In this document: piece by piece, positions 1 to 55,459 of the stretch | Numbering within the stretch: the first letter of the stretch is position 1 | Layout: the number at the start of each line of letters is the position of its first letter | IMG/VR virus record: IMGVR_UViG_3300047476_000267 | Location: 1 to 55,459 of that record | DNA length: 55,459 nt | Strand: one strand, 5' to 3' | Origin: a virus | Lineage: Duplodnaviria > Caudoviricetes | Program-made: the position numbers and the translations under genes | The notes under the pieces: generated by a model | Told to the model about the DNA's origin: nothing | Seen by the model: only the letters and a program-made list of their open reading frames with translations | The model's database searches: none

Positions 1-2
1 AA

Positions 3-2423
3 GGCATTTCGTACCACGAGGCTGTCTTAGTTGAATCTCCAACAGCTTTAAACGCAGTTTACGTTCAGCCAAATGGTGCTAGTAACGGTGTAGGCGCAAC
101 GCTTACCAATAATGGCGCTAATGCAGCACTTGTGATTGATGGTGTAACGCTATCCAATACAGCTCGTGTTTTAGTCTATACCCAATCAAATGCAGTGCAT
201 AACGGTGTATATACAGTTACTAATCCAGGCGCTCCTGATAGCCCAGGACCAGGTGCTCAATGGGTTTTAACTCGTGCAACTGATGCCGATACTTTTGGTT
301 TAGCTAATCCTAATACGTTGGGCGCTGGTGATGCGTTCTTTGTTCAGGACGGTGATACTGGTGCGGGCGAGACTTATGTCTGTAATACCCAAGGCACAAT
401 TACTTTTGGCTCGTCAAATATTACTTTTGCGCAGATTAGCTCCGCTCAGATTTATGCAGCTGGTACAGGCCTTAATCTTGCCAACTTAACGTTTAGTATT
501 GCTAACACAGCTGTTACGGCAGCGCAATATGGCAATGATGGTAACGTTGCTCAGATTACTGTTAATGCTCAAGGTCAGTTAACCAACGCTGCCAACGTAG
601 CAATTAATGCTTCTAGTATCACGGTAGGTACTTTGGCTAATGCTAGAACTACGGCTTCTGACGCTAATGGCGCTTCTACCATCGTATCTCGTGATACAAA
701 CGGTTCTTTTGCTGCTAACGTAATAACTGCTACAACGGTTAATGCAACCAGCGGTAACTTTACAAACATCACTGGTAATGCTGTAGCCCTAACCGACATC
801 AACGCTTCAAACATTACCAGCGGAACTATAGATAATGCCCGTACTACAAGTAATACATCTAATAGCGCCAGCACAATCGTATTGCGTGATGCCTCTGGAA
901 ACTTTGGATCTAACGTCATTACGGCTTCTTCATTTAGCGGAGACGGTACTGCTATCACGGCTATTAACGCCAGCAACATTTCGTCTGGAACTATAGCAAA
1001 CTCCCGTACTACCGCTTCGTCATCAAATGGCGCAAGCACTATTGTTCAGCGTGACGCTGGTGGTAACTTCTCGGCTAATACGATTACGGCAAATATTTCA
1101 GGTGATATTTCTGGCGGTACAAATATCAACGCCTCTAACATTACTTCGGGGACCATATCAAATGCCAGGACTACTGCTGCTTCTGCCAATGGTGCTTCCA
1201 CTATTGTGCTTCGTGATACTAACGGGTCTTTTGATGCCAACGTTGTAAACGCTACAAATCTTAGTGGTGGTGGTTTATCAATTACCTCGATTAATGCGTC
1301 AAATATTTCTGCTGGAACAATTGGTTCTGCTTATGTATCAGGCGCTTATGGAAATATAACTGGGGTTGGTACTGTTACTGCTGGTACATGGCAAGGTAAC
1401 GTTATTGCCAATTTGTACACAACGGCTAACTCATCTAATAGCGCTTCGACCATTGTTGCTCGTGATGCTGGTGGTAATTTTGCAGCTGCAACTATTACGG
1501 CTACAACTTTTAGCGGTGCTTTTTCTGGAAACGGCGCAACTATTAGCGATATTAACGCCTCAAATATCTCTAGTGGAACCATAGCTAACGCTAGAACCAC
1601 GGCAGCCACAGCTAACGGCGCAAGCACAATTGTTTTAAGAGGAACATCAGGCGAATTTAGCGCTGGTGCCATTACAGGATCATCATTTACTGGTGATGGT
1701 TCAGCTTTATCTGCTATCAACGCATCCAACTTGTCCTCTGGTACGGTTGCTTCTGCACGTGTATCTGGCTCTTATACAGGCATTACTGGAGTCGGAACTT
1801 TAACGGCTGGTACTTGGAACTCCACTGTAATAGGTGCGCAATATGGTGGCACTGGTTCTGCTAACTTAACGGCTGAAAACGTCATTCTTGGTAACGGCGC
1901 AAGTGCAGTTAAAGTAGTCGCTCCTGGAACAGCTAATAACGTTCTTACATCTAACGGCACCACTTGGGTTTCTCAAGCACCTAGCGGTGGCGGCATAGGT
2001 ATTACTGATGACAATAGTACAAACGCCACTAGATATATTTTATTTGACGATGTGACTTCTGGTAACGTAAGTAGTGTATTTGTTTCTAGCACTAAGTTAA
2101 CTTATAACCCATCTACTGGTAACTTAGTTGCTACGATTCATTATGCTTCTTCGGATGCACGGTATAAGGATGATGTAGTTGTAATCCCTAACGCTTTGGA
2201 TAAAGTTAACCAAATTCGTGGAGTTACTTATGTACGTAACGACATAGCTGATAAATCACGCCATGCTGGTGTGATTGCTCAAGAAGTTGAGGCTGTGTTG
2301 CCAGAGGTTGTCAGTACAAATAACGAAGGCTACAAATTAGTTGCTTACGACAATATGATTGGTTTACTGATTGAGGCTATTAAGGAGTTGAAGGCCGAAG
2401 TTGATGCTCTGAAAGGCAAATAA
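3..2423 (+). CDS. Tail fibre protein with C-terminal intramolecular chaperone (peptidase S74-like) domain; 5' partial
   Basis: Frame is open from the window edge. Multiple NASNIxSGT...ASTIVxRDxxGxF repeats; C-terminal SDARYKDDV...AGVIAQEVEAVLPEVV...LIEAIKELKAEVD chaperone signature. Confidence 0.85.
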   Translation, partial: GISYHEAVLVESPTALNAVYVQPNGASNGVGATLTNNGANAALVIDGVTLSNTARVLVYTQSNAVHNGVYTVTNPGAPDSPGPGAQWVLTRATDADTFGLANPNTLGAGDAFFVQDGDTGAGETYVCNTQGTITFGSSNITFAQISSAQIYAAGTGLNLANLTFSIANTAVTAAQYGNDGNVAQITVNAQGQLTNAANVAINASSITVGTLANARTTASDANGASTIVSRDTNGSFAANVITATTVNATSGNFTNITGNAVALTDINASNITSGTIDNARTTSNTSNSASTIVLRDASGNFGSNVITASSFSGDGTAITAINASNISSGTIANSRTTASSSNGASTIVQRDAGGNFSANTITANISGDISGGTNINASNITSGTISNARTTAASANGASTIVLRDTNGSFDANVVNATNLSGGGLSITSINASNISAGTIGSAYVSGAYGNITGVGTVTAGTWQGNVIANLYTTANSSNSASTIVARDAGGNFAAATITATTFSGAFSGNGATISDINASNISSGTIANARTTAATANGASTIVLRGTSGEFSAGAITGSSFTGDGSALSAINASNLSSGTVASARVSGSYTGITGVGTLTAGTWNSTVIGAQYGGTGSANLTAENVILGNGASAVKVVAPGTANNVLTSNGTTWVSQAPSGGGIGITDDNSTNATRYILFDDVTSGNVSSVFVSSTKLTYNPSTGNLVATIHYASSDARYKDDVVVIPNALDKVNQIRGVTYVRNDIADKSRHAGVIAQEVEAVLPEVVSTNNEGYKLVAYDNMIGLLIEAIKELKAEVDALKGK

Positions 2424-3061
2424 TGTTTGGTGGCTTTCCCTACGGCGGTGCCCCGTTTGCTGATGTAGGCGATACAAGCCTTGGTATTGCAGTTCAGATT
2501 ACTGGTGTGTCTGCTGTAGGCGTAGTTGGTACAGTTGACGTTAGAACTCAACAGATATTAGACGTAACGGGTGTAAATGCTGTTGGTCAGGTTGGTACTG
2601 TAACGGTTGTAGCACCAGCTAATACTGATGTAACGGGTGTATATAGCCCTGTAGTAGATGGTACGGTTACTGTTATTGCCAATTCAGTTATCGATCTTAC
2701 TGGCTTTGCCGTACCAGCTTTGGTGGGTAACGTAACTGCAAGTGGTAGTACAGAAAATAATGTTACAGGCTTTGCGGTCCCAACGCTGCTAGGTCAAATA
2801 TCATTAGTAACTGATAACTTTATTGATGTTACTGGTTTTGGAATACCTACTTTACTTGGCAACGTAGAGGCTGGCGGTACTAGCTCTATTGATGTAACTG
2901 GCGTATCTGCTATTGGTGTAGTTGGTACGGTAGACGCCCAGGCAAACTCTGTGGTTAATTTGACTGGCGTTAGAACCGTTGTTAGACTTAAAAAGCAAAA
3001 TGTATGGGGTCTGGTAGATACTGCGCAGACGCCTAATTGGACAGAAGTTTTGGCGGCATAA
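2423..3061 (+). CDS. Virion structural protein with V/T/G-rich repeats
   Basis: Repeated VTGVxAVGxVGxV units; tail module; TAATG coupling. Confidence 0.6.
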   Translation: MFGGFPYGGAPFADVGDTSLGIAVQITGVSAVGVVGTVDVRTQQILDVTGVNAVGQVGTVTVVAPANTDVTGVYSPVVDGTVTVIANSVIDLTGFAVPALVGNVTASGSTENNVTGFAVPTLLGQISLVTDNFIDVTGFGIPTLLGNVEAGGTSSIDVTGVSAIGVVGTVDAQANSVVNLTGVRTVVRLKKQNVWGLVDTAQTPNWTEVLAA

Positions 3062-3070
3062 GGGTAAATT

Positions 3071-3853
3071 ATGGCAAGTACATACTCAACTAGTTTAAAG
3101 CTAACCCTAATTGGGGATGGCGATCAATCGGGTATTTGGGGTCAAACAACCAATACAAACCTGGGAACTTTGCTTGAACAGGCTATTACAGGTGTGCAGT
3201 CTATTGTCATGGCTGATGCCAACTACACGCTTACTAACTTTAACGGTGTAACGGACGAAGCAAGAAATGCTGTTTTGGTAGTAACTGGAGTCAATAATGC
3301 TCAACGTGACCTGATTCCTCCATTAGTTAAAAAACTGTACACCGTTGTCAATAACACCACGGGTGGCTATGGAATTAGAGTTATTGGATCATCAGGCACA
3401 GGCGTTACTGTTCCTAATGGTGCAACCTGTCTTGTTTATTGTGATGGGATAAATTTCTATAGTGGTTTGTCTGGCACTGCGGGTAACTTTACAGTAAACG
3501 GAACAATGACTGCCACCACCGCAAACGCAACCACGTTTAACGGAACAACTGGCGCATTTACCAATATATCAGGCAATGGCGTAGCTATTACAGCTATTAA
3601 TGCGTCAAACATAACCTCTGGCACTGTAGCTACGGCTCGTTTAGGATCTGGTACAGCCAATGCCGCAACATTTTTGCGGGGAGATCAGACATACGCTGTG
3701 CCAACTGTAAATATCCTGAGCACGACTAATTTTACAATTCAACAAGTTGGAAGCGACTTAGTATTTCAATACAATGGTGCTAATGTAGCGGTAATGAATT
3801 CAGGTGGTAATTTAACTTCAGCTGGTCAGTTTGTTGCTGGCGGCACTGTTTAA
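3071..3853 (+). CDS. Tail/tail-fibre associated protein
   Basis: MASTYSTSLKL...GxWGQTTNTNL N-terminus typical of phage tail proteins; carries one copy of the tail-fibre AINASNITSGT repeat. Confidence 0.65.
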   Translation: MASTYSTSLKLTLIGDGDQSGIWGQTTNTNLGTLLEQAITGVQSIVMADANYTLTNFNGVTDEARNAVLVVTGVNNAQRDLIPPLVKKLYTVVNNTTGGYGIRVIGSSGTGVTVPNGATCLVYCDGINFYSGLSGTAGNFTVNGTMTATTANATTFNGTTGAFTNISGNGVAITAINASNITSGTVATARLGSGTANAATFLRGDQTYAVPTVNILSTTNFTIQQVGSDLVFQYNGANVAVMNSGGNLTSAGQFVAGGTV

Positions 3854-3867
3854 TTTAGGAGGATACT

Positions 3868-4503
3868 ATGCCAACAACCGTAGGCGGAACAACTATAACG
3901 TTTAATGACTCAACCAACCAAGGCTCTGCTTGGGTTGGAGCAAGAAATCAAATATTTACTGGTAACGGTACTTTTACTATTCCTACAGGGGTAACAGCCA
4001 TTAAAGCAACTGTTATTGGCGCTGGTGGTGGCGCTAACAGTGGCGTTGACCAAGAGGGTAGCGGTAACGGAGGTGGCGGTGGAGGCACTGCGGTTAAATT
4101 TTTATCTGGCTTAACCTCTGGAGCAACACTTACCGTTACAGTTGGTGGTGGAAGCACTGGCACTGGTGGAGCAAGTTCTCTGGCCTCTGGTAATCAATCC
4201 ATTACTACAGTTACCGCAAACGGTGGTACAGCGGGTAGTTTTAACACTGGTTCAAATCCAGGGAACGCATCAAACGGCGACTTTAATATGAGAGCTATCA
4301 CATATGGTGGTGGGTCTCAAATAGGTGGTGTTCCTTTTGGGCAATATAGTTGTATACCAACTAGTAACCCAGCTAACCGAGGAACAGCAAACGGGGCTGT
4401 CCCAGGCGGTGGCGCTGGTGGAGTTAACGCTGGTTTAGAGGGTGATGGACCACAAAACGCAAGTGCCACCAGCGGTGCTGGTCGTGTAATTATTGAATGG
4501 TAA
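3868..4503 (+). CDS. Glycine-rich tail-associated protein
   Basis: GTFTIPTGVTAIKATVIGAGGG...GAGRVIIEW pattern; AGGAGG RBS. Confidence 0.65.
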   Translation: MPTTVGGTTITFNDSTNQGSAWVGARNQIFTGNGTFTIPTGVTAIKATVIGAGGGANSGVDQEGSGNGGGGGGTAVKFLSGLTSGATLTVTVGGGSTGTGGASSLASGNQSITTVTANGGTAGSFNTGSNPGNASNGDFNMRAITYGGGSQIGGVPFGQYSCIPTSNPANRGTANGAVPGGGAGGVNAGLEGDGPQNASATSGAGRVIIEW

Positions 4504-4512
4504 GGATAAAAA

Positions 4513-4794
4513 ATGGAGCAAAACTATCTTTTAATTAATAAACAGACAAATGTTGTAGATAACGTTTGTATATGGGATGGTGATGACGAGGGTTGGATGC
4601 CTCCTCCTGAGTACTTGCCTCTTGTACAAGCAACAACACCAGCAAAAATATGGATTTGTAAAAAAGATCCTGTCACTAAAGTTGTATCTTATGACTTAGA
4701 AACTGTTGAAGGCGCTGGTCAAATTGGGTTTACTTGGGATGGATCTGTGTTAACAACCAACGAACCACAACCTGTACCACCAACAGCAAAATGA
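4513..4794 (+). CDS. Hypothetical protein (tail fibre assembly-like)
   Basis: RBS; NVVDNVCIWDG and IGFTWDG motifs; follows the Gly-rich gene. Confidence 0.5.
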   Translation: MEQNYLLINKQTNVVDNVCIWDGDDEGWMPPPEYLPLVQATTPAKIWICKKDPVTKVVSYDLETVEGAGQIGFTWDGSVLTTNEPQPVPPTAK

Positions 4795-5276
4795 CTTATG
4801 AAGTAAGAGACAATTTTTTAGATAAAACCATTTTTGATGGGATTGCTCAGTCTATAGAAGATAAAGACTTCCCATGGTATTTTTTAGAAAATATTGGGTT
4901 TTCAAATGATAAAAGTGATGTTGGGTTTATACATTTGCTGTATATGCACTATACGCCAAATAGTCCGCTTTTTGTACCAATAATGAGCCCTATTATTGAA
5001 CTTGTTAATCCTAATGCAATTATTCGTTGTAGGGTTAGTAGTTATTTAAAAGGTAAAGAGTTAATTGAGCACCAATCTCATGTGGATTACTCTTTCCCAC
5101 ATAAAGTTTTTATGCTTTACATTAACACCAACAATGGTTATACAACGTTTGAAGATGGTACTAAAGTAAATTGTGTTGCTAATCGAGCAGTATTTTTTGA
5201 TGGAAGTAAACCGCATCACAGCTCAAATTGCACTGACCAAAATAGACGATTTGTTTTAACGATGAACTACTTTTAA
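4791..5276 (+). CDS. 2OG-Fe(II) oxygenase-like protein
   Basis: HVD...YINTNNGYT...NRAVFFDG..PH.S...RFVLTMNY; ATGA overlap fixes the start at 4791. Confidence 0.7.
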   Translation: MTYEVRDNFLDKTIFDGIAQSIEDKDFPWYFLENIGFSNDKSDVGFIHLLYMHYTPNSPLFVPIMSPIIELVNPNAIIRCRVSSYLKGKELIEHQSHVDYSFPHKVFMLYINTNNGYTTFEDGTKVNCVANRAVFFDGSKPHHSSNCTDQNRRFVLTMNYF

Positions 5277-5280
5277 TACT

Positions 5281-5856
5281 ATGAATAACGACTTTATTGG
5301 TATCTACCCGAACGCCTTTTCAAAGGAGTTTTGTCAAAATGTTATTCAATATTTTGAAGATATGGAGTCTGGTGGGTTTACCTTTAATAGGCAAGAATTT
5401 GAGTCTGCGAGCAAAATGAAGAAAGATGACGAAGCAATTTTTCTTTCTGAGTTTGAGCAAATTAAATTAACAAGCAAGCCAATGGCTAAAGAGTTTCATA
5501 AAGTATTTTGGGAAGATTGTTACAGGCAATACGCAGAAAACTATTCAATTTTAAATAGTTGTGCTCATCACAATATATATGAAATAAAGTTGCAAAAAAC
5601 CCAAATTGGTGGTGGCTTCCATGATTGGCATGCCGAAGCTATGGATCGTTCGACCTCAAGTCGTTTATTGGTTTGGACTGTATACCTTAACGATGTTCAA
5701 GAAGGTGGCGAAACTGAATTTCTGTACCAGCATAAACGGGTTAAACCAGAGGCTGGCACATGCTTGATTTGGCCCGCTGCGTTTACACATACACATCGTG
5801 GTAATCCACCAATATCAAACGAAAAGTATATTTTAACTGGTTGGGTAGATTTTTAA
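5281..5856 (+). CDS. 2OG-Fe(II) oxygenase (prolyl-4-hydroxylase-like)
   Basis: WHAE, YLNDVQEGGETEF, THTHRG, KYILTGW motifs. Confidence 0.85.
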   Translation: MNNDFIGIYPNAFSKEFCQNVIQYFEDMESGGFTFNRQEFESASKMKKDDEAIFLSEFEQIKLTSKPMAKEFHKVFWEDCYRQYAENYSILNSCAHHNIYEIKLQKTQIGGGFHDWHAEAMDRSTSSRLLVWTVYLNDVQEGGETEFLYQHKRVKPEAGTCLIWPAAFTHTHRGNPPISNEKYILTGWVDF

Positions 5857-5865
5857 GGAGCCAAT

Positions 5866-6075
5866 ATGATTAAAACTATTCAAGACTCAATGGATGGTGG
5901 CGAATTTAAACCACGCCATACTGTAGAAATCTATTGCCCTAACTGTGGGCGTGACGTAGACGAAGCCGAGCTTGCTGCCAAAAAATGCAACGACTGCGGA
6001 GATCCGCTTGAAGATCCAGAGCAACATGTAGCGATTGTGGTTGCCAATATGTCGTTTGGGGGGAGCACACTATGA
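5866..6075 (+). CDS. Small zinc-ribbon protein
   Basis: CPNC and CNDC pairs; AAGGAG RBS. Confidence 0.6.
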   Translation: MIKTIQDSMDGGEFKPRHTVEIYCPNCGRDVDEAELAAKKCNDCGDPLEDPEQHVAIVVANMSFGGSTL

Positions 6076-6425
6076 ACGAGCACGAGTCAGCAAAAGAAGT
6101 CGCTGGTAAAGCAATTGGTCGGCACGGATTAATTTATATCACCATCATCGTAGCGATGGGTGTTGGTGCGTCTATAGTTCTTGAAGAGTCCAAGATGGCT
6201 GCGGTTATGGGTCTACTTGGAGCATCGTTGACTGCCCTAATTTCTATGATGAACGGCGTAGCTGGCGCATCACCTAAGCAAGAAAAGCCTGAATTTGAGA
6301 TTATGAAAGAGCTTATTGCTCGTTTAGATAAGATGGCAGATCGTGACCCAGTGAGCGTTGCGGTAGATGGGGATAAGGTGCTAGTCCGAAAGGGCGACAA
6401 CGAAACAGCAATCGGGAGATCATAA
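6072..6425 (+). CDS. Two-TM membrane protein in the lysis module
   Basis: Two hydrophobic segments; directly upstream of holin and endolysin. Confidence 0.55.
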   Translation: MNEHESAKEVAGKAIGRHGLIYITIIVAMGVGASIVLEESKMAAVMGLLGASLTALISMMNGVAGASPKQEKPEFEIMKELIARLDKMADRDPVSVAVDGDKVLVRKGDNETAIGRS

Positions 6426-6835
6426 TGTTTCCATTAACTGCATTAGTTGATGTTGGGATGAAAGTCCTAGACAAGTTTATTCCTGACCCAGAAGCCAAGG
6501 CAAAAGCCCAAGCCGAGCTACTTAAGATGCAGCAAGAAGGCAGACTGGCTGAGCTCAATGCCGACAATATTGAAGCTCAAGAACTGACTAAACGCCAGCA
6601 GTCGGATATGGCATCGGATTCTTGGTTGTCTAAAAACATCCGCCCAATGACTTTAATCTTCATTCTTGGTGCTTACTTCGTGTTTGCCATGATGAGTGCC
6701 TTTGGATCCAACGCCAACGAGAAGTATGTTGAGTTGCTTGGTCAGTGGGGGATGTTGATTATGAGCTTTTACTTTGGTGGTCGTACCCTTGAGAAGATCA
6801 TGGATATGAAGTCAAAGGAAAAGAAAGATGCTTGA
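6425..6835 (+). CDS. Putative holin (3TM, GTA-type)
   Basis: DKFIPDP, SDSWLSKNIRP, FYFGGRTLEK motifs; adjacent to endolysin. Confidence 0.75.
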   Translation: MFPLTALVDVGMKVLDKFIPDPEAKAKAQAELLKMQQEGRLAELNADNIEAQELTKRQQSDMASDSWLSKNIRPMTLIFILGAYFVFAMMSAFGSNANEKYVELLGQWGMLIMSFYFGGRTLEKIMDMKSKEKKDA

Positions 6836-7421
6836 ATCCCAGTTGCTTGCCCTTGGTATAGAAGGAAAGTGGCTTGAACCTCTTAAGGAAACTTTTGAGA
6901 AATACGGCATAGACACCACTAAACGTCAGGCTGCATTTATAGGTCAGTGCATGCACGAGTCTGGTGGGTTTAAGCTGTTACAGGAAAACCTTAATTACAG
7001 TGCAAAAGCGCTAATGGCTACTTGGCCCAGCCGATTCCCTACCGAAGAAATAGCCAACGAGTATGCTCGCCAGCCTGAAAAGATTGCCAATAAAGTATAT
7101 GGCGGTCGGATGGGTAACGATGTTGAAAGCTCTGGAGAGGGCTGGAAGTACAGGGGAAGGGGTATAAAACAGCTGACTGGCAAGGAAAACTATGAGCGAT
7201 GCGGATCTGGTTTGGGTGTGGATCTTGTCAGTAATCCTGATTTGCTGTTGGATCCTAAATATGCGGCTTTAAGCGCTGGCTGGTTTTGGAATAAACATAA
7301 TCTCAATGACTTGGCAGATAAGGGAGATATTGAGACAATGACGAAAAGGATCAATGGCGGTTTGCTTGGGTTGGATGCCAGAAAAGCTGCTATTGCTAAA
7401 GCTGAGTCAGTATTAGGGTAA
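6828..7421 (+). CDS. Endolysin, glycoside hydrolase family 19
   Basis: AAFIGQCMHESGGF, ENLNYS, YRGRGIKQLTGKENY, TKRINGG motifs. Confidence 0.92.
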   Translation: MLESQLLALGIEGKWLEPLKETFEKYGIDTTKRQAAFIGQCMHESGGFKLLQENLNYSAKALMATWPSRFPTEEIANEYARQPEKIANKVYGGRMGNDVESSGEGWKYRGRGIKQLTGKENYERCGSGLGVDLVSNPDLLLDPKYAALSAGWFWNKHNLNDLADKGDIETMTKRINGGLLGLDARKAAIAKAESVLG

Positions 7422-7424
7422 ACC

Positions 7425-9602
7425 ATGCCATTACAGAAACTACAATTTCGACCAGGATTAAACCGAGAGGGTACTGACTACTCCAACGAGGGCGGTTGGT
7501 ATGACGGAGATAAGATTCGCTTTCGCTCAGGCTTTCCTGAAAAGATTGGTGGATGGACCCGTATGGCTACTGCTCAGTTCTTGGGTTTGGCTCGGTCTTT
7601 GTGGAACTGGGTGGCTCTTAATGGCTCTAACTACCTAGGGGTTGGCACTAACCTCAAATACTATATTGAGCAAGGCGGCACTTACTTTGACATTACCCCA
7701 GTTGTTCATACCTCTACTAACGTAGGCGGTGCATTTATTGCATCCAATGGTTCAAATGTCGTCACTGTTATAGATGGTGGGTATTCGCCAAATGCTGGTG
7801 ACTATTTGACTATATCTGGCGCAGCCAGCCTTGGTGGTAACGTAACAGCAACTGTATTAAATAAAGAGTTTGCAGTTAATTCTGTTGTAAATTCAACAGC
7901 TTATACAATCATAGTATCAGTAAACGCAAATGGCTCTGATACTGGTAATGGTGGCGCTCTTACCAATATCGCCTACCAACAGCCTACAGGTCTTAATGTA
8001 TATAGCATTGGTACTGGCTGGGGCGCTGGACCTTGGCCTGTGAATGGTGTAGTAACTGCGCTTACAAATCCATTCACCACAACAAATGGTAGCAATGTAG
8101 TAACAGTGACACACACTGGGCATGGTCTATCTAACGGCAACGCAGTCATATTTTCAAATGCCTCTGCCACAGGCGGTATCTCCGCTGTTTTGCTAAATAC
8201 TCTTTTCTACCCAACGGTTGCTAATGCAAACGCATACACTGTAACCGTTCAGGCTAATGCTACCTCTAACGTAACTGGTGGGGGTAACGTAGTTGTTTAT
8301 GCTGAGACTGGCACAAGGGGGTGGGGAGAGGCGTTTTCTGGACAAGGAATTGGTCAGCAGCTACGCCTCTGGACAAATGACAACTACGGTCAAGATCTAG
8401 TTATTGCTCCTCGTGGTGGTTCTGTGTTCTATTGGAAGGCATCTTTAGGGACTCAGACTCGTGCCCAACCATTATCAACTTTGTCTACCAATGAAGGATT
8501 TGATGGAACCAGGGTTCCAACTTCTACACTTCAAGTAATTGCTTCGGCTATTCAGCGATTTGTTATCTGTTTTGGCGCCAACCCATACGATCCAATAACA
8601 GCAGCGACAACGTTTGATCCAATGCTGGTGCGCTGGTCAGACCAAGAAAACCCATATGAATGGGTGCCAGCAGTAACTAATCAGTCAGGCGAATTTAGGC
8701 TTTCTAACGGCTCGTACATTATGACGGCTGAGGCTACTCGCCAAGAGATATTGGTTTGGACTGATTCAGCTATTTATTCGATGCAGTACTTAGGACCGCC
8801 CTATGTTTGGGGATTCCAAATCCTGATGGATAACATTTCCATAATGTCACCAAACGCTTCAATTACAGTAAACAACGTCACCTACTGGATGGGTGTGGAT
8901 AAGTTTTATATCTATTCTGGTCGTGTAGAGACTTTGCCTTGTGCGTTGCGTCAATATATCTTTACTGACATCAACAAAGATCAGGCGTTCCAAGTATTTG
9001 CTGGTGGTAATGAGGGATACAACGAAGTCTGGTGGTTCTATTGCTCTCAAGGTAGCAACACTGTGGATAAATACGTAATCTATAACTATCTAGAGCGCAC
9101 TTGGGCATATGGATCTATGGCTCGTACTGCGTGGCTAGATTCTGGTATTCGCCCATATCCTATGGCTGCCGATTACAACAATCGTATTTTGTTCCACGAG
9201 TCAGCAGTAGATGATGTGGCTGGTGAGACTCCAGTGCCAATTGTTTCGTATGTACAGTCTTCTGACTTTGACATTGGCGATGGGCACAACTTTGGCTTTG
9301 TCTGGCGTATTCTCCCAGACGTTAACTTCAATGGCTCAAATACCAACAATCCGTATGTGACCATGCAAGTTAAGCCTCGTAGGAACTCAGGAACGCCTTA
9401 TGGCGCAGCTGATAGCCCAGAGGTTATTAGTGCTGATAACTTTACTAATGATCCTGTATATACGGTGCAAGAGTTTACTGGTCAGGTTTACACCCGTCTT
9501 CGTGGTCGGCAGATGGCATTTAGAATTACCTCGGATTCATTAGGCGTATCATGGCAGTTAGGTAGCCCACGGATTGATATTCGTAATGACGGAAGACGTT
9601 AA
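7425..9602 (+). CDS. Tail hub/head-closure protein (P22 gp10-like position)
   Basis: GWYDGDKIRFRSGFPEKIGGW start, VRWSDQE, EVWWFY, RLRGRQ motifs; precedes ejection genes. Confidence 0.65.
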   Translation: MPLQKLQFRPGLNREGTDYSNEGGWYDGDKIRFRSGFPEKIGGWTRMATAQFLGLARSLWNWVALNGSNYLGVGTNLKYYIEQGGTYFDITPVVHTSTNVGGAFIASNGSNVVTVIDGGYSPNAGDYLTISGAASLGGNVTATVLNKEFAVNSVVNSTAYTIIVSVNANGSDTGNGGALTNIAYQQPTGLNVYSIGTGWGAGPWPVNGVVTALTNPFTTTNGSNVVTVTHTGHGLSNGNAVIFSNASATGGISAVLLNTLFYPTVANANAYTVTVQANATSNVTGGGNVVVYAETGTRGWGEAFSGQGIGQQLRLWTNDNYGQDLVIAPRGGSVFYWKASLGTQTRAQPLSTLSTNEGFDGTRVPTSTLQVIASAIQRFVICFGANPYDPITAATTFDPMLVRWSDQENPYEWVPAVTNQSGEFRLSNGSYIMTAEATRQEILVWTDSAIYSMQYLGPPYVWGFQILMDNISIMSPNASITVNNVTYWMGVDKFYIYSGRVETLPCALRQYIFTDINKDQAFQVFAGGNEGYNEVWWFYCSQGSNTVDKYVIYNYLERTWAYGSMARTAWLDSGIRPYPMAADYNNRILFHESAVDDVAGETPVPIVSYVQSSDFDIGDGHNFGFVWRILPDVNFNGSNTNNPYVTMQVKPRRNSGTPYGAADSPEVISADNFTNDPVYTVQEFTGQVYTRLRGRQMAFRITSDSLGVSWQLGSPRIDIRNDGRR

Positions 9603-10480
9603 TGGCTGTCAACCCGCAGATCAAGACGCTAGATCTTAGACCGCCCAAGGCGCCTAACTTACTAATTGCGCCCGTTGCTTACAGTCAGTTATATCAAGAC
9701 CAGCTTTTAAACGCTCTGCGTCTGTACTTTAACCAGATCGATAACTTTGCCCAGCCATTTAGCTCTAATACGGGCGGTGGCTTTTTAAAGTTCCCAAACG
9801 GTGCGTTTTCTCAAGATGGCTATACAACCTTAACTAACGCTATACCTAACAGCTCTTCAACCGCAGATATTGTTGTAGCATCAACCGCTAACTTTGCGTC
9901 TGCTGGTGCCATTATTATTGAAGAAGAGTTGGTTACTTATACAGGCAAGACAGCTACTTCGTTTACAGGAATTACTCGATCACAGTATGGTTCTAGTGGC
10001 TCCTCGCATTCCGCTGGAGTTTATGTTTCAGAAGCTCAAGGGGTAGCATCTGCAAGTACGGCTTTAGCTATTCCATTTGATACGACAGATGCTAGTAATC
10101 AAGTAGCTCTTGACCCTCTTGATAACACCAAAGTTGTTTTTACCACGGCTGGATACTACAACATTCAATTTAGTGTTCAGCTTATAAATGCAACAAGTTC
10201 AGTAGACAACGTAGTTCTTTGGTTTAGAAAGAACACTAACGATATACCGCAAACAGGCGGTGTCGTGTCAATTCCATCAAAACACGCTGGCGGTATAGGT
10301 GCTGCAATTATCTCTTGGAACTTAGTGGTGGAGGTAAATGCTGGGGATAATATCCAATTAATGATGGCTTCAAACTCAGGAAATACGGTAGCAGCAACCT
10401 ACCCCCCTGGAACAGCGCCAGTGCATCCAGCTTCTCCATCTGTAATCCTTACCGCAACGTTTGTATCTGCGCTCTACTAA
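9602..10480 (+). CDS. Virion structural/tail protein
   Basis: LRLYFNQID N-terminus; GYYNIQFSVQL beta-sandwich C-terminus. Confidence 0.55.
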   Translation: MAVNPQIKTLDLRPPKAPNLLIAPVAYSQLYQDQLLNALRLYFNQIDNFAQPFSSNTGGGFLKFPNGAFSQDGYTTLTNAIPNSSSTADIVVASTANFASAGAIIIEEELVTYTGKTATSFTGITRSQYGSSGSSHSAGVYVSEAQGVASASTALAIPFDTTDASNQVALDPLDNTKVVFTTAGYYNIQFSVQLINATSSVDNVVLWFRKNTNDIPQTGGVVSIPSKHAGGIGAAIISWNLVVEVNAGDNIQLMMASNSGNTVAATYPPGTAPVHPASPSVILTATFVSALY

Positions 10481-10489
10481 TGATAAACT
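10461..10489 (+). promoter_or_regulatory. Candidate sigma70 promoter
   Basis: TTGTAT-17 bp-TAAACT with extended TG, upstream of the 10518 start. Confidence 0.4.
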
Positions 10490-10517
10490 TCAACCAAATC
10501 AACCCCGTGAGGCTTAT

Positions 10518-10961
10518 ATGAGTTTCATCGCCAACTTTGCCCAGACACAACCGTTATACGCCGAAGGTGGATTAGCTGCCGCCTCCAGAAGTCTGCAAGA
10601 GGGGAAGATCACCAAAATTATCAGCAATTACTTCCAGAATAGGGGTATACCCTTACAAGTAGGGTTGGCAGAGCTGAAAAAGGAAGTGGCTAACGGGCTT
10701 AAATTTGTCCAGTTTGAGAACTCAGTTATGGCTTATAAGATTCTCAGCCCTGGGGTGGCTCAGATCCATTTTTTCACAATAGATACGATTGCTCAGTTGG
10801 CTGATGATATGCAGTATTTCATCGCTGAGCTTAAGAATATGGGCATCAAAACTGTCTACGATACGGAGCCAGCTCCTGTAACTACCGAGTCTTTCAAACG
10901 TTATGGAGGGAAACTGGAGCAGTCTGACAATCCTAAGTACAAATTCAAGGCCACCATATGA
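10518..10961 (+). CDS. Hypothetical protein
   Basis: GAGG RBS before ATG 10518; coupled to the next gene. Confidence 0.6.
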   Translation: MSFIANFAQTQPLYAEGGLAAASRSLQEGKITKIISNYFQNRGIPLQVGLAELKKEVANGLKFVQFENSVMAYKILSPGVAQIHFFTIDTIAQLADDMQYFIAELKNMGIKTVYDTEPAPVTTESFKRYGGKLEQSDNPKYKFKATI

Positions 10962-11377
10962 CAGTAGTAGCCTTAAAGCCCAAAGATCCGTCTTTACTTG
11001 AAGACAAGATTAATAACCTTTATAAGGCTACGGTCGCTCAGCCCCAGATTAAGTGCGAAGAAAAGCACCACTTTGGTCCAAATATCTACATTAAAGAAGT
11101 AACCATGCCAGCTGGTGCGTTGATTATTGGCAAGCATCACCGCATGGAGCATCTATGCAATATGGTCTCTGGGCGTATGATGATTCTCCAAGAAGACGGC
11201 TCTACCAAAGAACTGGTAGCCCCCATGACCTTTATGGCTAAGCCTGGTCGCAAGGTGGCTTATATCCTAGAAACTGTAGTTTTCCAGAACATCTACTCAA
11301 CCCCTGAAACTGATATTCAGAAGCTGGAAGACATGTGCATAGATAATTCAAAAACCCTATTAGAGGGAGGAAACTAA
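10958..11377 (+). CDS. Cupin-like hypothetical protein
   Basis: HHFGPNIYIKEVTMPAGALIIGKHH...H pattern. Confidence 0.6.
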   Translation: MTVVALKPKDPSLLEDKINNLYKATVAQPQIKCEEKHHFGPNIYIKEVTMPAGALIIGKHHRMEHLCNMVSGRMMILQEDGSTKELVAPMTFMAKPGRKVAYILETVVFQNIYSTPETDIQKLEDMCIDNSKTLLEGGN

Positions 11378-11378
11378 C

Positions 11379-12662
11379 ATGGCATTTGTTGCAGCAGCAA
11401 CCTCAGTCGGAGCAGCAGTACTAGGTACTGGAGCTGCTGCTGGCATCGGGTCAACTTTACTTGGTGGCGCCTTAATTGGAGCTGGTGTTGGAGGCTTATA
11501 CAGTGGCATTACTGGTGACGGCAACATTCTTAACAGCATGCTTACTGGTGGTTTGCTTGGCGCTGGTGGCGCTGCCCTAGGAAGCGCTATGGGACTTGGC
11601 GCAGCTAGTAGTGCTGGTGGTACTAGTGCAGCTGGGGCAACAGGAACTGGAAGTACTCTTGCAAGTCAAGCCGCAGCTCCGATGGCAACCGCAGTGCAAA
11701 CCGCTAGTCCAGCAGCTCAAGCAGCAGCGGCAAATGCAGCAAACTTAGAAGCATTAGCATTGGCAGAAGGTTCTACTACCGCTGGTATGGTTCCCGCAGC
11801 TAACACAGGATTGGCAGCAAATACTACACTGCCAGCCAGTATGACATTTACCCCTCCAGTTCAAGCAGCTGCTACGGGACTAACAGGCAGCAAAATGCTC
11901 GGTTATGGTCTTGCTGGATCAGCTGCCTTATCACTTTTGGGTGGCAGAAAACAAACCTCAGCTGGTCAAATGCCAGATCCTGGAATGATTCGCCCGTATC
12001 AATATGCAGCAACTCCAGCACCAGCAACAGGAGAATACCCAAACCCATATGCGACAACGCAGTATGACAGTGCTGGTCTGCCAATACTGGATACACGGGA
12101 GCGTACTTATTTCACTCCAAGTTTTACAGCCCTTCCTCCCTATGAAGCTGCCAAAGGTGGTCTGATGTATGCCTATGGCGGTCCTGTAGAACGAATGTCT
12201 GCCATGGATCAACAGCGTGGCATGTATCCACAAGGCATGATTAATAAAACAGAATATGCCACCCCTACTCAACGCCCAGCAAGCATGGAGATTGTGCGTT
12301 CTGATTACGACACTCCTGTAAACCCAATGACAGGATTACAGCCTATTGGGATGGCTATGGGTGGAGATGTTGAATATAACCTTGGCGGTTACTCTGATGG
12401 TGGTCGTTTACTTAAAGGACCAGGCGATGGGGTGTCAGATGACATACCAGCCATGATTGGTAAGAAGCAGCCAGCCCGTTTAGCCGATGGCGAATTTGTG
12501 GTTCCAGCCCGTATCGTATCTGAATTGGGCAACGGATCAACAGATGCTGGTGCTAGACGTTTATATGCCATGATGGATCGTGTACAAGCCAAACGGCAGA
12601 AGTCTGCCAAGAAAGGCAAGTTTGCAATCAACACCAAAGCAGAAAAAGAGCTACCAGCTTAA
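11379..12662 (+). CDS. Internal virion/DNA ejection protein
   Basis: Ala/Gly-rich hydrophobic N-terminus; C-terminal GPGDGVSDDIPA...LADGEFVVPA domain. Confidence 0.65.
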   Translation: MAFVAAATSVGAAVLGTGAAAGIGSTLLGGALIGAGVGGLYSGITGDGNILNSMLTGGLLGAGGAALGSAMGLGAASSAGGTSAAGATGTGSTLASQAAAPMATAVQTASPAAQAAAANAANLEALALAEGSTTAGMVPAANTGLAANTTLPASMTFTPPVQAAATGLTGSKMLGYGLAGSAALSLLGGRKQTSAGQMPDPGMIRPYQYAATPAPATGEYPNPYATTQYDSAGLPILDTRERTYFTPSFTALPPYEAAKGGLMYAYGGPVERMSAMDQQRGMYPQGMINKTEYATPTQRPASMEIVRSDYDTPVNPMTGLQPIGMAMGGDVEYNLGGYSDGGRLLKGPGDGVSDDIPAMIGKKQPARLADGEFVVPARIVSELGNGSTDAGARRLYAMMDRVQAKRQKSAKKGKFAINTKAEKELPA

Positions 12663-13115
12663 ATGTTGCATAGCGCCCAAACAGATGAAACTAAAGCCCT
12701 TGCATCCACACTTTTGCTTGAACATGCGGGAGTCCAGCCATGCGCTGATTTCCAAGCACTGTTCTGGGTTGGGGAGGATAATCACATTGAATGGGTCATT
12801 GGCTACACAGCCTTTATAGGAAAGACTTGCCAAATGCACATGGTTAATTTAAAAGGAGGCTATACACCCAAGGGATTGCTCTTTGGTGCATTTGATTATC
12901 CTTTTAACTTCCTTGGTCTTGAGAAGGCGTTTGGAATTGTGAACAGCCTCAATACCAAGGCGATGGAGTATGACAAAAAACTGGGATTTAAAGAAGCCAT
13001 CCGTTTCCCAGGGATGCACTGTGATGGCGGTGATTTAGTAGTATTTGAAATGAATAAAGCTGACTGTCGCTGGATTAGGGAGCGGGTAAAACATGAAACA
13101 GAATTGGTCTCGTAG
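12663..13115 (+). CDS. GNAT acetyltransferase-like protein
   Basis: AFDYPF...NTKAMEYDKKLGFKE motif; lies between ejection genes. Confidence 0.7.
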   Translation: MLHSAQTDETKALASTLLLEHAGVQPCADFQALFWVGEDNHIEWVIGYTAFIGKTCQMHMVNLKGGYTPKGLLFGAFDYPFNFLGLEKAFGIVNSLNTKAMEYDKKLGFKEAIRFPGMHCDGGDLVVFEMNKADCRWIRERVKHETELVS

Positions 13116-15303
13116 AGAGTTAGAAGCCTTTGGCGAACCCCTAGGCGATAGCGTTACTCAGCGTAAGCTGGGTGGTGGATATATTTGCGGTGGCGGCGGT
13201 AAAGGCGGTGGCGGCGGTGGCGGATCTCCTCCCCCAGCATCACAATCTGTTACGCAAACCTCCATCCCTGAATATGCACGCCCTTATGTAGAGGAAATGC
13301 TTGGCAAATCTAAGGCTCTAACTGATATTGGTCAAAATCCCTATCAGGCTTACGGTGGTCAGCGCATCTCTCAGTTTTCTCCTTTGCAACAACAGGCTTT
13401 TTCTAATGTTGCATCGCAAACAACTGCTGGTCAGTTAGTTCCAGCTACCGAACTGGCTGGCGCTGCTGGTCTTGGATCTCTGGGAATTGCTGGTCGTGCA
13501 GCTGGTGCTGGTCAGGATTATTACCGCTTAGCCACAGACCCAACATCTCAGGCAGCGTTCATGTCCCCGTACATGCAAAATGCGGTAGATCGCCAAAAAT
13601 TTGAGGCAGTTCGTGATTACTACAAAACGATGCCAACTTTGGGTGCACAAGCTACAGCTGCTGGTGCTTTCGGTGGTAGCCGTCAGGCTATTCAAGCAGC
13701 TGAGGCACAGCGCAACCTCAATCAGCAGTTGCAAAATATTCAAGCAGCTGGCACTCAACGTGCATTTGAGGCTGCTCAGCAAGCTCAACAATATGGTGCT
13801 GGTCTTGGACTGCAAGGATACGGAACGGCTCTACAAGGTTTGGGTCAGGCTGGACAGGCTGGCGCTACCCTTGGTCAGCTTGGTCAAACTCAGTTTGGTC
13901 AGCAACAGGCTATCAATCAAGCCCAGCAGCAAGTGGGTGCGGTGCAACAAGCACAAGCACAACAGGCTTTGGATTTGGCATATCAAGATTTCTTAAAGCA
14001 ACGCAACTATCCATATCAGCAATTGGCATTTATGTCCGATATGCTGCGTGGCTTGCCACTCTCTCAGTCTGCCCAGCAGATCTATACAGCACCTCCAAAC
14101 TTAGCATCTCAATTAGGCGGTCTTGGTATGGCTGGACTTGGTATCTACGGCATGTCTGGTGGATTCAAAGGCAGAAAAGGTGGATTGCCGAAAGACTTTG
14201 AAGAGGTCAAAGGCTACAGTGTTGGCGGTGATATCAAGATGATGTCTACCGATCAGCTAGAGCAATTGCTAGAAAACCCCAACTTGACACCCATAGAAGC
14301 CCAGATGGTGGAGCAGCAGCTGATGCTACGCAGACGGATGGAGATGAATCCAGAGTCCGATACGATCATGCAAAGCTCTGGCATCGCTTCGATCCCAACG
14401 GGCAACATGGTTCCTATGGAAGATTCCATGGCTGGCGGTGGTATTGTGGCATTTGCCAAAGGCGATAGCGTTAAAGACACCTCTGCTGAGTACGAAAAAC
14501 TGCTCATGGAAGACATTAAGAGACGTCAGAAGATGCTTGAATCTGGTGATCCATATGCCAAATCAGAAGCCAGAGAAGCCAAGATTGAAGAAGAGCTTGG
14601 CAACATAAAGAAATATTCTCCGTTCAAGGCTTTGACTATGGCTGGACTCGGAACACTGGCTGGCACTTCTAGAGATGCTCTAACCAACCTTGGATTGGGC
14701 GGTCTTGAAGGGGTCAAGAGTTACGCACAGTCTCAGCGTGAACAGAGTGATCTTAACAAGCTCCTATTGCAACAGGCTGGTGAGCGTGAGCGTTCCAAGT
14801 TTGGTCGTGAGACTGCACTTCTTGGTTCTCAGCAGACTGCTTTGGGTCAGCTATTAGGTCGCAGATCCGCAGCTGAAACGGCTGCTGCTGCCCGTGCTGA
14901 TACAGCTGTTAAAAACAGGCAGTTAGATTTAACCCGTGCGCAGAACGCATATAGTTCTTTATATAACAATGCGGTTGAGGAGCTTACAAAGTCTTCCAAA
15001 CCAGGCGGGATCAACTACAAGAAATACAAAGAAGACCCAGACGCATTGAAGAGAGATGCCAGAAACATGGCGCTTGGAGAGCTATCTCCAGATCTTCGTA
15101 CTTTGCTTGGATTCCAAATGCCAGCTACACCAGCTGCGCCAGCTGCAACACCAGGCGCCGCTCCAAGTGCTGCAAAACCAACGGTTAGAACGCCGCCACC
15201 AGCAGCTGTTCAACAGTTAAAAAATAACGATACTCCTGAAACAAGGCAGCAATTTGATGCTATATTTGGGTCTGGTGCAGCGCAAAGAGCGCTAGGCAAA
15301 TAA
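13093..15303 (+). CDS. Internal virion/DNA transfer protein
   Basis: GGGKGGG leader, TSIPEYARPY, FMSPYMQN, AGAFGGSRQA; Gln/Ala/Gly-rich. Confidence 0.7.
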   Translation: MKQNWSRRELEAFGEPLGDSVTQRKLGGGYICGGGGKGGGGGGGSPPPASQSVTQTSIPEYARPYVEEMLGKSKALTDIGQNPYQAYGGQRISQFSPLQQQAFSNVASQTTAGQLVPATELAGAAGLGSLGIAGRAAGAGQDYYRLATDPTSQAAFMSPYMQNAVDRQKFEAVRDYYKTMPTLGAQATAAGAFGGSRQAIQAAEAQRNLNQQLQNIQAAGTQRAFEAAQQAQQYGAGLGLQGYGTALQGLGQAGQAGATLGQLGQTQFGQQQAINQAQQQVGAVQQAQAQQALDLAYQDFLKQRNYPYQQLAFMSDMLRGLPLSQSAQQIYTAPPNLASQLGGLGMAGLGIYGMSGGFKGRKGGLPKDFEEVKGYSVGGDIKMMSTDQLEQLLENPNLTPIEAQMVEQQLMLRRRMEMNPESDTIMQSSGIASIPTGNMVPMEDSMAGGGIVAFAKGDSVKDTSAEYEKLLMEDIKRRQKMLESGDPYAKSEAREAKIEEELGNIKKYSPFKALTMAGLGTLAGTSRDALTNLGLGGLEGVKSYAQSQREQSDLNKLLLQQAGERERSKFGRETALLGSQQTALGQLLGRRSAAETAAAARADTAVKNRQLDLTRAQNAYSSLYNNAVEELTKSSKPGGINYKKYKEDPDALKRDARNMALGELSPDLRTLLGFQMPATPAAPAATPGAAPSAAKPTVRTPPPAAVQQLKNNDTPETRQQFDAIFGSGAAQRALGK

Positions 15304-15319
15304 TTTGAGGATTTAACTT

Positions 15320-18300
15320 ATGGCGACTAAGCCTGAGAACGTCAACCCGTTTGCGAAATACGTTGAACAATCAGGCGAAGAAGCCCCTCCAGAAAATCCG
15401 TTTGCCAAATATCTACAGCCAGAAGAACCAAGCCAACTACTAGACCCAGCCAAAATGATTGCAGCTGGGGCTATTGGCCCTACAGCTGCCATTCCTCTAG
15501 GTCTAGAGTCATCAGTCCGTAACATCCCCCGTCAGGTCGTAGAGCAACAGGCTGTAACTCCTGTTGAAAAGGTTGGCCCATTAACATTTGCTGAGGAACT
15601 GGTCAGAAAAGGTCCAGCCCAGTTGCTTGTTAATACCGCTAGAGCTTTCATCAAAAACGCTACGGGCGAGTCCTTTGAGAAGCAACAGGAGCGCCAAAAG
15701 CAAGACGAGATTGCTGTCGACCGTGCCATCTCAAACCTACCGAGAGTTCCAGGGCTATCTCAGCTGGCAGAAGCTGGCGAAAAAGTATCTGGCAAACTGC
15801 GTGAGAGCGTATCCACGGCTGGTAAACAGGCAATTGCCGACTCTCAGATTGAGGGTAATTTATTAGAAGCTATCCAGAACCAGAATATCGACAACCTATC
15901 CTTTGGTAAAAACCCATCTTTCATGGGTTATGCCTTACAGGGATCTCAGGTTCTTGGCTCGTTAGCCCCAATCATCGGCACAGCCATTATGACTAAGGGC
16001 AGCTCCAAAGCTGTCGGTACAGTCGGTTTTGGTATGGGTGCTGGTGAGGCAGTCCAAGACGCCCAGCAATACATCTCCAAGCTCAGTGATGAAGAGTTAA
16101 TGGCAAACAGCCCGTACTTCAAGAAGATGGTTGAAGACGGGGTCAATCCAGCAGAAGCCCGTAAGGTAGTCACTGACAAAGCGGCTGAGTATGCAGCCCA
16201 GCTACAGGGTTCTGTATCGGCATTTGGTAGCGTTATCACTGGTAAGTTAATCACTGGTCAGTTCGACAAGCTGATGACTGGTCCAGTCAAGAATCGCTTA
16301 GGTCGTATAGCACTCGGTACTACAGCTGGCGCAGCAGAGGAAGGCACACAGGAGTTCCTAGAAGGTATCGCCAAGGACTTGGGTATTAACAAATCTGTTA
16401 TCAAAGAGATCGGCGAAGAGTCTTTTGCTAACTTTGTTCTCGGTGCAATTGGTGGTGCTGGTCCAGGTGCGTATCGTGGCGCAGTGGCTAAGACAAAGGA
16501 AGAGGCTGAGGCGGCAGCTAAAAAGCCAACCAGAGAACAAGTTGATGCCCAGATGCGCTTGGCACTTGGCGAAGAAGGTGTGCCTCCAGCAGTTCCACCA
16601 GCAGCTGTAACGCCACCCATTACACCAGCTCCTACTCCAGCAGAGCCAGCAGCCGAGCCAGCGTTAGAGGAAGAGATTGTTCAGCCTACGCCTCGTGCAG
16701 TCGCTCCTACCCCCATGCTATTGCAGACCGCTGGATTGCCTCCACAAGTCGCAGATCAGGTTCAAAACTTAGAAAGTCAGTTCCAATTAATTGAACAACG
16801 CAAGCTCGATCCCAACCTGACAAACGAAGAAGCAGAGATATTCCAAGAACGTCAGAACCTTATTCAGCAGCAGATTGCCCAGCTAATCCAAGCTCCAGCG
16901 CCTGAGATTCAAGCGCCAGCTATTGCAGAAGCTCCTCCAATTGACGAAGAGTTGCTTGCTGACATTCAAGAGCGTGGTGAGCCTATTGAATCCCGCATGG
17001 ATGCAGAACAGCGCCTATCGAATGGCGAACAGATCTATGCCTTCCCTGAGCAAGACGAAGGGCGCCCAACGCCAATTACTAGCGTAGATCAGCTGGCAGC
17101 CTACACGCCAGATCAGATGATGGCGTTGCCATCCGTAGCTCCAGTTGCCGAAGAGGTAGTGCGTGAGCCAGAGGTAGCTGCACCGCCAGTTGAAGAAGCT
17201 GCGCCAACAGAAGCACCAGCATTGACTCAGGCTGAGATCAACCAGCAACGCCAAGCAGAAAGACGTGCAGCTGCTGAGGCTGGTACAAAACCGCTTCCTG
17301 AAGAGCCAGAGGCAATGCTCAAGCGTCAAAAAGGATATGAAGAGGCTAGGGCTAAATATGCCGCTGATATGGATCCAATGTTTGTTTATAAAGCGCTTGA
17401 ACTTGCTGATAGAGATCTAGAAATGAGAGAAGAAGCTCTTCCAGAATTAAGAAAAATGGAAGAGATGGGTTTAATCAAAATAAAAAAGGGTAAACGTAAA
17501 TCCTTTTATCTTGGACAGGGAGCAAAAGAAGCTGGTTTAACTAATGAACTGTCTTTCTCTGGCTATCAAGATGTAGTTAATTATCTTTCTGCAAAGCCAA
17601 AAACAATCGTTGAGCTTCCCAAGAAAGAAGAAGCGCCAGCTATCAAGGTCACGCCCAATAAGATCTTTACTGAGGATGCCGCTACCAAGGCACGCAATCG
17701 CCTACGTTCCAAACTCAATCAGCTGAACTCTGGCATAGATCCTGAGTTCTTGATTGATGGCGTAACCCTATCTGGCTACCACATTGAGAAGGGTGCTCGT
17801 ACCTTTGCAGCCTACGCTAAGGCGATGATTGCTGACCTTGGCGATAAGGTTAGACCTTATCTCAAGTCTTGGTACATGGCTGTCAAGTTTGATCCACGCT
17901 CGGCTGAGTTTTCCAAAGAGATGGATGATGAGGCTACCGTAGACAAATACAAAGATGAAGAAACAACAAGCATCGCCGATCCAGACGTCAAGTTCAAGGT
18001 TGCCGAGGATATCTCCAAATACTTCTTGGCAGATGGTAGCTTCAAAGATATCGTAGAAGCCCGTAAGTTCATCAGCAACATCACCAAACAAAAGATTGAG
18101 CCTGGCACAGCTGAGGCTAAAGAGGCAGATGAGGCCATCGAAGTTGGTGTAGTCTTGGCTGCTCGAAAGATTGCAGCACGCAATAAGCCAGCCGATCAGA
18201 TATATGATGACTTGGTAGATCTATACAACCGACAGCCAAATCTATCTGTTCGCTCTTCAACCAGCATTAAAGAGCAAGCCTATTCCACCCCAGCACCTTT

Positions 18301-21300
18301 GGCGTATGTTGCATCACAGTTGGCAGATATCAATAAGGACACCACGGTATACGAGCCAACCGCTGGTAACGGCATGCTGTTGATTAATGCAAACCCTAAG
18401 AATGTCATAGCTAATGAACTTAATGGCACTCGCCTTGAGATGCTCAAGCGTGTATTGCCTGGTGCAGAAGTAGTTAACAAAAACGCTCTTAGTTTCGATC
18501 CAACCCTTTCTGATCGTGTTATTGCCAACCCGCCATTTGGTGCTATTGGCGAAGAAGTTACTGTAGCTGGGAATAAGACAAGAGAGATTGACCATGCGAT
18601 TGCTTATAAGGCATTAGGTCGCATGCCAGTTAATGGCAGAGCAGTGCTAATTGTTGGCGGTGTTCTTGGAGATTCAAACGAGAAGAGAGTAGATGGCTAC
18701 CGTTCTGCGCAAAAACGTAACTTCTATTTCAACCTCTACAAAAAATACAACGTAGTTGACCATTTCTCCGTAGCTGGAGATATGTATAAGAAACAGGGAG
18801 CTGCCTACCCTGTCGATGTAATTGTGATTGCTGGCAAAGGTGGCGAATCAATCGACCTACCAGCTGCCAATTTGCCAAAAGTCTATAGCTCGTATGAGCA
18901 ATTAAAGGAGAAGCTAGATGAAGCTAGTCGCATGGTATCCAGAGGGGCTGAGCGCCCCGCCAGAGCTGACATCGGTGAAGCTGCCGTTGGGGAAGGTGAA
19001 CCACAAGCAGTGGGTCGAGGCGCTGTCCGACCGAGTGAGCCAGCTGGCGCAGAGCGAGCCAGACCCGAAAGAGGCGAGCCTACAGGCGTGTCGGCTGCTA
19101 GACCTACCCCTAGAGGACAACCCAGTGGAGCTAGGGCAGAACCTCGTGCAGAACAACCTAAACCTACTGACGTATCTGAACGTGGCAGAGTTGAAGGAAA
19201 ACCCGTTCCAAGAGGTGAAGGAGAGCAACCCGCTGGCAGAAGAGGCGCTGAAGAACGTAGACCTAGCGAGCTGGGTGGAATTAGCGTTGTCTCAGGTGAG
19301 CGAGTCAAGTCTGGACTCGTAGAGCGTAGAGGCGAGGAAGTCGAGACCGAGCAACAGGCAACCTACGAACCTAAATCTCAGGCCACATCCGTTGGTACAT
19401 TAGTGCCACGGGCTATGCGTGACTCCATCGAGCAGTCTCTCCAGAAGGTTGAGAACGAGATGGGTAACCTTGATGAATACGTGGCTGATAACCTAGGCAT
19501 GGATTTGGAGACCTTGCGTGAGGACTTCTCCGCAGAACAAGTTGATGCTTTAGCACTAGCCATCCGTAACGCTGAGGCTGGTAAGGGTTTCATTATTGGC
19601 GACCAGACTGGTATTGGTAAAGGTCGTGTTGTGGCTGCCATGATTAAGTTTGCTATCAAGAACGGCAAGATCCCAATCTTTGTTACTGAGAAGCCAAACC
19701 TTTACTCTGACATGATTCGAGATCTAGACGATATTGGCATGACCAAAGAGTTAGCGCTTGACACAAACAGACCAAAGGTATTTATCACCAATGGTGGTGA
19801 GTCTATCCCCTATCAGCTACTCCGCAAAAAGGGTGACGAGGTAGAGGAAATTAACCTTACCCTGAAAGCTCCCAAGTCAGGCAAAGCGCTTGACGGCATG
19901 ATGGAAGAGATGCGCAACAAGGACAGCATCGGTGATTACAAGGTCATCTTTACTACCTACAGCCAGCTCCAGAACGTCAAGGGCAAGGACACAGAACGCC
20001 AAAAGTTCATTAGTAACTTTGGCATGGATAACTACATGATTTTTGATGAGTCGCACAACGCTGGTGGCGGTGGCGAAACTCAAGCAAGAACCAAGGATCA
20101 AAGAGAAGCAGCCAAGAAAGGCGAGAGTCTTAGCACTGGTCGTGCTGGTTTCGTACGTAATCTAGTACGTAATGCCTTTGGAACATTCTTCTCATCGGCT
20201 ACCTACGCCAAACGCCCAGATGTGATGGACTTGTATTCCAGCACAAACATGATGCTGGCAGTAGATAAGCCAGCGGAGTTAGCAGAAGCGATTAAGCGTG
20301 GCGGTGTGCCGATGCAGCAGATTGTGGCAACCATGCTGACCAAAGATGGTCAATATATTCGCAGAGAGAGAACTTTTGCTGGCGTAGCTTACAACACTGT
20401 AGACACAGCGGTAGACAAACAAACTGCTGAAAACATGGCAACAGCTATGCGTGAGATCCTTTCGTTCTCTCGCTCCAAGGACATTGTCCTTAAGCAGATG
20501 CAGAAACAGTTTGATAAAGAAGCCAAAATGGTTTCTGAGGTCGGTGGTGAAAAAACAACAGTTCAGGGTGCTAACTTTGGATCTGTGATGCACAACCTGA
20601 TTGACCAGATGCTCTTGTCATTGAAGGCAAAGGACTCTGTTAATCATGCTATCAATCGCCTCAAAGCTGGCGAGAAGGTAGTAATGACTGTATCCAATAC
20701 CATGGGCTCGTTCTTACAGAGCTACGCTGAGGACATGGGCATCGAGGTAGGCGGTAAGGTAGATCTCTCGTTTGCTGACCTGTATGTCCGCTATCTGGAT
20801 AAGCAGCTGATGATTACCATCAAATCACCTGATGGCACAAAGAAACAGCGCAAGCTAACACCAGATGAGCTTGGTCCTACATTGATGGCACGCTACAACC
20901 AGATTCGCCAGCAGATCGAGAACTCAGGCTTTGGATCAGCGCCCATCTCGCCTATCGACTATATGCACAATGAGTTGCGTAAGGCTGGATACAAGACCGA
21001 TGAGATTACTGGCAGAACCATTACTCTGAACTACGCTACTGGGGAGCCAATCTTAACTAGCCGTTCAGCCAATATCCGTCAGCGGGTTAATGCAGTGCGT
21101 GGCTTTAACAGCGGTGACACAGACGTCATCATCCTGAACCAAGCTGGATCTACTGGACTATCGTTGCATGCAAGCAACAAGGTCAAAGACCAGCGCAAGC
21201 GTCATATGTTGATCGTTCAGCCAGAGAAGAATATCGACACCCATATGCAGATGCTTGGGCGTGTTCACAGAACAGGTCAGGTAGTCACCCCATCCTACTC

Positions 21301-24300
21301 TCAGATGATGGCTGACATCCCAGCGGAGATGCGCCCAGCTGCGGTATTGCTCAAGAAGATGGCATCTCTGAACGCCAACACTACGGCATCCCGTAAGTCT
21401 GCGGTGACAGCTGAGGGCGTGGTCGACTTTATGAATGACTACGGCGGTCAAGTAGCCCAAGAGTATCTACGGGATAACCCAGAGATTCACGAGGCGCTTG
21501 GCGGTGACAAGATGCTGGCGATTGCTGAGGACACCAACGAAGCCCTAGAAGCCGACATTCGCAGATTCACTGGCTACATTCCTATACTTCCGCTTGCCCA
21601 ACAGGAAGAAGTCTATGCTGACCTGATTGATCGCTACAACGAGTTGCTTGAGCGTGAGAACAGCATGGGCACGAATAAGCTCGAAGCCAAGGCAGTAGAC
21701 CTTGATGCTGAAACTCTGTCGATTGAGCCAATCAGCGAAGACAAAGGCGAGGACTCAATCTTCTCTGCACCAGCGTTTATGGAGCGTGTAGACGTCAAAC
21801 GCACTGTTAAGCCATATAGCAGCCAAGAAGTTAATCAGATGATTACTGAGAATCTTGGCGGTAAGACAAATGGCGTTCTTGCTAGAGAGATGATCTCTGA
21901 GTTTGATGAGCGTGAGACCAAGTTCGCTAGAGAAAGACTGGCAGCGCTCAGAGAGAAAGAGACCGATCAAGTCAAGATCGAGACCCAGCAGTCGCAACAG
22001 CGCTTACTGGCTGACAAGATCCGTTCTGTCTTGCAGAATCTCAAGATTGGCATGCCTGTCACCATCAAAGACAAGAACGGCATGTATGTATTCGGTGTCA
22101 TTACCGATATTAAAAACACCAAGCGCACAGTCAATCCAGCCTCTGGCTCCGACTGGAAGATGACTCTGGCTATTGCCAACGGTGATTCCAGAAGCCTGAC
22201 CCTGAACTTCTCGCAGATCGGCACGAACTACACCCTTGAGGAGTCGACTGAGGTTAACTACCTGAACCCAGAGACCCAGCAAGGCGAGTGGACTAAGATC
22301 ATCGACATCTTTGACAAGGGCGCAACAGTACGGCGTGAGAAGCGCTGGATGATTACTGGCAACATCTTGGCTGGCTTTGCCCAGTATCCAGGACAGATCC
22401 TCAGCTACACCAAGAACGATGGCACTACTGGTCAGGGCATCCTATTGCCCCGCCAGTTCAATTTTGAGGAAGAGAAGAAACGGGCTGATGTCCGTCTCAA
22501 GACCCCAGATGACATGCTCAAGTTCCTTGATGAGCTCAACGGCACGATAGCCAGCGATGACAATATCCTACGCATTACCAAGCGTGGCGATACCTACATG
22601 GTCTCTGTGCCGTCTAACAAGCGTTCTGGTGGCGAATACTTCCTAGATGAGAATCTTAAGTCAATCCTAGGCAAGGACTTCTACAAGCGTGGCTCGGATA
22701 TGATTAACTACACCCGCAGCCCACAAGAGTTCAAAGAAGCCATGGACTACTTGATGAAGGAGAAGGAGCAGTTCTTCAAGGCAATTACCCGCCAAGACGA
22801 AGCTCGTAAGATGTTTGGACCCAAAGAGGTTCAAGACATCGCTGGCGTTACCCAAAAGCGTGTGGATACCCGTAAGGATGAGATCCGTGCCGAGCAGATC
22901 AAAGAACAGGCTCGCCTAAGCCGTGCGATTACCGCCAAGCTCAAGAAGGTTATTGAGGGTAATGTAGACCTCAATATCCAGCGTGATCTGACTTATCTCA
23001 AGAAAGCCAAAGAAGATATGAAGGCAGAGCTGGCTAAGACCAAGCCAGCCCGTGTATCGCCACAGTGGATTCGCACCAGAGCATCGGCAGAGAACGCTGC
23101 TGGCAATCTATCTGATGAGGCATACCAAGTTGTAGAGATGCTGGCTAATCGTTTCCCAGGAGTTCTGGATGGACTGAGACTATCTGTCCGCACAACCAAG
23201 GGCGAGGCCACTGGTAACTTTAATCCCATGAATCGGTTGATTACTGTATTCAAGGAAGGCGCTACCCAAGACCGCACCATGCGCCATGAGATTGCTCATT
23301 CGTTAGAGCAGATGATGACCCCAGAGGCTCAGATGGCTGTGGTCGAGGCATGGGGTAATGCTCTATCTAAAGCGATTGAGGACAACACCGACAAGGTATC
23401 TCAGGACTATTTCAATGCCGTGCTGGATTACATCAACAATCCAACCGCTGAGACCCAGAAGAAGGCTACTGATCTGATGCCAGATTACAGCTTCTACCAG
23501 TATCTCAACCCATCGGAATATTGGGCAGTCAACGCTGAGCCATTAATGAAGGCATCGCTAGGCAGCGCATGGCAGCGCTTTACCAAGGCAGTCAGCAAGA
23601 TCCTAGAGGCTATCAAGTCTGTGATTGGCTTAAACAACAAGTATGCTGTGCATCGTGAGTTTGACCGCATCATGTCTGGCAAGCAAGACCGCATGACCCG
23701 TAAGATGTTGGTCGAGTACGTAACCGACAACGCCGATGCCTTGAAGTTCCTCAATAACGTAGAGGACTTTGATAAGCGCTTTGAGGAAGATGGACTAAAC
23801 CACACCCCAGTCAAGCCAAGCCGTAACGTTAAAGACATGCTGCTCGGTGGATTCCGTGGTGCAAAACAGATCTACAACGACACTCTAAACTCGCCTCTCA
23901 TGGCAGCTCAGGCGATGGGTGGCAAGATTGCCCGTGCCGTAACTTATGCCCGTAATAAGAACATCTGGTTTGGTGCTGGTTTGGAGATGGCTGATCTGGC
24001 GATGCAGAAAGCCAAAGGATTAGATGGTTTACTGCGTGATGGAGAGATGCGTGCTGTTGCCTCGATTGCAGTCACCAACGCCTTGCATGCTGGTCACGTA
24101 GCCTCTGAGGTCATTATCCGTGGCGCACTGGCGTTTAACGAGAAGACCCAGATGTTCCAAGCCATTAGACGCCCATTCTCGATGGCTAACGTATTGCTGG
24201 CTAAGCATGACTTGATTGAGCGTGTAGGCTTGCAACGGGCTACTGACATGGTCAACACCTTCTTTGAAGCCAAGCGTTCTAAGAGCATCATGGATGAGTT

Positions 24301-26566
24301 CAAGGCTCGTGAACAGGAGCTGAATGATCTAAACGCTGAGATGCGTGATCCAAGGACTATGCCACAGCGTCAAGCCGCCTTGCTCGATGAGATCCTACAA
24401 GCCGAGAAGGGCTTGCGGATGATTAACATCGCCAAGAAGAAGGTGCGCTTTACCGAAGACCAGATCGACTTCTACGGCAACCTTGAGAAAGACAACAAAG
24501 AGTTGCGCACCATGCTCGATAACTGGACTAAGGTCAACGACAACATGATCGACATGATGTTGTTTAGCAAGATCATTAGCAAGAAGCGTGCAGAGCAGCT
24601 CAAGAAAATCAAGGACTATGTGCCCTGGTATCGCATCAAGGATGACATGGAAGACGTGCATACCGACTCCAAGCTGGGTGGTGTTAAGCGCCTAACCAAT
24701 GTCGGCAAAGAGAAACGCTTTGAGGATACGGTAGTCGTTCAGGACATTGACGATATCGTGGATAACATGCTCCACAACGTAGGCATGATTACTCGTAACT
24801 CCATGCGTAACTACGCCGCCAACCGTGTAGCTCAGGAGTATGCAACCCGCAACAGCCGTGGTCAGATCCGTGTATTCCCAGAAGAGGGTCGCACGCCAGA
24901 TGGCGCAGTACGTACCAACATCCTCGTCAATGGTCGCAGAATCATTGTTGAGATCAAAGATCCGCTAATCGCTGAGGCAGTGTTGGGCATGGAGAACATC
25001 AACATGCCAGCTTTAGAGATGCTCAGCATGCTGGCTAACGGCTTGCGTAGGGGTGTTACCACATGGCCTACCTTCCAGATTCGCCAGTTGTTTATGGATG
25101 CGCCAACCGCAGCCTTGGTCACTGGGTTGAAAGACCCAACCAAAGTCTGGGCTGGCACGTTCCGTGGCTTTATCAAGGCTCTCCAATCGGATGATCCTGT
25201 GGTCGATATGCTCAAGTCCTACGGTATTGGTGGCTATCAGTCTTACACCAGAACCCCAGAGATCGAATACAAGAAGCAGATCGGCTTATTGGAAAAGAAC
25301 AAGTTTGATTCTCTGATGGCTTTCTTGGATAAGGTTGGTGACTCCTCAGACTACGCTCAGCGTATCTCGATCTACAACCGCACCCTGAAAGAGACTGGCG
25401 ATGAGATGCTGGCGATTATGAACGCCAACAATGTGATCGACTTCCTTAAGCGTGGTAGCGCAAGGCACGCCCAGTTCTTGACCAAGACTGTATCGTTTAT
25501 GAACGCCTACGCCCAGCAGCTTGATGTCCTGGTGATGGCTCTTATGGGTAAGCGTATGCTCGGCAAGTCTCGTCAGGCAGCCTTAGCGCAGTTGGCTAAG
25601 ACCGCAGCGACCTTTGGAACTTATGTATTGCTGTATAGCTGGATGGTTGGTGACGATGACGAATACCAGCAGTTGGATGACCAGACCAAAGTCCGCAACA
25701 TCTTTTTATCGAAGAACTGGACTGGCTTGGATCAGAACATCCTACTGCCAATGCACACCTCTGCCAGCTTTATGTTCAAGTCCATCCCTGAGTTGACCTA
25801 TAACTACATCGTCAATAAAGGTACGGACAATGAGATGGATGCCAAGCGCCTACGCACCGCCCTGTCTGAGGCTGCGATGGATTCCTTGCTTGGTCCAAAC
25901 CCAGTGCCTACTGGTGTCAAGCCAGCCATTGAGATCATCCTCAACAAGAACTTCTTTACGGGCAGCACAGTCGTACCCCGTGGCATGGAAGACTTGGATG
26001 CAGCCGAGCAATACACTGCTACGACATCCGAGTTCGGTAAGGTTCTCAGTGCCTTGACTGGATTGCCGTTCACAGACAAGCGGGTATTAAACCCAATCGA
26101 GGCAGATCACTTGGTTCGGGGTATGTTTGGAACCACAGGATCCGCAGTCCAGTGGCTATCTAACCTATTCTCAGAAGACCGCCCAGCACCACGGGCTAAG
26201 GACAATCCACTGTATGGCTCATTCATTACGGCTGATGTACCCCGTGGTCGTGAGGATCTGTTCTATGACTTCAAGGGCATCGTAGATAACCGCTACGAAA
26301 CCTTTATGAAGCTCTTGGAGCGTGGCAAGGATAAACAGGCTGATGAGTACTACGACAAGTACAGCGACCTGATTGCCTCCCGTGATTACGTAGTGGGCAT
26401 GGAAGCTGCGCTACGGGATATCAACCGCCAGATTAGAAACATTGGTGAGATCAAGGACAAGGACTTCACGCCTGAGCAGCGCAGACAGGAGATCACGGAC
26501 TTACAGCGCCAGAAGAACGATATCTTGGATGGCATTATCCAGATGCGTTTAGACGCTGGACTGTAA
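15320..26566 (+). CDS. Giant polyvalent ejection protein (DarB-like): N6-adenine methyltransferase + Strawberry-notch SF2 helicase + zincin + LPD38-like C-terminus
   Basis: YSTPAPLA/EPTAGNG/IANPPF (about 18280-18540); DQTGIGKGR, FDESH, SSATYA, GSTGLSLHA, QMLGRVHRTGQ (about 19600-21280); HEIAH...EYW (about 23285-23525). Confidence 0.85.
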   Translation: MATKPENVNPFAKYVEQSGEEAPPENPFAKYLQPEEPSQLLDPAKMIAAGAIGPTAAIPLGLESSVRNIPRQVVEQQAVTPVEKVGPLTFAEELVRKGPAQLLVNTARAFIKNATGESFEKQQERQKQDEIAVDRAISNLPRVPGLSQLAEAGEKVSGKLRESVSTAGKQAIADSQIEGNLLEAIQNQNIDNLSFGKNPSFMGYALQGSQVLGSLAPIIGTAIMTKGSSKAVGTVGFGMGAGEAVQDAQQYISKLSDEELMANSPYFKKMVEDGVNPAEARKVVTDKAAEYAAQLQGSVSAFGSVITGKLITGQFDKLMTGPVKNRLGRIALGTTAGAAEEGTQEFLEGIAKDLGINKSVIKEIGEESFANFVLGAIGGAGPGAYRGAVAKTKEEAEAAAKKPTREQVDAQMRLALGEEGVPPAVPPAAVTPPITPAPTPAEPAAEPALEEEIVQPTPRAVAPTPMLLQTAGLPPQVADQVQNLESQFQLIEQRKLDPNLTNEEAEIFQERQNLIQQQIAQLIQAPAPEIQAPAIAEAPPIDEELLADIQERGEPIESRMDAEQRLSNGEQIYAFPEQDEGRPTPITSVDQLAAYTPDQMMALPSVAPVAEEVVREPEVAAPPVEEAAPTEAPALTQAEINQQRQAERRAAAEAGTKPLPEEPEAMLKRQKGYEEARAKYAADMDPMFVYKALELADRDLEMREEALPELRKMEEMGLIKIKKGKRKSFYLGQGAKEAGLTNELSFSGYQDVVNYLSAKPKTIVELPKKEEAPAIKVTPNKIFTEDAATKARNRLRSKLNQLNSGIDPEFLIDGVTLSGYHIEKGARTFAAYAKAMIADLGDKVRPYLKSWYMAVKFDPRSAEFSKEMDDEATVDKYKDEETTSIADPDVKFKVAEDISKYFLADGSFKDIVEARKFISNITKQKIEPGTAEAKEADEAIEVGVVLAARKIAARNKPADQIYDDLVDLYNRQPNLSVRSSTSIKEQAYSTPAPLAYVASQLADINKDTTVYEPTAGNGMLLINANPKNVIANELNGTRLEMLKRVLPGAEVVNKNALSFDPTLSDRVIANPPFGAIGEEVTVAGNKTREIDHAIAYKALGRMPVNGRAVLIVGGVLGDSNEKRVDGYRSAQKRNFYFNLYKKYNVVDHFSVAGDMYKKQGAAYPVDVIVIAGKGGESIDLPAANLPKVYSSYEQLKEKLDEASRMVSRGAERPARADIGEAAVGEGEPQAVGRGAVRPSEPAGAERARPERGEPTGVSAARPTPRGQPSGARAEPRAEQPKPTDVSERGRVEGKPVPRGEGEQPAGRRGAEERRPSELGGISVVSGERVKSGLVERRGEEVETEQQATYEPKSQATSVGTLVPRAMRDSIEQSLQKVENEMGNLDEYVADNLGMDLETLREDFSAEQVDALALAIRNAEAGKGFIIGDQTGIGKGRVVAAMIKFAIKNGKIPIFVTEKPNLYSDMIRDLDDIGMTKELALDTNRPKVFITNGGESIPYQLLRKKGDEVEEINLTLKAPKSGKALDGMMEEMRNKDSIGDYKVIFTTYSQLQNVKGKDTERQKFISNFGMDNYMIFDESHNAGGGGETQARTKDQREAAKKGESLSTGRAGFVRNLVRNAFGTFFSSATYAKRPDVMDLYSSTNMMLAVDKPAELAEAIKRGGVPMQQIVATMLTKDGQYIRRERTFAGVAYNTVDTAVDKQTAENMATAMREILSFSRSKDIVLKQMQKQFDKEAKMVSEVGGEKTTVQGANFGSVMHNLIDQMLLSLKAKDSVNHAINRLKAGEKVVMTVSNTMGSFLQSYAEDMGIEVGGKVDLSFADLYVRYLDKQLMITIKSPDGTKKQRKLTPDELGPTLMARYNQIRQQIENSGFGSAPISPIDYMHNELRKAGYKTDEITGRTITLNYATGEPILTSRSANIRQRVNAVRGFNSGDTDVIILNQAGSTGLSLHASNKVKDQRKRHMLIVQPEKNIDTHMQMLGRVHRTGQVVTPSYSQMMADIPAEMRPAAVLLKKMASLNANTTASRKSAVTAEGVVDFMNDYGGQVAQEYLRDNPEIHEALGGDKMLAIAEDTNEALEADIRRFTGYIPILPLAQQEEVYADLIDRYNELLERENSMGTNKLEAKAVDLDAETLSIEPISEDKGEDSIFSAPAFMERVDVKRTVKPYSSQEVNQMITENLGGKTNGVLAREMISEFDERETKFARERLAALREKETDQVKIETQQSQQRLLADKIRSVLQNLKIGMPVTIKDKNGMYVFGVITDIKNTKRTVNPASGSDWKMTLAIANGDSRSLTLNFSQIGTNYTLEESTEVNYLNPETQQGEWTKIIDIFDKGATVRREKRWMITGNILAGFAQYPGQILSYTKNDGTTGQGILLPRQFNFEEEKKRADVRLKTPDDMLKFLDELNGTIASDDNILRITKRGDTYMVSVPSNKRSGGEYFLDENLKSILGKDFYKRGSDMINYTRSPQEFKEAMDYLMKEKEQFFKAITRQDEARKMFGPKEVQDIAGVTQKRVDTRKDEIRAEQIKEQARLSRAITAKLKKVIEGNVDLNIQRDLTYLKKAKEDMKAELAKTKPARVSPQWIRTRASAENAAGNLSDEAYQVVEMLANRFPGVLDGLRLSVRTTKGEATGNFNPMNRLITVFKEGATQDRTMRHEIAHSLEQMMTPEAQMAVVEAWGNALSKAIEDNTDKVSQDYFNAVLDYINNPTAETQKKATDLMPDYSFYQYLNPSEYWAVNAEPLMKASLGSAWQRFTKAVSKILEAIKSVIGLNNKYAVHREFDRIMSGKQDRMTRKMLVEYVTDNADALKFLNNVEDFDKRFEEDGLNHTPVKPSRNVKDMLLGGFRGAKQIYNDTLNSPLMAAQAMGGKIARAVTYARNKNIWFGAGLEMADLAMQKAKGLDGLLRDGEMRAVASIAVTNALHAGHVASEVIIRGALAFNEKTQMFQAIRRPFSMANVLLAKHDLIERVGLQRATDMVNTFFEAKRSKSIMDEFKAREQELNDLNAEMRDPRTMPQRQAALLDEILQAEKGLRMINIAKKKVRFTEDQIDFYGNLEKDNKELRTMLDNWTKVNDNMIDMMLFSKIISKKRAEQLKKIKDYVPWYRIKDDMEDVHTDSKLGGVKRLTNVGKEKRFEDTVVVQDIDDIVDNMLHNVGMITRNSMRNYAANRVAQEYATRNSRGQIRVFPEEGRTPDGAVRTNILVNGRRIIVEIKDPLIAEAVLGMENINMPALEMLSMLANGLRRGVTTWPTFQIRQLFMDAPTAALVTGLKDPTKVWAGTFRGFIKALQSDDPVVDMLKSYGIGGYQSYTRTPEIEYKKQIGLLEKNKFDSLMAFLDKVGDSSDYAQRISIYNRTLKETGDEMLAIMNANNVIDFLKRGSARHAQFLTKTVSFMNAYAQQLDVLVMALMGKRMLGKSRQAALAQLAKTAATFGTYVLLYSWMVGDDDEYQQLDDQTKVRNIFLSKNWTGLDQNILLPMHTSASFMFKSIPELTYNYIVNKGTDNEMDAKRLRTALSEAAMDSLLGPNPVPTGVKPAIEIILNKNFFTGSTVVPRGMEDLDAAEQYTATTSEFGKVLSALTGLPFTDKRVLNPIEADHLVRGMFGTTGSAVQWLSNLFSEDRPAPRAKDNPLYGSFITADVPRGREDLFYDFKGIVDNRYETFMKLLERGKDKQADEYYDKYSDLIASRDYVVGMEAALRDINRQIRNIGEIKDKDFTPEQRRQEITDLQRQKNDILDGIIQMRLDAGL

Positions 26567-26632
26567 AAAAAGGGGGGTGTTCTAAGCCCCCCAAAACGTG
26601 AAGAAGCCACATTGCTGCGGCATCTTCATTTT
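26565..26632. terminator. Convergent terminator pair between the giant gene and rusA
   Basis: GGGGGG/CCCCCC stem with U-run on the minus strand; TGAAGA-AGCC/GGC-ATCTTCA stem followed by TTTT on the plus strand. Confidence 0.65.
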
Positions 26633-26978
26633 AAATCGGGATGATGATAATTGTGCATGCTCCACCCTTCACCACGTCACGCCTGGTGATATGAAGCTCA
26701 TCAATCTGGGAGTCGTTTTCGTAACAGCCAGCATGCTCACAGGCATCTAGCAAAGACTTCAATACGTTGTCCACGTCACGCTTTCTCCTATCGGGTGGGA
26801 ATAGGGCTATATGGACAGCCAATCGCCCTTCCAAGGCGCTAAAACCAGCCTCATTGACCGCATCCATGACTTGAGCACGGAACTCTTTGCCCTTCTTGCC
26901 AATGAAGCGATGGTTGCCAGCCTGACCCCAGTAGTGGTTCACGCTTGGTGGATAAGGTAACTCAAGTTGTATGTGCAT
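26631..26978 (-). CDS. rusA: RusA-family Holliday junction resolvase
   Basis: LPYPPSVNHYW, PPDRRKRDVDNVLKSLLDA, NDSQID. Confidence 0.93.
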   Translation of the reverse strand: MHIQLELPYPPSVNHYWGQAGNHRFIGKKGKEFRAQVMDAVNEAGFSALEGRLAVHIALFPPDRRKRDVDNVLKSLLDACEHAGCYENDSQIDELHITRRDVVKGGACTIIIIPI

Positions 26979-26996
26979 TTAGGTACTTTCCCTTAG

Positions 26997-27019
26997 TCAC
27001 CTGTTCAGTGAACAGGTGA
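26997..27019. promoter_or_regulatory. Perfect 11-bp inverted repeat (operator-like)
   Basis: TCACCTGTTCA-G-TGAACAGGTGA in a divergent intergenic region; near copy at 48631-48656. Confidence 0.6.
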
Positions 27020-27054
27020 GAATATAGTAGGTGAATTAATATAGGTATGACCTA

Positions 27055-27083
27055 TTGACATAGGATAAACTATAAGCCACAAT
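27055..27083 (+). promoter_or_regulatory. Sigma70-type promoter of the rightward middle operon
   Basis: TTGACA-17 bp-CACAAT; the -35 overlaps short ATAGG/CCTAT palindromes. Confidence 0.65.
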
Positions 27084-27112
27084 CAAGTCTAGTGTAATTG
27101 CTAGGAGAAAAA

Positions 27113-27340
27113 ATGAAAACTGTTCCATACACCACCAAGACTGGTATTCAGATTGGTTGCCGATACAACGAATCCCCAAAACCCATGCCTATCGATGATG
27201 AGGACATGCTCTATATCCAAAGCCTGTTTATTCATTCACCAGAGTGGCATCGTCAGCGTAATGCTGAGCGCCTTACTGTGATTGTGTGCACTGCCTTTGT
27301 GGTTGCTATCTGCACTGCTTTCTTGATGGCAAGCAAATGA
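27113..27340 (+). CDS. Hypothetical protein with C-terminal TM
   Basis: TGCTAGGAGA RBS before ATG 27113; PYTTKTGIQIG motif. Confidence 0.65.
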   Translation: MKTVPYTTKTGIQIGCRYNESPKPMPIDDEDMLYIQSLFIHSPEWHRQRNAERLTVIVCTAFVVAICTAFLMASK

Positions 27341-27579
27341 AAGCATTTCCACATATAGCTAAAGTTCATATGCTTGATGGCAATAGCATTATTAAAGAAG
27401 AAATAACAAGCGGTGGCATGGATTTGCGGGATTACTTTGCAGCCAAAGCAACAGAACAAGACATACAACCATTTTTATGGGAATCAGTAGGTCCTCGCTC
27501 AGCAGTGCAAACCTGTACAAGGGAAGAAGCAAAGTACAAATACGCAGATGCCATGATAAAAGCGAGGGAGGCCAAATGA
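27337..27579 (+). CDS. Hypothetical protein (GMDLRDYFAAKA family)
   Basis: Recurrent phage motif GMDLRDYFAAKA...YADAMIKARE; ATGA overlaps. Confidence 0.7.
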   Translation: MKAFPHIAKVHMLDGNSIIKEEITSGGMDLRDYFAAKATEQDIQPFLWESVGPRSAVQTCTREEAKYKYADAMIKAREAK

Positions 27580-27737
27580 GAAAGGGCTGGAAGACTCGTA
27601 TTGACGAGCGCAGATACTTTGAGAACAAGAAACAAGAACGTGACGAAAAGGCTGCTTTCTTTCGTATGGTGCGTGAGCAGATGTATCAACACATGCAGAT
27701 AGAACTAGCAACAAGGGGCAAACATGAAATTAACTAA
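27576..27737 (+). CDS. Hypothetical protein
   Basis: GGGAGG RBS, ATGA overlap. Confidence 0.55.
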   Translation: MRKGWKTRIDERRYFENKKQERDEKAAFFRMVREQMYQHMQIELATRGKHEIN

Positions 27738-28602
27738 TACTTTTGGCATCCCACAGACATTCATCAATGTCTTGGAGCGCCCTACCTACAACAAAGGCAA
27801 GGCTCATCTATCGGCTACGCAACTGCTCAACAGCCCTAAGATTGTGGCTCTGACTCGCAAGTTCGAGGATGAGATCGAGCAAGATGCCTCAGACATGGTT
27901 TGGTCAGTGGTCGGCTCTGCGATCCATAACTTCCTAGAACAGGGCAAGGATGAGAACCACATTGTCGAGCAACGTATCCATGTCGAGCATGATGGTTGGC
28001 ATGTGACTGGGGCTATTGACCTACAGGAAGTTACACCCGAAGGCATCCATGTCAAGGACTATAAGTTCACATCCGTATGGGCTGCCATGAACGAGAAGCC
28101 TGAGTGGGAGAACCAGTTAAACATCTACGCATGGCTAGTCGAAAAGGTTAAGAAAGTGCCTGTACAGTCAGTCACCATCGTTGCCATGTTGCGTGATTGG
28201 AGCAGACGAGATCGTGAGAAAGAGGGTTATCCAAAGGCTCCGATCCTAGAGATCCCGATGAAGCTATGGACTATGGAAGAGCGTGAGGCCTATGTAGCCA
28301 AGCGTATCTCTTTGCATAGCGCCTGTGAGTTTGCTATCGAAACCGATGGCGATCTACCAAACTGCACCCCCGAAGAGATGTGGGAAAAGCCCACTGTATG
28401 GGCGGTAAAGAAGAAAGGAAATATCAGGGCTAAGGCTCTGTATGAATCAGAAGCCCTTGCAACAACTGCGTTAGAACAGTATGGCAAGGACTATGAGATC
28501 GAGGTGCGTGAGGGCGAGCGTACTCGGTGTGCCAACTTTTGCCCAGTCTCCCAATACTGCCAACAGTATCGGGATTATTTATCTACTAAGGAGAAGCTAT
28601 GA
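27724..28602 (+). CDS. PD-(D/E)XK exonuclease (Cas4/RecE-like)
   Basis: LSATQL, GSAIH, TGAID, DYK, QLNIY, terminal RCANFCPVSQYC. Confidence 0.8.
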   Translation: MKLTNTFGIPQTFINVLERPTYNKGKAHLSATQLLNSPKIVALTRKFEDEIEQDASDMVWSVVGSAIHNFLEQGKDENHIVEQRIHVEHDGWHVTGAIDLQEVTPEGIHVKDYKFTSVWAAMNEKPEWENQLNIYAWLVEKVKKVPVQSVTIVAMLRDWSRRDREKEGYPKAPILEIPMKLWTMEEREAYVAKRISLHSACEFAIETDGDLPNCTPEEMWEKPTVWAVKKKGNIRAKALYESEALATTALEQYGKDYEIEVREGERTRCANFCPVSQYCQQYRDYLSTKEKL

Positions 28603-28742
28603 AGAAGCTAATTGCTGTGGCGTTTATCGCCATGATGTCCACTGGTGTTATGGCTCAGGTCAAATGTCAGCCTGATGGTCGTGGCGGTATGTGTTGTTGG
28701 GATATTTCTAAGGATGGTCCTTGGAAACCAATCGGTTGTTAA
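28599..28742 (+). CDS. Small secreted Cys-rich protein (not in ORF track)
   Basis: AAGGAG RBS; MKKLIAVAFIAMMSTGVMA signal-like peptide, then four Cys. Confidence 0.6.
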   Translation: MKKLIAVAFIAMMSTGVMAQVKCQPDGRGGMCCWDISKDGPWKPIGC

Positions 28743-28755
28743 TTAAGGAGTCACT

Positions 28756-29451
28756 ATGAGTGTGTACAAAAAACTGCAACAAGCTAGGATGTTGCTACAA
28801 AATACCAAGTTATCGAAGTCTGGCAAGAACAAGTTTGCTGGCTATGAGTACTTTGAGTTAGGCGATTTTCTTCCAGCGATTCAGAAGATCTGCAACGATG
28901 TGGGGCTGTGCGGTGTCGTGTCCTTTAATCAGGACATGGCTTACCTACAAATCAATGATGTAGAGGATGGAACATCCATTATGTTCACATCCCCAATGTC
29001 TTCTGCCTCTCTCAAGGGTTGCCATGATGTGCAGAACCTTGGTGCGGTGCAGACCTATCTGCGTAGATACCTTTGGACTAATGCCTTTGAGATCGTAGAG
29101 CACGATGCCTTGGATGCAACCATGGGCGCATCAGAGCCAGTCAAGAGGGCAGAACCAAAGCCTGAGCCAAAGCCAGTAGCCAAGCCCAAGCCTATCGTAG
29201 GTCAGGCGGGTGAGTGGCAGATCCAAGCACCAGGAAAGCCCGATGGCGATGTACAAAACTGGCTAGACCTTATCCAAATCACAGCCCATCAACTGCTCGA
29301 TCTCACCGAGAATGAGGAAGATGTCATGCTGATTTTCAAGAAGAACAAGGTGCTATTCGATACCGTCAAGGCTACCGATGCCGACTTCTTCAAAGGAATG
29401 ATGGGCAAGTTCACTGCTAAGAAAAACGAATTTACTAAGGAGGAAGCGTAA
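28756..29451 (+). CDS. ERF-family ssDNA annealing protein
   Basis: KSGKNKFAGYEYFELGDF, QNLGAVQTYLRRYL. Confidence 0.85.
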   Translation: MSVYKKLQQARMLLQNTKLSKSGKNKFAGYEYFELGDFLPAIQKICNDVGLCGVVSFNQDMAYLQINDVEDGTSIMFTSPMSSASLKGCHDVQNLGAVQTYLRRYLWTNAFEIVEHDALDATMGASEPVKRAEPKPEPKPVAKPKPIVGQAGEWQIQAPGKPDGDVQNWLDLIQITAHQLLDLTENEEDVMLIFKKNKVLFDTVKATDADFFKGMMGKFTAKKNEFTKEEA

Positions 29452-29666
29452 TGGCATTTGTACCCAAAGAGAAAAACGGCAGTCTCTTCAAGAACAAGAA
29501 GAAGACTTCTGAGAACCATCCTGATTACACAGGATCAATCATGCTCGATGGCAAGGAGCGTTGGCTATCTGCATGGCTAAAGGACTACAAGGATGGAAAG
29601 TTCCTTAGCGTATCCATAGGCGAGGTAAAAGAAGCCAAGCCACAAGACAACGACTTACCCTACTAG
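29451..29666 (+). CDS. Small putative ssDNA-binding protein
   Basis: GSLFKN, HPDYTG, WLSAW, acidic DNDLPY tail. Confidence 0.65.
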   Translation: MAFVPKEKNGSLFKNKKKTSENHPDYTGSIMLDGKERWLSAWLKDYKDGKFLSVSIGEVKEAKPQDNDLPY

Positions 29667-29675
29667 GAGCCCAAC

Positions 29676-29918
29676 ATGGGAAGAACTAAAAAGATATACA
29701 CCTTTGATGAACTTAATTCTGAGGCAGAACGTATCGATCAGGCGCAGCGTGTTGCTAAAAGCGTCAGAGAACTTATGAACCGACCAACGCATGAGGCTTT
29801 ACAGGACACCATTGATGGAAAAGACCTAGAGATCCTTGAACTCAAGCACCAGATTGTTGGTTACAAAGCGGTGATCTCTTACCTTGAACACCAACTGGGA
29901 CTTGGAAAGAGCCAATGA
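29676..29918 (+). CDS. Hypothetical protein
   Basis: CTAGGAG RBS; coupled ORF. Confidence 0.55.
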   Translation: MGRTKKIYTFDELNSEAERIDQAQRVAKSVRELMNRPTHEALQDTIDGKDLEILELKHQIVGYKAVISYLEHQLGLGKSQ

Positions 29919-30337
29919 AGACTACCAACTTTGAGGCGGTCAAAGTTGCCCTCAAACAGGATAAGACTGGCTATGTTCTAACTTTATCCCTACACCCAGA
30001 TGAGATCCCAGAGGAGTTGCTACGGGACTATGTGGGCGCTAGGTATCAGGTGGTCATGGTCAGGCTTAACGGCAGTGAGCAGCCGATGGATCGCAAGGAA
30101 GAGTTTGAAGGTGATCGGTCTATTCGTATTGCTGGATTACTTTGCCGAGACCCAAAGTTCTGGAAGTTCTTGTTTGATGATTCTCAAATCTTTGAAGAGG
30201 ATGAGGAATCATGCACCGATTGGCTACGGGATTACCTGAACGTTCAGTCTAGGTCAGAGTTAAAGACCAACGAAGATGCACGCAAACGATTAGACAAAAT
30301 ACATAAGGAATATAAGGAATGGGCGCAAAAAACTTAG
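29915..30337 (+). CDS. Hypothetical protein
   Basis: ATGA overlap; VQSRSELKTNEDA motif. Confidence 0.6.
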   Translation: MKTTNFEAVKVALKQDKTGYVLTLSLHPDEIPEELLRDYVGARYQVVMVRLNGSEQPMDRKEEFEGDRSIRIAGLLCRDPKFWKFLFDDSQIFEEDEESCTDWLRDYLNVQSRSELKTNEDARKRLDKIHKEYKEWAQKT

Positions 30338-30603
30338 TGCCATACTCGGTATACCTTCCAGTAGAGATGCACGCAAAGCTGAAAGAAGCAGCCCGAAGCC
30401 GCAAGGCCTCGGTGCTGATTCGGGATGCGATCAGCATGATTATTGAAGGCAACGAAGCGTATACCAGTGGTTATAACAAAGCAATCAAGGATGCTGCTCA
30501 ACTGGTTTACGACTGTGATGAAGCGCAAATGGTAGCTATCAAAGGTAAGGATCTAGGATCTATCCTTACAGAGCGTATCGAATCATTGGAGATCAAGAAA
30601 TGA
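30319..30603 (+). CDS. Ribbon-helix-helix-like DNA-binding protein
   Basis: PYSVYLPVEMHAKLK...ASVLIRDAI pattern. Confidence 0.55.
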   Translation: MGAKNLVPYSVYLPVEMHAKLKEAARSRKASVLIRDAISMIIEGNEAYTSGYNKAIKDAAQLVYDCDEAQMVAIKGKDLGSILTERIESLEIKK

Positions 30604-30707
30604 CTACGCATATGATTAGTGGATTCATCCTCATCATGCTAATTTTGCTAGTGGGATTCTGCTACAGCACCTACCAAGATTGGAGAAAGAATGACGGATC
30701 AAGATAA
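30600..30707 (+). CDS. Small membrane peptide
   Basis: 35-aa ORF with one TM; fills the gap; ATGA overlap. Confidence 0.4.
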   Translation: MTTHMISGFILIMLILLVGFCYSTYQDWRKNDGSR

Positions 30708-30879
30708 AGAGCACGCTCGCATCCTGTTCGCTGGCTTTGCCTTGTGCGGAGCCATTATGAGCAAAGATGAATGGAATCCAGAGAAGATCTGGGCGGTTGC
30801 TGATGACATGGTGGATTCAATGGACCCCCAGCAGACTGTTGGTTTGCCAGCGCTTAAGAGAAAGCCGAGGGCTAAATGA
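30691..30879 (+). CDS. Hypothetical protein
   Basis: GGAG RBS; coupled ORF. Confidence 0.55.
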   Translation: MTDQDKEHARILFAGFALCGAIMSKDEWNPEKIWAVADDMVDSMDPQQTVGLPALKRKPRAK

Positions 30880-31409
30880 ACTTTACCCAAGATTGGTTTA
30901 GCCACAACACCCCCAACTTTCAGAAGTGTATGGATACGCTTGGCGATAAGCGTAGTCATTTCTTAGAGATTGGATCCTACGAAGGGCGGTCTACATGCTG
31001 GTTAATTGATAACCTACCAAATAATGGCTCAATAGTCAGCATTGACCCATTCCCCAATATGCCAGATGTAGAGCAGCGCTTTCTGGAGAACATTAGGGAG
31101 GCGGTTGGCACTACCAAAATCATTCCAATACTTATGAAAACCAAGTCTTATTCAGCACTGTCCCAGCTTATCCAGCAGCAGCAACAGTTTGACTTCATCT
31201 ATGTGGATGGAGACCATGACCCAGCCACGACCCTGACTGATGCAGCCATGGCATGGGGACTACTGCGTCAAGGCGGTGTGATGCTGTTTGATGACTATGA
31301 GTATCCACAAGAGCCTACCAAGTGCGGTATTGATGGATTCCTCATGGGGTTTGTAGGCAAGTACGACTTGCTATTAAAGAATTATCAACTTGCGGTGGTG
31401 AAAAAATGA
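30876..31409 (+). CDS. Class I SAM-dependent methyltransferase (Methyltransf_24-like)
   Basis: LEIGSYEGRS, FDFIYVDGDH, GGVMLFDDY. Confidence 0.85.
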   Translation: MNFTQDWFSHNTPNFQKCMDTLGDKRSHFLEIGSYEGRSTCWLIDNLPNNGSIVSIDPFPNMPDVEQRFLENIREAVGTTKIIPILMKTKSYSALSQLIQQQQQFDFIYVDGDHDPATTLTDAAMAWGLLRQGGVMLFDDYEYPQEPTKCGIDGFLMGFVGKYDLLLKNYQLAVVKK

Positions 31410-31564
31410 GAAAGGTGAGCCTACGAACAGTCAAAATTGCTATTGGGCTGGCACGTAGTGTCGCTGATGGAACAACTAAATTTCCTTTTGTAGGTTATTG
31501 CGCAGACCTTATGGAAAAGATGTTGGAAGAAATTAAAGAAGCGAGAAAGGCACAAAAGAAATGA
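31406..31564 (+). CDS. Hypothetical protein (52 aa)
   Basis: ATGA overlaps at both ends. Confidence 0.5.
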   Translation: MRKVSLRTVKIAIGLARSVADGTTKFPFVGYCADLMEKMLEEIKEARKAQKK

Positions 31565-31734
31565 TTGGAACAATTATTAATTTATTGATTTTATTTGTGG
31601 CTACGTTTGCCATCATCATATTCATGGCGGTGTTTGGGTTCTTTCTGTTCATCATGTTTGCTTGTGTCTACATTGGATGGGAACAAATCAAAGGTATGCC
31701 GATACCCGCTATATGGGAGAGGATTAAGAAATGA
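31561..31734 (+). CDS. Small membrane protein
   Basis: Long hydrophobic stretch; ATGA overlaps at both ends. Confidence 0.55.
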   Translation: MIGTIINLLILFVATFAIIIFMAVFGFFLFIMFACVYIGWEQIKGMPIPAIWERIKK

Positions 31735-32474
31735 CTGCACCCGCAGTAGTCATAACCCCCACAACAGGACTGCCGTTCCTTGCCAGGGCGATGGAGTCTA
31801 CCAACACCCAACCATGCGAGCATTGGATTGTGATTGATGGTGCTGAGCATGCCCAAAAGGTAGCCGACATCCTAAAAGCGGGGGATTACGTCAACAAGAA
31901 GATCATTTTGCTGCCTGAGAATACGGGCAAGCCACATCAGCACTGGAGCCGTAAGGATGGGGTCAAGTTCTTTGGCAACCGTATCTATGCTGGTATATCC
32001 AACCTGGTCAATGCCGAGCATGTCCTGTTCTTGGATGAGGATAACTGGTTTGAGCCCAACCATATAGTAACGATGCTACAAATGCTTAACTCATCAGGGA
32101 GAGAGCATGAGTGGGTGTACAGTCTACGCAAATGTGTAAATCAACAAGGTGAGTTTATCTGTAACGATGACTGCGACAGCCTTGGCATCTTTGCCAGCTG
32201 GAAGAATATTAACTTGGTCGATATGAACTGCTATTGCTTCAAGACCGAGTTCCTAATGAAGATCAATAGCACCTTGCAGACAGACTACTACTGGACAGAT
32301 CGCCTGTTATCTAGGGTGGCGGTGTCTACGGCTAAAGACTACTACAGCTACGGATGCACAGGCCTGTATACCGTGAACTACAGGCTGCGCCCAGATGCGG
32401 AAGTATTCTTTCGAGAGGGTAATGAATTTATGAATAAACTTTATAGCGGTAATTTTCCATGGAGAGCTAAATGA
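31731..32474 (+). CDS. Glycosyltransferase family 2-like
   Basis: VITPTTG, HWIVIDG, LFLDEDNW. Confidence 0.8.
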   Translation: MTAPAVVITPTTGLPFLARAMESTNTQPCEHWIVIDGAEHAQKVADILKAGDYVNKKIILLPENTGKPHQHWSRKDGVKFFGNRIYAGISNLVNAEHVLFLDEDNWFEPNHIVTMLQMLNSSGREHEWVYSLRKCVNQQGEFICNDDCDSLGIFASWKNINLVDMNCYCFKTEFLMKINSTLQTDYYWTDRLLSRVAVSTAKDYYSYGCTGLYTVNYRLRPDAEVFFREGNEFMNKLYSGNFPWRAK

Positions 32475-33202
32475 TTTTTTTGTTCCCTAAAAAATCAATA
32501 GTACTTGATTGTTTTACGTTTGATGAATTGGCTTTGCAAACAGCCCCTATAGCCCAAGCAGCTAAACATTTGCCAGAATGGTGGCGAAAACTGCCAAATA
32601 CTTATTTGGCTGCTAATGGTTTTAGTGTTTACCCAACAATGAAGACTTGTGTTGGCATGACTGATTACTACGCAAATTCGGTAGCATTTCCTTTATGGAG
32701 TGCACTAGCAATAAAAGTAGAAAAAGAGAGCTACTCATGGCAGTTCTCAGATCAAATCACAGAGGTTCTTCCTCACGATATGCGTAATCAGGCAACTGGC
32801 TTACTTCCCAACCATGGTCATATAAAAATAACCAGCATTTGGAAATTAAAGACAAAAGAGAACATTAACTGGATTTGGAGCCAGCCAACTTACAGCTTTG
32901 ATGAATCATTGTCAGAACTAAAAGTGCTTCCTGGAGTATTTAATTTTGGACTTCAAAGAAGCACGAATATCAACATAGTATTCCCGACCGACAGAGAAAG
33001 ACTGTATAACGTTCCCCACGGGCAAGTGCTTGCGCATTTAACCCCAATGACAGATAAAAAAATTAAGATAAAGAGACATTTAATATCAAAACAAGAGTTT
33101 GATCTGATGTGGAGACAAAAGATAACGTTTACCAACACATACAGACATATTATTAAGAGTAAGAAAAAGTTTTCAGATTGCCCATACCATAAGGAGAAAT
33201 AA
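32471..33202 (+). CDS. Hypothetical protein (AT-rich)
   Basis: LPEWWRKLP, TMKTCVGM motifs; composition differs from neighbours. Confidence 0.6.
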   Translation: MIFLFPKKSIVLDCFTFDELALQTAPIAQAAKHLPEWWRKLPNTYLAANGFSVYPTMKTCVGMTDYYANSVAFPLWSALAIKVEKESYSWQFSDQITEVLPHDMRNQATGLLPNHGHIKITSIWKLKTKENINWIWSQPTYSFDESLSELKVLPGVFNFGLQRSTNINIVFPTDRERLYNVPHGQVLAHLTPMTDKKIKIKRHLISKQEFDLMWRQKITFTNTYRHIIKSKKKFSDCPYHKEK

Positions 33203-33978
33203 TGTTAGAAAATGTACAAGCAGTAGAAGCGAAGAAGCCAGCCATTTTATTTGTGGCAACCCCCATGTACGGCGGTATGTGCGTAGGTGGATACACGATG
33301 GGTATTCTGAACTGCACCCAAGTCTTTATGCAAAATCAGATCAAGATGTATTACTCGTATATGCAAAACGAGTCCTTGATTACCCGTGCTCGTAACGGAT
33401 TGGCTTATGACTTTTTGCAGACTCCAGATGCCACCCATCTGATGTTTATTGATGCCGACATCACTTTTAACCCAGCCGACATTGTGCGGATGATCCAAGC
33501 CGATAAGGACATCATCTGCGGACTGTATCCCAAGAAGGAAATCAACTGGCAACTGGTGTCCGATGCAGTCAAAAAGGGCGTTGACTACAAAGATTTACCT
33601 AACTACACAGGATCGTTTGTGGTTAATTTGGTCAATGGCGTAACCGAAACCACTGGCAGCATCAACGAGCCCATGGAAATTGACAACGGTGGCACAGGAT
33701 TTATGCTGATTAAGCGTGAGGTATTCGAAGCGCTCAAGCCCAAAGTCCCAACCTACACCAACGACATGATCTTGATTGTGGATAAGAACCCAGTCAAAAA
33801 GATCATCCATGAGTTCTTTGCCACCAGCATTGACGAGCAGTCCAACCGTCTGCTGTCCGAAGACTACCACTTCTGCAAGCTGGCTAGGCAGAATGGCTTT
33901 AAGGTATACGCAGCGCCTTGGGCAAACCTAGTCCACAGTGGCACATACAACTTTGCTGGAACGCTGCCAAGAGCCTAA
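33202..33978 (+). CDS. GT-A fold glycosyltransferase-like protein
   Basis: VATPMYGG, NESLITRARN, LMFIDADI, TGFMLIKR, LSEDYHFC. Confidence 0.8.
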   Translation: MLENVQAVEAKKPAILFVATPMYGGMCVGGYTMGILNCTQVFMQNQIKMYYSYMQNESLITRARNGLAYDFLQTPDATHLMFIDADITFNPADIVRMIQADKDIICGLYPKKEINWQLVSDAVKKGVDYKDLPNYTGSFVVNLVNGVTETTGSINEPMEIDNGGTGFMLIKREVFEALKPKVPTYTNDMILIVDKNPVKKIIHEFFATSIDEQSNRLLSEDYHFCKLARQNGFKVYAAPWANLVHSGTYNFAGTLPRA

Positions 33979-34500
33979 ATGATGGATTTAAGAAACGGCT
34001 TTGTTATTTCTGACGTGGCAAACCACCAAGAGATTAAGCAAAAAATACTGAGTGAGATAAAAGAGGTAGGCATACACAGCTCCATAGTGGAAGGCGTTAG
34101 CGTAAGCAACACCGACTGGGAGCTGCATGCAAACTATCCACGCCGTTATTGGCGCACTGTTGAGCCATTATTTCAAGATCAAAATCATAAGATATGTGCT
34201 CTCTATAACCATGAGGTGAGGGCCATACTAAAGAACTTTTGGTTTCAACAGTACGCTTTTGATGACTTTCATTCGTGGCACTTGCACGAATCTTGCCTAT
34301 ATTCAAGTGTTTATTACGTTGAGCTGCCAGAAAAAGGGTCAAGGACAACCTTTAAGTTCTTGGGGCAAGAGTTCGAAATGGATGTAAAAGAAGGGCAAAT
34401 AATATCCTTTCCCAGCATCCTTTTGCACTGCTCAAAACCAAACAAAAGTCAAAGCACAAAAACAATCATTTCTTTTAATACAGATTTAGTAAAGGCTTAA
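33979..34500 (+). CDS. Putative 2OG-Fe(II) oxygenase
   Basis: WFQQY..HSWHLH..SSVYY..FPSILLH..ISFN. Confidence 0.7.
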   Translation: MMDLRNGFVISDVANHQEIKQKILSEIKEVGIHSSIVEGVSVSNTDWELHANYPRRYWRTVEPLFQDQNHKICALYNHEVRAILKNFWFQQYAFDDFHSWHLHESCLYSSVYYVELPEKGSRTTFKFLGQEFEMDVKEGQIISFPSILLHCSKPNKSQSTKTIISFNTDLVKA

Positions 34501-34501
34501 T

Positions 34502-35239
34502 ATGCTACCCAACTGCGAACTTGTTAATTGTTTTGGCAACCAGTACCTTGTGTTCAAGGGTAAGGATCTAATCTCTAATGCCATAAAGCAACAGGGCTAT
34601 GAGGTCGAGGTCTTTGCCCTGTCCCACAAGATACTGGAGAAGCATCAAAACGGAGTGGTGCTGGATATTGGTGCAAATATGGGAACCTTTACCATCCCAT
34701 TAGCTAAGGCAAACCCCCATCTTACTTTCCATTCCTTTGAGCCACAGCGCATTATTTACTACCAGTTATGCGCCAACACCTTCATCAACGGGCTGGATAA
34801 CGTATATACGCATCACTTTGGTCTGTCAGACAAACAGGATCGCATGAGACTAATCTTGCCCGACTACGAAACAGAAACCAACATTGGCGCATTTAGCGTG
34901 GACAAAGAGGTGCGTGAAGAGCCTGACTACGAGTGCCCAACTAAGGGCAGAGACGAGACTATTACCTTATTCCCACTGGATGACGGCAATCATCAAAATG
35001 TTCGGCTAATCAAGATTGATGTGGAAGGCCATGAGTTAGAGGTTATCAAGGGTGGAATTAAGACCATCAAGAACAACAACTACCCGCCGATCATCTTTGA
35101 GGCGTGGAACTGGAAGCCTTGGTTTGAGCCTAAGCGTAAAGCCCTATTTGAATATTTACAGGGACATGGATACGATATAACCGAAGGCGGTAACAATAAT
35201 TTAGCGCAACACCCTGACCATGGAGATATGATGAAATGA
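34502..35239 (+). CDS. FkbM-family methyltransferase
   Basis: LDIGANMG, SFEPQ, IKIDVEGHE, PPIIFE. Confidence 0.9.
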   Translation: MLPNCELVNCFGNQYLVFKGKDLISNAIKQQGYEVEVFALSHKILEKHQNGVVLDIGANMGTFTIPLAKANPHLTFHSFEPQRIIYYQLCANTFINGLDNVYTHHFGLSDKQDRMRLILPDYETETNIGAFSVDKEVREEPDYECPTKGRDETITLFPLDDGNHQNVRLIKIDVEGHELEVIKGGIKTIKNNNYPPIIFEAWNWKPWFEPKRKALFEYLQGHGYDITEGGNNNLAQHPDHGDMMK

Positions 35240-35439
35240 CAACTTTTACCCTGAAAGACTATGTGGCTTCAAAAGAAGAGAGCGTTACGGTTAATGTAGA
35301 ACCTATCCCATTTGCTGGGCTGGTAGCTCTGCAAGATCAGGAAGACCGAGAACAAATGCTACGAGAACAGCTACATATTGTTCAGGCTGAATGTCATCGT
35401 TTACGGAGCCTATTAAATGAAAACGGAATCAAATATTAG
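35236..35439 (+). CDS. Hypothetical protein
   Basis: Coupled ORF. Confidence 0.5.
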   Translation: MTTFTLKDYVASKEESVTVNVEPIPFAGLVALQDQEDREQMLREQLHIVQAECHRLRSLLNENGIKY

Positions 35440-35611
35440 CACCCGAATGGAAGAAGAGTTCAACCAGTGGGCTATGGATAACATAGAGCCATGGCCTCAT
35501 CCCCAAAAGATTCTCCAGAATTATTGGATCGTCTGGCAAGCAGCGTGGAATCGGGCATACAATAGATCTTCAAGTGTGAGGATTGAAGATGAAGACGAAG
35601 GAAGATGTTAA
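35417..35611 (+). CDS. Hypothetical protein
   Basis: EEFNQW...WQAAW motif common in small phage proteins. Confidence 0.5.
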   Translation: MKTESNISTRMEEEFNQWAMDNIEPWPHPQKILQNYWIVWQAAWNRAYNRSSSVRIEDEDEGRC

Positions 35612-35774
35612 GAAACCCAAGGGGCCACAAGCAGAACTTACCCATGACGAGATTGCAAAAGAGCTAGGAATTACGAGGGCTGCGGTATCCATGATCGAGA
35701 AAAGCGCCTTGGCAAAGATTAAACGAGCTCTGAGAGCTAGATACAACATTCATCAATCTGATGATCTTTTATGA
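35583..35774 (+). CDS. Sigma70 region 4-like HTH protein
   Basis: LTHDEIAKELGITRAAVSMIEKSALAKIK. Confidence 0.75.
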   Translation: MKMKTKEDVKKPKGPQAELTHDEIAKELGITRAAVSMIEKSALAKIKRALRARYNIHQSDDLL

Positions 35775-36214
35775 TCTTGGAAAAAGGTTTAAATCGTAAA
35801 GAAAACTGGCAAATCCAAGAAGACATGATGAATCAGTCCAAGGCAAGGGCTGATCTAATGCAACTGTTAAATGTGGATATTGTTACCCAAGACCCTATGA
35901 GCATATGGGATTGGGAGTTCTTTCGAGGCAATCGTCTGCTGGCTATTGGGGAATACCGCAGAAGATTTAATAACTTTGGCACATTCCCAGACTTCCAGTT
36001 TAGCCAGAAGAAGTTTCAAACCATGATGGCAGAAGGTCAGCGGCATGGCATCCCAGCCTTAATGTTTGTGGAGTTTGATGATCTTTACCTTTATTTTGAA
36101 ATACAAGGCAACCCAGAAGTCAAGACCATGCGCAGAAACCACGAGGTCAGGACTGAGCCATGTGTAGTTATCCCAAATGAGCAGTTTAAGTATGTATATC
36201 ATCTAGATCTATGA
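35771..36214 (+). CDS. Hypothetical protein, possibly restriction-endonuclease fold
   Basis: D...EYRRR spacing resembles PD-(D/E)XK. Confidence 0.45.
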   Translation: MILEKGLNRKENWQIQEDMMNQSKARADLMQLLNVDIVTQDPMSIWDWEFFRGNRLLAIGEYRRRFNNFGTFPDFQFSQKKFQTMMAEGQRHGIPALMFVEFDDLYLYFEIQGNPEVKTMRRNHEVRTEPCVVIPNEQFKYVYHLDL

Positions 36215-36504
36215 CTATCTATCGAAACAAGAAGCTCTTAGAAGCTGTCAGGGTTAGCCCCTGTCAGAACTGTGGCAAAGTGGATGGAACAGTCTGCGCT
36301 GCGCACTCCAACCAGCTACGGGATGGCAAGGGCAGAGCCCTAAAAGCGCACGATTACCGCATCGCAGCATTATGTTTTCGCTGTCATTCCATGCTGGATC
36401 AGGGCTACCAGATGAGCAAGGAAGAACGGGTAGAAATGTGGGAAAGCGCCCATCGGAAGACGATTGGCTGGCTTTTTGAGAATGGCATTATTGATACAAG
36501 ATAG
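36211..36504 (+). CDS. Zn-binding HNH-like nuclease (DUF1364/DUF968-like)
   Basis: CQNCG...AAHSN...KAHD...LCFRCH. Confidence 0.7.
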   Translation: MTIYRNKKLLEAVRVSPCQNCGKVDGTVCAAHSNQLRDGKGRALKAHDYRIAALCFRCHSMLDQGYQMSKEERVEMWESAHRKTIGWLFENGIIDTR

Positions 36505-36545
36505 ACGCCTATAGACACCTATAGAGCACCATGGAACACAATATA

Positions 36546-36575
36546 TTGACGTTTTGTAGAACCATGTGCTATATT
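36546..36575 (+). promoter_or_regulatory. Sigma70-type promoter of the small RNA
   Basis: TTGACG-18 bp-TATATT with extended TGn. Confidence 0.6.
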
Positions 36576-36581
36576 TAGTGC

Positions 36582-36699
36582 ACCAGCCCACACTGGTATC
36601 GCACGATAAATCTCCTAGCAGAGACTTGTGCAATGCAAGCCCAACGGTGACACACTCACCTCAAACCCCCAGGCTCACACTCCTGGGGGTTTTTCTTTT
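36582..36699 (+). ncRNA. Candidate trans-acting antisense (anti-RBS) small RNA
   Basis: Bounded by promoter and terminator; four hairpins; AAUCUCCUAGCAG and UCACACUCCU are complementary to repeated phage RBSs. Confidence 0.65.
36663..36699 (+). terminator. Intrinsic terminator
   Basis: AAACCCCCAGG/CCTGGGGGTTT stem followed by TTCTTTT. Confidence 0.85.
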
Positions 36700-36712
36700 G
36701 TGCAAAAAATTG

Positions 36713-36741
36713 TTGCAAATTTATTTCTGTTGGTTTAATCT
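36713..36741 (+). promoter_or_regulatory. Sigma70-type promoter of the replication operon leader
   Basis: TTGCAA-17 bp-TAATCT with AT-rich upstream sequence. Confidence 0.55.
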
Positions 36742-36808
36742 AATCGTGCTAGGAGAAATATCGTGTGGATGAATGCGTAACTGCGTTCGTCTTCACAATA
36801 TTCCTCTC

Positions 36809-37000
36809 AGCTACACCGCATAGGTCGGATTCTTTAACGACAGCTATTCGGGAAGATGCTCCTACTGTGGGATAAGACTTGAAACAGGAGCAGAGATGGC
36901 GAAGCCAGAGTCTCTAGTCGAACGTCTGGCGGGTGCAGTGGCTCCAGAAAGCAACTGTTGAAGGCATCTAGGATAGGCTAGGTGCGTTCACCAAAAAGCA
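36809..37000 (+). ncRNA. Candidate multi-stem structured RNA
   Basis: Nested stems TGCTCCT/AGGAGCA, GAGA-TGGC/GCCA-TCTC, CAGT/ACTG, GCATCTAG/CTAGGTGC; no long ORF. Confidence 0.5.
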
Positions 37001-37050
37001 ACTCACCTTACTAATACTAACTACTACTACTAACTAGATAGGGGGTGGGG

Positions 37051-37203
37051 GTGTACGAGATACGAGATGAGATGGGCGAACTGATGCGGATAGTCGGGCG
37101 CCTTGAGGAAGCAAAGAGTTTAGTCGCTGTGCGTGAGGGCTGGTCGTACAAGCGGGTGAAGCAACATAAACCAGCCTATGTGTTTGAAGAAGCCCCATTT
37201 TAA
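37051..37203 (+). CDS. Hypothetical protein (50 aa, not in ORF track)
   Basis: GTG start after G-rich RBS; MYEIRDEMGELMRIV...FEEAPF. Confidence 0.55.
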   Translation: MYEIRDEMGELMRIVGRLEEAKSLVAVREGWSYKRVKQHKPAYVFEEAPF

Positions 37204-37213
37204 GGAGAATGAA

Positions 37214-37612
37214 ATGAAGTTAATTGCGGAGTTTAGTAGCATCGCTGACATGGCCAACTTTTCTGCCTTTGTCAATCAGCGTTTGGAAGAAGATGCACGA
37301 GTTCGGGAACTGAACAACCTACGAGGACAACTGGATTTAGCCAAAGAGCAACTCAATCGAGCCTATGCCCGTCTGCGTTTCAAAGATGACAAAGACAATG
37401 AGAAGACCTATGCGATCCCGCTTGATACATTGCCATTAAAAGTCCGCACCTACAACTGCTTGGTCGCTGAAGGATGCCAAACTGTTGGTGATGTCATGGC
37501 GCTTTTTAATGAAAATCAACTGCGTAAAATAACTAACTTTGGCAACGGCAGTTTTAGCAATCTAAAGCGAGTCTTTGCGGAAGAACTAAAAATAACCCTT
37601 GATCGGAAATAA
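37214..37612 (+). CDS. Protein with RNA polymerase alpha-CTD-like domain
   Basis: LDTLPLKVRTYNCL..EG..TVGDV.....QLRKITNFGNGS resembles alpha-CTD; TAAGGAG RBS. Confidence 0.75.
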   Translation: MKLIAEFSSIADMANFSAFVNQRLEEDARVRELNNLRGQLDLAKEQLNRAYARLRFKDDKDNEKTYAIPLDTLPLKVRTYNCLVAEGCQTVGDVMALFNENQLRKITNFGNGSFSNLKRVFAEELKITLDRK

Positions 37613-37614
37613 AC

Positions 37615-38469
37615 ATGAAGAAGCTAAACATACTCAACATCCGTACTGATGGGGGCACACAGCCCCGCCTAGAACTTGACCAAGCCATGGTCAAGGACTA
37701 TGCCGAGAAGATGCGGGATGGGATTAAATTCCCACCAATCATCGTCTTCCATGACGGATCGGAATACTGGCTGGCGGATGGATTTCACCGCTACTTTGCA
37801 ACCAAGTCCAATGCCATCACCACCATTGAAGCCGAAGTCAAACAAGGAACGCTGCGAGATGCCATGCTTTTTGCGTGGAGTGCCAACAACCGCCATGGCA
37901 AACCGCCTAAGCCCGAAGATATACGAGCCATCATTCGCAAGATGTTTGAGGATGAGGAATGGGGCAAATGGTCAAACGTGCAGATCGCCAAGCAGTTAGA
38001 AGTATCCATATCCACAGTCCAGCGTTTGCGTGTGGCGTATCAGGAAGAGCACAAAGAGCAAAAGAAGACCACCGTTACCTATGTGGATAAGCATGGCAAC
38101 ACCACAACCATGGAAACTTCTAGCATCAAGAAGAAGACCAAAAAGACAGACCGCCCAACCACCAAGCCTGACCTGACCACCGAGCCATCCGAGGTGGAGC
38201 AGAAGGTCAAAGAACTGGCTGATACAGTCAATACCCTTGCCGAAGAGAACACCCTACTAAGGGACAAGATTGCACTGGGGCAGTGGGATGCGTCTGAGAT
38301 CGAGAAGATTGATGCCGAGGAGACCATCAAGGATCTGCGCAATCAGATCAAGGTGCTTGAGATTGAGAACAAGTCCTTGCGTGAGAGCCGAGACATCTAT
38401 CAGAACGAGAACGCTGAGTTAATCCGCACCGTCAAATCACTGAAAGCCAAGTTAAAGAAGTTTGAATAA
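37615..38469 (+). CDS. ParB-like N-terminal domain protein with HTH and coiled coil
   Basis: GTQPR, FPPIIVF, LADGFHRY, SNVQIAKQLEVSISTV. Confidence 0.8.
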   Translation: MKKLNILNIRTDGGTQPRLELDQAMVKDYAEKMRDGIKFPPIIVFHDGSEYWLADGFHRYFATKSNAITTIEAEVKQGTLRDAMLFAWSANNRHGKPPKPEDIRAIIRKMFEDEEWGKWSNVQIAKQLEVSISTVQRLRVAYQEEHKEQKKTTVTYVDKHGNTTTMETSSIKKKTKKTDRPTTKPDLTTEPSEVEQKVKELADTVNTLAEENTLLRDKIALGQWDASEIEKIDAEETIKDLRNQIKVLEIENKSLRESRDIYQNENAELIRTVKSLKAKLKKFE

Positions 38470-38518
38470 GGCGTAAGCCAAGCCCAAGCCAGAGGGATTC
38501 TGGTAGTTAGGAGTGTGA

Positions 38519-39997
38519 ATGGATTTAGAGTTACGAGAGCATCAAATGCACGTGGTCAATGCCTTGCGTGAGGGATTTAAGCAAGGACATCGAACCCAAC
38601 TGCTATATGCCCCAACTGGATTTGGTAAGACCGAAGTAGCCATCTACCTGATGAAGGCTACGAAAGACAACTACAAGCGTGCAGCGATGGTGCTAGACCG
38701 CATTGTTTTGGTCGATCAGACGAGCAATCGCCTGACCAAATACGGCATCAACCATGGGGTATTCCAAGCCGATCACTGGAAGTTTGACCGCACCAACAGA
38801 CTTCAAGTGTGTTCTGCCCAAACCCTAGAAAGACGAACCAACTTTCCAGAGATCGACCTCTTGATCGTGGATGAGTGCCACATTACTCGTGAGCAGACAT
38901 CTGAGTTCATCAAGAGCAACCCCAAGGTAAAGGTCATAGGACTCACTGCTACGCCGTTTACCAAAGGGTTAGGGGATTTGTATTCCAATGTGGTTTGCGG
39001 GGCTACAACCGAGGATTTGGTGGCAAACAAGTGGCTTACCCCACTGCGGGTGTATATCGCCAAAGAAATCGACATGACTGGCGTGAAAAAGGTCGCTGGC
39101 GAGTGGTCAGCCGACCAAACTACCGAGAGAGGGATGCAAATAACAGGCGATATTGTCGATGAATGGATCAAAAAGACCCATGAAGTGTTTGGCAAGCCTG
39201 TTAAAACCATTGTTTTCTGCTCAGGTGTAGCCCATGGCGCACATCTAGTCGATAAGTTTGCTCAAAAAGGCTACAACTTTGTCTCAATATCCTACAAAGA
39301 CAATGACGAATTCAAACGGGCAGCCATCGAGGACTTTGCTAAACCCGATACCGAGATCAATGGTTTGATTGCTACCGACATTCTGACCAGGGGTTTCGAT
39401 GTCTCCGATGTCCTAATCGGTGTGTCTGCCCGACCCTTTTCCAAGTCGCTATCGAGCCACATCCAACAGATGGGGCGGGTGATGCGAACCCATGAGGGTA
39501 AGGAGTTTGCCCTATGGCTAGACCATTCAGGCAACTACCTACGCTTTCGAGACGACTGGGATGAGGTTTACTCCGAGGGCGTCAAGACCCTAAACAGCAA
39601 GGTCGAGAGAGCCAAGAAAGAGCCGACTGAGAAGACCAAGAAGGAATCCAAATGCCCTGAGTGCGGATACCTATGGCCTAAGAACAGCGATACTTGCCCC
39701 GCTTGTGGTCATGTCCGCAAACGCAGAAACCTAGTCGAATCCGTGGCTGGTGAACTGGTCGAACTGGTATCAGGCAACAAGGTGAAGAAAGATGACAAGC
39801 AGATCTTCTACTCCGAACTGCTTTACTACGCCAACCAACGCAACTACAACCCGAACTGGGCGAGCCACAAATACAAGGAGAAGTTTGGGGTATGGCCTCG
39901 TGGACTAGAAGATACCCAAGTCCCCCCATCAATTAACACCATGAAGTGGATTACGCACAAACAAATTCAGTGGGCAAGAAAGAGAGATAGAGCATGA
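38519..39997 (+). CDS. Superfamily II DNA helicase with Zn ribbon
   Basis: APTGFGKT, DECH, GLTATP, QQMGRVMR, CPEC...CPAC. Confidence 0.9.
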   Translation: MDLELREHQMHVVNALREGFKQGHRTQLLYAPTGFGKTEVAIYLMKATKDNYKRAAMVLDRIVLVDQTSNRLTKYGINHGVFQADHWKFDRTNRLQVCSAQTLERRTNFPEIDLLIVDECHITREQTSEFIKSNPKVKVIGLTATPFTKGLGDLYSNVVCGATTEDLVANKWLTPLRVYIAKEIDMTGVKKVAGEWSADQTTERGMQITGDIVDEWIKKTHEVFGKPVKTIVFCSGVAHGAHLVDKFAQKGYNFVSISYKDNDEFKRAAIEDFAKPDTEINGLIATDILTRGFDVSDVLIGVSARPFSKSLSSHIQQMGRVMRTHEGKEFALWLDHSGNYLRFRDDWDEVYSEGVKTLNSKVERAKKEPTEKTKKESKCPECGYLWPKNSDTCPACGHVRKRRNLVESVAGELVELVSGNKVKKDDKQIFYSELLYYANQRNYNPNWASHKYKEKFGVWPRGLEDTQVPPSINTMKWITHKQIQWARKRDRA

Positions 39998-40176
39998 TCG
40001 TTAGAAAGCGAAGGGGCAAGAACGAACTCATGCCCATCAAGATAACCAAGGTCGAATACGACCTATGTATCAAGATGGGGCTGACAGTCGAGCAGTTTGT
40101 CAAAGAATATGTAGCCATGATCGCCAAGCAAAGACGCTGGAAGTGGTGGTTTGAGAGAACAGGAGAAACCAAATGA
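39994..40176 (+). CDS. Hypothetical protein
   Basis: Coupled ORF. Confidence 0.5.
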   Translation: MIVRKRRGKNELMPIKITKVEYDLCIKMGLTVEQFVKEYVAMIAKQRRWKWWFERTGETK

Positions 40177-40640
40177 ACGCATACGAATTAGCAGAACAAG
40201 CCGAAGGATTGGCTTATGAAATACCAGCAGATTGGTCAAGTGGCGAACCTAAAAATGTTGCTACTGATATTGCCAATATGCTACGCCAACAAGCACAAGC
40301 GATAGCTACGCTATCTGACCGCATAGCGGAGTTGGAAAAAAGTGCTGAACCAGTAGCATGGATTAAAAAAGATACTTTGATTTTTCTAGGTAATTACGAA
40401 TTTGGCTCAATCACCATTCAAGTCCAAAAACAAAAGGACAATGAGTTTGATATTCCACTCTACACCACACCACAAATAAAAGAGTTAAGTGATAGAGAAT
40501 TAGTTGTGTTTTTAATGGATGAAATTGACAGAGCGTCAAAATGGCTTGTTGATGGTGAAACTCATATGGCTATAGGAGTATTAGGTCAATGTCATGCCAA
40601 AATAAGAAAGCATTTAAGCAATACTAAAGAAAGCGAGTGA
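40173..40640 (+). CDS. MNAYELA-family hypothetical protein
   Basis: Shared N-terminus and MLRQQA/TPQIKELSD modules. Confidence 0.65.
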   Translation: MNAYELAEQAEGLAYEIPADWSSGEPKNVATDIANMLRQQAQAIATLSDRIAELEKSAEPVAWIKKDTLIFLGNYEFGSITIQVQKQKDNEFDIPLYTTPQIKELSDRELVVFLMDEIDRASKWLVDGETHMAIGVLGQCHAKIRKHLSNTKESE

Positions 40641-40643
40641 GAA

Positions 40644-40940
40644 ATGAACGCATACGAATTAGCAGATATTGTAGATAGATGGGCATATAAAGAAAGTGCG
40701 GAGTATTTGACTGATGCCGCCAAAATGCTTCGCCAACAAGCAGACCGCATACGCAATTTAGAAAAAACACTTGGCTTTAAAAATAGTGGATATGAAACTA
40801 TTAATTTAACACCTCAAATAAAAGAGTTAAGTGATGAGGAAATAATTGAAATAGGTAATGCAGTTGTAAACCTTATTGATTCCAATGAAGGATGGATTGA
40901 ATTTGCTAGAGCAATACTAAAGAAAGCGAGTGAGAAATGA
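40644..40940 (+). CDS. MNAYELA-family hypothetical protein
   Basis: Same modules; ends KKASEK. Confidence 0.65.
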   Translation: MNAYELADIVDRWAYKESAEYLTDAAKMLRQQADRIRNLEKTLGFKNSGYETINLTPQIKELSDEEIIEIGNAVVNLIDSNEGWIEFARAILKKASEK

Positions 40941-41224
40941 GTGGCGGTTCTTATGATTATTTTTATTCTAAAGTCAATGATATTGCTGATGAAATCCGTT
41001 TAATTAACCCTGAAAGAGAGGCATTTGTTAAACATCTTCGTAAAGTTGCCAAAGCACTGCATGACATTGAATGGGTAGATAGTTGCGATTATAGCAAGGA
41101 AGGTGAAATTGAAGCCATTATGAAATGTATTACACCTAAGGATGTTTTAGAAATTGCCGTTGAAAAAGCAATAAAAGCCTCTGATGATTTGAATAGGGCT
41201 ATAAAGAAAGCGATTGAGAAATGA
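40937..41224 (+). CDS. Hypothetical protein (MSGGSYDY family)
   Basis: LHDIEWVDSCDY motif; ends KKAIEK. Confidence 0.65.
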   Translation: MSGGSYDYFYSKVNDIADEIRLINPEREAFVKHLRKVAKALHDIEWVDSCDYSKEGEIEAIMKCITPKDVLEIAVEKAIKASDDLNRAIKKAIEK

Positions 41225-41478
41225 ACGCATACGAATTAGCAAATAAGATGGAACAATTAGCTGGTCATTTTCACAATGAAGCAATTAATATGCTTCGCCA
41301 ACAAGCAGACGAGATTGGCTCACTCAAAGCAAGACTAAAACAATTAGCAGAAGAAATAGGATGCTACAAGATTGAATTGGAATTGCACAAAGCCATGATT
41401 CAAGACTTAGAAAAGGGTCTGGAGTCATCCTTAGCATTGAACAAGGCTCAGGCAGAGCGGAAAGCGAGTGAGAAGTGA
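41221..41478 (+). CDS. MNAYELA-family hypothetical protein
   Basis: Same N-terminus; ends RKASEK. Confidence 0.65.
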   Translation: MNAYELANKMEQLAGHFHNEAINMLRQQADEIGSLKARLKQLAEEIGCYKIELELHKAMIQDLEKGLESSLALNKAQAERKASEK

Positions 41479-41885
41479 AGTTTGACCCCAAGAAAGAACC
41501 AATGTGGTTAAGTGACGAGATTGGTATCCGATTGTTTAATTGGTGCTTGTGTATTGATGAGAAAGCCTATGTCAAAGCCTTATCCCAGTTAACTAAAGAG
41601 GGTAAACATTTGACCCCTAATTGGCCTGATGATGGTGCGAGGTGCCAATTTGTAATGTGTAATGGAGAGGCAACAGATTGCGTTGTAATGCTTGTTGAAA
41701 AGAAAGACCCGATTGAAAACGCAGTTTTGTTGGTGCATGAAGCTGTGCATATTTGGCAGATGTTTTGTCAAACCATAGGGGAAAGAAACCCAAGCGATGA
41801 GTTCATGGCATACACCATACAAAACATTACCCATCGGCTATATCACGCTTATCAGATGGCGCTAGAACACAGGGAGAAGAAATGA
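41475..41885 (+). CDS. Zincin-like (HExxH) protein
   Basis: LVHEAVH...DEFMAY. Confidence 0.6.
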   Translation: MKFDPKKEPMWLSDEIGIRLFNWCLCIDEKAYVKALSQLTKEGKHLTPNWPDDGARCQFVMCNGEATDCVVMLVEKKDPIENAVLLVHEAVHIWQMFCQTIGERNPSDEFMAYTIQNITHRLYHAYQMALEHREKK

Positions 41886-42061
41886 ACGCATACGAATTAG
41901 CTGATTATTTAGAAAAAGATTTTCAAATTCAAGAAGCAGTCATTGACATGCTAAAAGAACAAGCAGACCTTATAAAACAAGCATCTCAATTTATTCAAGA
42001 GCAAGGATTAGAAAGACAGTGGATTGTTTGGTCAACGCTAAAGAAAGCGAGTGATAAGTGA
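41882..42061 (+). CDS. MNAYELA-family hypothetical protein (59 aa, not in ORF track)
   Basis: MNAYELADYLE...LKKASDK; overlaps at both ends. Confidence 0.65.
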   Translation: MNAYELADYLEKDFQIQEAVIDMLKEQADLIKQASQFIQEQGLERQWIVWSTLKKASDK

Positions 42062-42879
42062 GATTTGAGGATTTCGCACGATCCCATGGGCTAATCATTG
42101 ACTATGTAACCCCATTCAAATGGGTATCAACACCAACAGAAGACCATCCCCGTAAGAAGAATGGCAGATACAAGTTCATGGGTGATGTCGGCTGGGTGCA
42201 GAATTGGGCAACCATGGATAAGCCAAGTATATGGAAACCACAGGGAAATTATGCACCAACCCCACAGTTCCTAAAACAGAAAGACCAAGCGATCAATGAA
42301 CGCAAACGACTGGCTGAAAAGGCTGCTGCCAAAGCGGGATGGATCATGCACCAGACCGAACTTCTGCACCATCCCTATCTTGTGAAAAAGGGATTCCCAG
42401 ATGAGATGATGCCAGTTTGGAATACGCCAGAGGGCGAAAACAAGTTAGTCGTTGCCATGCGTAAGGGTGGCAGAATAGTGGGATGCCAACTCATCAATGA
42501 CGAGGGGGATAAGAAGTTTCTCTATGGTCAAGAGACGAAGGGGGCAGTCTTTACCCTTGACGCAAAGGGTGTCCCAATCTTCTGCGAGGGTTTGGCTACT
42601 GGACTCTCGATTCAGGCGGTAATGCGTGCTAATAAAATGCGATACACGATCCATGTTTGCTTTAGTGCAGGAAACCTCAAGGAAGTAGCGAGTATTATCC
42701 CCAATGGGATAGTCGTTGCTGACAATGACCCCAGTGGTGTCGGCGAACGAATCGCCAAAGAGACAGGCAAACCTTATTGGATCAGTAATACAGTCGGGCA
42801 TGATTTCAATGATGACTATCTTGCTCATGGTGCGTTCCGTATGTCCCAGTCCCTTAAAAAGGTCTTAATGGGCAAATGA
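42058..42879 (+). CDS. Toprim-domain DNA primase (TraC-like)
   Basis: HPYLVKKG, QLINDEGDKKF, CEGLATGLS, ADND, DFND. Confidence 0.85.
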   Translation: MRFEDFARSHGLIIDYVTPFKWVSTPTEDHPRKKNGRYKFMGDVGWVQNWATMDKPSIWKPQGNYAPTPQFLKQKDQAINERKRLAEKAAAKAGWIMHQTELLHHPYLVKKGFPDEMMPVWNTPEGENKLVVAMRKGGRIVGCQLINDEGDKKFLYGQETKGAVFTLDAKGVPIFCEGLATGLSIQAVMRANKMRYTIHVCFSAGNLKEVASIIPNGIVVADNDPSGVGERIAKETGKPYWISNTVGHDFNDDYLAHGAFRMSQSLKKVLMGK

Positions 42880-42882
42880 TAT

Positions 42883-42914
42883 AGAAAAACCCCCAGTCAA
42901 ACTGCACTGGGGGT
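42883..42914 (-). terminator. Intrinsic terminator of the leftward gene block
   Basis: ACCCCCAGT/ACTGGGGGT stem with TTTTCT tail on the minus strand, between convergent genes. Confidence 0.8.
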
Positions 42915-42936
42915 ATCCATTTACTGCTAGGTAAAC

Positions 42937-43083
42937 CTATTCGGGCTTTTGGTCTTTCTTCTGCTCTAATTCCTCAACCCGCTTGATTAAAGTCTCAACT
43001 CGGTCATTCCACAACTGAGAATCCACCGACTGAGGCCATGTAATCAAGTGTTCTTTTATTAGTTCTAATACAGTTTTAGTCAT
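42937..43083 (-). CDS. Hypothetical protein (48 aa)
   Basis: Fills the gap; overlaps the upstream stop. Confidence 0.5.
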   Translation of the reverse strand: MTKTVLELIKEHLITWPQSVDSQLWNDRVETLIKRVEELEQKKDQKPE

Positions 43084-43246
43084 TAGGATCAACCTCATCT
43101 ACATCTACAACCTCGGTTTCCCACTCATCCACATCTTTTGAATTTGCTTCATCAAGGGCATATTCATCAGGATCTTCCCCATTTGGCACATCCACCTCAA
43201 CATAGGTAGTTCCAGTAAACCGCACCCTTACTCCGTATCTACGCAT
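43076..43246 (-). CDS. Small acidic hypothetical protein
   Basis: GAGGGGG RBS; start trimmed relative to the ORF track. Confidence 0.55.
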   Translation of the reverse strand: MRRYGVRVRFTGTTYVEVDVPNGEDPDEYALDEANSKDVDEWETEVVDVDEVDPND

Positions 43247-43442
43247 CATCATCCCCCTCATCCCATGATTCTTGTTTAACCCCCACCACGCAAAGGTATG
43301 CACCTCTAGCACTGGGATCAATGTTAAAGTCTCGGCAGATATCATCCCAGTCTCTTGGCATGATCTCAGGATCAAGGTATATCCATCCACCTTTAGGAAG
43401 GACTGTATAGCCCTTGCTTTCCACCTCAGTTTTGGTAAGCAT
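43239..43442 (-). CDS. Hypothetical protein
   Basis: Coupled ORF. Confidence 0.55.
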   Translation of the reverse strand: MLTKTEVESKGYTVLPKGGWIYLDPEIMPRDWDDICRDFNIDPSARGAYLCVVGVKQESWDEGDDDA

Positions 43443-43635
43443 CTTCCAAGTCCTTTATGTAATTGATCTCATGGGTTTGTTCTTCACCATAGACTATTTC
43501 TTCTCTGTTCCAGTATCCCTGATCGTAAAGTTTTCGTGCCTTTTTCTCTGCATCTTTTTCACTGTTTGCTTCCACTTTGACGATATAGATAGTGGTTTCA
43601 TTCCTAGAAAATACTACTTCGTATTTAGAAGGCAT
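43426..43635 (-). CDS. Hypothetical protein (VEANSEKDA motif)
   Basis: GAGGAG RBS; common small phage protein pattern. Confidence 0.55.
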   Translation of the reverse strand: MPSKYEVVFSRNETTIYIVKVEANSEKDAEKKARKLYDQGYWNREEIVYGEEQTHEINYIKDLEDAYQN

Positions 43636-44269
43636 TTTCAATCTCCTCAAGTTCTTGTTTCTTGGCGATCAACTGGGCAGATAGTTCAGGATCATCTTTT
43701 TCTTTCAATGTTTCTTCCAGTTCCTCGATCTCACTAGCAAGATCATCAGCCCGATATTCTTTCATGCTGATAGAAATGCCAAACTCAGAATCAATGGATT
43801 CGGGAATGTTCTCTTGCACCCACTTCCAATCCCCATCAATCCCGTAGGTTTCTTCTGATCCATCCACATATTCACCACAGAAGGCACAACCGCCCTCGTA
43901 GTAAAGGGCATTGACCCCATAACCCTGATCCACCAACTTATCAAAAATCCCAGTAGGCGGACTCCAAGCAGTAGAAAACGAGACCCTGATTTCTTTCTCA
44001 TGGATATCAATGTAGGCTTCATCCGTTGTGATCTCCCACTTTGTTCCCCAGTTCTGAACCCGCCAGTCCCACCACGCAGATTCAGGGCTAACAGGATCAT
44101 CATTACCCTTGATACTGGGGAATGTAGGCCTTACCTTAACCTTGTTGTAATCAGGCTCAGGGTAGATAGTTCCAAAGAATTTGTTTGCTTTCCACGCATC
44201 CACAAGGGTTTGGATTTTCTTGGGATCATCATGGGTTATATACACAGTGTTATCGCACCAATTAGGCAT
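43625..44269 (-). CDS. YubB/Api92-like ferredoxin-domain protein
   Basis: MPNWCDN, WRVQNWGTKW, FSTAWSPP, YYEGGCAFCG. Confidence 0.75.
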   Translation of the reverse strand: MPNWCDNTVYITHDDPKKIQTLVDAWKANKFFGTIYPEPDYNKVKVRPTFPSIKGNDDPVSPESAWWDWRVQNWGTKWEITTDEAYIDIHEKEIRVSFSTAWSPPTGIFDKLVDQGYGVNALYYEGGCAFCGEYVDGSEETYGIDGDWKWVQENIPESIDSEFGISISMKEYRADDLASEIEELEETLKEKDDPELSAQLIAKKQELEEIENAF

Positions 44270-44426
44270 TTTCAAACTCCTTTATCAAGTCAATTTTTGT
44301 TTGTGCATCTTCTTTAGTAGTAAACATAAGGTTATGCCCAGTATGATCCACATACTCGGTATAACCATCTTCATCTTGAATAATCCAATAGTCTTGGACT
44401 AATTCCACTGGTTTCCAATTAGGCAT
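44262..44426 (-). CDS. Hypothetical protein (54 aa, not in ORF track)
   Basis: GAGGAGTGTGA RBS; fills the gap exactly. Confidence 0.55.
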   Translation of the reverse strand: MPNWKPVELVQDYWIIQDEDGYTEYVDHTGHNLMFTTKEDAQTKIDLIKEFENA

Positions 44427-44703
44427 CTTCACACTCCTCTTGACTAACTATTACTTCAACATATTCACCCTCGTATGGCACTTCGGTAATCATGTAGTAA
44501 ATGCGATTCACTAAGTGATACCCATTGACAAGGTAAGTCCCACCATCCCCATCAACATAAGTCCACACCCTCTTGGGATCGCAATCCGCAACCCCCAATA
44601 CATAGCCCAGTTCGATCCCATAGGTCTCGAAATAGTCCACACCATCCTCGTTTAGATGGTTTGGAATGGGCTTGTATTTGGCACTCCAAGAATCAAAGTC
44701 CAT
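44419..44703 (-). CDS. Hypothetical protein
   Basis: FETYG, VWTYVDG, GYHLVNRIYY motifs; start trimmed. Confidence 0.6.
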   Translation of the reverse strand: MDFDSWSAKYKPIPNHLNEDGVDYFETYGIELGYVLGVADCDPKRVWTYVDGDGGTYLVNGYHLVNRIYYMITEVPYEGEYVEVIVSQEECEDA

Positions 44704-44707
44704 AGGA

Positions 44708-45187
44708 TCACCAACTGGCTTGATAGTAAAACTCATACTGATCTTCGGGCAGTGATTCCAGAGCATTGGTAATGCCCTCAACAGTCCTTTTCAGATCATC
44801 CCAATACCATTCATCTTTTTCGTATGTTCCGAAAAATGGGCCTTGCATTGGCTCTAAATCCTCATCCCTTTCGGCATCAGGATTCTCAAGAATGTCTTTG
44901 CACAAGTCCCGCAACTCCACCAGTTTCTCTCTCGGCACATAGGATTGCTGACACTCATCCACCCCGCCCTGACAGTTTTCCACGAACCACCCATGAATAG
45001 CGTTTGCTTTTCGCCAATACATAGCATCCACCGATACTTCCTTGACCACAAGGCTCGATCCCGCAAAGCGTTTTTCAGGATTACCATCAACCCCAATCAT
45101 TTCATTGACCTTTTGAGATATTTCCTTGTCCTCGTCTCGGTGAGACGAAAGATATCTCTTGGCAGTTAAATACATATCTAATCCCAT
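44708..45187 (-). CDS. Hypothetical protein (MGLDMYL family)
   Basis: YWRKANAIHGWF, FFG..E.DEWY, YYQASW. Confidence 0.7.
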   Translation of the reverse strand: MGLDMYLTAKRYLSSHRDEDKEISQKVNEMIGVDGNPEKRFAGSSLVVKEVSVDAMYWRKANAIHGWFVENCQGGVDECQQSYVPREKLVELRDLCKDILENPDAERDEDLEPMQGPFFGTYEKDEWYWDDLKRTVEGITNALESLPEDQYEFYYQASW

Positions 45188-45213
45188 AACATTCTCCTAG
45201 CAGTTAAAAAGTT

Positions 45214-45270
45214 ATTGATTGCCGAATGACAATCCTTATGCCCTCACACAAGGGCATAAAGGTATCACTC
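45214..45270 (-). ncRNA. Intergenic two-hairpin RNA motif, copy A
   Basis: GAGUGAUACCU-hairpin-GGAUUGUC/GGCAAUC; homologous to 47104-47163. Confidence 0.55.
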
Positions 45271-45520
45271 AGGGCATCACTGGCAAACAGGATTGATTAT
45301 CATCACTGGTAAACAATGCACCCCCACCATTCCCCTCATCATCACGACTGGGGAAGAACCAAAGACCATCTTCGGTTTGAAAAGCGATTGACCTTTCATA
45401 CCAACCCATCTGATCCCTTTCTTCCTTTGTCATGTATCGCACATCAACGATCCGTTTATTGAGCAACAGTTTCTTGGCAACCACATTCCAATACTTGTCG
45501 TAATCTTTAATTTCTTCCAT
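45269..45520 (-). CDS. Hypothetical protein
   Basis: PSRDDEGNGGGALF motif; GGGGAG RBS. Confidence 0.65.
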   Translation of the reverse strand: MEEIKDYDKYWNVVAKKLLLNKRIVDVRYMTKEERDQMGWYERSIAFQTEDGLWFFPSRDDEGNGGGALFTSDDNQSCLPVMP

Positions 45521-45529
45521 CACACTCCC

Positions 45530-45607
45530 CTAGTTAAATACAACGATTGCAGACCACACCACATATGCAACATACGCTAAACAAATAGCCAGTATCCAGT
45601 CCCACAT
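45530..45607 (-). CDS. Single-TM peptide (25 aa)
   Basis: MWDWILAICLAYVAYVVWSAIVVFN; TAATG coupling. Confidence 0.4.
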   Translation of the reverse strand: MWDWILAICLAYVAYVVWSAIVVFN

Positions 45608-46095
45608 TAGAAAATCCTTCCGTTTTCATCAAACTCATAATTGTTGATTTCCATCATTTCCTCGACTGCTTCATCTGAGTAGTGATATTCAATGTCCCGA
45701 TTGATAGCGATCAGTGCAGACTCCAATGCCTGATGAAAGGCATACATGGCATCACCAGTTTTCTTAAATTCCTCAAAGAATGACTGGATCATGGTGCAGT
45801 CCAACCACATACCTGATTTGGGCAAATACCCAGTTTTGGCTAGTTTCTTGGCATCTTCCAAGGTGAACCCTCTGAAATGATGGTTTTCAACATCAGTCTT
45901 TAGAAATTCACCCCGCCCACCAATCGACCAGTCTTTCAAAGTAATCCCAAAATGCTCACAGAAGGCTTTGATTGAATCAATGTTCTCCTGATGCCAAGGG
46001 TAGTCCATGCCATTGATATACCAGTCTTTAGCCCTTTGCTTTGCTTTACCATCTAACTCAGAGTATTTGTAGATTGATAATTCAGCAACTCTCAT
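45607..46095 (-). CDS. Hypothetical protein
   Basis: YKYSEL..KAKQRAKDW...SDEAVEEM..N.YEFDENG pattern of mobile-element proteins. Confidence 0.65.
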   Translation of the reverse strand: MRVAELSIYKYSELDGKAKQRAKDWYINGMDYPWHQENIDSIKAFCEHFGITLKDWSIGGRGEFLKTDVENHHFRGFTLEDAKKLAKTGYLPKSGMWLDCTMIQSFFEEFKKTGDAMYAFHQALESALIAINRDIEYHYSDEAVEEMMEINNYEFDENGRIF

Positions 46096-46115
46096 TTCTA
46101 TCTCCTAGCAGTTTT

Positions 46116-46209
46116 GACAAAGACCCAGTGCAATTTGCGGACTCATGCAATAAAGCAATTTGCGGACTCATGCACTGGGTTTCGACTATTCAAGTCTCAT
46201 CAGTTTGCC
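46116..46209 (-). ncRNA. Type I hammerhead ribozyme
   Basis: GGCAAA-CUGAUGA-GACU(UGAAU)AGUC-GAAA-CCCAGUGCA...UGCACUGGG-UC^UUUGUC; all core nucleotides and three stems present. Confidence 0.9.
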
Positions 46210-46394
46210 TAGTAATCCTCATTCTCTTCCCACAAGCGGGGATCAATCAGTCTTTGCCCGAAAGCATTGAACAACTGTCCACAATCACAGGCAATGTCTT
46301 CACCTGAACCATCCGAGCAGACCTCACGATTGCAGTCGCATTTCCACACACGCAGTAGAACCCGACCAGTGTCTTCATCAAATTCAACTCGCAT
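46209..46394 (-). CDS. Small Cys-rich hypothetical protein
   Basis: CDC...CDCGQLFNAFGQRL. Confidence 0.6.
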   Translation of the reverse strand: MRVEFDEDTGRVLLRVWKCDCNREVCSDGSGEDIACDCGQLFNAFGQRLIDPRLWEENEDY

Positions 46395-46705
46395 TATTCG
46401 AACTCCTCAGGAACGATCACATCAAACTTACGCAACAACTCAATGGCTTTATCAGACAGGCTCATTACTCCGTCATAATCGGTCAGTGTGCGAACTCCAA
46501 CAGGATCAATAGAGAACCACAAACCAATGTATTCAAACTTATCCAGTGTAGGAATATCCCACTCGATAAACCCAGTAGCGTCATCATGGAAATACAACTC
46601 CATTGTGGATTCGTGTGTGCCTAAGTCTCTCTCGCCCCATGATCCCTCAAGGATCAAAGGGCAATTAAACTCGGCACGACCAACAAAAAAGGTTTGGTGT
46701 GCCAT
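46394..46705 (-). CDS. Hypothetical protein
   Basis: GGAG RBS; TAATG coupling. Confidence 0.6.
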   Translation of the reverse strand: MAHQTFFVGRAEFNCPLILEGSWGERDLGTHESTMELYFHDDATGFIEWDIPTLDKFEYIGLWFSIDPVGVRTLTDYDGVMSLSDKAIELLRKFDVIVPEEFE

Positions 46706-46709
46706 GATT

Positions 46710-47084
46710 TCAATACTCCGAAGTGAGCATCAAAACATTGTCGGTCAGGAAGAACTTGTATTCACCAACTGGGCAGTCGGTGTATTCAATGATCTTCTTT
46801 GCCAACAGTTCACAATCACCATCTTCAACTACGATCATTGCATTGTTGTCATCCTGATTACTTCCAACGATCAGCGTAATGCTGATGAATGGCTCTTTCT
46901 TGAGCAGTGGAAAATACTCAGTCGCAACGATATCCAAGAACCAGTAAGCACCATTACCCGCATTCTCAGCAAAGTATTGAACCCCATCAGTATGGTGCAG
47001 ACCTTTTGCAAACATGGGATTGGTTTGATAGTAATTCGCAGTCCCAATAAATTGGGATAAATCTAAAGTGGTAGTCGAATCCAA
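46710..47084 (-). CDS. DUF6876-like protein
   Basis: LSQFIGTANYY, TDGVQY.AE...AYWFLD, YTDCP, LMLTSEY; TTG start after CTAGGAG. Confidence 0.65.
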   Translation of the reverse strand: MDSTTTLDLSQFIGTANYYQTNPMFAKGLHHTDGVQYFAENAGNGAYWFLDIVATEYFPLLKKEPFISITLIVGSNQDDNNAMIVVEDGDCELLAKKIIEYTDCPVGEYKFFLTDNVLMLTSEY

Positions 47085-47103
47085 TTTAATCTCCTAGCAG
47101 TTA

Positions 47104-47163
47104 TGATTATCGGGATTGATAATCCGTAAACCCACGCAGTGCATGGGCTTACAGGTATCACTC
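47104..47163 (-). ncRNA. Intergenic two-hairpin RNA motif, copy B
   Basis: GAGUGAUACCU-hairpin-GGAUUAUC/GAUAAUC; compensatory changes relative to copy A. Confidence 0.55.
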
Positions 47164-47547
47164 CTCTACTTCTTCCTCAAGAACAGTATCAACAATGTAA
47201 TCACCAAACTTTAGAACTCCATCATCATTGGTGCATAAGGTGGCAGTCTCAAACACAACGAGGGTAGAATCATTCCAGTCGGTGGTAGCGTAAGCAACAG
47301 GCACAAGACCAATCAAACCCGCATCAACTGGATATGTATTACCCTTGTTATCGGGATAGCAACCATCACCCCATTTAGTGCCAAAGGCAAGAACTTCAAA
47401 GTCTCCAACCTTGCCAACAGGCTCATTGAAATAATTGCATGACTGGAGTAAAGCACCCCAGTCAGCGTCAGGCACTACATAACAAGGATCGCCAAGGATG
47501 TAAGCACCTTTTGGCACAACAACAGATTTAGAACTCAATGTAAGCAT
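47158..47547 (-). CDS. Hypothetical protein
   Basis: YILGDPCYV, TKWGDG.Y, PVDAGLIGLVP motifs; first gene of the leftward block. Confidence 0.7.
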   Translation of the reverse strand: MLTLSSKSVVVPKGAYILGDPCYVVPDADWGALLQSCNYFNEPVGKVGDFEVLAFGTKWGDGCYPDNKGNTYPVDAGLIGLVPVAYATTDWNDSTLVVFETATLCTNDDGVLKFGDYIVDTVLEEEVEE

Positions 47548-47599
47548 TTCTATCTCCTAGCAGTTTGGTAGTCGAATTAGGTGTTTAGCACCTACCGAC

Positions 47600-47650
47600 A
47601 TTATAGCGAAGAAAGAAATAAGAACACAATACTTTTTTGAAAATAATTTT
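47600..47650 (-). promoter_or_regulatory. Early-type sigma70 promoter with UP-like element
   Basis: TTGTGT-18 bp-TATAAT preceded by A/T tracts. Confidence 0.65.
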
Positions 47651-47782
47651 TAGGGCTTACTGGATAAGGGTTAGCGGGGGATCAATCTGGGCAACTGAGA
47701 CCTAAAAGCGGGTAAGGTGCGAAGCACAACAGCCCAATGACAACTCCCAATGTATATAGAGAACCTATATAAGGACTAATAC

Positions 47783-47811
47783 TTGCAGATATACCAGTAA
47801 TGCCCTAATAT
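47783..47811 (+). promoter_or_regulatory. Candidate promoter of packaging genes
   Basis: TTGCAG-17 bp-TAATAT. Confidence 0.45.
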
Positions 47812-47844
47812 CGTGTCCATATAGATAAACAGGGCAATACTCAA

Positions 47845-48672
47845 GTGATACCTACAAAAAGACTCACGAAGAAACAGATCGAAGAGGGCTTGAAAGCAAT
47901 GCCAGTGGAGACCTTGCTACTGGGAGTCAGTCAGAGTAAACAGAAGCGTCTAACCCCCTCACAAATCAAGTTCGCAGAGGAATTAGCACTGGGAAAGACC
48001 AAGGCAGAAGCATACAGGCAGAGCAGACCGAATGGTCGAAAGAGTAAGGCTAATCCGAGAACAGCCAGTCGCAAAGGTCAGGAACTCGCAAAGTCAGACG
48101 CAATTCAGGCTCAGGTGAATGCGTTTAAGGTGGCGATTGAAGCGCAGAAATATCAAACCCCTGCTCACTTGAGGGCGTTGGCAATCCATAAGATCACTGA
48201 AAAGGTGTTGGATGAGGATTGTCCCCCAGCCCAGCAACTCAAAGCACTGGAACTGCTCGGCAAGATCACCGAGGTCGCACTCTTTACCGAACGGCGAGAG
48301 GTCGTGCAAGTCAGTGATCCCAGTGAGATGCGGGAGAAACTAATGGCGAGTATCAAACTGGCTATCGAGAACAGTCAGGCGATTGATGTCGAGACACGCA
48401 ACGCAGATGACCTACTCGCTGAACTTGTCGGCAGTCATGAATCAAGTGATGATGTCATGGATGATGGGGAACAAGTGTCCTTAGACGGGGGTGAGGGCAT
48501 TGCAAACGGGGATTTGGCAGACCCACGAGGGGGCGAGACCCAAATTTTGGCATTGGGTCAGCGAGCCAACTTGCATAGTATTTCACACACTGAATCCCCT
48601 CCTAATTCCGATACTCAGGGAAAACCCTTAGTCACTTGTTCACCTGAACAGGTGACACAGGGTAAACCCTAA
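47845..48672 (+). CDS. Putative terminase small subunit
   Basis: LTPSQIKFAEELALGKTKAEAYR, QLKALELLGK; upstream of terL. Confidence 0.7.
   Translation: MIPTKRLTKKQIEEGLKAMPVETLLLGVSQSKQKRLTPSQIKFAEELALGKTKAEAYRQSRPNGRKSKANPRTASRKGQELAKSDAIQAQVNAFKVAIEAQKYQTPAHLRALAIHKITEKVLDEDCPPAQQLKALELLGKITEVALFTERREVVQVSDPSEMREKLMASIKLAIENSQAIDVETRNADDLLAELVGSHESSDDVMDDGEQVSLDGGEGIANGDLADPRGGETQILALGQRANLHSISHTESPPNSDTQGKPLVTCSPEQVTQGKP
48617..48670. repeat. Composite palindrome
   Basis: AGGGAAAACCCT / GTCACTTGTTCA-CC-TGAACAGGTGAC / AGGGTAAACCCT. Confidence 0.7.
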
Positions 48673-48698
48673 TCTTATATAAGACCCCCCACCCCCTA

Positions 48699-48887
48699 AT
48701 GAATATGTCAGAAAAAGAAAACAATGTTCCACGTGAAACACCCCCCCTTGGTGATTTGGGTCCCATAGTCAGGATAGACCCAGATATTTTGGAGGATCGG
48801 CTCAAAAGGATGAGTGAAAAAGACAGGCGTAAGTTGATGGATTTATTGGACAGTAACGTGGTGATATTGGAAAGGGGGGCAAAGTGA
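48699..48887 (+). CDS. Hypothetical protein (start uncertain)
   Basis: GTGA overlap with the next gene; contains the parS site. Confidence 0.4.
   Translation: MNMSEKENNVPRETPPLGDLGPIVRIDPDILEDRLKRMSEKDRRKLMDLLDSNVVILERGAK
48725..48740. promoter_or_regulatory. parS: parS site (chromosomal consensus)
   Basis: TGTTCCACGTGAAACA matches TGTTNCACGTGAAACA. Confidence 0.75.
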
Positions 48888-49072
48888 GTATTCACTTAGA
48901 AAGAACCAAGGAACATCAGGTATTGGATTATTTAGAGCAGTTGTTGTTAAGTGATCGTGGGCGGTTGTTAAGGATGATGAGTTATTTAAAAGAAAGAATA
49001 TTGGAAGAAGAGGCGAAAGCTAGGTCGATGGATATTATTGAACGAGTTAAACATGGGTCGAAGAAAGGTTAA
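48884..49072 (+). CDS. Hypothetical protein
   Basis: G-rich RBS; coupled ORF. Confidence 0.5.
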   Translation: MSIHLERTKEHQVLDYLEQLLLSDRGRLLRMMSYLKERILEEEAKARSMDIIERVKHGSKKG

Positions 49073-49301
49073 AGAAGTGACTCCCGCACAAAAGGAAATC
49101 TATCAGGTGATTGAGCAGTTCTGGTTAAAGTTTGGTTTTGGTCCAAGCGTAGATGATGTCATGTATATCACGGGCGAAAAGGGTCGAGGCAACGTCAATC
49201 GGAAAATGCGGCGGTTAATAGACTTGGGTTTATGTAAAGGGTTAAAGCATGTGCCTCGGTCGATCAGACCATCGTACTTACGGGTAAGAAACCTTGAGTA
49301 A
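49053..49301 (+). CDS. LexA-like winged-helix DNA-binding protein (no peptidase domain)
   Basis: TPAQKEIY.VI......GFGPSVDDV......RLIDLG.....PRSIR. Confidence 0.7.
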   Translation: MGRRKVKEVTPAQKEIYQVIEQFWLKFGFGPSVDDVMYITGEKGRGNVNRKMRRLIDLGLCKGLKHVPRSIRPSYLRVRNLE

Positions 49302-50790
49302 TTTAGATGCGCTCTTACTGAGCCTAAATCCTGGGGATCGGGAAAATCTGTTGAAGATGGCTGAGGGCTATCGGGATTCGCTCGTGCGGGATAAAGCACA
49401 AAAGTCCTTTATGGCGTTTGTGAAAGAGATGTGGCCTGGGTTTATTCATGGAAGGCATCACGCTTTGATGGCAAAAAAATTTGAGGAAATTGCAGCGGGG
49501 AAGTTAAAGCGCTTGATTATTAATATGCCTCCCCGTCATACAAAGTCAGAGTTCGCCTCGTATTTATTGCCAGCGTGGTATTTAGGAAAGTTCCCCAATC
49601 GAAAGATCATCCAGACCTCGAATACTGCTGAACTTGCCGTGGGCTTTGGTCGTAAGGTTCGTAACTTAGTTGATGGAGAGAGATATGCCAAGATATTTCC
49701 CAATGTCGCTTTGCGCCATGATTCCAAGGCTGCTGGTCGCTGGGCTACTAATGCTAACGGGGACTATTTCGCTATTGGTGTTGGTGGTACTGTTACGGGT
49801 AAAGGTGCTGACCTACTCATTATTGACGACCCTCACTCAGAACAAGAAGCCGCTTTAGCTTCCTCAAACCCCGAAGTCTACGATAAGGTCTTTGAGTGGT
49901 ATGGCTCAGGACCACGTCAGCGTTTACAACCTGGAGGCGCCATCGTTATCGTGATGACCCGCTGGTCTAAGCGGGATCTAACTGGTCGAGTCCTCCAATC
50001 CATGGTCGAGCGAGATGGGGATGAGTGGGAAGTGATTAGCCTTCCAGCCATCATGCCTAGCGGTAACCCTCTCTGGCCTGAGTTTTGGTCATACTCTGAA
50101 CTTGAAAAACTCAGAAACGAGTTGCCAATCTCGAAATGGTCAGCTCAGTACCAACAAGATCCAAGCTCCGAGGAAGGTGCGATTGTTAAACGAGAATGGT
50201 GGCAAATGTGGGAAAAAGAGACCCCGCCTGTTTGTGAGTTTGTCATCCAGTCTTGGGATACCGCCTTTACCAAAAACGAACGTTCAGACTACTCAGCATG
50301 CACAACTTGGGGCGTGTTCCACATGGATGAGGATCCAGACGACACCCATATTATTTTGCTTGACGCCCTAAAAGAACGCCTTGAGTTCCCAGAATTAAAG
50401 GAACGTGCCTTGCAAATGTATAAAGAATGGGAGCCCGATGCGTTTATTGTGGAAGCCAAAGCCTCTGGTGCTCCCCTTGTGTTTGAGCTACGCCGAATGG
50501 GAATCCCCGTTCAGGAATTTACACCAACACGAGGAAACGATAAGATTACCCGTGTAAACTCTGTTTCAGACTTATTTGCATCAGGGAAAGTCTGGGCGCC
50601 ACGTAAACGCTGGGCGGAAGAGGTCATGGAAGAAATGGCTGCCTTTCCAAACTCCGACCACGATGACTTGGTGGACTCAGCCACACAAGCGTTAATACGA
50701 TTTAGAAAAGGCGGTTTTATCCGATTACAGTCAGACGAAGAAGAGGAAGTCCAATTCTTTAAGTCTAGGCGAGCAGTGAGTTATTACTAA
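49294..50790 (+). CDS. terL: Terminase large subunit
   Basis: INMPPRHTKS, LLIIDDP, VMTRW, QSWDTA, HDDLVDS. Confidence 0.95.
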   Translation: MSNLDALLLSLNPGDRENLLKMAEGYRDSLVRDKAQKSFMAFVKEMWPGFIHGRHHALMAKKFEEIAAGKLKRLIINMPPRHTKSEFASYLLPAWYLGKFPNRKIIQTSNTAELAVGFGRKVRNLVDGERYAKIFPNVALRHDSKAAGRWATNANGDYFAIGVGGTVTGKGADLLIIDDPHSEQEAALASSNPEVYDKVFEWYGSGPRQRLQPGGAIVIVMTRWSKRDLTGRVLQSMVERDGDEWEVISLPAIMPSGNPLWPEFWSYSELEKLRNELPISKWSAQYQQDPSSEEGAIVKREWWQMWEKETPPVCEFVIQSWDTAFTKNERSDYSACTTWGVFHMDEDPDDTHIILLDALKERLEFPELKERALQMYKEWEPDAFIVEAKASGAPLVFELRRMGIPVQEFTPTRGNDKITRVNSVSDLFASGKVWAPRKRWAEEVMEEMAAFPNSDHDDLVDSATQALIRFRKGGFIRLQSDEEEEVQFFKSRRAVSYY

Positions 50791-50799
50791 GGACATATT

Positions 50800-53223
50800 A
50801 TGGCAATCGACAAGGCACTCTACGAATTACCCCAAGGCTTAGCAGCTATCGCTCCCGCTGAGCCCATTGAAATTGAGATCGAAGATCCAGAATCCGTAAC
50901 GATTGGAATGGATGGTCTAGAGATTGAGATCGACAAAAAAGAACCGAGTGACGAAGACTTTGATGCCAACCTTGCCGAATACTTAGACGCTGGCACTCTC
51001 GCCCAGATCTGTGGTGATTTACTAGGCGACATTCAAGGCGACATTAGTTCCCGTAAAGAATGGATGCAGACCTATACCGATGGTATTGAATTGCTCGGTA
51101 TGAAGATAGAAGAACGTGCCGAACCTTGGGAAGGCGCTTGCGGTGTTTACCATCCCCTCCTATCCGAAGCCCTTGTTAAGTTCCAAGCCGAGACGGTCAT
51201 GGAAACCCTACCCGCCAGTGGTCCAGTCAAGACCGTGATTATTGGTAAAGAAACCCCAGAAATCTTAGAAGCAGCGGATCGAGTTCAAAAAGACATGAAC
51301 TACCAGATCACCGATGTAATGACTGAGTACCGCCCTGAGCATGAGCGCATGGTCTGGGGATTAGGTCTTTCAGGTAACGCCTTCAAGAAAGTCTATTTTG
51401 ATCCTAGTCTTAACCGCCAAGTCTCCATCTTTGTTCCCGCAGAAGACCTAATTGTTCCTTATGGCGCATCAGATCTAGAGACCGCTGAGCGTGTGACCCA
51501 TGTGATGCGCAAGACTGAAAACGAACTGCGCAAACTTCAAGTCGCTGGTTTTTATCGAGATATTGACCTAGGCGACCCAGTAGCCGCTTTTGATGATGTA
51601 GAAAAGAAAATCGCTGAAAAGATGGGCTTTCAAGCCACCTCAGACGACCGTTATAAAATCCTCGAAACCCAAGTCAACCTCGATCTGCCAGGATATGAGG
51701 ATAAAGATGAGGATGGCAACCCAACAGGAATTGCTCTGCCGTACATTGTGACCATTGAAAAAGGCACGCAGAACGTCTTAGCGATTCGTAGAAATTGGAG
51801 ACCCGAAGATGACACGCACCAAAAGAGAAATCATTTCGTTCATTATGGCTACGTTCCAGGCTTTGGCTTTTACTGCTTTGGCCTCATTCACCTTGTCGGC
51901 GCTTTTGCTAAGTCTGGTACTTCTATTATCAGACAACTTGTCGATGCTGGTACATTATCGAATCTGCCAGGTGGCTTCAAAACCAGAGGTCTGCGAGTTA
52001 AAGGGGACGATACCCCCATCTCCCCAGGTGAGTTTAGAGACGTAGACGTTCCCTCTGGAGTCCTTAAAGACAACATCCTCCCTCTTCCATACAAAGAGCC
52101 CAGCCAAGTTCTTTACTCGTTACTTGGCACCATCGTAGAAGAAGGGCGCCGCTTTGCCTCAGCATCGGATCTAAAGATTGCAGACATGAGCGCCAATACC
52201 CCAGTAGGAACCACGCTGGCTATCTTGGAGCGCACCCTCAAAGTCATGTCCGCAGTCCAAGCCCGTGTTCACTACTCAATGAAACAGGAGCTCAAACTCC
52301 TCAAAGACATCATCCGTGACTACACCCCTGACGAATACAGCTATCAGCCAGAGGTTGGCAATCGTTTTGCCAAGCAGTCCGACTATGACAACTGCGATGT
52401 GATCCCAGTATCCGATCCAAACGCAGCCACCATGAGCCAAAAGGTTGTGCAGTACCAAGCCGTTTTACAGCTTGCCCAGCAACAGCCCCAGATTTACGAT
52501 ATGGCTCAACTACACAGACAGATGCTAGAAGTCCTTGGAATCAAAAACGCCAAGAAACTAGTCAAGATTGAGGATGACGCAGTACCTCAAGACCCCATTA
52601 CTGAGAACATGAACCTGATTAACATGAAGCCCGTCAAGGCATTTATGTACCAAGACCATCAGGCGCATATCAAAGTACACATGGCAGCCATGCAAGATCC
52701 AAAAATCATGCAATTGATTGGTCAAAACCCAAATGCACAAGCCATCGGTGCAGCTGCTATGGCGCATATTCAGGAGCATTTAGCCTTTGAATACCGCAAA
52801 CAGATGGAGATGTTGATGGGTATCCAGCTGCCAAGCATGGAAGACGACCAAAATATCCCACGGGCTATGGAAGTCGAGATCTCACGCATGGCTTCTCAGG
52901 CTGCCGATGTGCTTTTACAACGCAATCAAACCGAGATTGCAGCGCAAAACGCCCAGCAAGCAGCTCAAGATCCTGTCATTCAGATGCAAGCGAAGGAACT
53001 TCAGCTCAAACAAGCCGAAGAACAACGCAAAGCAGCCAAAGACCAAGCCGATGCAGCAGAAGGTGCTGCTCGATTGGAACTAGAGAAGGAGAGAATAGCC
53101 TCCCAAGAGCGTATCGCTGGCGCCCAAATTCTGGCAAAAACAGAAAAGGACCAGAAAGACGCAGAACTAAAGGCGATGCAAGCAATTGCCAGCCTTAATA
53201 AACCACCACGTGAAGGGAAATGA
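50800..53223 (+). CDS. Portal protein (P22-like)
   Basis: Follows terL; 807 aa with long helical C-terminus; GNAFKKVYFD, RQLVDAGTLSNLPGGF. Confidence 0.85.
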   Translation: MAIDKALYELPQGLAAIAPAEPIEIEIEDPESVTIGMDGLEIEIDKKEPSDEDFDANLAEYLDAGTLAQICGDLLGDIQGDISSRKEWMQTYTDGIELLGMKIEERAEPWEGACGVYHPLLSEALVKFQAETVMETLPASGPVKTVIIGKETPEILEAADRVQKDMNYQITDVMTEYRPEHERMVWGLGLSGNAFKKVYFDPSLNRQVSIFVPAEDLIVPYGASDLETAERVTHVMRKTENELRKLQVAGFYRDIDLGDPVAAFDDVEKKIAEKMGFQATSDDRYKILETQVNLDLPGYEDKDEDGNPTGIALPYIVTIEKGTQNVLAIRRNWRPEDDTHQKRNHFVHYGYVPGFGFYCFGLIHLVGAFAKSGTSIIRQLVDAGTLSNLPGGFKTRGLRVKGDDTPISPGEFRDVDVPSGVLKDNILPLPYKEPSQVLYSLLGTIVEEGRRFASASDLKIADMSANTPVGTTLAILERTLKVMSAVQARVHYSMKQELKLLKDIIRDYTPDEYSYQPEVGNRFAKQSDYDNCDVIPVSDPNAATMSQKVVQYQAVLQLAQQQPQIYDMAQLHRQMLEVLGIKNAKKLVKIEDDAVPQDPITENMNLINMKPVKAFMYQDHQAHIKVHMAAMQDPKIMQLIGQNPNAQAIGAAAMAHIQEHLAFEYRKQMEMLMGIQLPSMEDDQNIPRAMEVEISRMASQAADVLLQRNQTEIAAQNAQQAAQDPVIQMQAKELQLKQAEEQRKAAKDQADAAEGAARLELEKERIASQERIAGAQILAKTEKDQKDAELKAMQAIASLNKPPREGK

Positions 53224-53414
53224 TGGACAAAAACCTAGATTACCTCTTAAACGAGTACGTTGAACGCATCCAAATGCTCCAAAAAGCAATTGCTGCGGGA
53301 AATTGTGCAAATTTTGAGGAATATAAGTACACATGCGGTCAGATTAGAGGTCTCGAAGCTGCATGTTTAACCATAACCGACCTCAAACAACGACTGGAGA
53401 AATCTGATGAGTGA
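53220..53414 (+). CDS. Hypothetical head-module protein
   Basis: EEYKYTCGQIRGL motif. Confidence 0.6.
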   Translation: MMDKNLDYLLNEYVERIQMLQKAIAAGNCANFEEYKYTCGQIRGLEAACLTITDLKQRLEKSDE

Positions 53415-53817
53415 ATTACTAATCGGCTCAAACCCCGATGACGTAACACAAGCAACAACTCTGCCTCAAACAGCAGAAGAAAAAGCAAGACAACTACCCG
53501 AACCCTCTGGATACCGCATTTTGTGCGCCATTCCTGACATTGATGAGACTTACGAAAGCGGTATTCTCAAAGCGGATACCACGATGCACTACGAAGAGGT
53601 CTTATCAACGGTGTTTTTTGTCGTAAAAATGGGTCCTGATTGCTATAAAGACTCAAGCCGATTCCCTACTGGGCCATGGTGCAAAGTTGGTGACTTTATT
53701 TTAGCCAGACCTAACTCTGGCACCCGACTAAAGATCCACGGACGAGAGTTCAGGATCATTAATGACGATTCCGTTGAGGGCGTTGTTGAAGATCCACGTG
53801 GAATAACCAGACCATAA
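53407..53817 (+). CDS. GroES-like co-chaperonin
   Basis: PSGYRIL, SGIL mobile loop, VVKMGP, CKVGDFI, EFRIINDDSVEGVV. Confidence 0.8.
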   Translation: MSELLIGSNPDDVTQATTLPQTAEEKARQLPEPSGYRILCAIPDIDETYESGILKADTTMHYEEVLSTVFFVVKMGPDCYKDSSRFPTGPWCKVGDFILARPNSGTRLKIHGREFRIINDDSVEGVVEDPRGITRP

Positions 53818-53826
53818 GGAGAAATC

Positions 53827-54795
53827 ATGCCTGATATTCAAATGACGGAGTTTAAGTTCCCAGATGAGCAACCTGAAAAGGTCATCGAAGAGCCAGAGCA
53901 ACTTGAAATCGAGATCGAAGACGATACACCCCCAGAGGATCGTGGTCATACATCACAGATGCCCAAGGATATCGTTGATGAGCTTGAAAAAGACGAGCTA
54001 GAAGCCTTTACTGGTGAAGCCAAAGAAAAGCTACACCAGCTAAAGAAGGTATGGAATGACGAGCGCCGAGCTAAAGAAGCCGCTAAGCGTGAGGCTGATG
54101 AAGCTGCTCGTGTTGCTGCCCAGCTTTTAGAAGAAAACAAGAAGCTCAAGAGCAAACTCACTGCTGGCGAACAAACCTTGCACACCAAGTACAAGGAAAA
54201 CGTTAGCTATGAGCTTGAAAAGGCTAAGAAAGAATACAAAGATGCGTATGACTCTGGCGATTCAGACCGTCTTGTAGAAGCCCAAGAAAAGCTCACCAAA
54301 GTACAGATGGAAGCGAAGGAGATTGAAAGCTATAAACCTGAATATTCAGATGACGCTTTACAAACTTCTGAAACTGATGTAAAAATATCACAACCCAGCC
54401 AACAATTGGACTCAAAAACCCAAGCGTGGTTGGACAAAAACAAGTGGTATGGTGTTGATGAAGACATGAGTTTCCTAGCAATGGGAATTCATAGGAAGCT
54501 GGAAAGAGAAGGAGTCCCAACTGGCTCCGACTACTACTGGTCTACCATTGATGCCGAAATGAGACGCAGATTTCCTGAGAAATTTGCGGATGAGATCAAA
54601 CCCTCATCAGAAGTAGAGATCAAACCCTCTGCTAAAACTAGTAAACCGAGCACGGTTGTTGCGCCAGCAACGAGGTCAACATCTCCCAAAAGAGTCAAAT
54701 TAACCAATACGCAGCTGGCACTGGCTAAGAAATTTAATCTTTCCCCAGAACAATACGCTCGTGAACTTACTAAACTGGAGTCCCAAAATGGCTGA
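53827..54795 (+). CDS. Putative capsid scaffolding protein
   Basis: Acidic coiled coil; position in the head module. Confidence 0.65.
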   Translation: MPDIQMTEFKFPDEQPEKVIEEPEQLEIEIEDDTPPEDRGHTSQMPKDIVDELEKDELEAFTGEAKEKLHQLKKVWNDERRAKEAAKREADEAARVAAQLLEENKKLKSKLTAGEQTLHTKYKENVSYELEKAKKEYKDAYDSGDSDRLVEAQEKLTKVQMEAKEIESYKPEYSDDALQTSETDVKISQPSQQLDSKTQAWLDKNKWYGVDEDMSFLAMGIHRKLEREGVPTGSDYYWSTIDAEMRRRFPEKFADEIKPSSEVEIKPSAKTSKPSTVVAPATRSTSPKRVKLTNTQLALAKKFNLSPEQYARELTKLESQNG

Positions 54796-55237
54796 AAACA
54801 GAACACCTCGACAAGTAGAAACCCGTCAACAACAAATGCGTCCCCAGCAGTGGAAACCGCCTGAGTTGTTGCCAGAACCCGATAAACAAGCTGGCTTCGA
54901 ATATCGGTGGATTAGGGTAGCTACCTTAAATAATGCGGATCCCCGCAATTTCTCTGCCAAACTCAGAGAGGGATGGGAACCCGTACGTATTGAGGAACAA
55001 CCGCATTTTTCACTGCTAGTCGATCCCAACAGTCGATACAAAGACAATGTTGAGATTGGCGGTTTGTTGTTATGCAAGTCACCAACTGAGTTCGTTACGC
55101 AACGTAATGCTTATTACAAACAGCAAAGCGATCATCAGATGGAGGCGGTAGACAACACTCTTATGCGCCAAAACGATCCTCGGATGCCTCTCTTTAATGA
55201 GCGGAAGATGACCAGTAGTTTTGGAAAGGGTAGTTAA
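54788..55237 (+). CDS. Conserved head-module protein
   Basis: YRWIR, KLREGWEPV, IGGLLLCK. Confidence 0.6.
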   Translation: MAENRTPRQVETRQQQMRPQQWKPPELLPEPDKQAGFEYRWIRVATLNNADPRNFSAKLREGWEPVRIEEQPHFSLLVDPNSRYKDNVEIGGLLLCKSPTEFVTQRNAYYKQQSDHQMEAVDNTLMRQNDPRMPLFNERKMTSSFGKGS

Positions 55238-55259
55238 ATTTTTAATTAGGAGTATTTAA

Positions 55260-55459
55260 ATGGCTTATCCAACCGTTTCAGCTCCCTACGGCCTACAGGC
55301 TATTAACCGTGTAGATGGCTTGCCATATGCTGGTGCAATTCGTCAGATTCCTATTGCATCCACATATAACACTGCAATCTACAATGGTGACATTGTCCGT
55401 GTAGCCGCTGGTGGCACAATCGAAAAATCAACCGTAACGACTAACGCTACTGGTGCAGC
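55260..55459 (+). CDS. Head structural protein, 3' partial
   Basis: TAGGAG RBS; MAYPTVSAPYGL...; open to the window end. Confidence 0.6.
   Translation, partial: MAYPTVSAPYGLQAINRVDGLPYAGAIRQIPIASTYNTAIYNGDIVRVAAGGTIEKSTVTTNATGA

What the first reader, a model, noticed from the sequence alone, without database searches (positions are those of the whole stretch)
36546..36699. Stand-alone small RNA antisense to a shared RBS motif of several phage genes
Seen: a promoter (TTGACG-18-TATATT) and a U-tailed terminator bound a unit of about 115 nt with four hairpins. Its segment AAUCUCCUAGCAG (36609-36621) is the exact reverse complement of the RBS of four leftward genes: 13 nt at 47088-47100, 12 nt at 46100-46111 and 47552-47563, 11 nt at 45193-45203. 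It also complements 10 nt of TGCTAGGAGA at the first RBS after two rightward promoters (27099-27108, 36747-36756). A given 11-mer is expected about 0.03 times in this window at uniform composition. Every other full copy I found faces a start codon in the sense orientation; only this one is predicted to be transcribed antisense, with CUAGCA in a loop. Inference: one trans-acting RNA silences the first gene of three transcription units plus internal early genes, acting as an RNA master switch. P1 C4 and P4 CI RNAs are conceptual precedents but act on far fewer targets.
Basis: partly seen in the sequence, partly recalled or inferred. Interest (0 to 1): 0.92.

Follow-up and report, generated by a model that had tools for sequence, protein, structure and literature searches.

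The report
Phage small RNA with co-evolving target
An uncultured freshwater phage carries a conserved small RNA of about 116 bases whose variable arm has co-evolved with the start of the neighbouring replication-operon transcript, and whose unchanging loop also matches a ribosome-binding cassette shared by several phage genes.

Summary
TGCTAGGAGA occurs 7 times exactly (0.09 expected). The promoter, terminator and four hairpins are as described.

The unit is a real structured RNA family that is not in Rfam. I found 33 copies in related phage and metagenome contigs, 25 of them distinct. All share the fold, and 14 of 24 base pairs show compensatory changes.

The 5' arm and loop of hairpin 2 (36601-36621) pair with 36746-36768. 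That site lies just after a conserved second promoter and is itself the 5' arm of a leader hairpin. The pairing co-varies across 17 arm variants: cognate -31.2 against permuted -23.8 kcal/mol, 0 of 10000 permutations. No conserved ORF follows the site.

The multi-RBS "master switch" is plausible but unproven:
- The loop core CCUAGCAG is invariant.
- The CTGCTAGGAG cassette is kept in all close relatives.
- The five cassette genes rank at the top of 63 gene starts in a pairing scan.
- The cassette flanks do not co-vary with the RNA.
- There are no expression data.

The closest analogues are P1 c4 and P4 CI RNA. I rate it a new variant of a known kind.

The parts
36546..36575 (+). Promoter P1 of the small RNA (TTGACG-18-TATATT, with TG before the -10)
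   Evidence: Consensus scan. The -35 and the TGnTAyATT -10 are kept in relatives whose upstream sequence otherwise differs (read by eye).
36582..36699 (+). Small RNA of about 116-118 nt. The start is inferred from the -10; the end is the U tract.
   Evidence: Fold. Covariance model R2 finds 33 copies, 25 distinct. 93.7% of cells are paired, and 14 of 24 pairs changed on both sides.
36582..36597 (+). Hairpin 1
   Evidence: 2 of 5 pairs compensatory (AU to GC, CG to UA).
36601..36631 (+). Hairpin 2. The 5' arm is variable, the apical loop is CUAGCA, and the outer stem co-varies.
   Evidence: 4 of 4 outer-stem pairs compensatory. The arm has the lowest pairwise identity of the element, 0.63.
36614..36621 (+). 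Invariant core CCTAGCAG, complementary to CTGCTAGG
   Evidence: Invariant in 23 of 23 distinct sequences in alignment A4. Also present in L071, L072 and L083.
36635..36642 (+). Invariant single-stranded GCAAGCCC between hairpins 2 and 3. Its role is unknown.
   Evidence: Invariant in 23 of 23. Its complement occurs in the window no more often than chance.
36646..36660 (+). Hairpin 3
   Evidence: 3 of 5 pairs compensatory, 100% paired.
36663..36699 (+). Intrinsic terminator (stem 36663-36692 plus U tract)
   Evidence: 4 of 8 pairs compensatory.
36713..36741 (+). Putative promoter P2 (TTGCAA-17-TAATCT)
   Evidence: Not found by the consensus scan, because the -10 matches only 3 of 6. The hexamers and the 17-nt spacing are kept while the spacer differs in L047-L050, L071, L072 and L083. 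Those loci were found without using this region.
36746..36768 (+). Co-evolving target of the small RNA: the 5' end of the P2 transcript, including the RBS-like TGCTAGGAGA
   Evidence: It is the best non-self site in the whole window, at -32.2 kcal/mol. Cognate against permuted pairing gives 0 of 10000. Complementarity in the window is 17 of 19.
36746..36814 (+). 5'-terminal leader hairpin of the P2 transcript. Its 3' arm resembles the small RNA arm and competes for the same 5' arm.
   Evidence: RNAalifold on 11 sequences: 23 pairs, 8 with compensatory changes. The fold of the first 90 nt of the P2 leader (36746-36835), most of it this hairpin, is -33.1 kcal/mol.
36814..36934 (+). Betaproteobacteria-1 RNA (Rfam RF02932) inside the same leader
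   Evidence: 86.8 bits against a gathering score of 49.4.
27099..27108 (+). RBS cassette of gene 27113-27340, the first gene after promoter TTGACA-17-CACAAT (27055-27083)
   Evidence: net cofold gain -12.9.
45193..45203 (-). RBS cassette of gene 44708-45187
   Evidence: -16.9. Identical in 13 of 14 close orthologue loci found by protein search.
46100..46111 (-). RBS cassette of gene 45607-46095
   Evidence: -21.6, rank 1 of 63.
47088..47100 (-). RBS cassette of gene 46710-47084 (TTG start)
   Evidence: -16.7. In the G005 contig, ATG stands at the same place.
47552..47563 (-). RBS cassette of gene 47158-47547, the first leftward gene
   Evidence: -12.1, tied with the best non-cassette gene.

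Best explanation
A strong host-type promoter and an intrinsic terminator produce a plus-strand RNA of about 116 nt with four hairpins.

Main interaction. The 5' arm and apical loop of hairpin 2 pair with the first ~22 nt of the transcript that starts at the next promoter, P2. That transcript has a ~300-nt structured leader, which contains the Betaproteobacteria-1 RNA. It continues into genes for an alpha-CTD-like protein, a ParB-like protein, a helicase and a primase. On its own, the leader's 5' end is held in a long 5'-terminal hairpin. The small RNA arm imitates the 3' arm of that hairpin and competes with it. Binding would therefore open the hairpin and form an intermolecular duplex of about 20 bp.

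Inferred outcome. I infer that this lowers expression of the replication operon, by duplex cleavage or by refolding of the leader. The sign of the effect is not shown. The variable arm and its target have diversified together into at least 17 specificity variants, much as antisense control RNAs of plasmids and the c4 RNAs of P1 and P7 have.

Second interaction. The invariant loop core CCUAGCAG (CUCCUAGCAG in most variants) also matches the CTGCTAGGAG cassette in front of four leftward genes and the first gene of the 27-kb rightward unit. I rate repression of those ribosome-binding sites by the same RNA as likely but unproven, at about 0.45.

Shown here: the sequence features, the conserved fold, and co-variation with the P2 leader. 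Inferred: transcription, action in trans, and the direction and size of any effect.
For: Reality of the motif and signals:
- 7 exact copies against 0.09 expected.
- Promoter and terminator found by the scan.
- Fold z = -4.7.

Conservation of the RNA:
- 33 copies, 25 distinct, share the four hairpins.
- 14 of 24 pairs changed on both sides, against 4.6 +/- 1.5 in shuffles (0 of 500) and 1-5 in slid controls.

Pairing with the P2 leader:
- It is the best non-self site in the window, -32.2 against -25.8 for the next.
- Over 33 loci, 23 unique pairs and 17 unique arms, cognate pairing averages -31.2 against -23.8 +/- 0.7 permuted, 0 of 10000. The 17 unique arms alone also give 0 of 10000.
- Plus-strand reading is better in 22 of 23 pairs, with 38 G-U among 510 pairs.
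- The leader hairpin has 8 of 23 pairs compensatory.
- The predicted complex beats the monomers: -82.4 against -73.6, and -79.2 against -73.6 in a relative.
- The P2 hexamers and spacing are kept while spacers differ in loci found independently of P2.

Secondary RBS targets:
- The core is invariant in 23 of 23.
- In L047/L048/L050, L049, L071 and L072 the nearby target reads GGGCTAGG. The RNA still keeps ...AGCAG, and in the two of these loci long enough to check (L048, L050) the leftward genes still carry CTGCTAGGAG.
- Cassette genes rank 1-4 and tie for 5-6 of 63 gene starts.
- Cassettes and RNA occur together in all 8 loci long enough to judge, and in the whole contigs G162 and G164.
- The 8 loci with distant orthologues (38-43% identity) have neither.
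Against: - There is no expression evidence. The RNA-labelled runs gave nothing usable (see Tried and rejected).
- The alignment behind one search was fitted to the tested structure.
- Related sequences inflate the permutation tests.
- Cognate pairing is not the best in every case: L035 ranks 9, L039 ranks 11, L072 ranks 6 and L050 ranks 5 of 23.
- P2 is weak by consensus and was not found by the scan. The 14 metagenome loci were selected with a P2 pattern.
- No conserved ORF follows the target, so the consequence of pairing is unknown.
- For the RBS targets, the bases after GGAG in the cassettes are mostly AT whatever the RNA arm is, so they do not co-vary.
- The G of the core also closes the loop, so structure alone could keep it.
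- By simple duplex energy, the RBS sites (-23.7 to -25.8) mix with background hits (-25.2, -24.8, -24.6).
- Co-occurrence is confounded by relatedness.
Confidence: 0.6

Rival explanations
1. The RNA is chiefly a global repressor of the CTGCTAGGAG ribosome-binding sites, and the site at 36747 is just one more such RBS.
For: - 10-13 nt of contiguous complementarity to five real gene starts.
- Invariant loop core.
- Cassette genes rank highest of 63 in the cofold scan.
- Cassettes and RNA co-occur.
Against: - Only the 36747 site carries an extended, co-varying complementarity of 17-26 pairs.
- No conserved ORF follows that site, and it is part of a conserved hairpin.
- Cassette flanks do not follow the RNA arm.
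- In the L004 type the loop changed together with the nearby target (C to U with G to A), leaving a G-U against the dispersed cassettes.
Confidence: 0.15
2. The pairing acts only within one molecule. Transcripts from P1 that read through the terminator fold the hairpin-2 arm onto 36746-36768, and the terminated short RNA has no function of its own.
For: Both partners lie on the same strand, 126 nt apart. Co-variation cannot tell cis from trans.
Against: - The terminator is strong and conserved, with compensatory changes.
- It is transcribed before the target, so the pairing cannot control it.
- A conserved promoter-like element sits between the partners.
- The RNA has its own well-kept promoter in every relative.
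Confidence: 0.12
3. The RNA regulates only the P2 leader. Its match to the dispersed RBS cassettes is a by-product, because the leader's 5' arm descends from such a cassette. It has little or no effect on those genes.
For: - Cassette flanks do not co-vary.
- The core could be kept by loop structure and by the nearby target alone.
- Simple duplex energies of RBS sites overlap the background.
Against: - In six loci (L047, L048, L050, L049, L071, L072) the nearby target no longer pairs with the last two core bases. They are nevertheless kept, and where enough sequence was held (L048, L050) the cassettes still match them.
- Net cofold gains for three cassette genes (-21.6, -16.9, -16.7) exceed every non-cassette gene (minimum -12.1) and also the gain on the leader itself (-8.8).
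Confidence: 0.3
4. The two complementary stretches are a DNA-level inverted repeat, for instance sites for an invertase or a dimeric DNA-binding protein, and are not RNA partners.
For: - A 17-of-19 inverted repeat flanks a 126-bp segment that holds a promoter-like element.
- The ParB-like protein has a weak match to a DNA invertase PHROG (8.9e-05).
Against: - The arms carry unequal internal loops, for example 3 against 7 nt.
- They contain 38 G-U pairs that pair only on the + strand. Plus-strand reading is better in 22 of 23 pairs.
- A third co-varying partner, the leader's 3' arm, fits an RNA switch and not a DNA site.
- No contig held the segment in the inverted orientation among the 33 copies.
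Confidence: 0.03
5. The minus-strand copy of the motif is a true RBS for the 9-codon frame behind it (36602-36576, minus strand).
For: The motif is followed by GTG at the usual distance and by a short open frame.
Against: - The frame lies in hairpin 1. The changes there are compensatory for RNA pairing (AU to GC and CG to UA).
- The peptide and its length are not kept. The L031 and L021 types read differently or stop early (read by eye).
- The scan found no minus-strand promoter that could serve this frame between 35500 and 38000. Its only minus-strand hit, at 35539-35510, reads away from it.
Confidence: 0.02

Closest known systems
c4 antisense RNA of phages P1 and P7 (target: icd/ant mRNA)
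   Same: - A small RNA encoded upstream of its target on the same strand.
- It acts through loop sequences complementary to a site that includes a ribosome-binding sequence.
- RNA and target differ together between related phages and so set specificity (heteroimmunity). Source: passages of PMC12197685 read.
   Different: - No match to any Rfam family other than RF02932, even at E up to 10.
- The RNA has its own promoter and terminator. That c4 is instead cut out of a longer transcript is recalled, not from a call.
- One arm plus loop is used. The two c4 loops are recalled.
- The target is not followed by a conserved ORF.
- The downstream genes are replication genes, not an antirepressor.
- No integrase or S24-type repressor was found in the window or in two near-complete relatives.
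CI RNA of satellite phage P4 (targets seqA and seqC)
   Same: An untranslated RNA from the leader region, on the same strand, pairs with a complementary sequence downstream and keeps the phage's replication genes from being expressed. Source: a passage of PMC4825925 read. Here too the operon behind the target encodes replication proteins.
   Different: - P4 CI is made by processing and acts by premature transcription termination in a lysogen. Here the RNA ends at its own terminator.
- The scan found no terminator-like site in the leader.
- No second complementary copy was seen upstream of the RNA. The only complementary sites in the window-wide scan are the downstream one and the RBS cassettes.
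- No signs of lysogeny.
Copy-number control antisense RNAs of plasmids (CopA/CopT of R1, RNA I/RNA II of ColE1). Recalled, not from a call.
   Same: - A constitutive, structured small RNA whose loop starts pairing with the leader of the replication transcript.
- The conserved fold carries a variable pairing sequence that defines specificity groups.
- Binding refolds or exposes the leader.
   Different: Those RNAs are transcribed from the opposite strand of their target, so complementarity is automatic. Here the RNA and its target are separate same-strand sequences that must co-evolve. This element also sits in a phage that looks virulent.
Multi-target small RNAs that mask Shine-Dalgarno sequences with C-rich loops (for example RsaE/RoxS of Firmicutes). 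Recalled, not from a call.
   Same: A CU-rich unpaired loop (CUCCUAGCAG) is complementary to the GGAG of several mRNAs.
   Different: - The proposed regulon here is a set of the phage's own genes, which share an extended cassette of 10-13 nt and not just the SD.
- None of the 23 distinct phage-derived RNAs listed in Table 1 of the 2025 review PMC12197685 is described in that way.

Membership tests
Rfam C4 antisense RNA family (P1/P7 c4 type) | Match to the family's covariance model | tested here: not met
   cmscan of the whole window at gathering thresholds finds only RF02932. On 36450-37100, at E up to 10, there are 8 matches: RF02932 plus 7 chance-level hits, mostly on the terminator. None is C4.
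Rfam C4 antisense RNA family (P1/P7 c4 type) | RNA and its target lie on the same strand with the target downstream, and their complementarity co-varies between related phages | tested here: met
   cognate -31.2 against permuted -23.8 kcal/mol, 0 of 10000.
Rfam C4 antisense RNA family (P1/P7 c4 type) | The target covers the RBS of a translated gene (icd) ahead of an antirepressor | tested here: not met
   No frame after 36747 is kept among haplotypes (read by eye). The downstream genes encode an alpha-CTD-like protein, a ParB-like protein, a helicase and a primase.
Rfam C4 antisense RNA family (P1/P7 c4 type) | Part of the immunity system of a temperate phage | tested here: not met
   PF00589 and PF00717 were found in 0 of 3 records: the window (88% complete), G001 (100%) and G162 (99%). 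Other kinds of integrase or repressor were not searched.
P4 CI RNA immunity | The RNA pairs with complementary sites both upstream (seqA) and downstream (seqC) of itself | tested here: not met
   Only a downstream site exists. The window-wide duplex scan finds no site upstream of the RNA in the same unit.
P4 CI RNA immunity | Pairing causes premature transcription termination ahead of the replication genes | not testable with these tools
   The scan finds no intrinsic terminator between 36700 and 37045. Rho-dependent termination cannot be judged from sequence.
Trans-acting base-pairing small RNA (general kind) | Own promoter and intrinsic terminator bounding a short non-coding unit | tested here: met
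   Both are kept in relatives.
Trans-acting base-pairing small RNA (general kind) | Conserved secondary structure supported by compensatory changes | tested here: met
   14 of 24 pairs, 0 of 500 shuffles. The alignment was fitted to the structure.
Trans-acting base-pairing small RNA (general kind) | The RNA is made in infected cells and changes expression of its targets | not testable with these tools
   Only assembled contigs of RNA-labelled runs were on offer, and they cannot show a transcript.
Betaproteobacteria-1 RNA (RF02932), the neighbouring element | Score above the Rfam gathering threshold over the full model | tested here: met
   86.8 bits against 49.4, model positions 1-120 of 120, at 36814-36934. 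This applies to the neighbour, not to the small RNA.

The most novel reading that the evidence does not exclude
One phage RNA carries two kinds of address. The first is an unchanging anti-RBS loop that switches off a regulon of the phage's own cassette-marked genes as the RNA accumulates with genome copy number. The second is a rapidly diversifying private arm that co-evolves with the leader of the replication operon. That arm sorts these apparently virulent freshwater phages into specificity groups, comparable to plasmid incompatibility or P1/P7 heteroimmunity, which would matter during co-infection. In this reading the leader, with its embedded Betaproteobacteria-1 RNA, is either the controlled switch or a sponge for the RNA.
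Probability: 0.3. Interest if true: 0.85.

Novelty: new variant of a known kind. Interest (0 to 1): 0.68.

Why it matters
Few phage small RNAs are known. Most come from temperate coliphages, and most act on one phage gene or on host genes (Table 1 of PMC12197685).

This case offers four things:
- A family defined purely by comparison, in uncultured freshwater phages.
- A target identified by co-variation, not by prediction alone.
- A visible specificity-diversification pattern.
- A testable hypothesis that a shared RBS cassette marks a phage regulon under RNA control.

It also places the orphan Rfam family Betaproteobacteria-1 inside the leader of a phage replication operon, directly downstream of a regulated hairpin. 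That gives the family a first functional context.

Tried and rejected
Expression data.
- One search found 24 runs. All were kept as assembled contigs, and one was on record as RNA.
- I laid four runs. The true metatranscriptome X22 covered only coding flanks (36300-36365 and 37209-37300).
- X20, X21 and X23 are labelled RNA-Seq but are probably DNA.
- One 114-nt contig of X20 spans 36582-36694, which are the predicted ends of the RNA. Contig ends in such graphs follow strain branch points, and neighbouring contigs overlap it. I draw nothing from it, nor from the parts without cover.

Rfam. There is no family for the small RNA.

Phage database. blastn of 36200-37700 against 50,697 phage records gave one weak match, in the HNH gene only.

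Second seed. The invariant GCAAGCCC has no complement in the window beyond chance: 2 matches, one being itself, against 2.43 expected.

Co-variation of cassette flanks. I looked for it by eye and found none.

Betaproteobacteria-1 in bacteria.
- The pattern scan of genome contigs gave 2 loci.
- The family was found in 2 of 151 genomes of the order of one Burkholderiaceae MAG.
- There it lies next to a divergent HTH-like gene, with no match to model R1 in L045 or L046. The small RNA is therefore not an obligatory companion of that family.

Model R1 carried only the terminator pairs, because MAFFT misaligned the variable hairpins. I replaced it with R2, using a structure written by hand.

Three fragments of 13-16 kb that carry a cassette gave no RNA hit. 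So did five short loci. All end before the place where the RNA would lie, so they are uninformative.

Papers.
- The main text of PMC5737381 does not name Betaproteobacteria-1 (0 occurrences). That this paper is the source of the family is recalled. Its supplements are closed and may describe the motif's context.
- A full-text search for the name found 3 unrelated papers.

Full report
What the window is.
- It is a whole IMG/VR virus record of 55,459 bp, rated 88% complete.
- Genes identified: a RusA-like resolvase, an exonuclease, an Erf-like annealing protein, an HNH endonuclease, a ParB-like protein, a helicase, a primase, small and large terminase subunits, a portal protein, and a 3,748-aa polyvalent helicase-type protein.
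- No tyrosine integrase (PF00589) and no S24 peptidase repressor (PF00717) was found in the window or in two near-complete relatives, 0 of 3 records each.
- The public runs that hold this DNA are labelled freshwater or lake metagenomes.

Checking the observation.
- TGCTAGGAGA occurs exactly 7 times against 0.09 +/- 0.32 expected; 0 of 100 shuffles reach 7.
- CTGCTAGGAG occurs 5 times against 0.10 expected.
- The scan finds TTGACG-18-TATATT at 36546-36575, with TG before the -10, and an 11-pair terminator at 36663-36692 with a T tract.
- 36580-36699 folds into four hairpins at -40.6 kcal/mol, z = -4.7, with CUAGCA as the loop of hairpin 2.
- Of 63 gene starts that I listed, 5 carry the cassette: four leftward genes and the first gene after the promoter TTGACA-17-CACAAT at 27055-27083.
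- The sixth sense copy, at 36747, is followed in the window by only a 5-codon frame.

Is the RNA real?
- Rfam has no family for it. The only hit above threshold in the window is Betaproteobacteria-1 (RF02932, 86.8 bits) at 36814-36934, just downstream.
- I collected relatives in six ways:
  - a neighbouring protein;
  - three exact strings from the unit;
  - a degenerate P2 pattern in metagenomes;
  - a Betaproteobacteria-1 pattern;
  - a cassette-plus-gene string;
  - an orthologue protein.
- Each of the 19 distinct RNAs first in hand folds by itself into the same four hairpins with the CUAGCA loop.
- A covariance model with that structure finds 33 copies, 25 distinct, in 33 loci.
- On the resulting alignment, 93.7% of cells pair and 14 of 24 pairs changed on both sides. 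Shuffles give 4.6 +/- 1.5 (0 of 500 reach 14), and sliding the partners gives 1-5. The alignment was fitted to the structure, which favours it.
- Both promoter hexamers of P1 and the terminator are kept, while the sequence upstream of P1 differs among relatives.

The main target.
- In the window, the hairpin-2 5' arm and loop (CACGATAAATCTCCTAGCA, 36602-36620) are complementary in 17 of 19 positions to 36747-36765. That site lies on the same strand, beyond the terminator.
- A duplex scan of both strands of the whole window ranks this site first after the trivial self-antisense: -32.2 against -25.8 kcal/mol for the next.
- In relatives the arm is different, and the downstream site changes with it. 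Examples are GTTCTC with GAGAAC, ATTTTCTCCAT with ATGGAGAAAAT, and ACATGTCC with GGACATGT. In the L004 and L041 types, the loop change C to U is matched by G to A in the site.
- Over 33 loci, 23 unique pairs and 17 unique arms, cognate pairing averages -31.2 kcal/mol against -23.8 +/- 0.7 for permuted partners, 0 of 10000. The result is the same with one representative per arm.
- Exceptions are told in full. L035, which looks like a recombinant of two types, ranks 9 of 23. L039, whose downstream sequence is different, ranks 11. L072 ranks 6, L050 ranks 5, and L029 and L038 rank 4.
- Pairing is better read as plus-strand RNA than as its complement in 22 of 23 pairs, and 38 of 510 pairs are G-U. 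This argues against a DNA-level repeat and against a minus-strand RNA.

What the target is.
- Between the terminator and the target lies TTGCAA-17-TAATCT (36713-36741). The scan does not report it, because the -10 matches only 3 of 6.
- In loci found without using this region, the two hexamers and the 17-nt distance are kept while the spacer differs (L047-L050, L071, L072, L083). I therefore take it as promoter P2, with a start near 36746. This is inferred.
- The first ~69 nt of that transcript form a long hairpin. Its 5' arm is the target and its 3' arm (...UUCCUCUCAGC) resembles the arm of the small RNA.
- RNAalifold on 11 sequences gives 23 pairs, 8 with compensatory changes.
- No frame after the RBS-like motif is conserved among haplotypes (read by eye).
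- Cofolding predicts that the RNA opens this hairpin: -82.4 against -73.6 kcal/mol for the separate molecules in the window, and -79.2 against -73.6 in the complete relative G001.
- The leader continues through the Betaproteobacteria-1 RNA and further conserved structure to the first ORF at 37045. After that come genes for an alpha-CTD-like protein, a ParB-like protein, a helicase and a primase.

The dispersed RBS cassettes. Evidence for them as targets:
- The core CCTAGCAG is invariant in 23 of 23 distinct RNAs, while the arm beside it is the most variable part: mean pairwise identity 0.63 against 0.81-0.90 for hairpin 1, the 3' part and P2.
- The cassette (A)ACTGCTAGGAG stands before 3-5 leftward genes, and before the first rightward gene, in the relatives for which I held enough sequence. 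Sometimes it stands before different genes.
- In the L021 group the RNA's complementarity is shifted to TTAACTGCTAGG, which again lies inside the cassette consensus.
- In six loci the nearby target reads GGGCTAGG, so the last core bases of the RNA no longer pair with it. They are kept nevertheless, and in the two of these loci long enough to check (L048, L050) the cassettes still match them.
- In a cofold scan that charges for opening both molecules, the five cassette genes score -21.6, -16.9, -16.7, -12.9 and -12.1 kcal/mol. The 58 other gene starts average -6.1, with a best of -12.1.
- Every contig that holds a cassette and is long enough also holds the RNA: 8 of 8 loci, plus G162 and G164. 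The 8 loci with distant orthologues (38-43% identity) have neither.

Evidence against them as targets:
- The bases following GGAG in the cassettes do not track the RNA arm.
- The final G of the core also closes the loop.
- Simple duplex energies of the RBS sites overlap the background.
- Co-occurrence follows relatedness.
- I put this part at about 0.45.

How it most likely works.
- Shown: the signals, the conserved fold, and the three-way relation of RNA arm, leader 5' arm and leader 3' arm.
- Inferred: host RNA polymerase makes the RNA from P1 from the start of infection. The RNA binds the 5' end of P2 transcripts in trans, displaces the leader's 3' arm, and changes the fate of the replication-operon mRNA.
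- I favour repression through a duplex that RNase III could cut or through refolding of the leader. Activation or a sponge role for the leader cannot be excluded.
- The joint diversification of arm and target into many variants on a constant scaffold is what one sees in antisense systems that define specificity groups. It suggests competition between co-infecting relatives.

Comparison with what is known.
- P1/P7 c4 RNA acts through loops on a site around a ribosome-binding sequence of ant mRNA and underlies heteroimmunity (passages of PMC12197685).
- P4 CI RNA pairs with seqA and seqC and prevents expression of replication genes by premature termination (passage of PMC4825925).
- The present RNA works like these in geometry and in co-variation. 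It fails their membership tests in several ways: no C4 model match, no processing signal needed, a single downstream site, no translated target gene, and no lysogeny genes found.
- Table 1 of the 2025 review lists 23 distinct phage-derived RNAs, and none is described as acting on a shared RBS cassette of phage genes. I read that table and some passages, not the whole review.

Verdict.
- The RNA is very probably real.
- Its principal, co-evolving partner is the leader of the adjacent replication operon.
- The master-switch idea survives as a reasonable but untested extension.

Noticed in passing
window 36814-36934 (+); L045 1501-1621: The orphan Rfam family Betaproteobacteria-1 (RF02932) lies inside the ~300-nt leader of a phage replication operon, directly after the regulated hairpin. 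In a Burkholderiaceae MAG it lies beside a divergent HTH-like gene. It was found in only 2 of 151 genomes sampled from that order. It may be a phage or prophage early-leader element.
   Followed up: partly
window 40644-42060 (+): Five consecutive gene starts (40644, 40937, 41221, 41475, 42058) are each preceded by nearly the same ~18-nt junction, AAAGAAAGCGAGTGAGAA. Four of them open small ORFs of 85-136 aa that follow one another. They look like a tandem array of paralogues with a shared C-terminal end or RBS junction.
   Followed up: no
window 37178-37612 (+) and 35583-35774 (+): The phage encodes a 144-aa protein with an RNA polymerase alpha C-terminal domain (PF03118, 2.9e-12). It also encodes a 63-aa protein that matches only sigma-70 region 4 (PF04545, 5.2e-09). 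Both flank the small RNA locus and may redirect host transcription.
   Followed up: no
window 47564-47580 and 47062-47079 (-): The string (A/G)ATTCGACTACCA occurs just upstream of the first leftward cassette, and again as the first codons of the next cassette gene. In relatives, TCATTCGACTAA precedes cassettes. This suggests that cassette junctions have been duplicated or recombined.
   Followed up: no
L091 1-20480 (also L089, L092): Distant phages that carry an orthologue of gene 44708-45187 (38% identity) hold about 55 copies per 20 kb of TACTGGG(G) on both strands, several of them as close inverted pairs. The repeat is unrelated to this finding and unexplained.
   Followed up: no
window 15320-26566 (+): A single 3,748-aa ORF has Strawberry-notch-type helicase domains and an LPD38 domain. 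It is a large polyvalent protein of the kind carried in some virions.
   Followed up: no
L035 635-853: One metagenome contig combines the small-RNA arm of the L004 type with the leader target of the L007 type. Predicted pairing is reduced to -24.6 kcal/mol, rank 9 of 23. It is either a natural recombinant or an assembly chimera.
   Followed up: no

Follow-up and report, generated by a model that had tools for sequence, protein, structure and literature searches.

Base-pairing RNAs with loops directed against ribosome-binding sites are of a known kind, and several described systems can be compared with the small RNA analysed here, whose family is absent from Rfam. The c4 antisense RNA of phages P1 and P7 is a trans-acting phage RNA whose loops pair with short sites over the ribosome-binding site of the phage's own gene. 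The small RNA resembles c4 in that a target-like site lies just downstream of its gene (36748); however, c4 is processed from an operon leader, whereas the small RNA has its own predicted promoter and terminator and many putative targets on both strands. In Staphylococcus aureus, RNAIII and RsaE-type RNAs carry C-rich (UCCC) loops, including that of the terminator hairpin, that act as anti-Shine-Dalgarno sequences and repress several mRNAs. These loops resemble the UCCCCUU loops of three relatives of the present phage (G006, G007 and G021), but RNAIII and RsaE-type RNAs belong to Gram-positive hosts, and the CACACU motif of the present RNA would pair with the spacer between the Shine-Dalgarno (SD) sequence and the AUG, rather than with the SD sequence. 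Phage T4 silences many early genes post-transcriptionally via their ribosome-binding sites by means of RegA and RegB, a repressor and an endoribonuclease; the function proposed here for the small RNA is alike, but RegA and RegB are proteins and share no homology with it. Known phage small RNAs mostly have host-gene targets or are cis-antisense.

A 2025 review names VpdS, PreS, DicF and Esr41 as phage-related small RNAs (PMC12197685). For a terminator loop that kisses a start region there is a precedent in OxyS: OxyS pairs with fhlA through two loops, one of them the terminator loop, which binds at the translation-initiation region (PMC11979758). OxyS differs in being a host stress RNA with both loops on one mRNA, whereas the RNA described here is phage-encoded and its loops are predicted to address different phage genes. 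The partly accessible sources returned by a literature search described no phage RNA that silences its own early-gene set via shared ribosome-binding-site tags, and none with lineage-varying loops that track the start tags of its own early genes.

The stretch of DNA analysed (the window) is a viral contig of 55,459 bp with a CheckV completeness of 88%. The nearest relatives of its portal protein, at ~40–45% identity, are found in HTVC023P-type pelagiphages, Planktothrix phage Pag-Yong1 and similar ~60-kb phages. The small RNA locus lies within a 673-bp gap. On one side of the gap is an HNH endonuclease gene (36211–36504), on the other a rightward operon with genes for an RNA polymerase alpha-CTD-like protein, a ParB-like protein and a helicase. 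A 144-aa protein (37178–37612, +) with an RNA polymerase alpha-subunit C-terminal domain (PF03118, E 2.9e-12) is encoded directly 3' of the small RNA and of a second RNA in the same gap; together with a 61-aa Sigma70 region-4-like protein (35589–35774), it suggests phage modifiers of the host RNA polymerase. Elsewhere in the window, the product of a 3748-aa ORF is no RNA polymerase; it is a polyvalent protein in which LPD38 occurs together with an SNF2/Strawberry-notch helicase domain. A blastn search of deposited phage genomes with 36400–37300 gave no matches, and the sequencing-run contigs that hold the locus come from freshwater metagenomes. Of the runs labelled as RNA, three (X20, X21 and X23) probably consist of DNA, and the true RNA run, X22, covers flanking coding parts only.

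The small RNA gene is preceded by a predicted sigma-70-type promoter (36546–36575, +; TTGACG, an 18-nt spacer and TG-n-TATATT), which matches the consensus at 10 of 12 positions, with a TG before the −10 element; both hexamers are kept in relatives, with a variable spacer. The predicted transcript of ~115 nt (36582–36699, +), the ends of which were deduced from the sequence, is predicted to fold into four hairpins, all on the + strand: SL1 (36582–36597) with loop CCCACA, SL2 (36601–36631) with loop CUCCUAGCAG, SL3 (36646–36660) with the arrangement GGUGA-CACAC-UCACC, and an intrinsic terminator with a U run (36663–36692), which has loop CUCACACU and lies ~115 nt after the promoter. A linker with GCAAGCCC joins SL2 to SL3, and the segment 36646–36684 comprises SL3 and the terminator. 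The fold has an energy of −40.6 kcal/mol and a z-score of −4.69, and none of 200 shuffles was as good. Among 12 distinct homologs, 97.3% of the alignment cells are paired and 17 of 32 base pairs have changed on both sides, in an alignment fitted to a covariance model, which favours the structure; none of 500 shuffles scored as high, and slid registers were 35–49% paired. The covariance model was derived from seven close homologs and then served to recover more distant ones. RNAalifold recovered the terminator alone from a MAFFT alignment, and the model-guided alignment was used in its place.

The locus was followed in relatives with the ParB-like protein as a query, which gave 78 related viral loci. 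A 20-base stretch over the terminator is unchanged in 11 other viral contigs, with identical loop and stem and with intergenic DNA of 80–85% identity; across the relatives, the whole intergenic region is 72–85% identical. Kept across the homologs are the promoter hexamers, the core CCTAGCAG (with TAGCAG in every one), GCAAGCC and the terminator. Two pattern scans gave ~25 more variants, and the family has roughly 35 members; the loose scan returned mostly chance matches, as ~10 of its 119 new loci were true homologs by nhmmer. Two ORFs across the small RNA (36566–36772, +, and 36370–36633, −) are not regarded as genes, since the reading frame is not preserved where the homologs differ by indels. 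With Rfam 15, at gathering thresholds over the whole window and at E ≤ 1 for 36400–37300, no family was found for the small RNA and RF02932 was the sole match; the C4 antisense RNA model (P1 c4, P4 CI type) had no match at E ≤ 1 in 36400–37300. These comparisons indicate that the predicted small RNA is real, conserved and structured, and that it is a member of a previously uncatalogued family in freshwater phage contigs of roughly 55–65 kb. As in trans-encoded base-pairing small RNAs, a promoter and an intrinsic terminator of its own are present and conserved in relatives, as judged by consensus match only, and the conserved structure leaves the seeds unpaired, the second of them at 7 of its 10 bases.

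The first seed is the SL2 loop (UCUCCUAGCAG, 36611–36621, +), which is complementary to CTGCTAGG at four leftward ribosome-binding sites. Eleven of the 12 aligned homologs share its sequence CCUAGCAG unchanged, the exception being L020 with UUUAGCAG; UAGCAG is invariant. The four CUGCUAGG ribosome-binding sites of leftward genes that form its putative targets (45196–45203, 46104–46111, 47093–47100 and 47556–47563, all −) are interleaved with the two leftward sites of the second seed described below. Copies of CCTAGCAG/CTGCTAGG in the window number seven, against 1.73 expected; four are the leftward ribosome-binding sites, one is the small RNA itself and one is found in a small hairpin where the leftward operon ends. 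In a scan that took accessibility into account, interactions of the SL2 seed rank at the top (−12.4 to −8.5 kcal/mol), and they are the best predicted interactions in five of six genomes. CTGCTAGG is enriched in start regions in nine of the 12 genomes tested (3–5 sites against 0.14–0.21 expected), with a single start-region site apiece in G006, G007 and G016. Based on this enrichment and the top-ranked interactions, the small RNA is very probably aimed at start regions of early genes of the phage itself, and an anti-ribosome-binding-site role on these genes via SL2 is well supported by the sequence comparisons.

The hairpin with the first-seed copy of the leftward operon (42889–42945, −; GGUUUAC-CUAGCA-GUAAAUGG) is conserved in relatives and immediately precedes a strong terminator that is probably bidirectional. 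The hairpin could be a second RNA derived from the 3'UTR, or it could pair with ribosome-binding sites of the operon to which it belongs.

The position of the small RNA gene, directly upstream of the alpha-CTD-like/ParB-like/helicase operon and with a strong terminator at its end, would also suit a transcript that serves the rightward replication operon as a terminated leader or attenuator, does not act in trans and has loops without targets; lambda 6S RNA, which lies upstream of tR', would be comparable. Such a cis-acting leader is very improbable, because the terminator is followed by a conserved block with promoter-like hexamers, read by eye and absent from the promoter scan list, and because nearly every genome examined has, on the opposite strand and at ribosome-binding sites far from the RNA gene, multiple exact 8–11-nt complements of the universal loop, which a cis leader would not need.

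The first-pass annotation proposed a second seed in the terminator loop, addressed to the helicase and two early genes, and a match of another loop to the start of the ERF gene. The second seed consists of the loop CUCACACU (36674–36681) and the first stem bases CCU (36674–36684, +). Within it, TCACACTCCT (36675–36684, +) has an exact complement, AGGAGTGTGA, directly before the helicase start codon (38509–38518, +) and at 44429–44438 (−), and a shorter complement, GGAGTGTGA, at 45520–45528 (−) overlaps the ATG of an 83-aa ORF. In SL3, ACACACTCA (36650–36658) complements TGAGTGTGT at 28757–28765, across the ERF start, and the description of the other loops as CACA-rich (CCCACA, CACAC) also holds. 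These complementarities are real and are more than chance, although they differ in statistical weight from one motif to the next. Exact copies of GGAGTGTGA in the window number four, one of them the RNA gene itself, against 0.47 expected; none of 100 shuffles reached four, the largest count being three. The 10-mer with at most one mismatch is not enriched in the window (6 against 3.6 expected; 16 of 100 shuffles reached 6), and TGAGTGTGT taken by itself does not exceed chance (2 copies, one of them the RNA gene, against 0.6; 13 of 100 shuffles reached 2).

The hexamer AGTGTG is common to all second-seed sites and complements the CACACU of three loops. It occurs in 5 of 81 start regions (−25 to +12, from crude gene calls of an in-house script) against 0.83 expected, a count reached in 4 of 3000 composition-preserving shuffles; five of the six mRNA-sense copies in the window lie in start regions. 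GTGTGA and AGTGTG, both complementary to the small RNA, are among the most enriched start-region hexamers that are not SD sequences. The reversed motif is itself complementary to the loop and therefore not a neutral control. This enrichment, in a motif that is no SD sequence, has to be set against a rival reading, in which the hairpin is a plain terminator, the RNA acts through SL2 alone, and the matches arise from the SD-like CUCCU stem, coding constraint on two of the sites and shared ancestry of close relatives. That reading would be helped by the lack of enrichment of the one-mismatch 10-mer and is hindered by the AGTGTG count.

The individual sites differ in how they fare among relatives. 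A fifth site, which the earlier annotation did not contain, was found in the start region of the 61-aa Sigma70 region-4-like gene, where AGUGUGAG (35573–35580, +) complements all 8 nt of the terminator loop; the domain assignment of this protein (PF04545) scores 36 bits against a cut-off of 24.1. The sequence AGTGTGAGG before this gene is kept in nine of nine cases (the close group and the G011/G012 relatives with the gene) while its flanks vary; the more distant sigma-region-4 homolog of G013 is without it. This conserved island is non-coding, which a plain terminator with matches due to coding constraint would leave unexplained.

The helicase ribosome-binding site AGGAGUGUGA (38509–38518, +) contains the 10-nt seed complement directly before the ATG at 38519. 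It is found in none of seven relatives with the identical terminator loop, which have AGGAGTATTT, AGGAGTTTTC and similar sequences instead, and in two of 20 genomes, namely the window phage and G013; another lineage has AGGAGTGTGT at this position. Since the site is absent from the same-loop relatives, the proposed link between replication and early-gene control does not emerge as a conserved one and is not a family property; the lack of conservation of the site is a point in favour of the plain-terminator reading. The helicase match would be a private acquisition of the window phage, regulated only if the seed works at all, and of the whole proposal, a second seed that connects the helicase with early-gene control is the least secure element. 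Just 5' of the helicase ribosome-binding site, many relatives share a hairpin (38478–38505, +) with a GGGA(A)U-type loop and covarying stems; it is preceded by AGCCCAAGCC, of which the window has 11 copies with at most one mismatch against 3.8 expected.

Every relative that holds the region and shares the terminator loop also has the two leftward early-gene sites. At the first, AGGAGUGUGA (44429–44438, −) lies two bases before the ATG of a 54-aa ORF (44262–44426) and also encodes the C-terminus EECEDA of the upstream ORF. The 54-aa gene has a homolog in none of five close relatives searched; in the same-loop relatives, the site is kept behind a GAGGAGTGTGAAGATG cassette, where it belongs to one or two small leftward genes. 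This cassette also encodes the conserved C-terminus EECED, so that coding constraint, as invoked with a plain terminator, is relevant here. The ORF that ends in EECEDA (44419–44781, −) overlaps a 159-aa gene (44708–45187, −), and its homolog in G001 and G002 falls into two separately aligned parts, suggestive of a split gene or a frameshift. At the second site, the 9-nt complement GGAGUGUGA (45520–45528, −) overlaps the ATG of the 83-aa ORF (45269–45520); the corresponding sequence in relatives is GGAGAGUGUGAUG, with 8 nt kept, in all seven same-loop relatives that carry the gene.

The ERF site UGAGUGUGU (28757–28765, +) spans the start codon and codons M-S-V, and its complement in the small RNA is the SL3 loop with its 3' arm (ACACACUCA, 36650–36658, +). 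The ERF start reads ATGAGTGTGTA (AGTGTGT) in all seven genomes with an SL3 of the form GGUGA-(A)CACAC-UCACC and in none of the five genomes with another SL3, which differ by synonymous or near-synonymous codons. G018, with an ERF protein 71.5% identical, has AGTGTGT, while G016, at 73.7%, is without it. The site codes for MSV, which again leaves room for coding constraint under the plain-terminator reading. In G001 (L081), the 10-mer GAGTGTGTAT occurs twice in tandem over the ERF ribosome-binding site and start, giving two sites complementary to SL3.

The loop-to-target assignments are thus SL2 with the CUGCUAGG sites, the terminator loop with the GGAGUGUGA and AGUGUGAG sites, and SL3 with the ERF start. 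The earlier picture of a multi-seed RNA in which different loops address different gene sets and link replication to early-gene control is partly supported: the complementarities of SL2, the terminator loop and SL3 stand, and the replication link is not supported.

Comparison between lineages provides further evidence on both sides. The same-loop relatives G001 and G002 have AGTGTG in 4 of 91 and 4 of 96 start regions, with ~1 expected in each, whereas G006, G007 and G008, without a CACACU loop, have it in 0 of 124, 0 of 113 and 0 of 114 start regions (0 of 351), a difference that counts against a plain terminator. The same-loop genomes are close relatives, so that their agreement amounts to few independent events. 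The invariance of the loop in 11 contigs likewise speaks against a plain terminator. Beyond these 11 identical contigs, the loop CUCACACU was seen in no other family member. Most have A-rich terminator loops (CUAAAAAA), and in three genomes that carry such a loop (G017, G021 and G023) its complement occurs in no start region, as would be expected of a plain terminator; therefore, terminator-loop pairing is not a family trait, and it would be an innovation of the window lineage. G016 and G017 have CCCACACU in SL1, yet AGTGTG is present in 0 of 120 and 0 of 113 of their start regions. Thus, the motif alone is not predictive of targets, and SL1 probably does something else.

Other lineages show a different loop and a different start-region motif. 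In G006, G007 and G021, the loops of SL1 and SL3 read UCCCCUU or UCCCCC (loci L100–L106 and L298–L299), and start regions with AAGGGG are enriched (12 of 126, 7 of 114 and 4 of 64, respectively). In up to 12 start regions per genome, nearly all of them of leftward genes, AAGGGG(A) serves as the Shine-Dalgarno sequence, and for G006 and G007 the top-ranking predictions are those for AAGGGG sites. A switch of loop and target together is seen in the distant G007, where the ortholog of the 54-aa protein (54% identity) has the start UGAAGGGGAU, a perfect 10-nt complement of the G007 SL3 loop AUCCCCUUCA and the sole match of at least 9 nt among 113 G007 start regions. In the upstream ORF that overlaps the site, the switch entails non-synonymous changes (EECEDA to EGDEDA), which counts against a plain terminator.

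Pairing energies are less favourable to the second seed, which the calculations suggest is energetically weak. As CUCACACU forms the terminator loop, the loop accounts for seven of the ten bases of the seed, and the other three (CCU) belong to the G+C-rich stem. Opening the seed costs 7.9 kcal/mol for 10 nt and 6.5 kcal/mol for 9 nt, against duplex energies of −15.8 and −14.2 kcal/mol, and pairing of the loop only yields −8.0 kcal/mol. The best net values were obtained with loop-only pairing, −5.9 kcal/mol for the helicase and the 54-aa gene and −8.2 kcal/mol for the sigma-region-4-like gene, the latter being the best match outside the first seed. A value of −5.9 kcal/mol marks the 1% tail of 400 intragenic control windows, which the helicase and the 54-aa gene only reach; the 83-aa gene has no rank through the terminator loop in the accessibility-aware scan. 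When RNAs were swapped between genomes, with the first seed masked and a threshold of −5.5 kcal/mol or lower, cognate RNAs matched no more start regions than foreign ones (for the window start regions, 5 with its own RNA and 6 with that of G008), whereas a swap with exact 9-mers gave a modest cognate advantage (2–7 against 0–2). The non-discriminating energy test and the net energies at the tail of the controls favour the plain-terminator reading; weighed together with the start-region enrichment, the AGTGTGAGG island, the G007 switch and the invariant loop, that reading is possible but, on balance, not the one we expect to hold.

The second RNA in the gap is a Betaproteobacteria-1 RNA (RF02932; 36814–36934, +), which matches the model over positions 1–120 of 120 with 86.8 bits against a gathering threshold of 49.4 and lies 130 nt downstream of the small RNA in the same intergenic region. 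The block after the terminator (36700–37010, +) is conserved and contains the promoter-like hexamers TTGTTGCAAATTTATTTCTGTTGGTTTAATCT, followed by GCUAGGAG (36748–36755, +), a site in the RF02932 leader that resembles a first-seed target. Conservation around the RF02932 element runs ~75 nt past the Rfam model, to ~37010. A linkage between the two RNAs was considered and rejected: none of 40 bacterial loci that match a pattern drawn from the RF02932 consensus, without confirmation by the Rfam model, has a homolog of the small RNA beside it, and the two are therefore separate. These pattern loci (L115–L154) are mostly from Burkholderiales (Variovorax, Xenophilus, Paraburkholderia and Comamonas), with some from Hyphomicrobium, which hints at the host range of the phage group. 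The host of the window phage is probably a betaproteobacterium from fresh water.

The neighbourhood of the second RNA offers another explanation for the three CACACU loops, namely that they bind a protein or pair with the neighbouring RNA and are not mRNA seeds. In the neighbouring RNA, GCUAGGAG in the leader (36748) is followed by GUGUGG (36763), and the Betaproteobacteria-1 part has a CUGUGGGA loop. Pairing of this sort would resemble that of the phage P1 c4 RNA, in which two loops pair with sites in its own operon. The repetition of the motif in three loops, the presence of a UGUG(G/A)A element after the GCUAGGAG site in most close relatives, and the wide occurrence of the SL1 loop CCCACA in family members without AGUGUG start regions are all in keeping with this explanation. 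However, the complementarities with the neighbouring RNA are only 5–6 nt long and are lost in L010 and L011, the small RNA adjoins none of the 40 bacterial pattern loci, and no protein partner can be named. We regard a protein-bound or neighbour-paired role for these loops as improbable.

From the sequence we infer expression of the small RNA, its pairing in the cell and the repression of its targets, along the following lines. Host RNA polymerase would transcribe the ~115-nt RNA from the sigma-70-type promoter, and the RNA would act as a base-pairing repressor of translation initiation on the phage's own early genes. The main seed, the SL2 loop CCUAGCAG, would cover the CUGCUAGG(AG) ribosome-binding sites. 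The terminator loop CUCACACU(CC) may kiss start regions that contain AGUGUGA(G), those of the sigma-region-4-like gene, of small leftward genes behind the GAGGAGUGUGAAGAUG cassette and of the 83-aa gene, and that of the helicase in the window phage only; SL3 (ACACACUCA) may pair across the ERF start codon. Seven to eight paired loop bases inside the ribosome footprint would hinder 30S binding, and two to three more paired bases would require the terminator stem to be opened. On the sequence evidence, we put the chance that the terminator loop and SL3 serve as auxiliary seeds in the window lineage at about even.

A broader and more tentative view, which we think somewhat unlikely to be right in full, is that the small RNA is an evolvable master switch, a counterpart of T4 RegA made of RNA, whose loops are rewritten in each lineage to match the 'address tags' of the early genes, with the terminator loop newly recruited here. 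The tags would be CUGCUAGG everywhere, AAGGGGA in some lineages and AGUGUG in the window lineage. If this were true, a sigma-region-4-like modifier of RNA polymerase, ERF and, in the window phage, the helicase would be under one RNA. Should the pairing be real, the family would provide a natural series for the study of seed–target co-evolution, in which one scaffold carries lineage-specific loops and the start regions change along with them, and it would give access to the temporal programme of a freshwater phage group that is abundant but uncultured.

What the first reader, a model, noticed from the sequence alone, without database searches (positions are those of the whole stretch)
45204..47163. 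Two copies of an unrecognised covarying RNA motif in the same slot as the hammerhead
Seen (minus strand): copy A 45214-45270 and copy B 47104-47163 each fill the gap between a stop codon and an AACUGCUAGGAG RBS. Both read GAGUGAUACCU, then a hairpin of different sequence (UUAUGCCC/GGGCAUAA vs GUAAGCCCA/UGGGUUUAC), then G and a second hairpin with a compensatory change (GAUUGUC/GGCAAUC vs GAUUAUC/GAUAAUC). The 5' UGAUACC can alternatively pair with GG-AU-URUCA, giving two mutually exclusive folds. I could not match it to hammerhead, twister, pistol or HDV cores. Several ribozyme classes were discovered as motifs occupying hammerhead/twister gene contexts, so this is a candidate new self-cleaving or processing RNA. 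An RNase III site, as in the T7 early region, is the main alternative.
Basis: partly seen in the sequence, partly recalled or inferred. Interest (0 to 1): 0.82.

Follow-up and report, generated by a model that had tools for sequence, protein, structure and literature searches.

The report
Phage RNase III cutting site variant
The two RNA motifs are real and common in uncultured water phages, but they look like relatives of the well-known RNase III cutting sites of phages T7 and T3, with an extra hairpin, and not a new ribozyme.

Summary
Both copies (minus strand, 45216-45269 and 47104-47162) are as described. The motif is common: 66 instances in 47 viral records and 111 more matches in metagenome contigs. 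None turned up in 185,579 prokaryote genomes. Hairpin 1 covaries at all 12 pairs. Both the 5' pairing (P1) and hairpin 2 (H2), which exclude each other, are supported.

It is not a new class. A covariance model built only from the metagenomic instances ranks as its top three hits in phage T3 the annotated RNase III sites R0.5, R4.7 and R1.1. In T7 its top four plus-strand hits fall in the R0.5, R18.5, R1.1 and R6.5 slots. The upstream stop codon sits at the same place in the lower stem.

Best reading (0.72): host RNase III cuts the early polycistronic mRNA just 5' of GAUU. Hairpin 1 stays on the upstream 3' end. H2, present in every instance, then caps the new 5' end.

Rfam has no family for these sites. 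The self-cleaving reading is not supported. Cleavage itself was not tested.

The parts
47153..47162 (-). Copy B, 5' segment (A8-U17). It is the 5' strand of P1 plus CC and the bulged U. The UGA stop of the 129-aa gene lies inside it, at 47158-47160.
47126..47152 (-). Copy B, hairpin 1 (H1): 12 base pairs and a 3-nt loop. It corresponds to the upper stem of T7/T3 RNase III sites.
47117..47125 (-). Copy B, G50 plus the middle segment GAUUAUCA. It pairs either with the 5' segment (P1) or with the 3' segment (H2). The predicted RNase III cut lies between 47125 and 47124, give or take 1-2 nt.
   Evidence: model alignment to T7 R0.5. The T7 cut coordinates are recalled, not checked in a call.
47104..47116 (-). 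Copy B, the H2 loop (47112-47116), the H2 3' strand GAUAAUC (47105-47111) and the conserved A (47104).
47082..47102 (-). Ribosome-binding site AACUGCUAGGAG (47091-47102) and the UUG start (47082-47084) of the DUF6876 gene.
45260..45271 (-). Copy A, the UGA stop of the 84-aa gene (45269-45271) and the 5' segment A8-U17 (45260-45269).
45236..45259 (-). Copy A, hairpin 1: 10 base pairs and a 4-nt loop.
45216..45235 (-). Copy A, G50 (45235), H2 (45217-45234, GAUUGUC/GGCAAUC) and the conserved A (45216). The predicted cut lies between 45235 and 45234.
45185..45205 (-). Ribosome-binding site AACUGCUAGGAG (45194-45205) and the AUG start (45185-45187) of the 159-aa gene.
46116..46209 (-). Hammerhead ribozyme in the equivalent slot, between the UAG stop (46209-46211) and the RBS (46102-46113). 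Its ends lie in stem I. The expected cut is after C46122.
   Evidence: Core read. Stem III differs in sequence but stays paired in relatives. RF03152 matches relative L020 at 29 bits.
47571..47640 (-). Likely host-type promoter (perfect TATAAT at 47600-47605, weak -35) and a hairpin near the 5' end of the leader, ahead of the first AACUGCUAGGAG (47554-47565).
   Evidence: the hairpin is kept with a different sequence in L024 and L086. The promoter scan did not call it, so it was read by eye.
42889..42914 (-). Terminator-like hairpin (9 base pairs plus a U run) at the end of the minus-strand operon.

Best explanation
Each copy is an RNase III processing signal of the kind known from the T7 and T3 mRNAs. 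It sits between two cistrons of an early operon that the host polymerase probably transcribes.

Proposed mechanism:
1. The 5' segment (AGUGAUA, which holds or abuts the upstream stop codon) pairs with UAUCAYU. With two C-G pairs and hairpin 1 this makes an irregular helix of about 17-21 bp with small bulges (shown by covariation).
2. Host RNase III cuts the 3' strand just 5' of GAUU, between G50 and G51 (inferred by homology).
3. Hairpin 1 stays on the upstream mRNA as a 3' guard against exonucleases (inferred, as described for T7).
4. The released GAUURUC refolds with the downstream GAYARUC into hairpin 2. The first nucleotide of H2 is the new 5' end, so the downstream mRNA starts with a flush 5' hairpin about 21-31 nt before its start codon (the pairing is shown; the role is inferred).

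Before cleavage the two folds are about equally stable. H2 stacked under hairpin 1 may also present RNase III with a helix when a terminating ribosome covers the 5' segment (speculative).
For: Match to annotated T3 sites.
- Model R2 was built from 53 metagenomic instances only and run over all of T3, both strands, with filters off.
- Its three best hits are 1355-1408 (33.6 bits, E = 4e-5), 12967-13017 (29.7 bits) and 6000-6052 (16.6 bits).
- The record annotates these as RNase III recognition sites R0.5, R4.7 and R1.1. R18.5 ranks 7th and R6.5 ranks 9th of the 15 hits.

Match to T7.
- Of 6 hits, the four best plus-strand ones are 1425-1478, 36814-36866, 5845-5897 and 18522-18573.
- They fall in the gene 0.4/0.5, 18/18.5, 1/1.1 and 6.3/6.5 gaps (gene positions).
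- Passages of PMC3643576, PMC6121014 and 10.1101/106799 name R0.5, R1.1, R6.5 and R18.5 as T7 RNase III sites.

Same position of the stop codon.
- The upstream stop is the UGA inside AGUGAUA in T7 genes 0.4 and 18 and in T3 genes 4.5 and 18. In T3 gene 0.3 it abuts the G.
- In the motif, 62 of 63 instances have an upstream frame of 30 or more codons whose stop starts -8 to +1 from that G (20 at +1, 20 at -3). The 63rd frame, with its stop at +1, is cut short by the end of its locus.

Structure.
- Hairpin 1: 12 of 12 pairs change on both sides.
- H2: 100% paired, 5 of 7 pairs change on both sides.
- P1: G-C 54, A-U 6, U-A 1 at one pair; U-A 43, U-G 13, C-G 4, A-U 1 and one mismatch at another.
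- When C57 becomes U, both of its partners change (L026, L217, L223, L079, L054 and L076).

Strand.
- 135 of 1163 cells are G-U pairs (tallied by hand).
- R2 scores 66.4 and 60.1 bits on the minus strand against 15.6 and 12.8 on the plus strand.

Context.
- Flanking genes are diverse: 30 and 31 protein clusters.
- The same RBS is also preceded by a leader hairpin and by a hammerhead.

Literature, passages read.
- Loops or bulges limit the cut to one strand and leave a protective 3' hairpin. Substrates are about two helical turns. Coaxially stacked short helices can serve (PMC1540722).
Against: - No cleavage was observed. The one RNA run (X15) gave only four short contigs at depth 3-6, and none covers a motif.
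- The host is unknown, so its RNase III specificity is unknown.
- T7 and T3 sites score only 11-34 bits, against 27-67 bits for the motif's own instances.
- Only 4 T7 slots and 5 of the 10 annotated T3 sites are hit. Identity to T7 sites is 46-57% over about 55 nt.
- T7 sites have a 4/5-nt internal loop (PMC6121014, passage). Here two C-G pairs and small bulges take its place.
- P1 has mismatches at one pair in 11 of 63 instances. With a 9-10 bp hairpin 1 the helix is shorter than two turns.
- H2 is as stable as P1: mean difference +0.6 kcal/mol, sd 1.8, n = 63, with P1 favoured in 21. The RNase III-type fold is therefore not dominant.
- RNase III alone does not explain why the lower-stem sequence is kept from coliphages to aquatic phages of 24-51% G+C.
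- The cut position rests on T7 coordinates that I recalled, not on a call.
Confidence: 0.72

Rival explanations
1. A translation-actuated switch with no cleavage. A ribosome stopping on the 5' segment melts P1. The middle segment then flips into H2, and this changes how easily the next cistron is initiated (coupling or insulation).
For: - The stop codon lies in or against the P1 strand in 62 of 63 instances with an upstream frame of 30 or more codons.
- The two folds are nearly equal in energy: +0.6 kcal/mol, sd 1.8.
- Both helices covary.
- The start codon lies a tight 21-31 nt after H2 in most instances.
Against: - Neither fold hides the ribosome-binding site (and the sequences).
- I found no consistent pairing between the freed segment and the initiation region across lineages (read by eye).
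- It does not explain the match to T7/T3 RNase III sites.
- The same stop-codon placement occurs in T7/T3 sites, which are known to be cut.
Confidence: 0.1
2. A target of another endonuclease, either host RNase E or a phage-encoded enzyme. It would recognise the invariant GGAUU next to a hairpin.
For: - GGAUU is invariant or nearly so: G50 and G51 in 63 of 63, A52 and U53 in 61 of 63, U54 in 63 of 63.
- It resembles the RNase E preference for an A/U-rich single strand beside a stem-loop. That consensus is recalled, not checked in a call.
- The sequence is conserved more strongly than RNase III is known to require.
Against: - GGAUU is paired in both folds, whereas RNase E needs single strand.
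- The same GAUU lies at the recalled RNase III cut of T7 R0.5 and R1.1.
- No nuclease gene common to the motif-bearing loci was looked for or found.
Confidence: 0.08
3. A new self-cleaving ribozyme.
For: - It occupies the same slot as a hammerhead in this operon.
- It is about 58 nt long with many conserved positions, including a U-G pair kept in 50 of 63 hairpin 1 stems.
- No Rfam family matches it.
Against: - Conserved positions are almost all explained by two plain alternative helices.
- The loops are variable, apart from the nucleotides that extend P1. No pseudoknot or conserved junction was found.
- Its closest relatives are protein-cut RNase III sites.
- The missing Rfam hit is explained, because Rfam also lacks the T7 sites.
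Confidence: 0.04
4. A DNA-level element: a folded single-strand recombination site or homology patch that marks the borders of gene cassettes, as attC sites do in integrons.
For: - Relatives in runs X23 and X24 break similarity exactly at the motif and RBS edges: 45216, 47160/47163 and 47554/47564.
- Flanking genes are highly diverse.
- The layout, conserved ends around a variable stem that starts at the stop codon, recalls attC. That comparison is recalled, not tested.
Against: - It does not explain H2, the fixed distance to the start codon, or the match to RNA-level RNase III sites.
- No recombinase was linked to it.
- Mosaic joints at any conserved intergenic patch are expected as a by-product.
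Confidence: 0.03

Closest known systems
RNase III processing sites of coliphages T7 and T3 (R0.5, R4.7, R18.5, R1.1, R6.5)
   Same: - Position between a stop codon and the next RBS in a polycistronic phage mRNA.
- Lower stem AGUGAUA/UAUCAYU holding the stop codon.
- GAUU at the junction.
- An upper stem that starts with AAG-type pairs.
- A model built from the motif alone finds these sites as its top hits.
- T7 R1.1 and T7/T3 R18.5 can also fold a hairpin that includes the first nucleotide after the recalled cut.
   Different: - Two C-G pairs and small bulges replace the 4/5-nt internal loop.
- A conserved downstream strand that forms H2 is present in all 66 instances. It is absent from T7 R0.5 and T3 R0.5 and R4.7.
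- The carriers lack a T7-like RNA polymerase: 0 of 5 records searched, with the T7 control positive.
- Identity to T7 sites is only 46-57%.
Hammerhead ribozyme in the same operon (RAGATH-1-like, RF03152)
   Same: - Same slot: it starts at the stop codon and ends a few nucleotides before an identical AACUGCUAGGAG.
- Presumably the same outcome, a cut between cistrons.
   Different: - Different core and fold.
- It cuts itself without protein, leaving a 5'-OH and no 5' hairpin.
- The motif has none of the hammerhead core.
Terminator/antiterminator-type bistable leaders
   Same: One middle segment can pair with either of two partners, and both pairings are kept by compensating changes.
   Different: - No U-run terminator, no hidden RBS and no ligand-binding domain.
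- It sits between cistrons and not in a leader.

Membership tests
T7/T3-type phage RNase III processing site | Sequence and structure resemble experimentally defined or annotated sites | tested here: met
   - R2, built from 53 metagenomic instances, ranks annotated T3 sites R0.5, R4.7 and R1.1 as hits 1-3, with R18.5 and R6.5 at ranks 7 and 9 of 15.
- In T7 its four best plus-strand hits lie in the R0.5, R18.5, R1.1 and R6.5 slots.
- Scores are modest, 11-34 bits, and 5 of the 10 annotated T3 sites are missed.
T7/T3-type phage RNase III processing site | An irregular hairpin of roughly two helical turns whose loops or bulges restrict the cut | tested here: met
   - P1 (5-7 bp), 2 C-G pairs and hairpin 1 (9-14 bp), with a bulged U and a bulged AU.
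- 95.3% of cells pair on an alignment not fitted to the structure.
- Some instances are shorter than 20 bp.
T7/T3-type phage RNase III processing site | Lies between cistrons of a polycistronic phage mRNA, with the upstream stop codon in or against the lower stem | tested here: met
   62 of 63 instances. The same holds in T7 genes 0.4 and 18 and in T3 genes 0.3, 4.5 and 18.
T7/T3-type phage RNase III processing site | Cut by RNase III in vivo or in vitro at a defined bond | not testable with these tools
   The only RNA run gave four low-depth contigs that miss the motifs.
T7/T3-type phage RNase III processing site | The carrier belongs to the T7 group (single-subunit RNA polymerase) | tested here: not met
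   PF00940 is absent from the window and from 4 motif-bearing records, two of them 99-100% complete. T7 as control gave E = 1e-109. This is a feature of the known carriers, not of the RNA element itself.
Known self-cleaving ribozyme classes in Rfam (hammerhead, twister, twister-sister, pistol, hatchet, HDV-like, hairpin, RAGATH families) | Match to the class's covariance model | tested here: not met
   No ribozyme family matched in 44900-47500, even at E <= 10. None matched in the whole window at gathering score.
Self-cleaving ribozyme (any class) | Protein-free, site-specific cleavage | not testable with these tools
   Needs a bench assay.
Riboswitch-type switch | A conserved ligand-binding core of unpaired, conserved junction or loop nucleotides | tested here: not met
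   Loops are variable. The conserved positions lie in the two alternative helices.

The most novel reading that the evidence does not exclude
The element is a ribosome-tolerant, self-capping RNase III site.
- It offers two interchangeable lower stems. P1 uses the strand that carries the stop codon. H2 uses a downstream strand and stacks under hairpin 1.
- RNase III can therefore cut the same bond whether or not a terminating ribosome covers the stop codon.
- H2 then seals the new 5' end against 5'-end-dependent decay.
- Because one operon uses this element and a hammerhead before identical ribosome-binding sites, phage hammerheads would be protein-free stand-ins for RNase III sites. That would give a concrete answer to what these ribozymes are for.
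Probability: 0.3. Interest if true: 0.6.

Novelty: new variant of a known kind. Interest (0 to 1): 0.42.

Why it matters
- It shows that the T7/T3 style of RNase III signal is not confined to the T7 group. The lower-stem sequence and the embedded stop codon recur in many uncultured freshwater and marine phages that lack a T7-type polymerase. No public RNA family covers any of them, so annotation pipelines miss them.
- The built-in second hairpin suggests a design rule: cut, then cap both new ends. That rule could be tested, and could be reused as a genetic insulator.
- The side-by-side use with a hammerhead gives a natural experiment on why phages carry self-cleaving ribozymes.
- It removes a false lead for a new ribozyme class.

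Tried and rejected
Ideas tested and dropped:
- N4-type hairpin promoter for a virion RNA polymerase. The 3748-aa ORF (15320-26566) is a helicase/LPD38 polyvalent protein, not a polymerase.
- Pairing of the 5' segment with the 16S rRNA 3' tail, a kink-turn, a permuted hammerhead core, an HDV-like topology and a triple helix. All were checked by eye only. None fits, or the G11-to-A changes compensated within the RNA argue against it.
- Intrinsic terminator. The scan lists both hairpins of copy A as terminator-like, but there is no U run next to either, and the operon continues.
- A cis-regulator of one gene family. Flanking genes fall into 30 and 31 clusters.

Searches that gave nothing:
- Cultured relatives: none at the DNA level.
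- Prokaryote genomes: the strict pattern gave 13 stretches. On inspection none had hairpin 1. The 5 that I folded gave -1.9 to -4.2 kcal/mol.
- Known ribozymes in 16 motif-bearing loci (143 kb): none at gathering score. The only hit was Betaproteobacteria-1 RNA in L012.
- Text search for the 8-mer: 751 papers, and the 15 listed were all unrelated.
- 'RAGATH' and a search for ribozymes in phage intergenic regions: no listed title or abstract start describes this motif. I therefore cannot say it is unpublished.

Sources I could not see:
- Weinberg et al. 2015 (PMC4509812) and the T7 refactoring paper are not held.
- Supplements are closed and I did not ask for them. The RAGATH candidate drawings there could bear on whether the motif was seen before.

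RNA evidence:
- Run X15 covers coding parts only, at depth 3-6. X23 and X24 are probably DNA of relatives. No conclusion about processing can be drawn.

Rows dropped:
- From the first pattern scan: 90 of 125 matches with no inner hairpin or duplicate sequence, and 4 with a hairpin but no H2 (L045, L063, L080, L085).
- From A1: L033, which duplicates L026 within the motif.
- From A3: 8 outliers with long insertions or the second H2 type.
Full report
**1.

Read on the minus strand, both copies lie between a stop codon and an exact AACUGCUAGGAG.
- That 12-mer has four exact minus-strand copies in the window, plus one 1-mismatch match on the plus strand; 0.28 matches were expected by chance.
- GAGUGAUACCU is found exactly twice.
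- Copy A spans 45216-45269 and copy B spans 47104-47162.

Each copy has five parts in order:
- a conserved 5' segment (A8-U17 in my numbering);
- a hairpin whose sequence differs between copies (H1);
- a single G;
- GAUURUC, a short loop, then GAYARUC (H2);
- an A.

The G-C versus A-U change in H2 and the alternative pairing of the 5' segment with the middle segment (P1) are both there. Each copy folds much better than shuffles (z = -4.7 and -4.6, 0 of 200 shuffles as good).

The third AACUGCUAGGAG is preceded by a hammerhead with a complete core (46116-46209). Its stem III differs in sequence in relatives but still pairs. Its counterpart in L020 matches RF03152 weakly, at 29 bits against a gathering score of 56.3.

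The fourth AACUGCUAGGAG follows a probable promoter and a leader hairpin.

**2. The motif is widespread and covaries**

The window is a whole IMG/VR record of 55,459 bases.

*Finding more instances*
After removing duplicate sequences, 35 distinct matches had an inner hairpin. Of these, 31 also had H2, including the two window copies. The pattern did not ask for H2.
- A model built from those 31 (R1) found further, more diverged copies in the same contigs.
- In all I aligned 66 instances, 63 of them distinct, from 47 records.
- A strict pattern gave 120 matches in 109 metagenome stretches. Of these, 111 have H1, with 57 different H1 sequences. They come from lake, marine (TARA) and other samples.
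- The same strict pattern gave 13 stretches in one genome each of 185,579 prokaryote species. None showed H1.

*Base-pair counts on the 63 distinct instances*
- H1 changes on both sides at 12 of 12 pairs.
- H2 is paired in 100% of cells, with 5 of 7 pairs changed on both sides. That alignment was fitted to this structure.
- P1, which the model did not include, is also supported. One pair reads G-C 54, A-U 6, U-A 1. Another reads U-A 43, U-G 13, C-G 4, A-U 1, with one mismatch. A third pair is mismatched in 11 of 63.
- On a MAFFT alignment not fitted to any structure, P1 plus H1 pairs in 95.3% of cells, against 74.0% in shuffles.

*Two further points*
- When C57 of the middle segment becomes U, both partners change: G11 to A and G66 to A. 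So both helices are under selection although they exclude each other.
- Their predicted energies are nearly equal: mean difference +0.6 kcal/mol, sd 1.8, n = 63.

*The structure belongs to the sense strand*
- 135 of 1163 cells are G-U pairs (my tally).
- R2 scores 66.4 and 60.1 bits on the minus strand, against 15.6 and 12.8 on the plus strand.

**3. Context**
- In 62 of 63 instances an upstream frame of 30 or more codons ends with a stop that starts between -8 and +1 of G9. Twenty use the UGA or UAA inside the segment and twenty abut it. The 63rd frame, with its stop at +1, is cut short by the end of its locus.
- A start codon was found for 61 of 63. The median distance is 29 nt after H2 and the minimum is 21. 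The few large values come from my filter skipping short frames.
- Flanking proteins are diverse. The 56 downstream proteins fall into 30 clusters and the 62 upstream proteins into 31.
- In the window the neighbours are small phage proteins of unknown function, including DUF6876 and phrog_20074.
- The phage carries a terminase, a portal, a primase, a helicase and a 3748-aa polyvalent protein. It has no T7-like RNA polymerase. Four other motif-bearing records also lack one, while the T7 control scored E = 1e-109.

**4. What it is**

Rfam 15 gave no family for the motif at gathering score or at E <= 10. The lead came from folding the intergenic regions of the T7 early operon. The gap between genes 0.4 and 0.5 has the same AGUGAUA, the same GAUUAUCA, and a stop codon at the same place.

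I then built R2 from 53 metagenomic instances, with the P1-plus-H1 structure and no T7 sequence.

*T3.* The T3 record annotates ten 'RNase III recognition sites'. R2 gave 15 hits at E <= 10:
- hits 1-3 are R0.5 (33.6 bits, E = 4e-5), R4.7 (29.7 bits) and R1.1 (16.6 bits);
- R18.5 ranks 7th and R6.5 ranks 9th;
- the other ten hits score 9-14 bits and are not annotated sites; two of them lie antisense to, or at the edge of, annotated sites.

*T7.* R2 gave six hits:
- the four best plus-strand hits lie in the gaps 0.4/0.5, 18/18.5, 1/1.1 and 6.3/6.5;

*Supporting points*
- The stop codons of T7 genes 0.4 and 18 and of T3 genes 4.5 and 18 are the UGA inside AGUGAUA. The stop of T3 gene 0.3 abuts the G.
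- Rfam also finds nothing in the T7 early region at E <= 0.1. That explains why the motif had no Rfam hit.
- Identity between the window copies and T7 sites is 46-57%. It is 68% between the two window copies and 65-70% among the T7 sites.

**5. How it probably works**

*From passages I read*
[quoted passage not shown] R1.1 is cut at one bond (PMC4858673).
- Internal loops or bulges limit the cut to one strand, and this leaves a 3' hairpin that guards against exonucleases. Substrates are about two helical turns. Coaxially stacked short helices can serve as substrate (PMC1540722).

*Position of the cut.* I recall, but could not check in a call, that the T7 cuts at R0.5 and R1.1 fall just 5' of GAUU. 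The model alignment puts that bond between G50 and G51 of the motif. In the window that is 47125|47124 and 45235|45234.

*Why that position is striking.* G51 is the first nucleotide of H2. After the cut, the downstream mRNA could therefore begin with a flush hairpin. From my own knowledge, such a hairpin protects against 5'-end-dependent decay. H1 would stay on the upstream mRNA.

*How this fits the other data*
- It explains why two exclusive helices are both conserved: one acts before the cut and one after it.
- The primary transcript also starts with a hairpin before the same RBS, and that hairpin has a different sequence in L024.
- H2 is present in all 66 instances. R2, which does not model H2, found no site lacking it in the 47 sources.
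- Among coliphage sites, T7 R1.1 and T7/T3 R18.5 can form a comparable 5' hairpin. T7 R0.5, T3 R0.5 and T3 R4.7 cannot.
- A U-G pair kept in 50 of 63 H1 stems lies 11-12 nt from the predicted bond. That is where T7 R1.1 has its U-G and U-A pairs. The abstract of PMC1540722 reports a UA/UG 'distal box' as a positive determinant. I offer this as a lead, not a test.

*Shown versus inferred*
- Shown: the structures, their covariation, the placement, and the likeness to annotated sites.
- Inferred: the enzyme, the bond that is cut, and the roles of H1 and H2.

**6. Weak points**
- No cleavage was observed.
- The host is unknown.
- Scores on T7 and T3 are modest, and half of the annotated T3 sites are missed.
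- The internal loop differs from that of the T7 sites.
- H2 competes with P1 on equal terms.
- RNase III alone does not explain why the lower-stem sequence is kept across such distant phages.
- Mosaic joints at the motif edges in relatives suggest the conserved patches also serve recombination, probably as a by-product.

**7. Rivals and verdict**

| Reading | Confidence |
|---|---|
| T7/T3-type RNase III site with a built-in second hairpin | 0.72 |
| Ribosome-driven switch without a cut | 0.10 |
| Target of another nuclease | 0.08 |
| New self-cleaving ribozyme | 0.04 |
| DNA-level cassette border | 0.03 |

This is a new variant of a known kind. It is of moderate interest for three reasons: its breadth, the second hairpin, and the direct comparison with a hammerhead in the same operon.

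Noticed in passing
window 46116-46209 (-): The hammerhead has an unusually long stem III. Its loop region holds two direct copies of a 19-nt unit. Relatives have short, unrelated stem III sequences. Rfam does not call it in the window even at E <= 10.
   Followed up: partly
window 36814-36934 (+); L012 3945-4063 (-): Betaproteobacteria-1 RNA (RF02932) matches strongly in the window (86.8 bits) and in another motif-bearing phage contig (104.3 bits). This points to a phage-borne role for that orphan RNA and hints at a betaproteobacterial host.
   Followed up: no
window 15320-26566 (+): A 3748-aa ORF with SNF2/Strawberry-notch helicase domains and LPD38, that is, a large polyvalent protein. It follows a gene that matches a DNA ejection protein family.
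   Followed up: partly
L100 9647-9717 (-); L161 10301-10370 (-): A second subtype of the motif. The middle segment reads GGGCU and H2 is a different helix (GGCUA/UAGCC and GGCUU/AAGCC). The 5' segment has changed so that it still pairs with the region after GGGC.
   Followed up: partly
window 45216, 47160-47163, 47554-47564, 46092-46179: Contigs of relatives in two wastewater runs lose similarity exactly at the edges of the motifs, the RBS and the hammerhead stem III. Different genes lie between these points. The conserved junctions are module borders.
   Followed up: no
L241 (T7) 5887-5925; L241 36857-36885; L243 (T3) 35079-35107: After the recalled RNase III cut, T7 R1.1 and T7/T3 R18.5 are predicted to fold a hairpin that includes the first or second nucleotide of the new 5' end. 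I do not know whether this has been described.
   Followed up: partly
window 47571-47599 (-); L024, L086: The leader of the operon's first gene folds into a hairpin near its 5' end. The hairpin is kept with a different sequence in relatives, always about 10-16 nt before the same RBS.
   Followed up: partly

Follow-up and report, generated by a model that had tools for sequence, protein, structure and literature searches.

Hammerhead ribozymes flank prophage genes, and the passages of PMC3088659 devoted to them report that three arrays cleave in vitro and one in E. coli. The role proposed for such ribozymes by Perreault et al. 2011 is the cutting of long phage transcripts into gene-length mRNAs (PMC3088659, section on phage genes). 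In the haloviruses HF1 and HF2, the same source, where it deals with these viruses, places a mapped 5′ end within 3 nt of a hammerhead site that itself lies 13 nt before a start codon (PMC3088659). Two Rfam families come close to the ribozyme analyzed here: RF00163 (Hammerhead_1), which has the ribozyme class and the permutation (open stem I) in common with it, and RF03152 (RAGATH-1 hammerhead), which is likewise of type I and whose consensus, CUGAUGAGACU...CGAAAC...GUC, fits the core and stem II of the phage copies, whereas the 5′ hairpin of the RF03152 model is not matched by them. A protein-dependent counterpart is found in phage T7, in which RNase III sites between the early genes cut the polycistronic mRNA and leave a 3′ hairpin on the upstream RNA; those sites need a host enzyme, whereas a hammerhead cuts itself.

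In this study, a type I hammerhead motif was analyzed in an uncultured phage represented by an IMG/VR record of 55,459 bp with an estimated completeness of 88 %; this whole stretch of DNA is referred to as the window, and the DNA runs containing the phage are labelled freshwater metagenomes. Like the clustered prophage and phage hammerheads treated in PMC3088659, the window copy has a canonical core and an intergenic position among co-directional small phage genes. The tandem arrays tested in that paper belong to the genomes of Clostridium scindens, Azorhizobium and Agrobacterium (PMC3088659). The present copy belongs to an uncultured phage, and the subclass of which it is part differs from them in being type I; its stem I has 6 bp and is flanked by A at −1 and +1, and its stem II is GACU/AGUC. 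Members of this subclass may already figure in the supplementary alignments of PMC3088659. With the HHphage hammerhead of HF1/HF2, which lies in an early polycistronic transcript, the window copy shares a position few nucleotides before a start codon; however, HHphage, as presented in the halovirus section, belongs to an archaeal virus, has a variant core with insertions near C3 and has a mapped 5′ end (PMC3088659), whereas the window core is canonical and its cleavage site is predicted from the sequence. The window ribozyme is a new but ordinary member of a familiar class, and its setting is well known too.

The hammerhead motif and its predicted cleavage site

The motif sits inside a 113-nt gap that separates two ORFs, of 61 and 162 aa, in a leftward operon of small genes. 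The features of this locus are given below.

46209..46394, minus strand: upstream ORF of 61 aa, a four-cysteine protein of unknown function (phrog_3207) with 20 IMG/VR relatives
46116..46209, minus strand: type I hammerhead, whole motif of 94 nt, from the sequence, the MFE junction, the motif scan and model R1
46204..46209, minus strand: stem I 5′ strand GGCAAA, pairing with UUUGUC in 6 bp including one G-U
46197..46203, minus strand: core C3 U4 G5 A6 U7 G8 A9 (CUGAUGA), from the sequence
46196-46193 / 46187-46184, minus strand: stem II GACU/AGUC, 4 bp, with loop UGAAU; the whole hairpin is 46184..46196
46181..46183, minus strand: core G12 A13 A14, from the sequence
46123..46180, minus strand: stem III including its insert; A15.1-U16.1 is A46180-U46123
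46180-46171 / 46132-46123, minus strand: outer helix of stem III, A-CCCAGUGC-A / U-GCACUGGG-U, 10 bp
46122, minus strand: C17, from the hammerhead consensus applied to the sequence; predicted scissile bond 46122/46121
46116..46121, minus strand: stem I 3′ strand UUUGUC, predicted 5′-OH end of the downstream RNA
46096..46115, minus strand: leader AAAACUGCUAGGAGAUAGAA with the RBS motif CUGCUAGGAG at 46102-46111, from the sequence
45607..46095, minus strand: downstream ORF of 162 aa, unknown function (phrog_10310), AUG at 46095-46093

The preliminary description had placed a type I hammerhead on the minus strand at 46116..46209, directly after a stop codon, with stem I GGCAAA/UUUGUC, stem II GACU/AGUC, a stem III and the core, and every one of these elements was found there. 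In detail, all core positions agree with the consensus that defines the class (CUGAUGA, GAA, the A46180-U46123 pair and C46122), and three helices surround the junction with stem I open and stems II and III closed, the arrangement of type I. The final G of the stop codon UAG of the 61-aa ORF (46211-46209) doubles as the first base of stem I. Since C17 is 46122 by the consensus, the scissile bond is predicted between 46122 and 46121, the position also named in the preliminary description, and the downstream RNA is predicted to start with UUUGUCAAAACUGCUAGGAGAUAGAAAUG. Its new 5′ end would lie 10 nt from the RBS motif CUGCUAGGAG (46111-46102), in agreement with the distance of about 10 nt put forward before, and 26 nt from the AUG.

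The MFE fold of 46215-46110 obtained with RNAfold was a three-way junction of −28.1 kcal/mol (z −2.0), and 7 of 200 shuffles folded as well. In the MFE fold of a 191-nt context, the stem I 3′ strand and C17 paired with GGCAAAG (46252-46258, minus strand) inside the 61-aa ORF in place of the true 5′ strand; this alternative fold had a frequency of 0.0007 and a z of 0.03, and the pairing may compete with the active fold or be meaningless. Our own type I scan, with CUGANGA, GAA and H17 required and lenient limits on the stems, identified one site in the window, 46116..46209 (minus strand), and in first-order Markov shuffles of the window any lenient match appeared in 11 of 300 and a match as strong in 0 of 300.

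A covariance model, R1, of 53 positions and 16 pairs was derived from 84 unique phage hammerheads, the window being left out. With filters off, it scored 46116-46209 (minus strand) at 60.1 bits (E 7.6e-17); the runner-up in the window was a non-hammerhead of 15.5 bits, and the window holds one hammerhead by this model. In the 84-row alignment 98 % of cells were paired, a percentage that is partly built in because the rows were preselected by a pairing scan, which does not hold for the diversity of pair types: both sides changed in 13 of the 16 pairs. The covariation score of the alignment was 0.68, compared with 0.04-0.10 for slid partners, and was unreached by a 500-shuffle control. The model and the conservation with covariation described below thus agree with the assignment read from the sequence.

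The leftward block consists of small ORFs without a known function and extends from about 47550 to 43600, between primase/helicase genes and a divergent terminase block, and the order primase/helicase, small ORFs, terminase is kept in ten related contigs; the gene order suggests that the operon is early. A blastn search of the hammerhead locus against 50,697 GenBank phage records gave zero matches. Within the window, exact copies of CUGCUAGGAG occur five times on the minus strand (36612-36621, 45194-45203, 46102-46111, 47091-47100 and 47554-47563), all of them just 5′ of minus-strand ORFs, and 9 matches were counted with one mismatch allowed, vs. 3.25 expected; CUGCUAGGAG is a leader/RBS common to the gene block. 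Upstream of the first ORF of the block (47564-47640, minus strand), a perfect TATAAT with a weak −35 (TTGTGT) was read by eye, followed downstream by the hairpin GGUAGGUGCUAAACACCUAAUUCGACUACC and then the shared RBS; this TATAAT is absent from the list of a consensus promoter scan. Elsewhere in the window, a single ORF of 3,748 aa (15320-26566, plus strand) has weak matches to virion RNA polymerase, to DarB-like antirestriction and lysozyme-type domains and to a methyltransferase, and its product looks like a giant ejected virion protein.

A Betaproteobacteria-1 RNA (RF02932) was observed at 36814-36934 (plus strand) with 86.8 bits (gathering score 49.4), and copies of 98-100 bits were observed in four of the five related contigs tested. 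It had been claimed previously that a small RNA targets the RBS downstream of the hammerhead. The modelled duplex between the Betaproteobacteria-1 RNA and the leader reached −23.8 kcal/mol, compared with a shuffled mean of −17.1, and was equalled by 8 of 500 shuffles, which weakly favors that claim.

Conservation in relatives and the phage type I subclass

Relatives were collected through the 61-aa upstream protein alone, which yielded 20 IMG/VR loci. A type I hammerhead was found within about 190 nt downstream of the 61-aa gene in 19 of them, either directly after this gene or past one extra small ORF, and was absent solely from L145. Stem I among these relatives was GGCAAA/UUUGUC, GACAAA/UUUGUC or GUCAAA/UUUGAC, and stem II was GACU/AGUC or GCCC/GGGC; the sequence of stem III varied in nearly every lineage with its pairing retained. 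With relatives found by other routes included, stem I also occurs as AUCAAA/UUUGAU and stem II as GUCC/GGAC and GGGG/CCCC. In the canonical cores, N7 was U, A, C or G and all other positions were fixed. Compensatory helix changes around a fixed core, which characterize the hammerhead class, are present in 19 of the 20 syntenic relatives. Several hammerhead copies per operon were found in relatives. One extra U between A9 and G10.1 was observed in two hammerheads, those of L128 (~1003-1106) and L185 (585-678, minus strand), with all stems kept and G at N7 in one of the two; L185 is a contig bearing the stem III module described below and was found separately via the repeat pattern, not via the 61-aa protein.

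A pattern made of the core and stem II, with 20 fixed bases and no demand on stems I and III, was found at more than 122 IMG/VR loci, and in 112 of the 122 loci among the matches listed, stem I (5 bp or more) and stem III (4 bp or more) were present as well. The same pattern was found at 4 loci in a set of one genome per prokaryote species. The subclass is abundant in uncultured phage contigs and rare in bacterial genomes. Among 99 unique subclass hammerheads, stem I was exactly 6 bp in 92, preceded by A (−1) in 95 and followed by A (+1) in 87; an upstream ORF ended no more than 45 nt away in 81, in many cases with one base common to the ORF and stem I, and a downstream ORF started within 70 nt in 78, at a median of 25.5 nt. 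All these traits are matched by the window copy, with its 6-bp stem I, A at −1 and +1, and nearby stop and start. Loop II of the subclass is near U-N-A-A-U, and that of the window copy agrees; a tertiary contact between stem I and loop II is needed for fast hammerhead cleavage.

The Rfam hammerhead models, which the preliminary description had proposed as a check, gave a negative result both at gathering scores and at E up to 10. At gathering scores, the sole match in the whole window was the Betaproteobacteria-1 RNA and a hammerhead was absent, and at E up to 10 the region 45950-46400 gave two snoRNA-type noise matches and no hammerhead. Neither RF00163 nor RF03152 matched the window copy even at E up to 10, the miss by RF00163 being likely due to the length of the stem III insert and the shortness of stem I. 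On three relatives' loci tested at E up to 10, the best RF00163 score was 17.4 bits vs. a gathering score of 34 bits. For the compact relatives, RF03152 was the best family, with 35.3, 35.1, 24.4 and 22.7 bits (E up to 10), and its scores on relatives ranged over 19.7-35.3 bits, far below the gathering score of 56.3. Further, at gathering scores none of 15 relatives' loci with short textbook hammerheads was matched. Because compact canonical relatives are missed as well, the negative Rfam result reflects the models, not the RNA; and since the Rfam models miss the subclass, annotation pipelines under-count it. The main text of PMC5737381 mentions neither RAGATH-1 nor Betaproteobacteria-1.

The stem III module and the two-hairpin elements

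The interior of stem III in the window copy holds a module with the following parts.

46133..46170, minus strand: stem III module of 38 nt, two identical strands UGAGUCCGCAAAU facing each other
46170-46158 and 46145-46133, minus strand: the repeat strands UGAGUCCGCAAAU, a direct repeat predicted to form a symmetric internal loop
46157-46155 with 46148-46146, minus strand: inner hairpin of 3 bp in the predicted fold, with loop 46154-46149

Within this interior UGCAUGAGUCCGCAAAUUGC is present twice, and folding predicts a two-fold symmetric internal loop with GAGUCCGCAAA on each strand. The predicted order is outer stem III, GAGUCCGCAAA, an inner hairpin of 2-4 bp, GAGUCCGCAAA and outer stem III again, and this architecture was identical in all four variants folded. 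A 16-mer of the repeat was absent elsewhere in the window on both strands with up to 3 mismatches. In IMG/VR, the 15-mer AUGAGUCCGCAAAUU was found at 47 loci, 41 with a single and 6 with a double match; all 6 double matches (24-25 nt apart) lie in the stem III of a type I hammerhead, and the 41 single matches lie in unrelated sequence without a hammerhead, their number being close to a rough chance estimate. In metagenomes, the 11-mer occurred twice at 26 loci, of which 5 were hammerheads, including two new scaffolds, and the rest were unrelated tandem repeats. The paired repeat was found in 8 distinct hammerhead scaffolds, which differ in all three stems; since the 11-mer served as the search query, its invariance is in part a product of the search. 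Across the 8 scaffolds, the five outer pairs adjoining the loop all changed on both sides with 100 % of cells paired, double changes were found in 10 of the 14 pairs of the 8 module-bearing rows, and the covariation values observed for these rows were unreached by any 500-shuffle control.

Other internally repeated inserts were found at the module position in L126, L134-136 and L128. A keyword search of the open-access literature turned up no account of such a conserved module; the symmetric loop of stem III is a structural variant that is new to us and may already be in print. No tRNA genes were found in the window. Several other identities were considered for the stem III sequence and rejected. 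The terminator scan lists no terminator at the hammerhead, and a sigma-70 or sigma-54 promoter, a k-turn, a sarcin-ricin/loop E motif, a hairpin-ribozyme loop A and a CRISPR-repeat-like sequence were set aside by eye.

The other two structured gaps of the operon hold two-hairpin elements, not hammerheads.

45217-45268 and 47101-47157, minus strand: two-hairpin element, a helix of ~11 bp with a bulged U, then one of 7 bp

The element has UGAUAC on its 5′ side and the RBS CUGCUAGGAG on its 3′ side, and both of its helices show compensatory changes among relatives. Rfam gave nothing on it at gathering scores, and at E up to 10 only noise in 45150-45320. Conservation covers about 18 stacked base pairs and not the loops, for which reason the element may resemble an RNase III-type site or a stabilizer more than a ribozyme; by analogy, the two-hairpin elements would seem closer to the T7 RNase III sites than the hammerhead is. 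In three related contigs (G001, G002 and G005), hammerheads fill exactly both two-hairpin slots, one of them with the stem III module, and these hammerheads precede the same RBS and homologues of the DUF6876 and 159-aa genes. This positional exchange argues for a similar job of the two elements.

Predicted processing of the transcript and alternative explanations

These results indicate that the minus-strand segment 46209-46116 is probably a functional type I hammerhead that self-cleaves the transcript of the leftward small genes. From the sequence and from hammerhead chemistry, we infer the following course of cleavage, end chemistry and consequence for the mRNA. Once transcribed, the three-way junction would fold and C17 (46122) would be cut through internal transesterification. 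The upstream RNA would end in a 2′,3′-cyclic phosphate immediately after the long hairpin of stem III, with the module remaining on its 3′ end, and the downstream RNA would start with a 5′-OH at 46121 and a short leader, 10 nt before CUGCUAGGAG. The two halves of the polycistronic message would thereby be uncoupled in stability and translation. The preliminary description had the transcript process itself into units. The one hammerhead supports the processing, as read from the sequence; the many units were not borne out, as the transcript would be cut in two, and with a single hammerhead in the window, processing at the other gene junctions is unaccounted for.

Among the 24 runs found to hold the phage, one was a metatranscriptome. 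It gave three contigs, 45770-45944, 45947-46097 and 46773-46979, at 100 % identity and none of them over the ribozyme; the nearest ends at 46097, not at the cleavage site, and contigs cannot show RNA ends. These RNA contigs neither support nor weaken cleavage.

Two explanations would make cleavage absent or incidental. If the motif had arisen by chance or were a copy that has decayed and lost activity, the failure of Rfam to match it and the lack of an observed RNA end, the site being outside the contigs, would be accounted for; but this is extremely improbable given that no shuffle of 300 was as strong, that the independent model gave an E of 7.6e-17, and that the full consensus core is present and the hammerhead is kept in 19 of 20 syntenic relatives. 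The hammerhead and its RBS could instead be kept mainly as a DNA-level linker for gene exchange by homologous recombination, with cleavage incidental. This would fit the arrangement 3′ of the cut, where the relatives have UUUGUC or UUUGAC, then AAA(A)CU(CU)GCUAGGAG and then the gene: the AAA(A)CUGCUAGGAG leader follows the hammerhead in all 19 relatives having one, and the one cassette so formed precedes five different genes. It would also fit L002 and L003, in which 94 %-identical relatives of the 162-aa ORF sit behind another gene without a hammerhead between, and the related DNA in other runs that skips or replaces the stem III interior, with joints from 46121/46125 to 46178/46179. However, a linker requires sequence identity, not pairing, and the stems show compensatory substitutions. 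Together with the fixed catalytic core, these changes point to selection on the RNA, and we consider the linker explanation very unlikely.

A further proposal concerns the module and is held only tentatively, as rather unlikely: the symmetric loop GAGUCCGCAAA/GAGUCCGCAAA might serve as a binding site for a small ligand, another RNA or a dimeric protein, and the binding would then gate cleavage or mark the upstream 3′ end. It draws on the paired repeat being kept in 8 scaffolds with covarying adjoining pairs, on the confinement of the IMG/VR repeat pairs to hammerhead stem III (6/6), on the fold common to the 4 variants and on the different repeated inserts at the equal position (L126, L134-136). 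Gating by the module is doubted because the outer helix is 10 bp, so that stem III should form independently of a ligand and allosteric gating would be left without an obvious lever. Nor did a partner emerge: tblastn of 363 window ORFs of at least 40 aa against 6 module-bearing and 4 module-free contigs identified no ORF specific to the module-bearing contigs, and the Betaproteobacteria-1 RNA was nearly identical across phages with different inserts, showed no covariation with insert type and formed a duplex with the repeat that was no better than shuffles (228/500). The module has no Rfam family match, and, as noted, the constancy of its 11-mer owes something to the search itself. The 38-nt module could also alter hammerhead folding unpredictably. 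That the loop is a binding domain for control in trans, which with the slot swaps would make these elements modular, interchangeable mRNA-processing cassettes, is accordingly doubtful in our estimate; if it were true, natural hammerheads with a partner acting in trans would be a novelty.

Self-cleavage of the small-gene transcript by the type I hammerhead is the explanation retained here. Phage hammerheads between genes have been known since 2011, and this locus gives three ways of approaching what they do for the phage. If the points on the subclass, the slot swap and the loop fail, it is one more ordinary phage hammerhead. The Rfam thresholds miss an abundant phage type I subclass. The swap of hammerheads and two-hairpin elements before one leader is a natural experiment, and it points to mRNA processing or stabilization as their common job.
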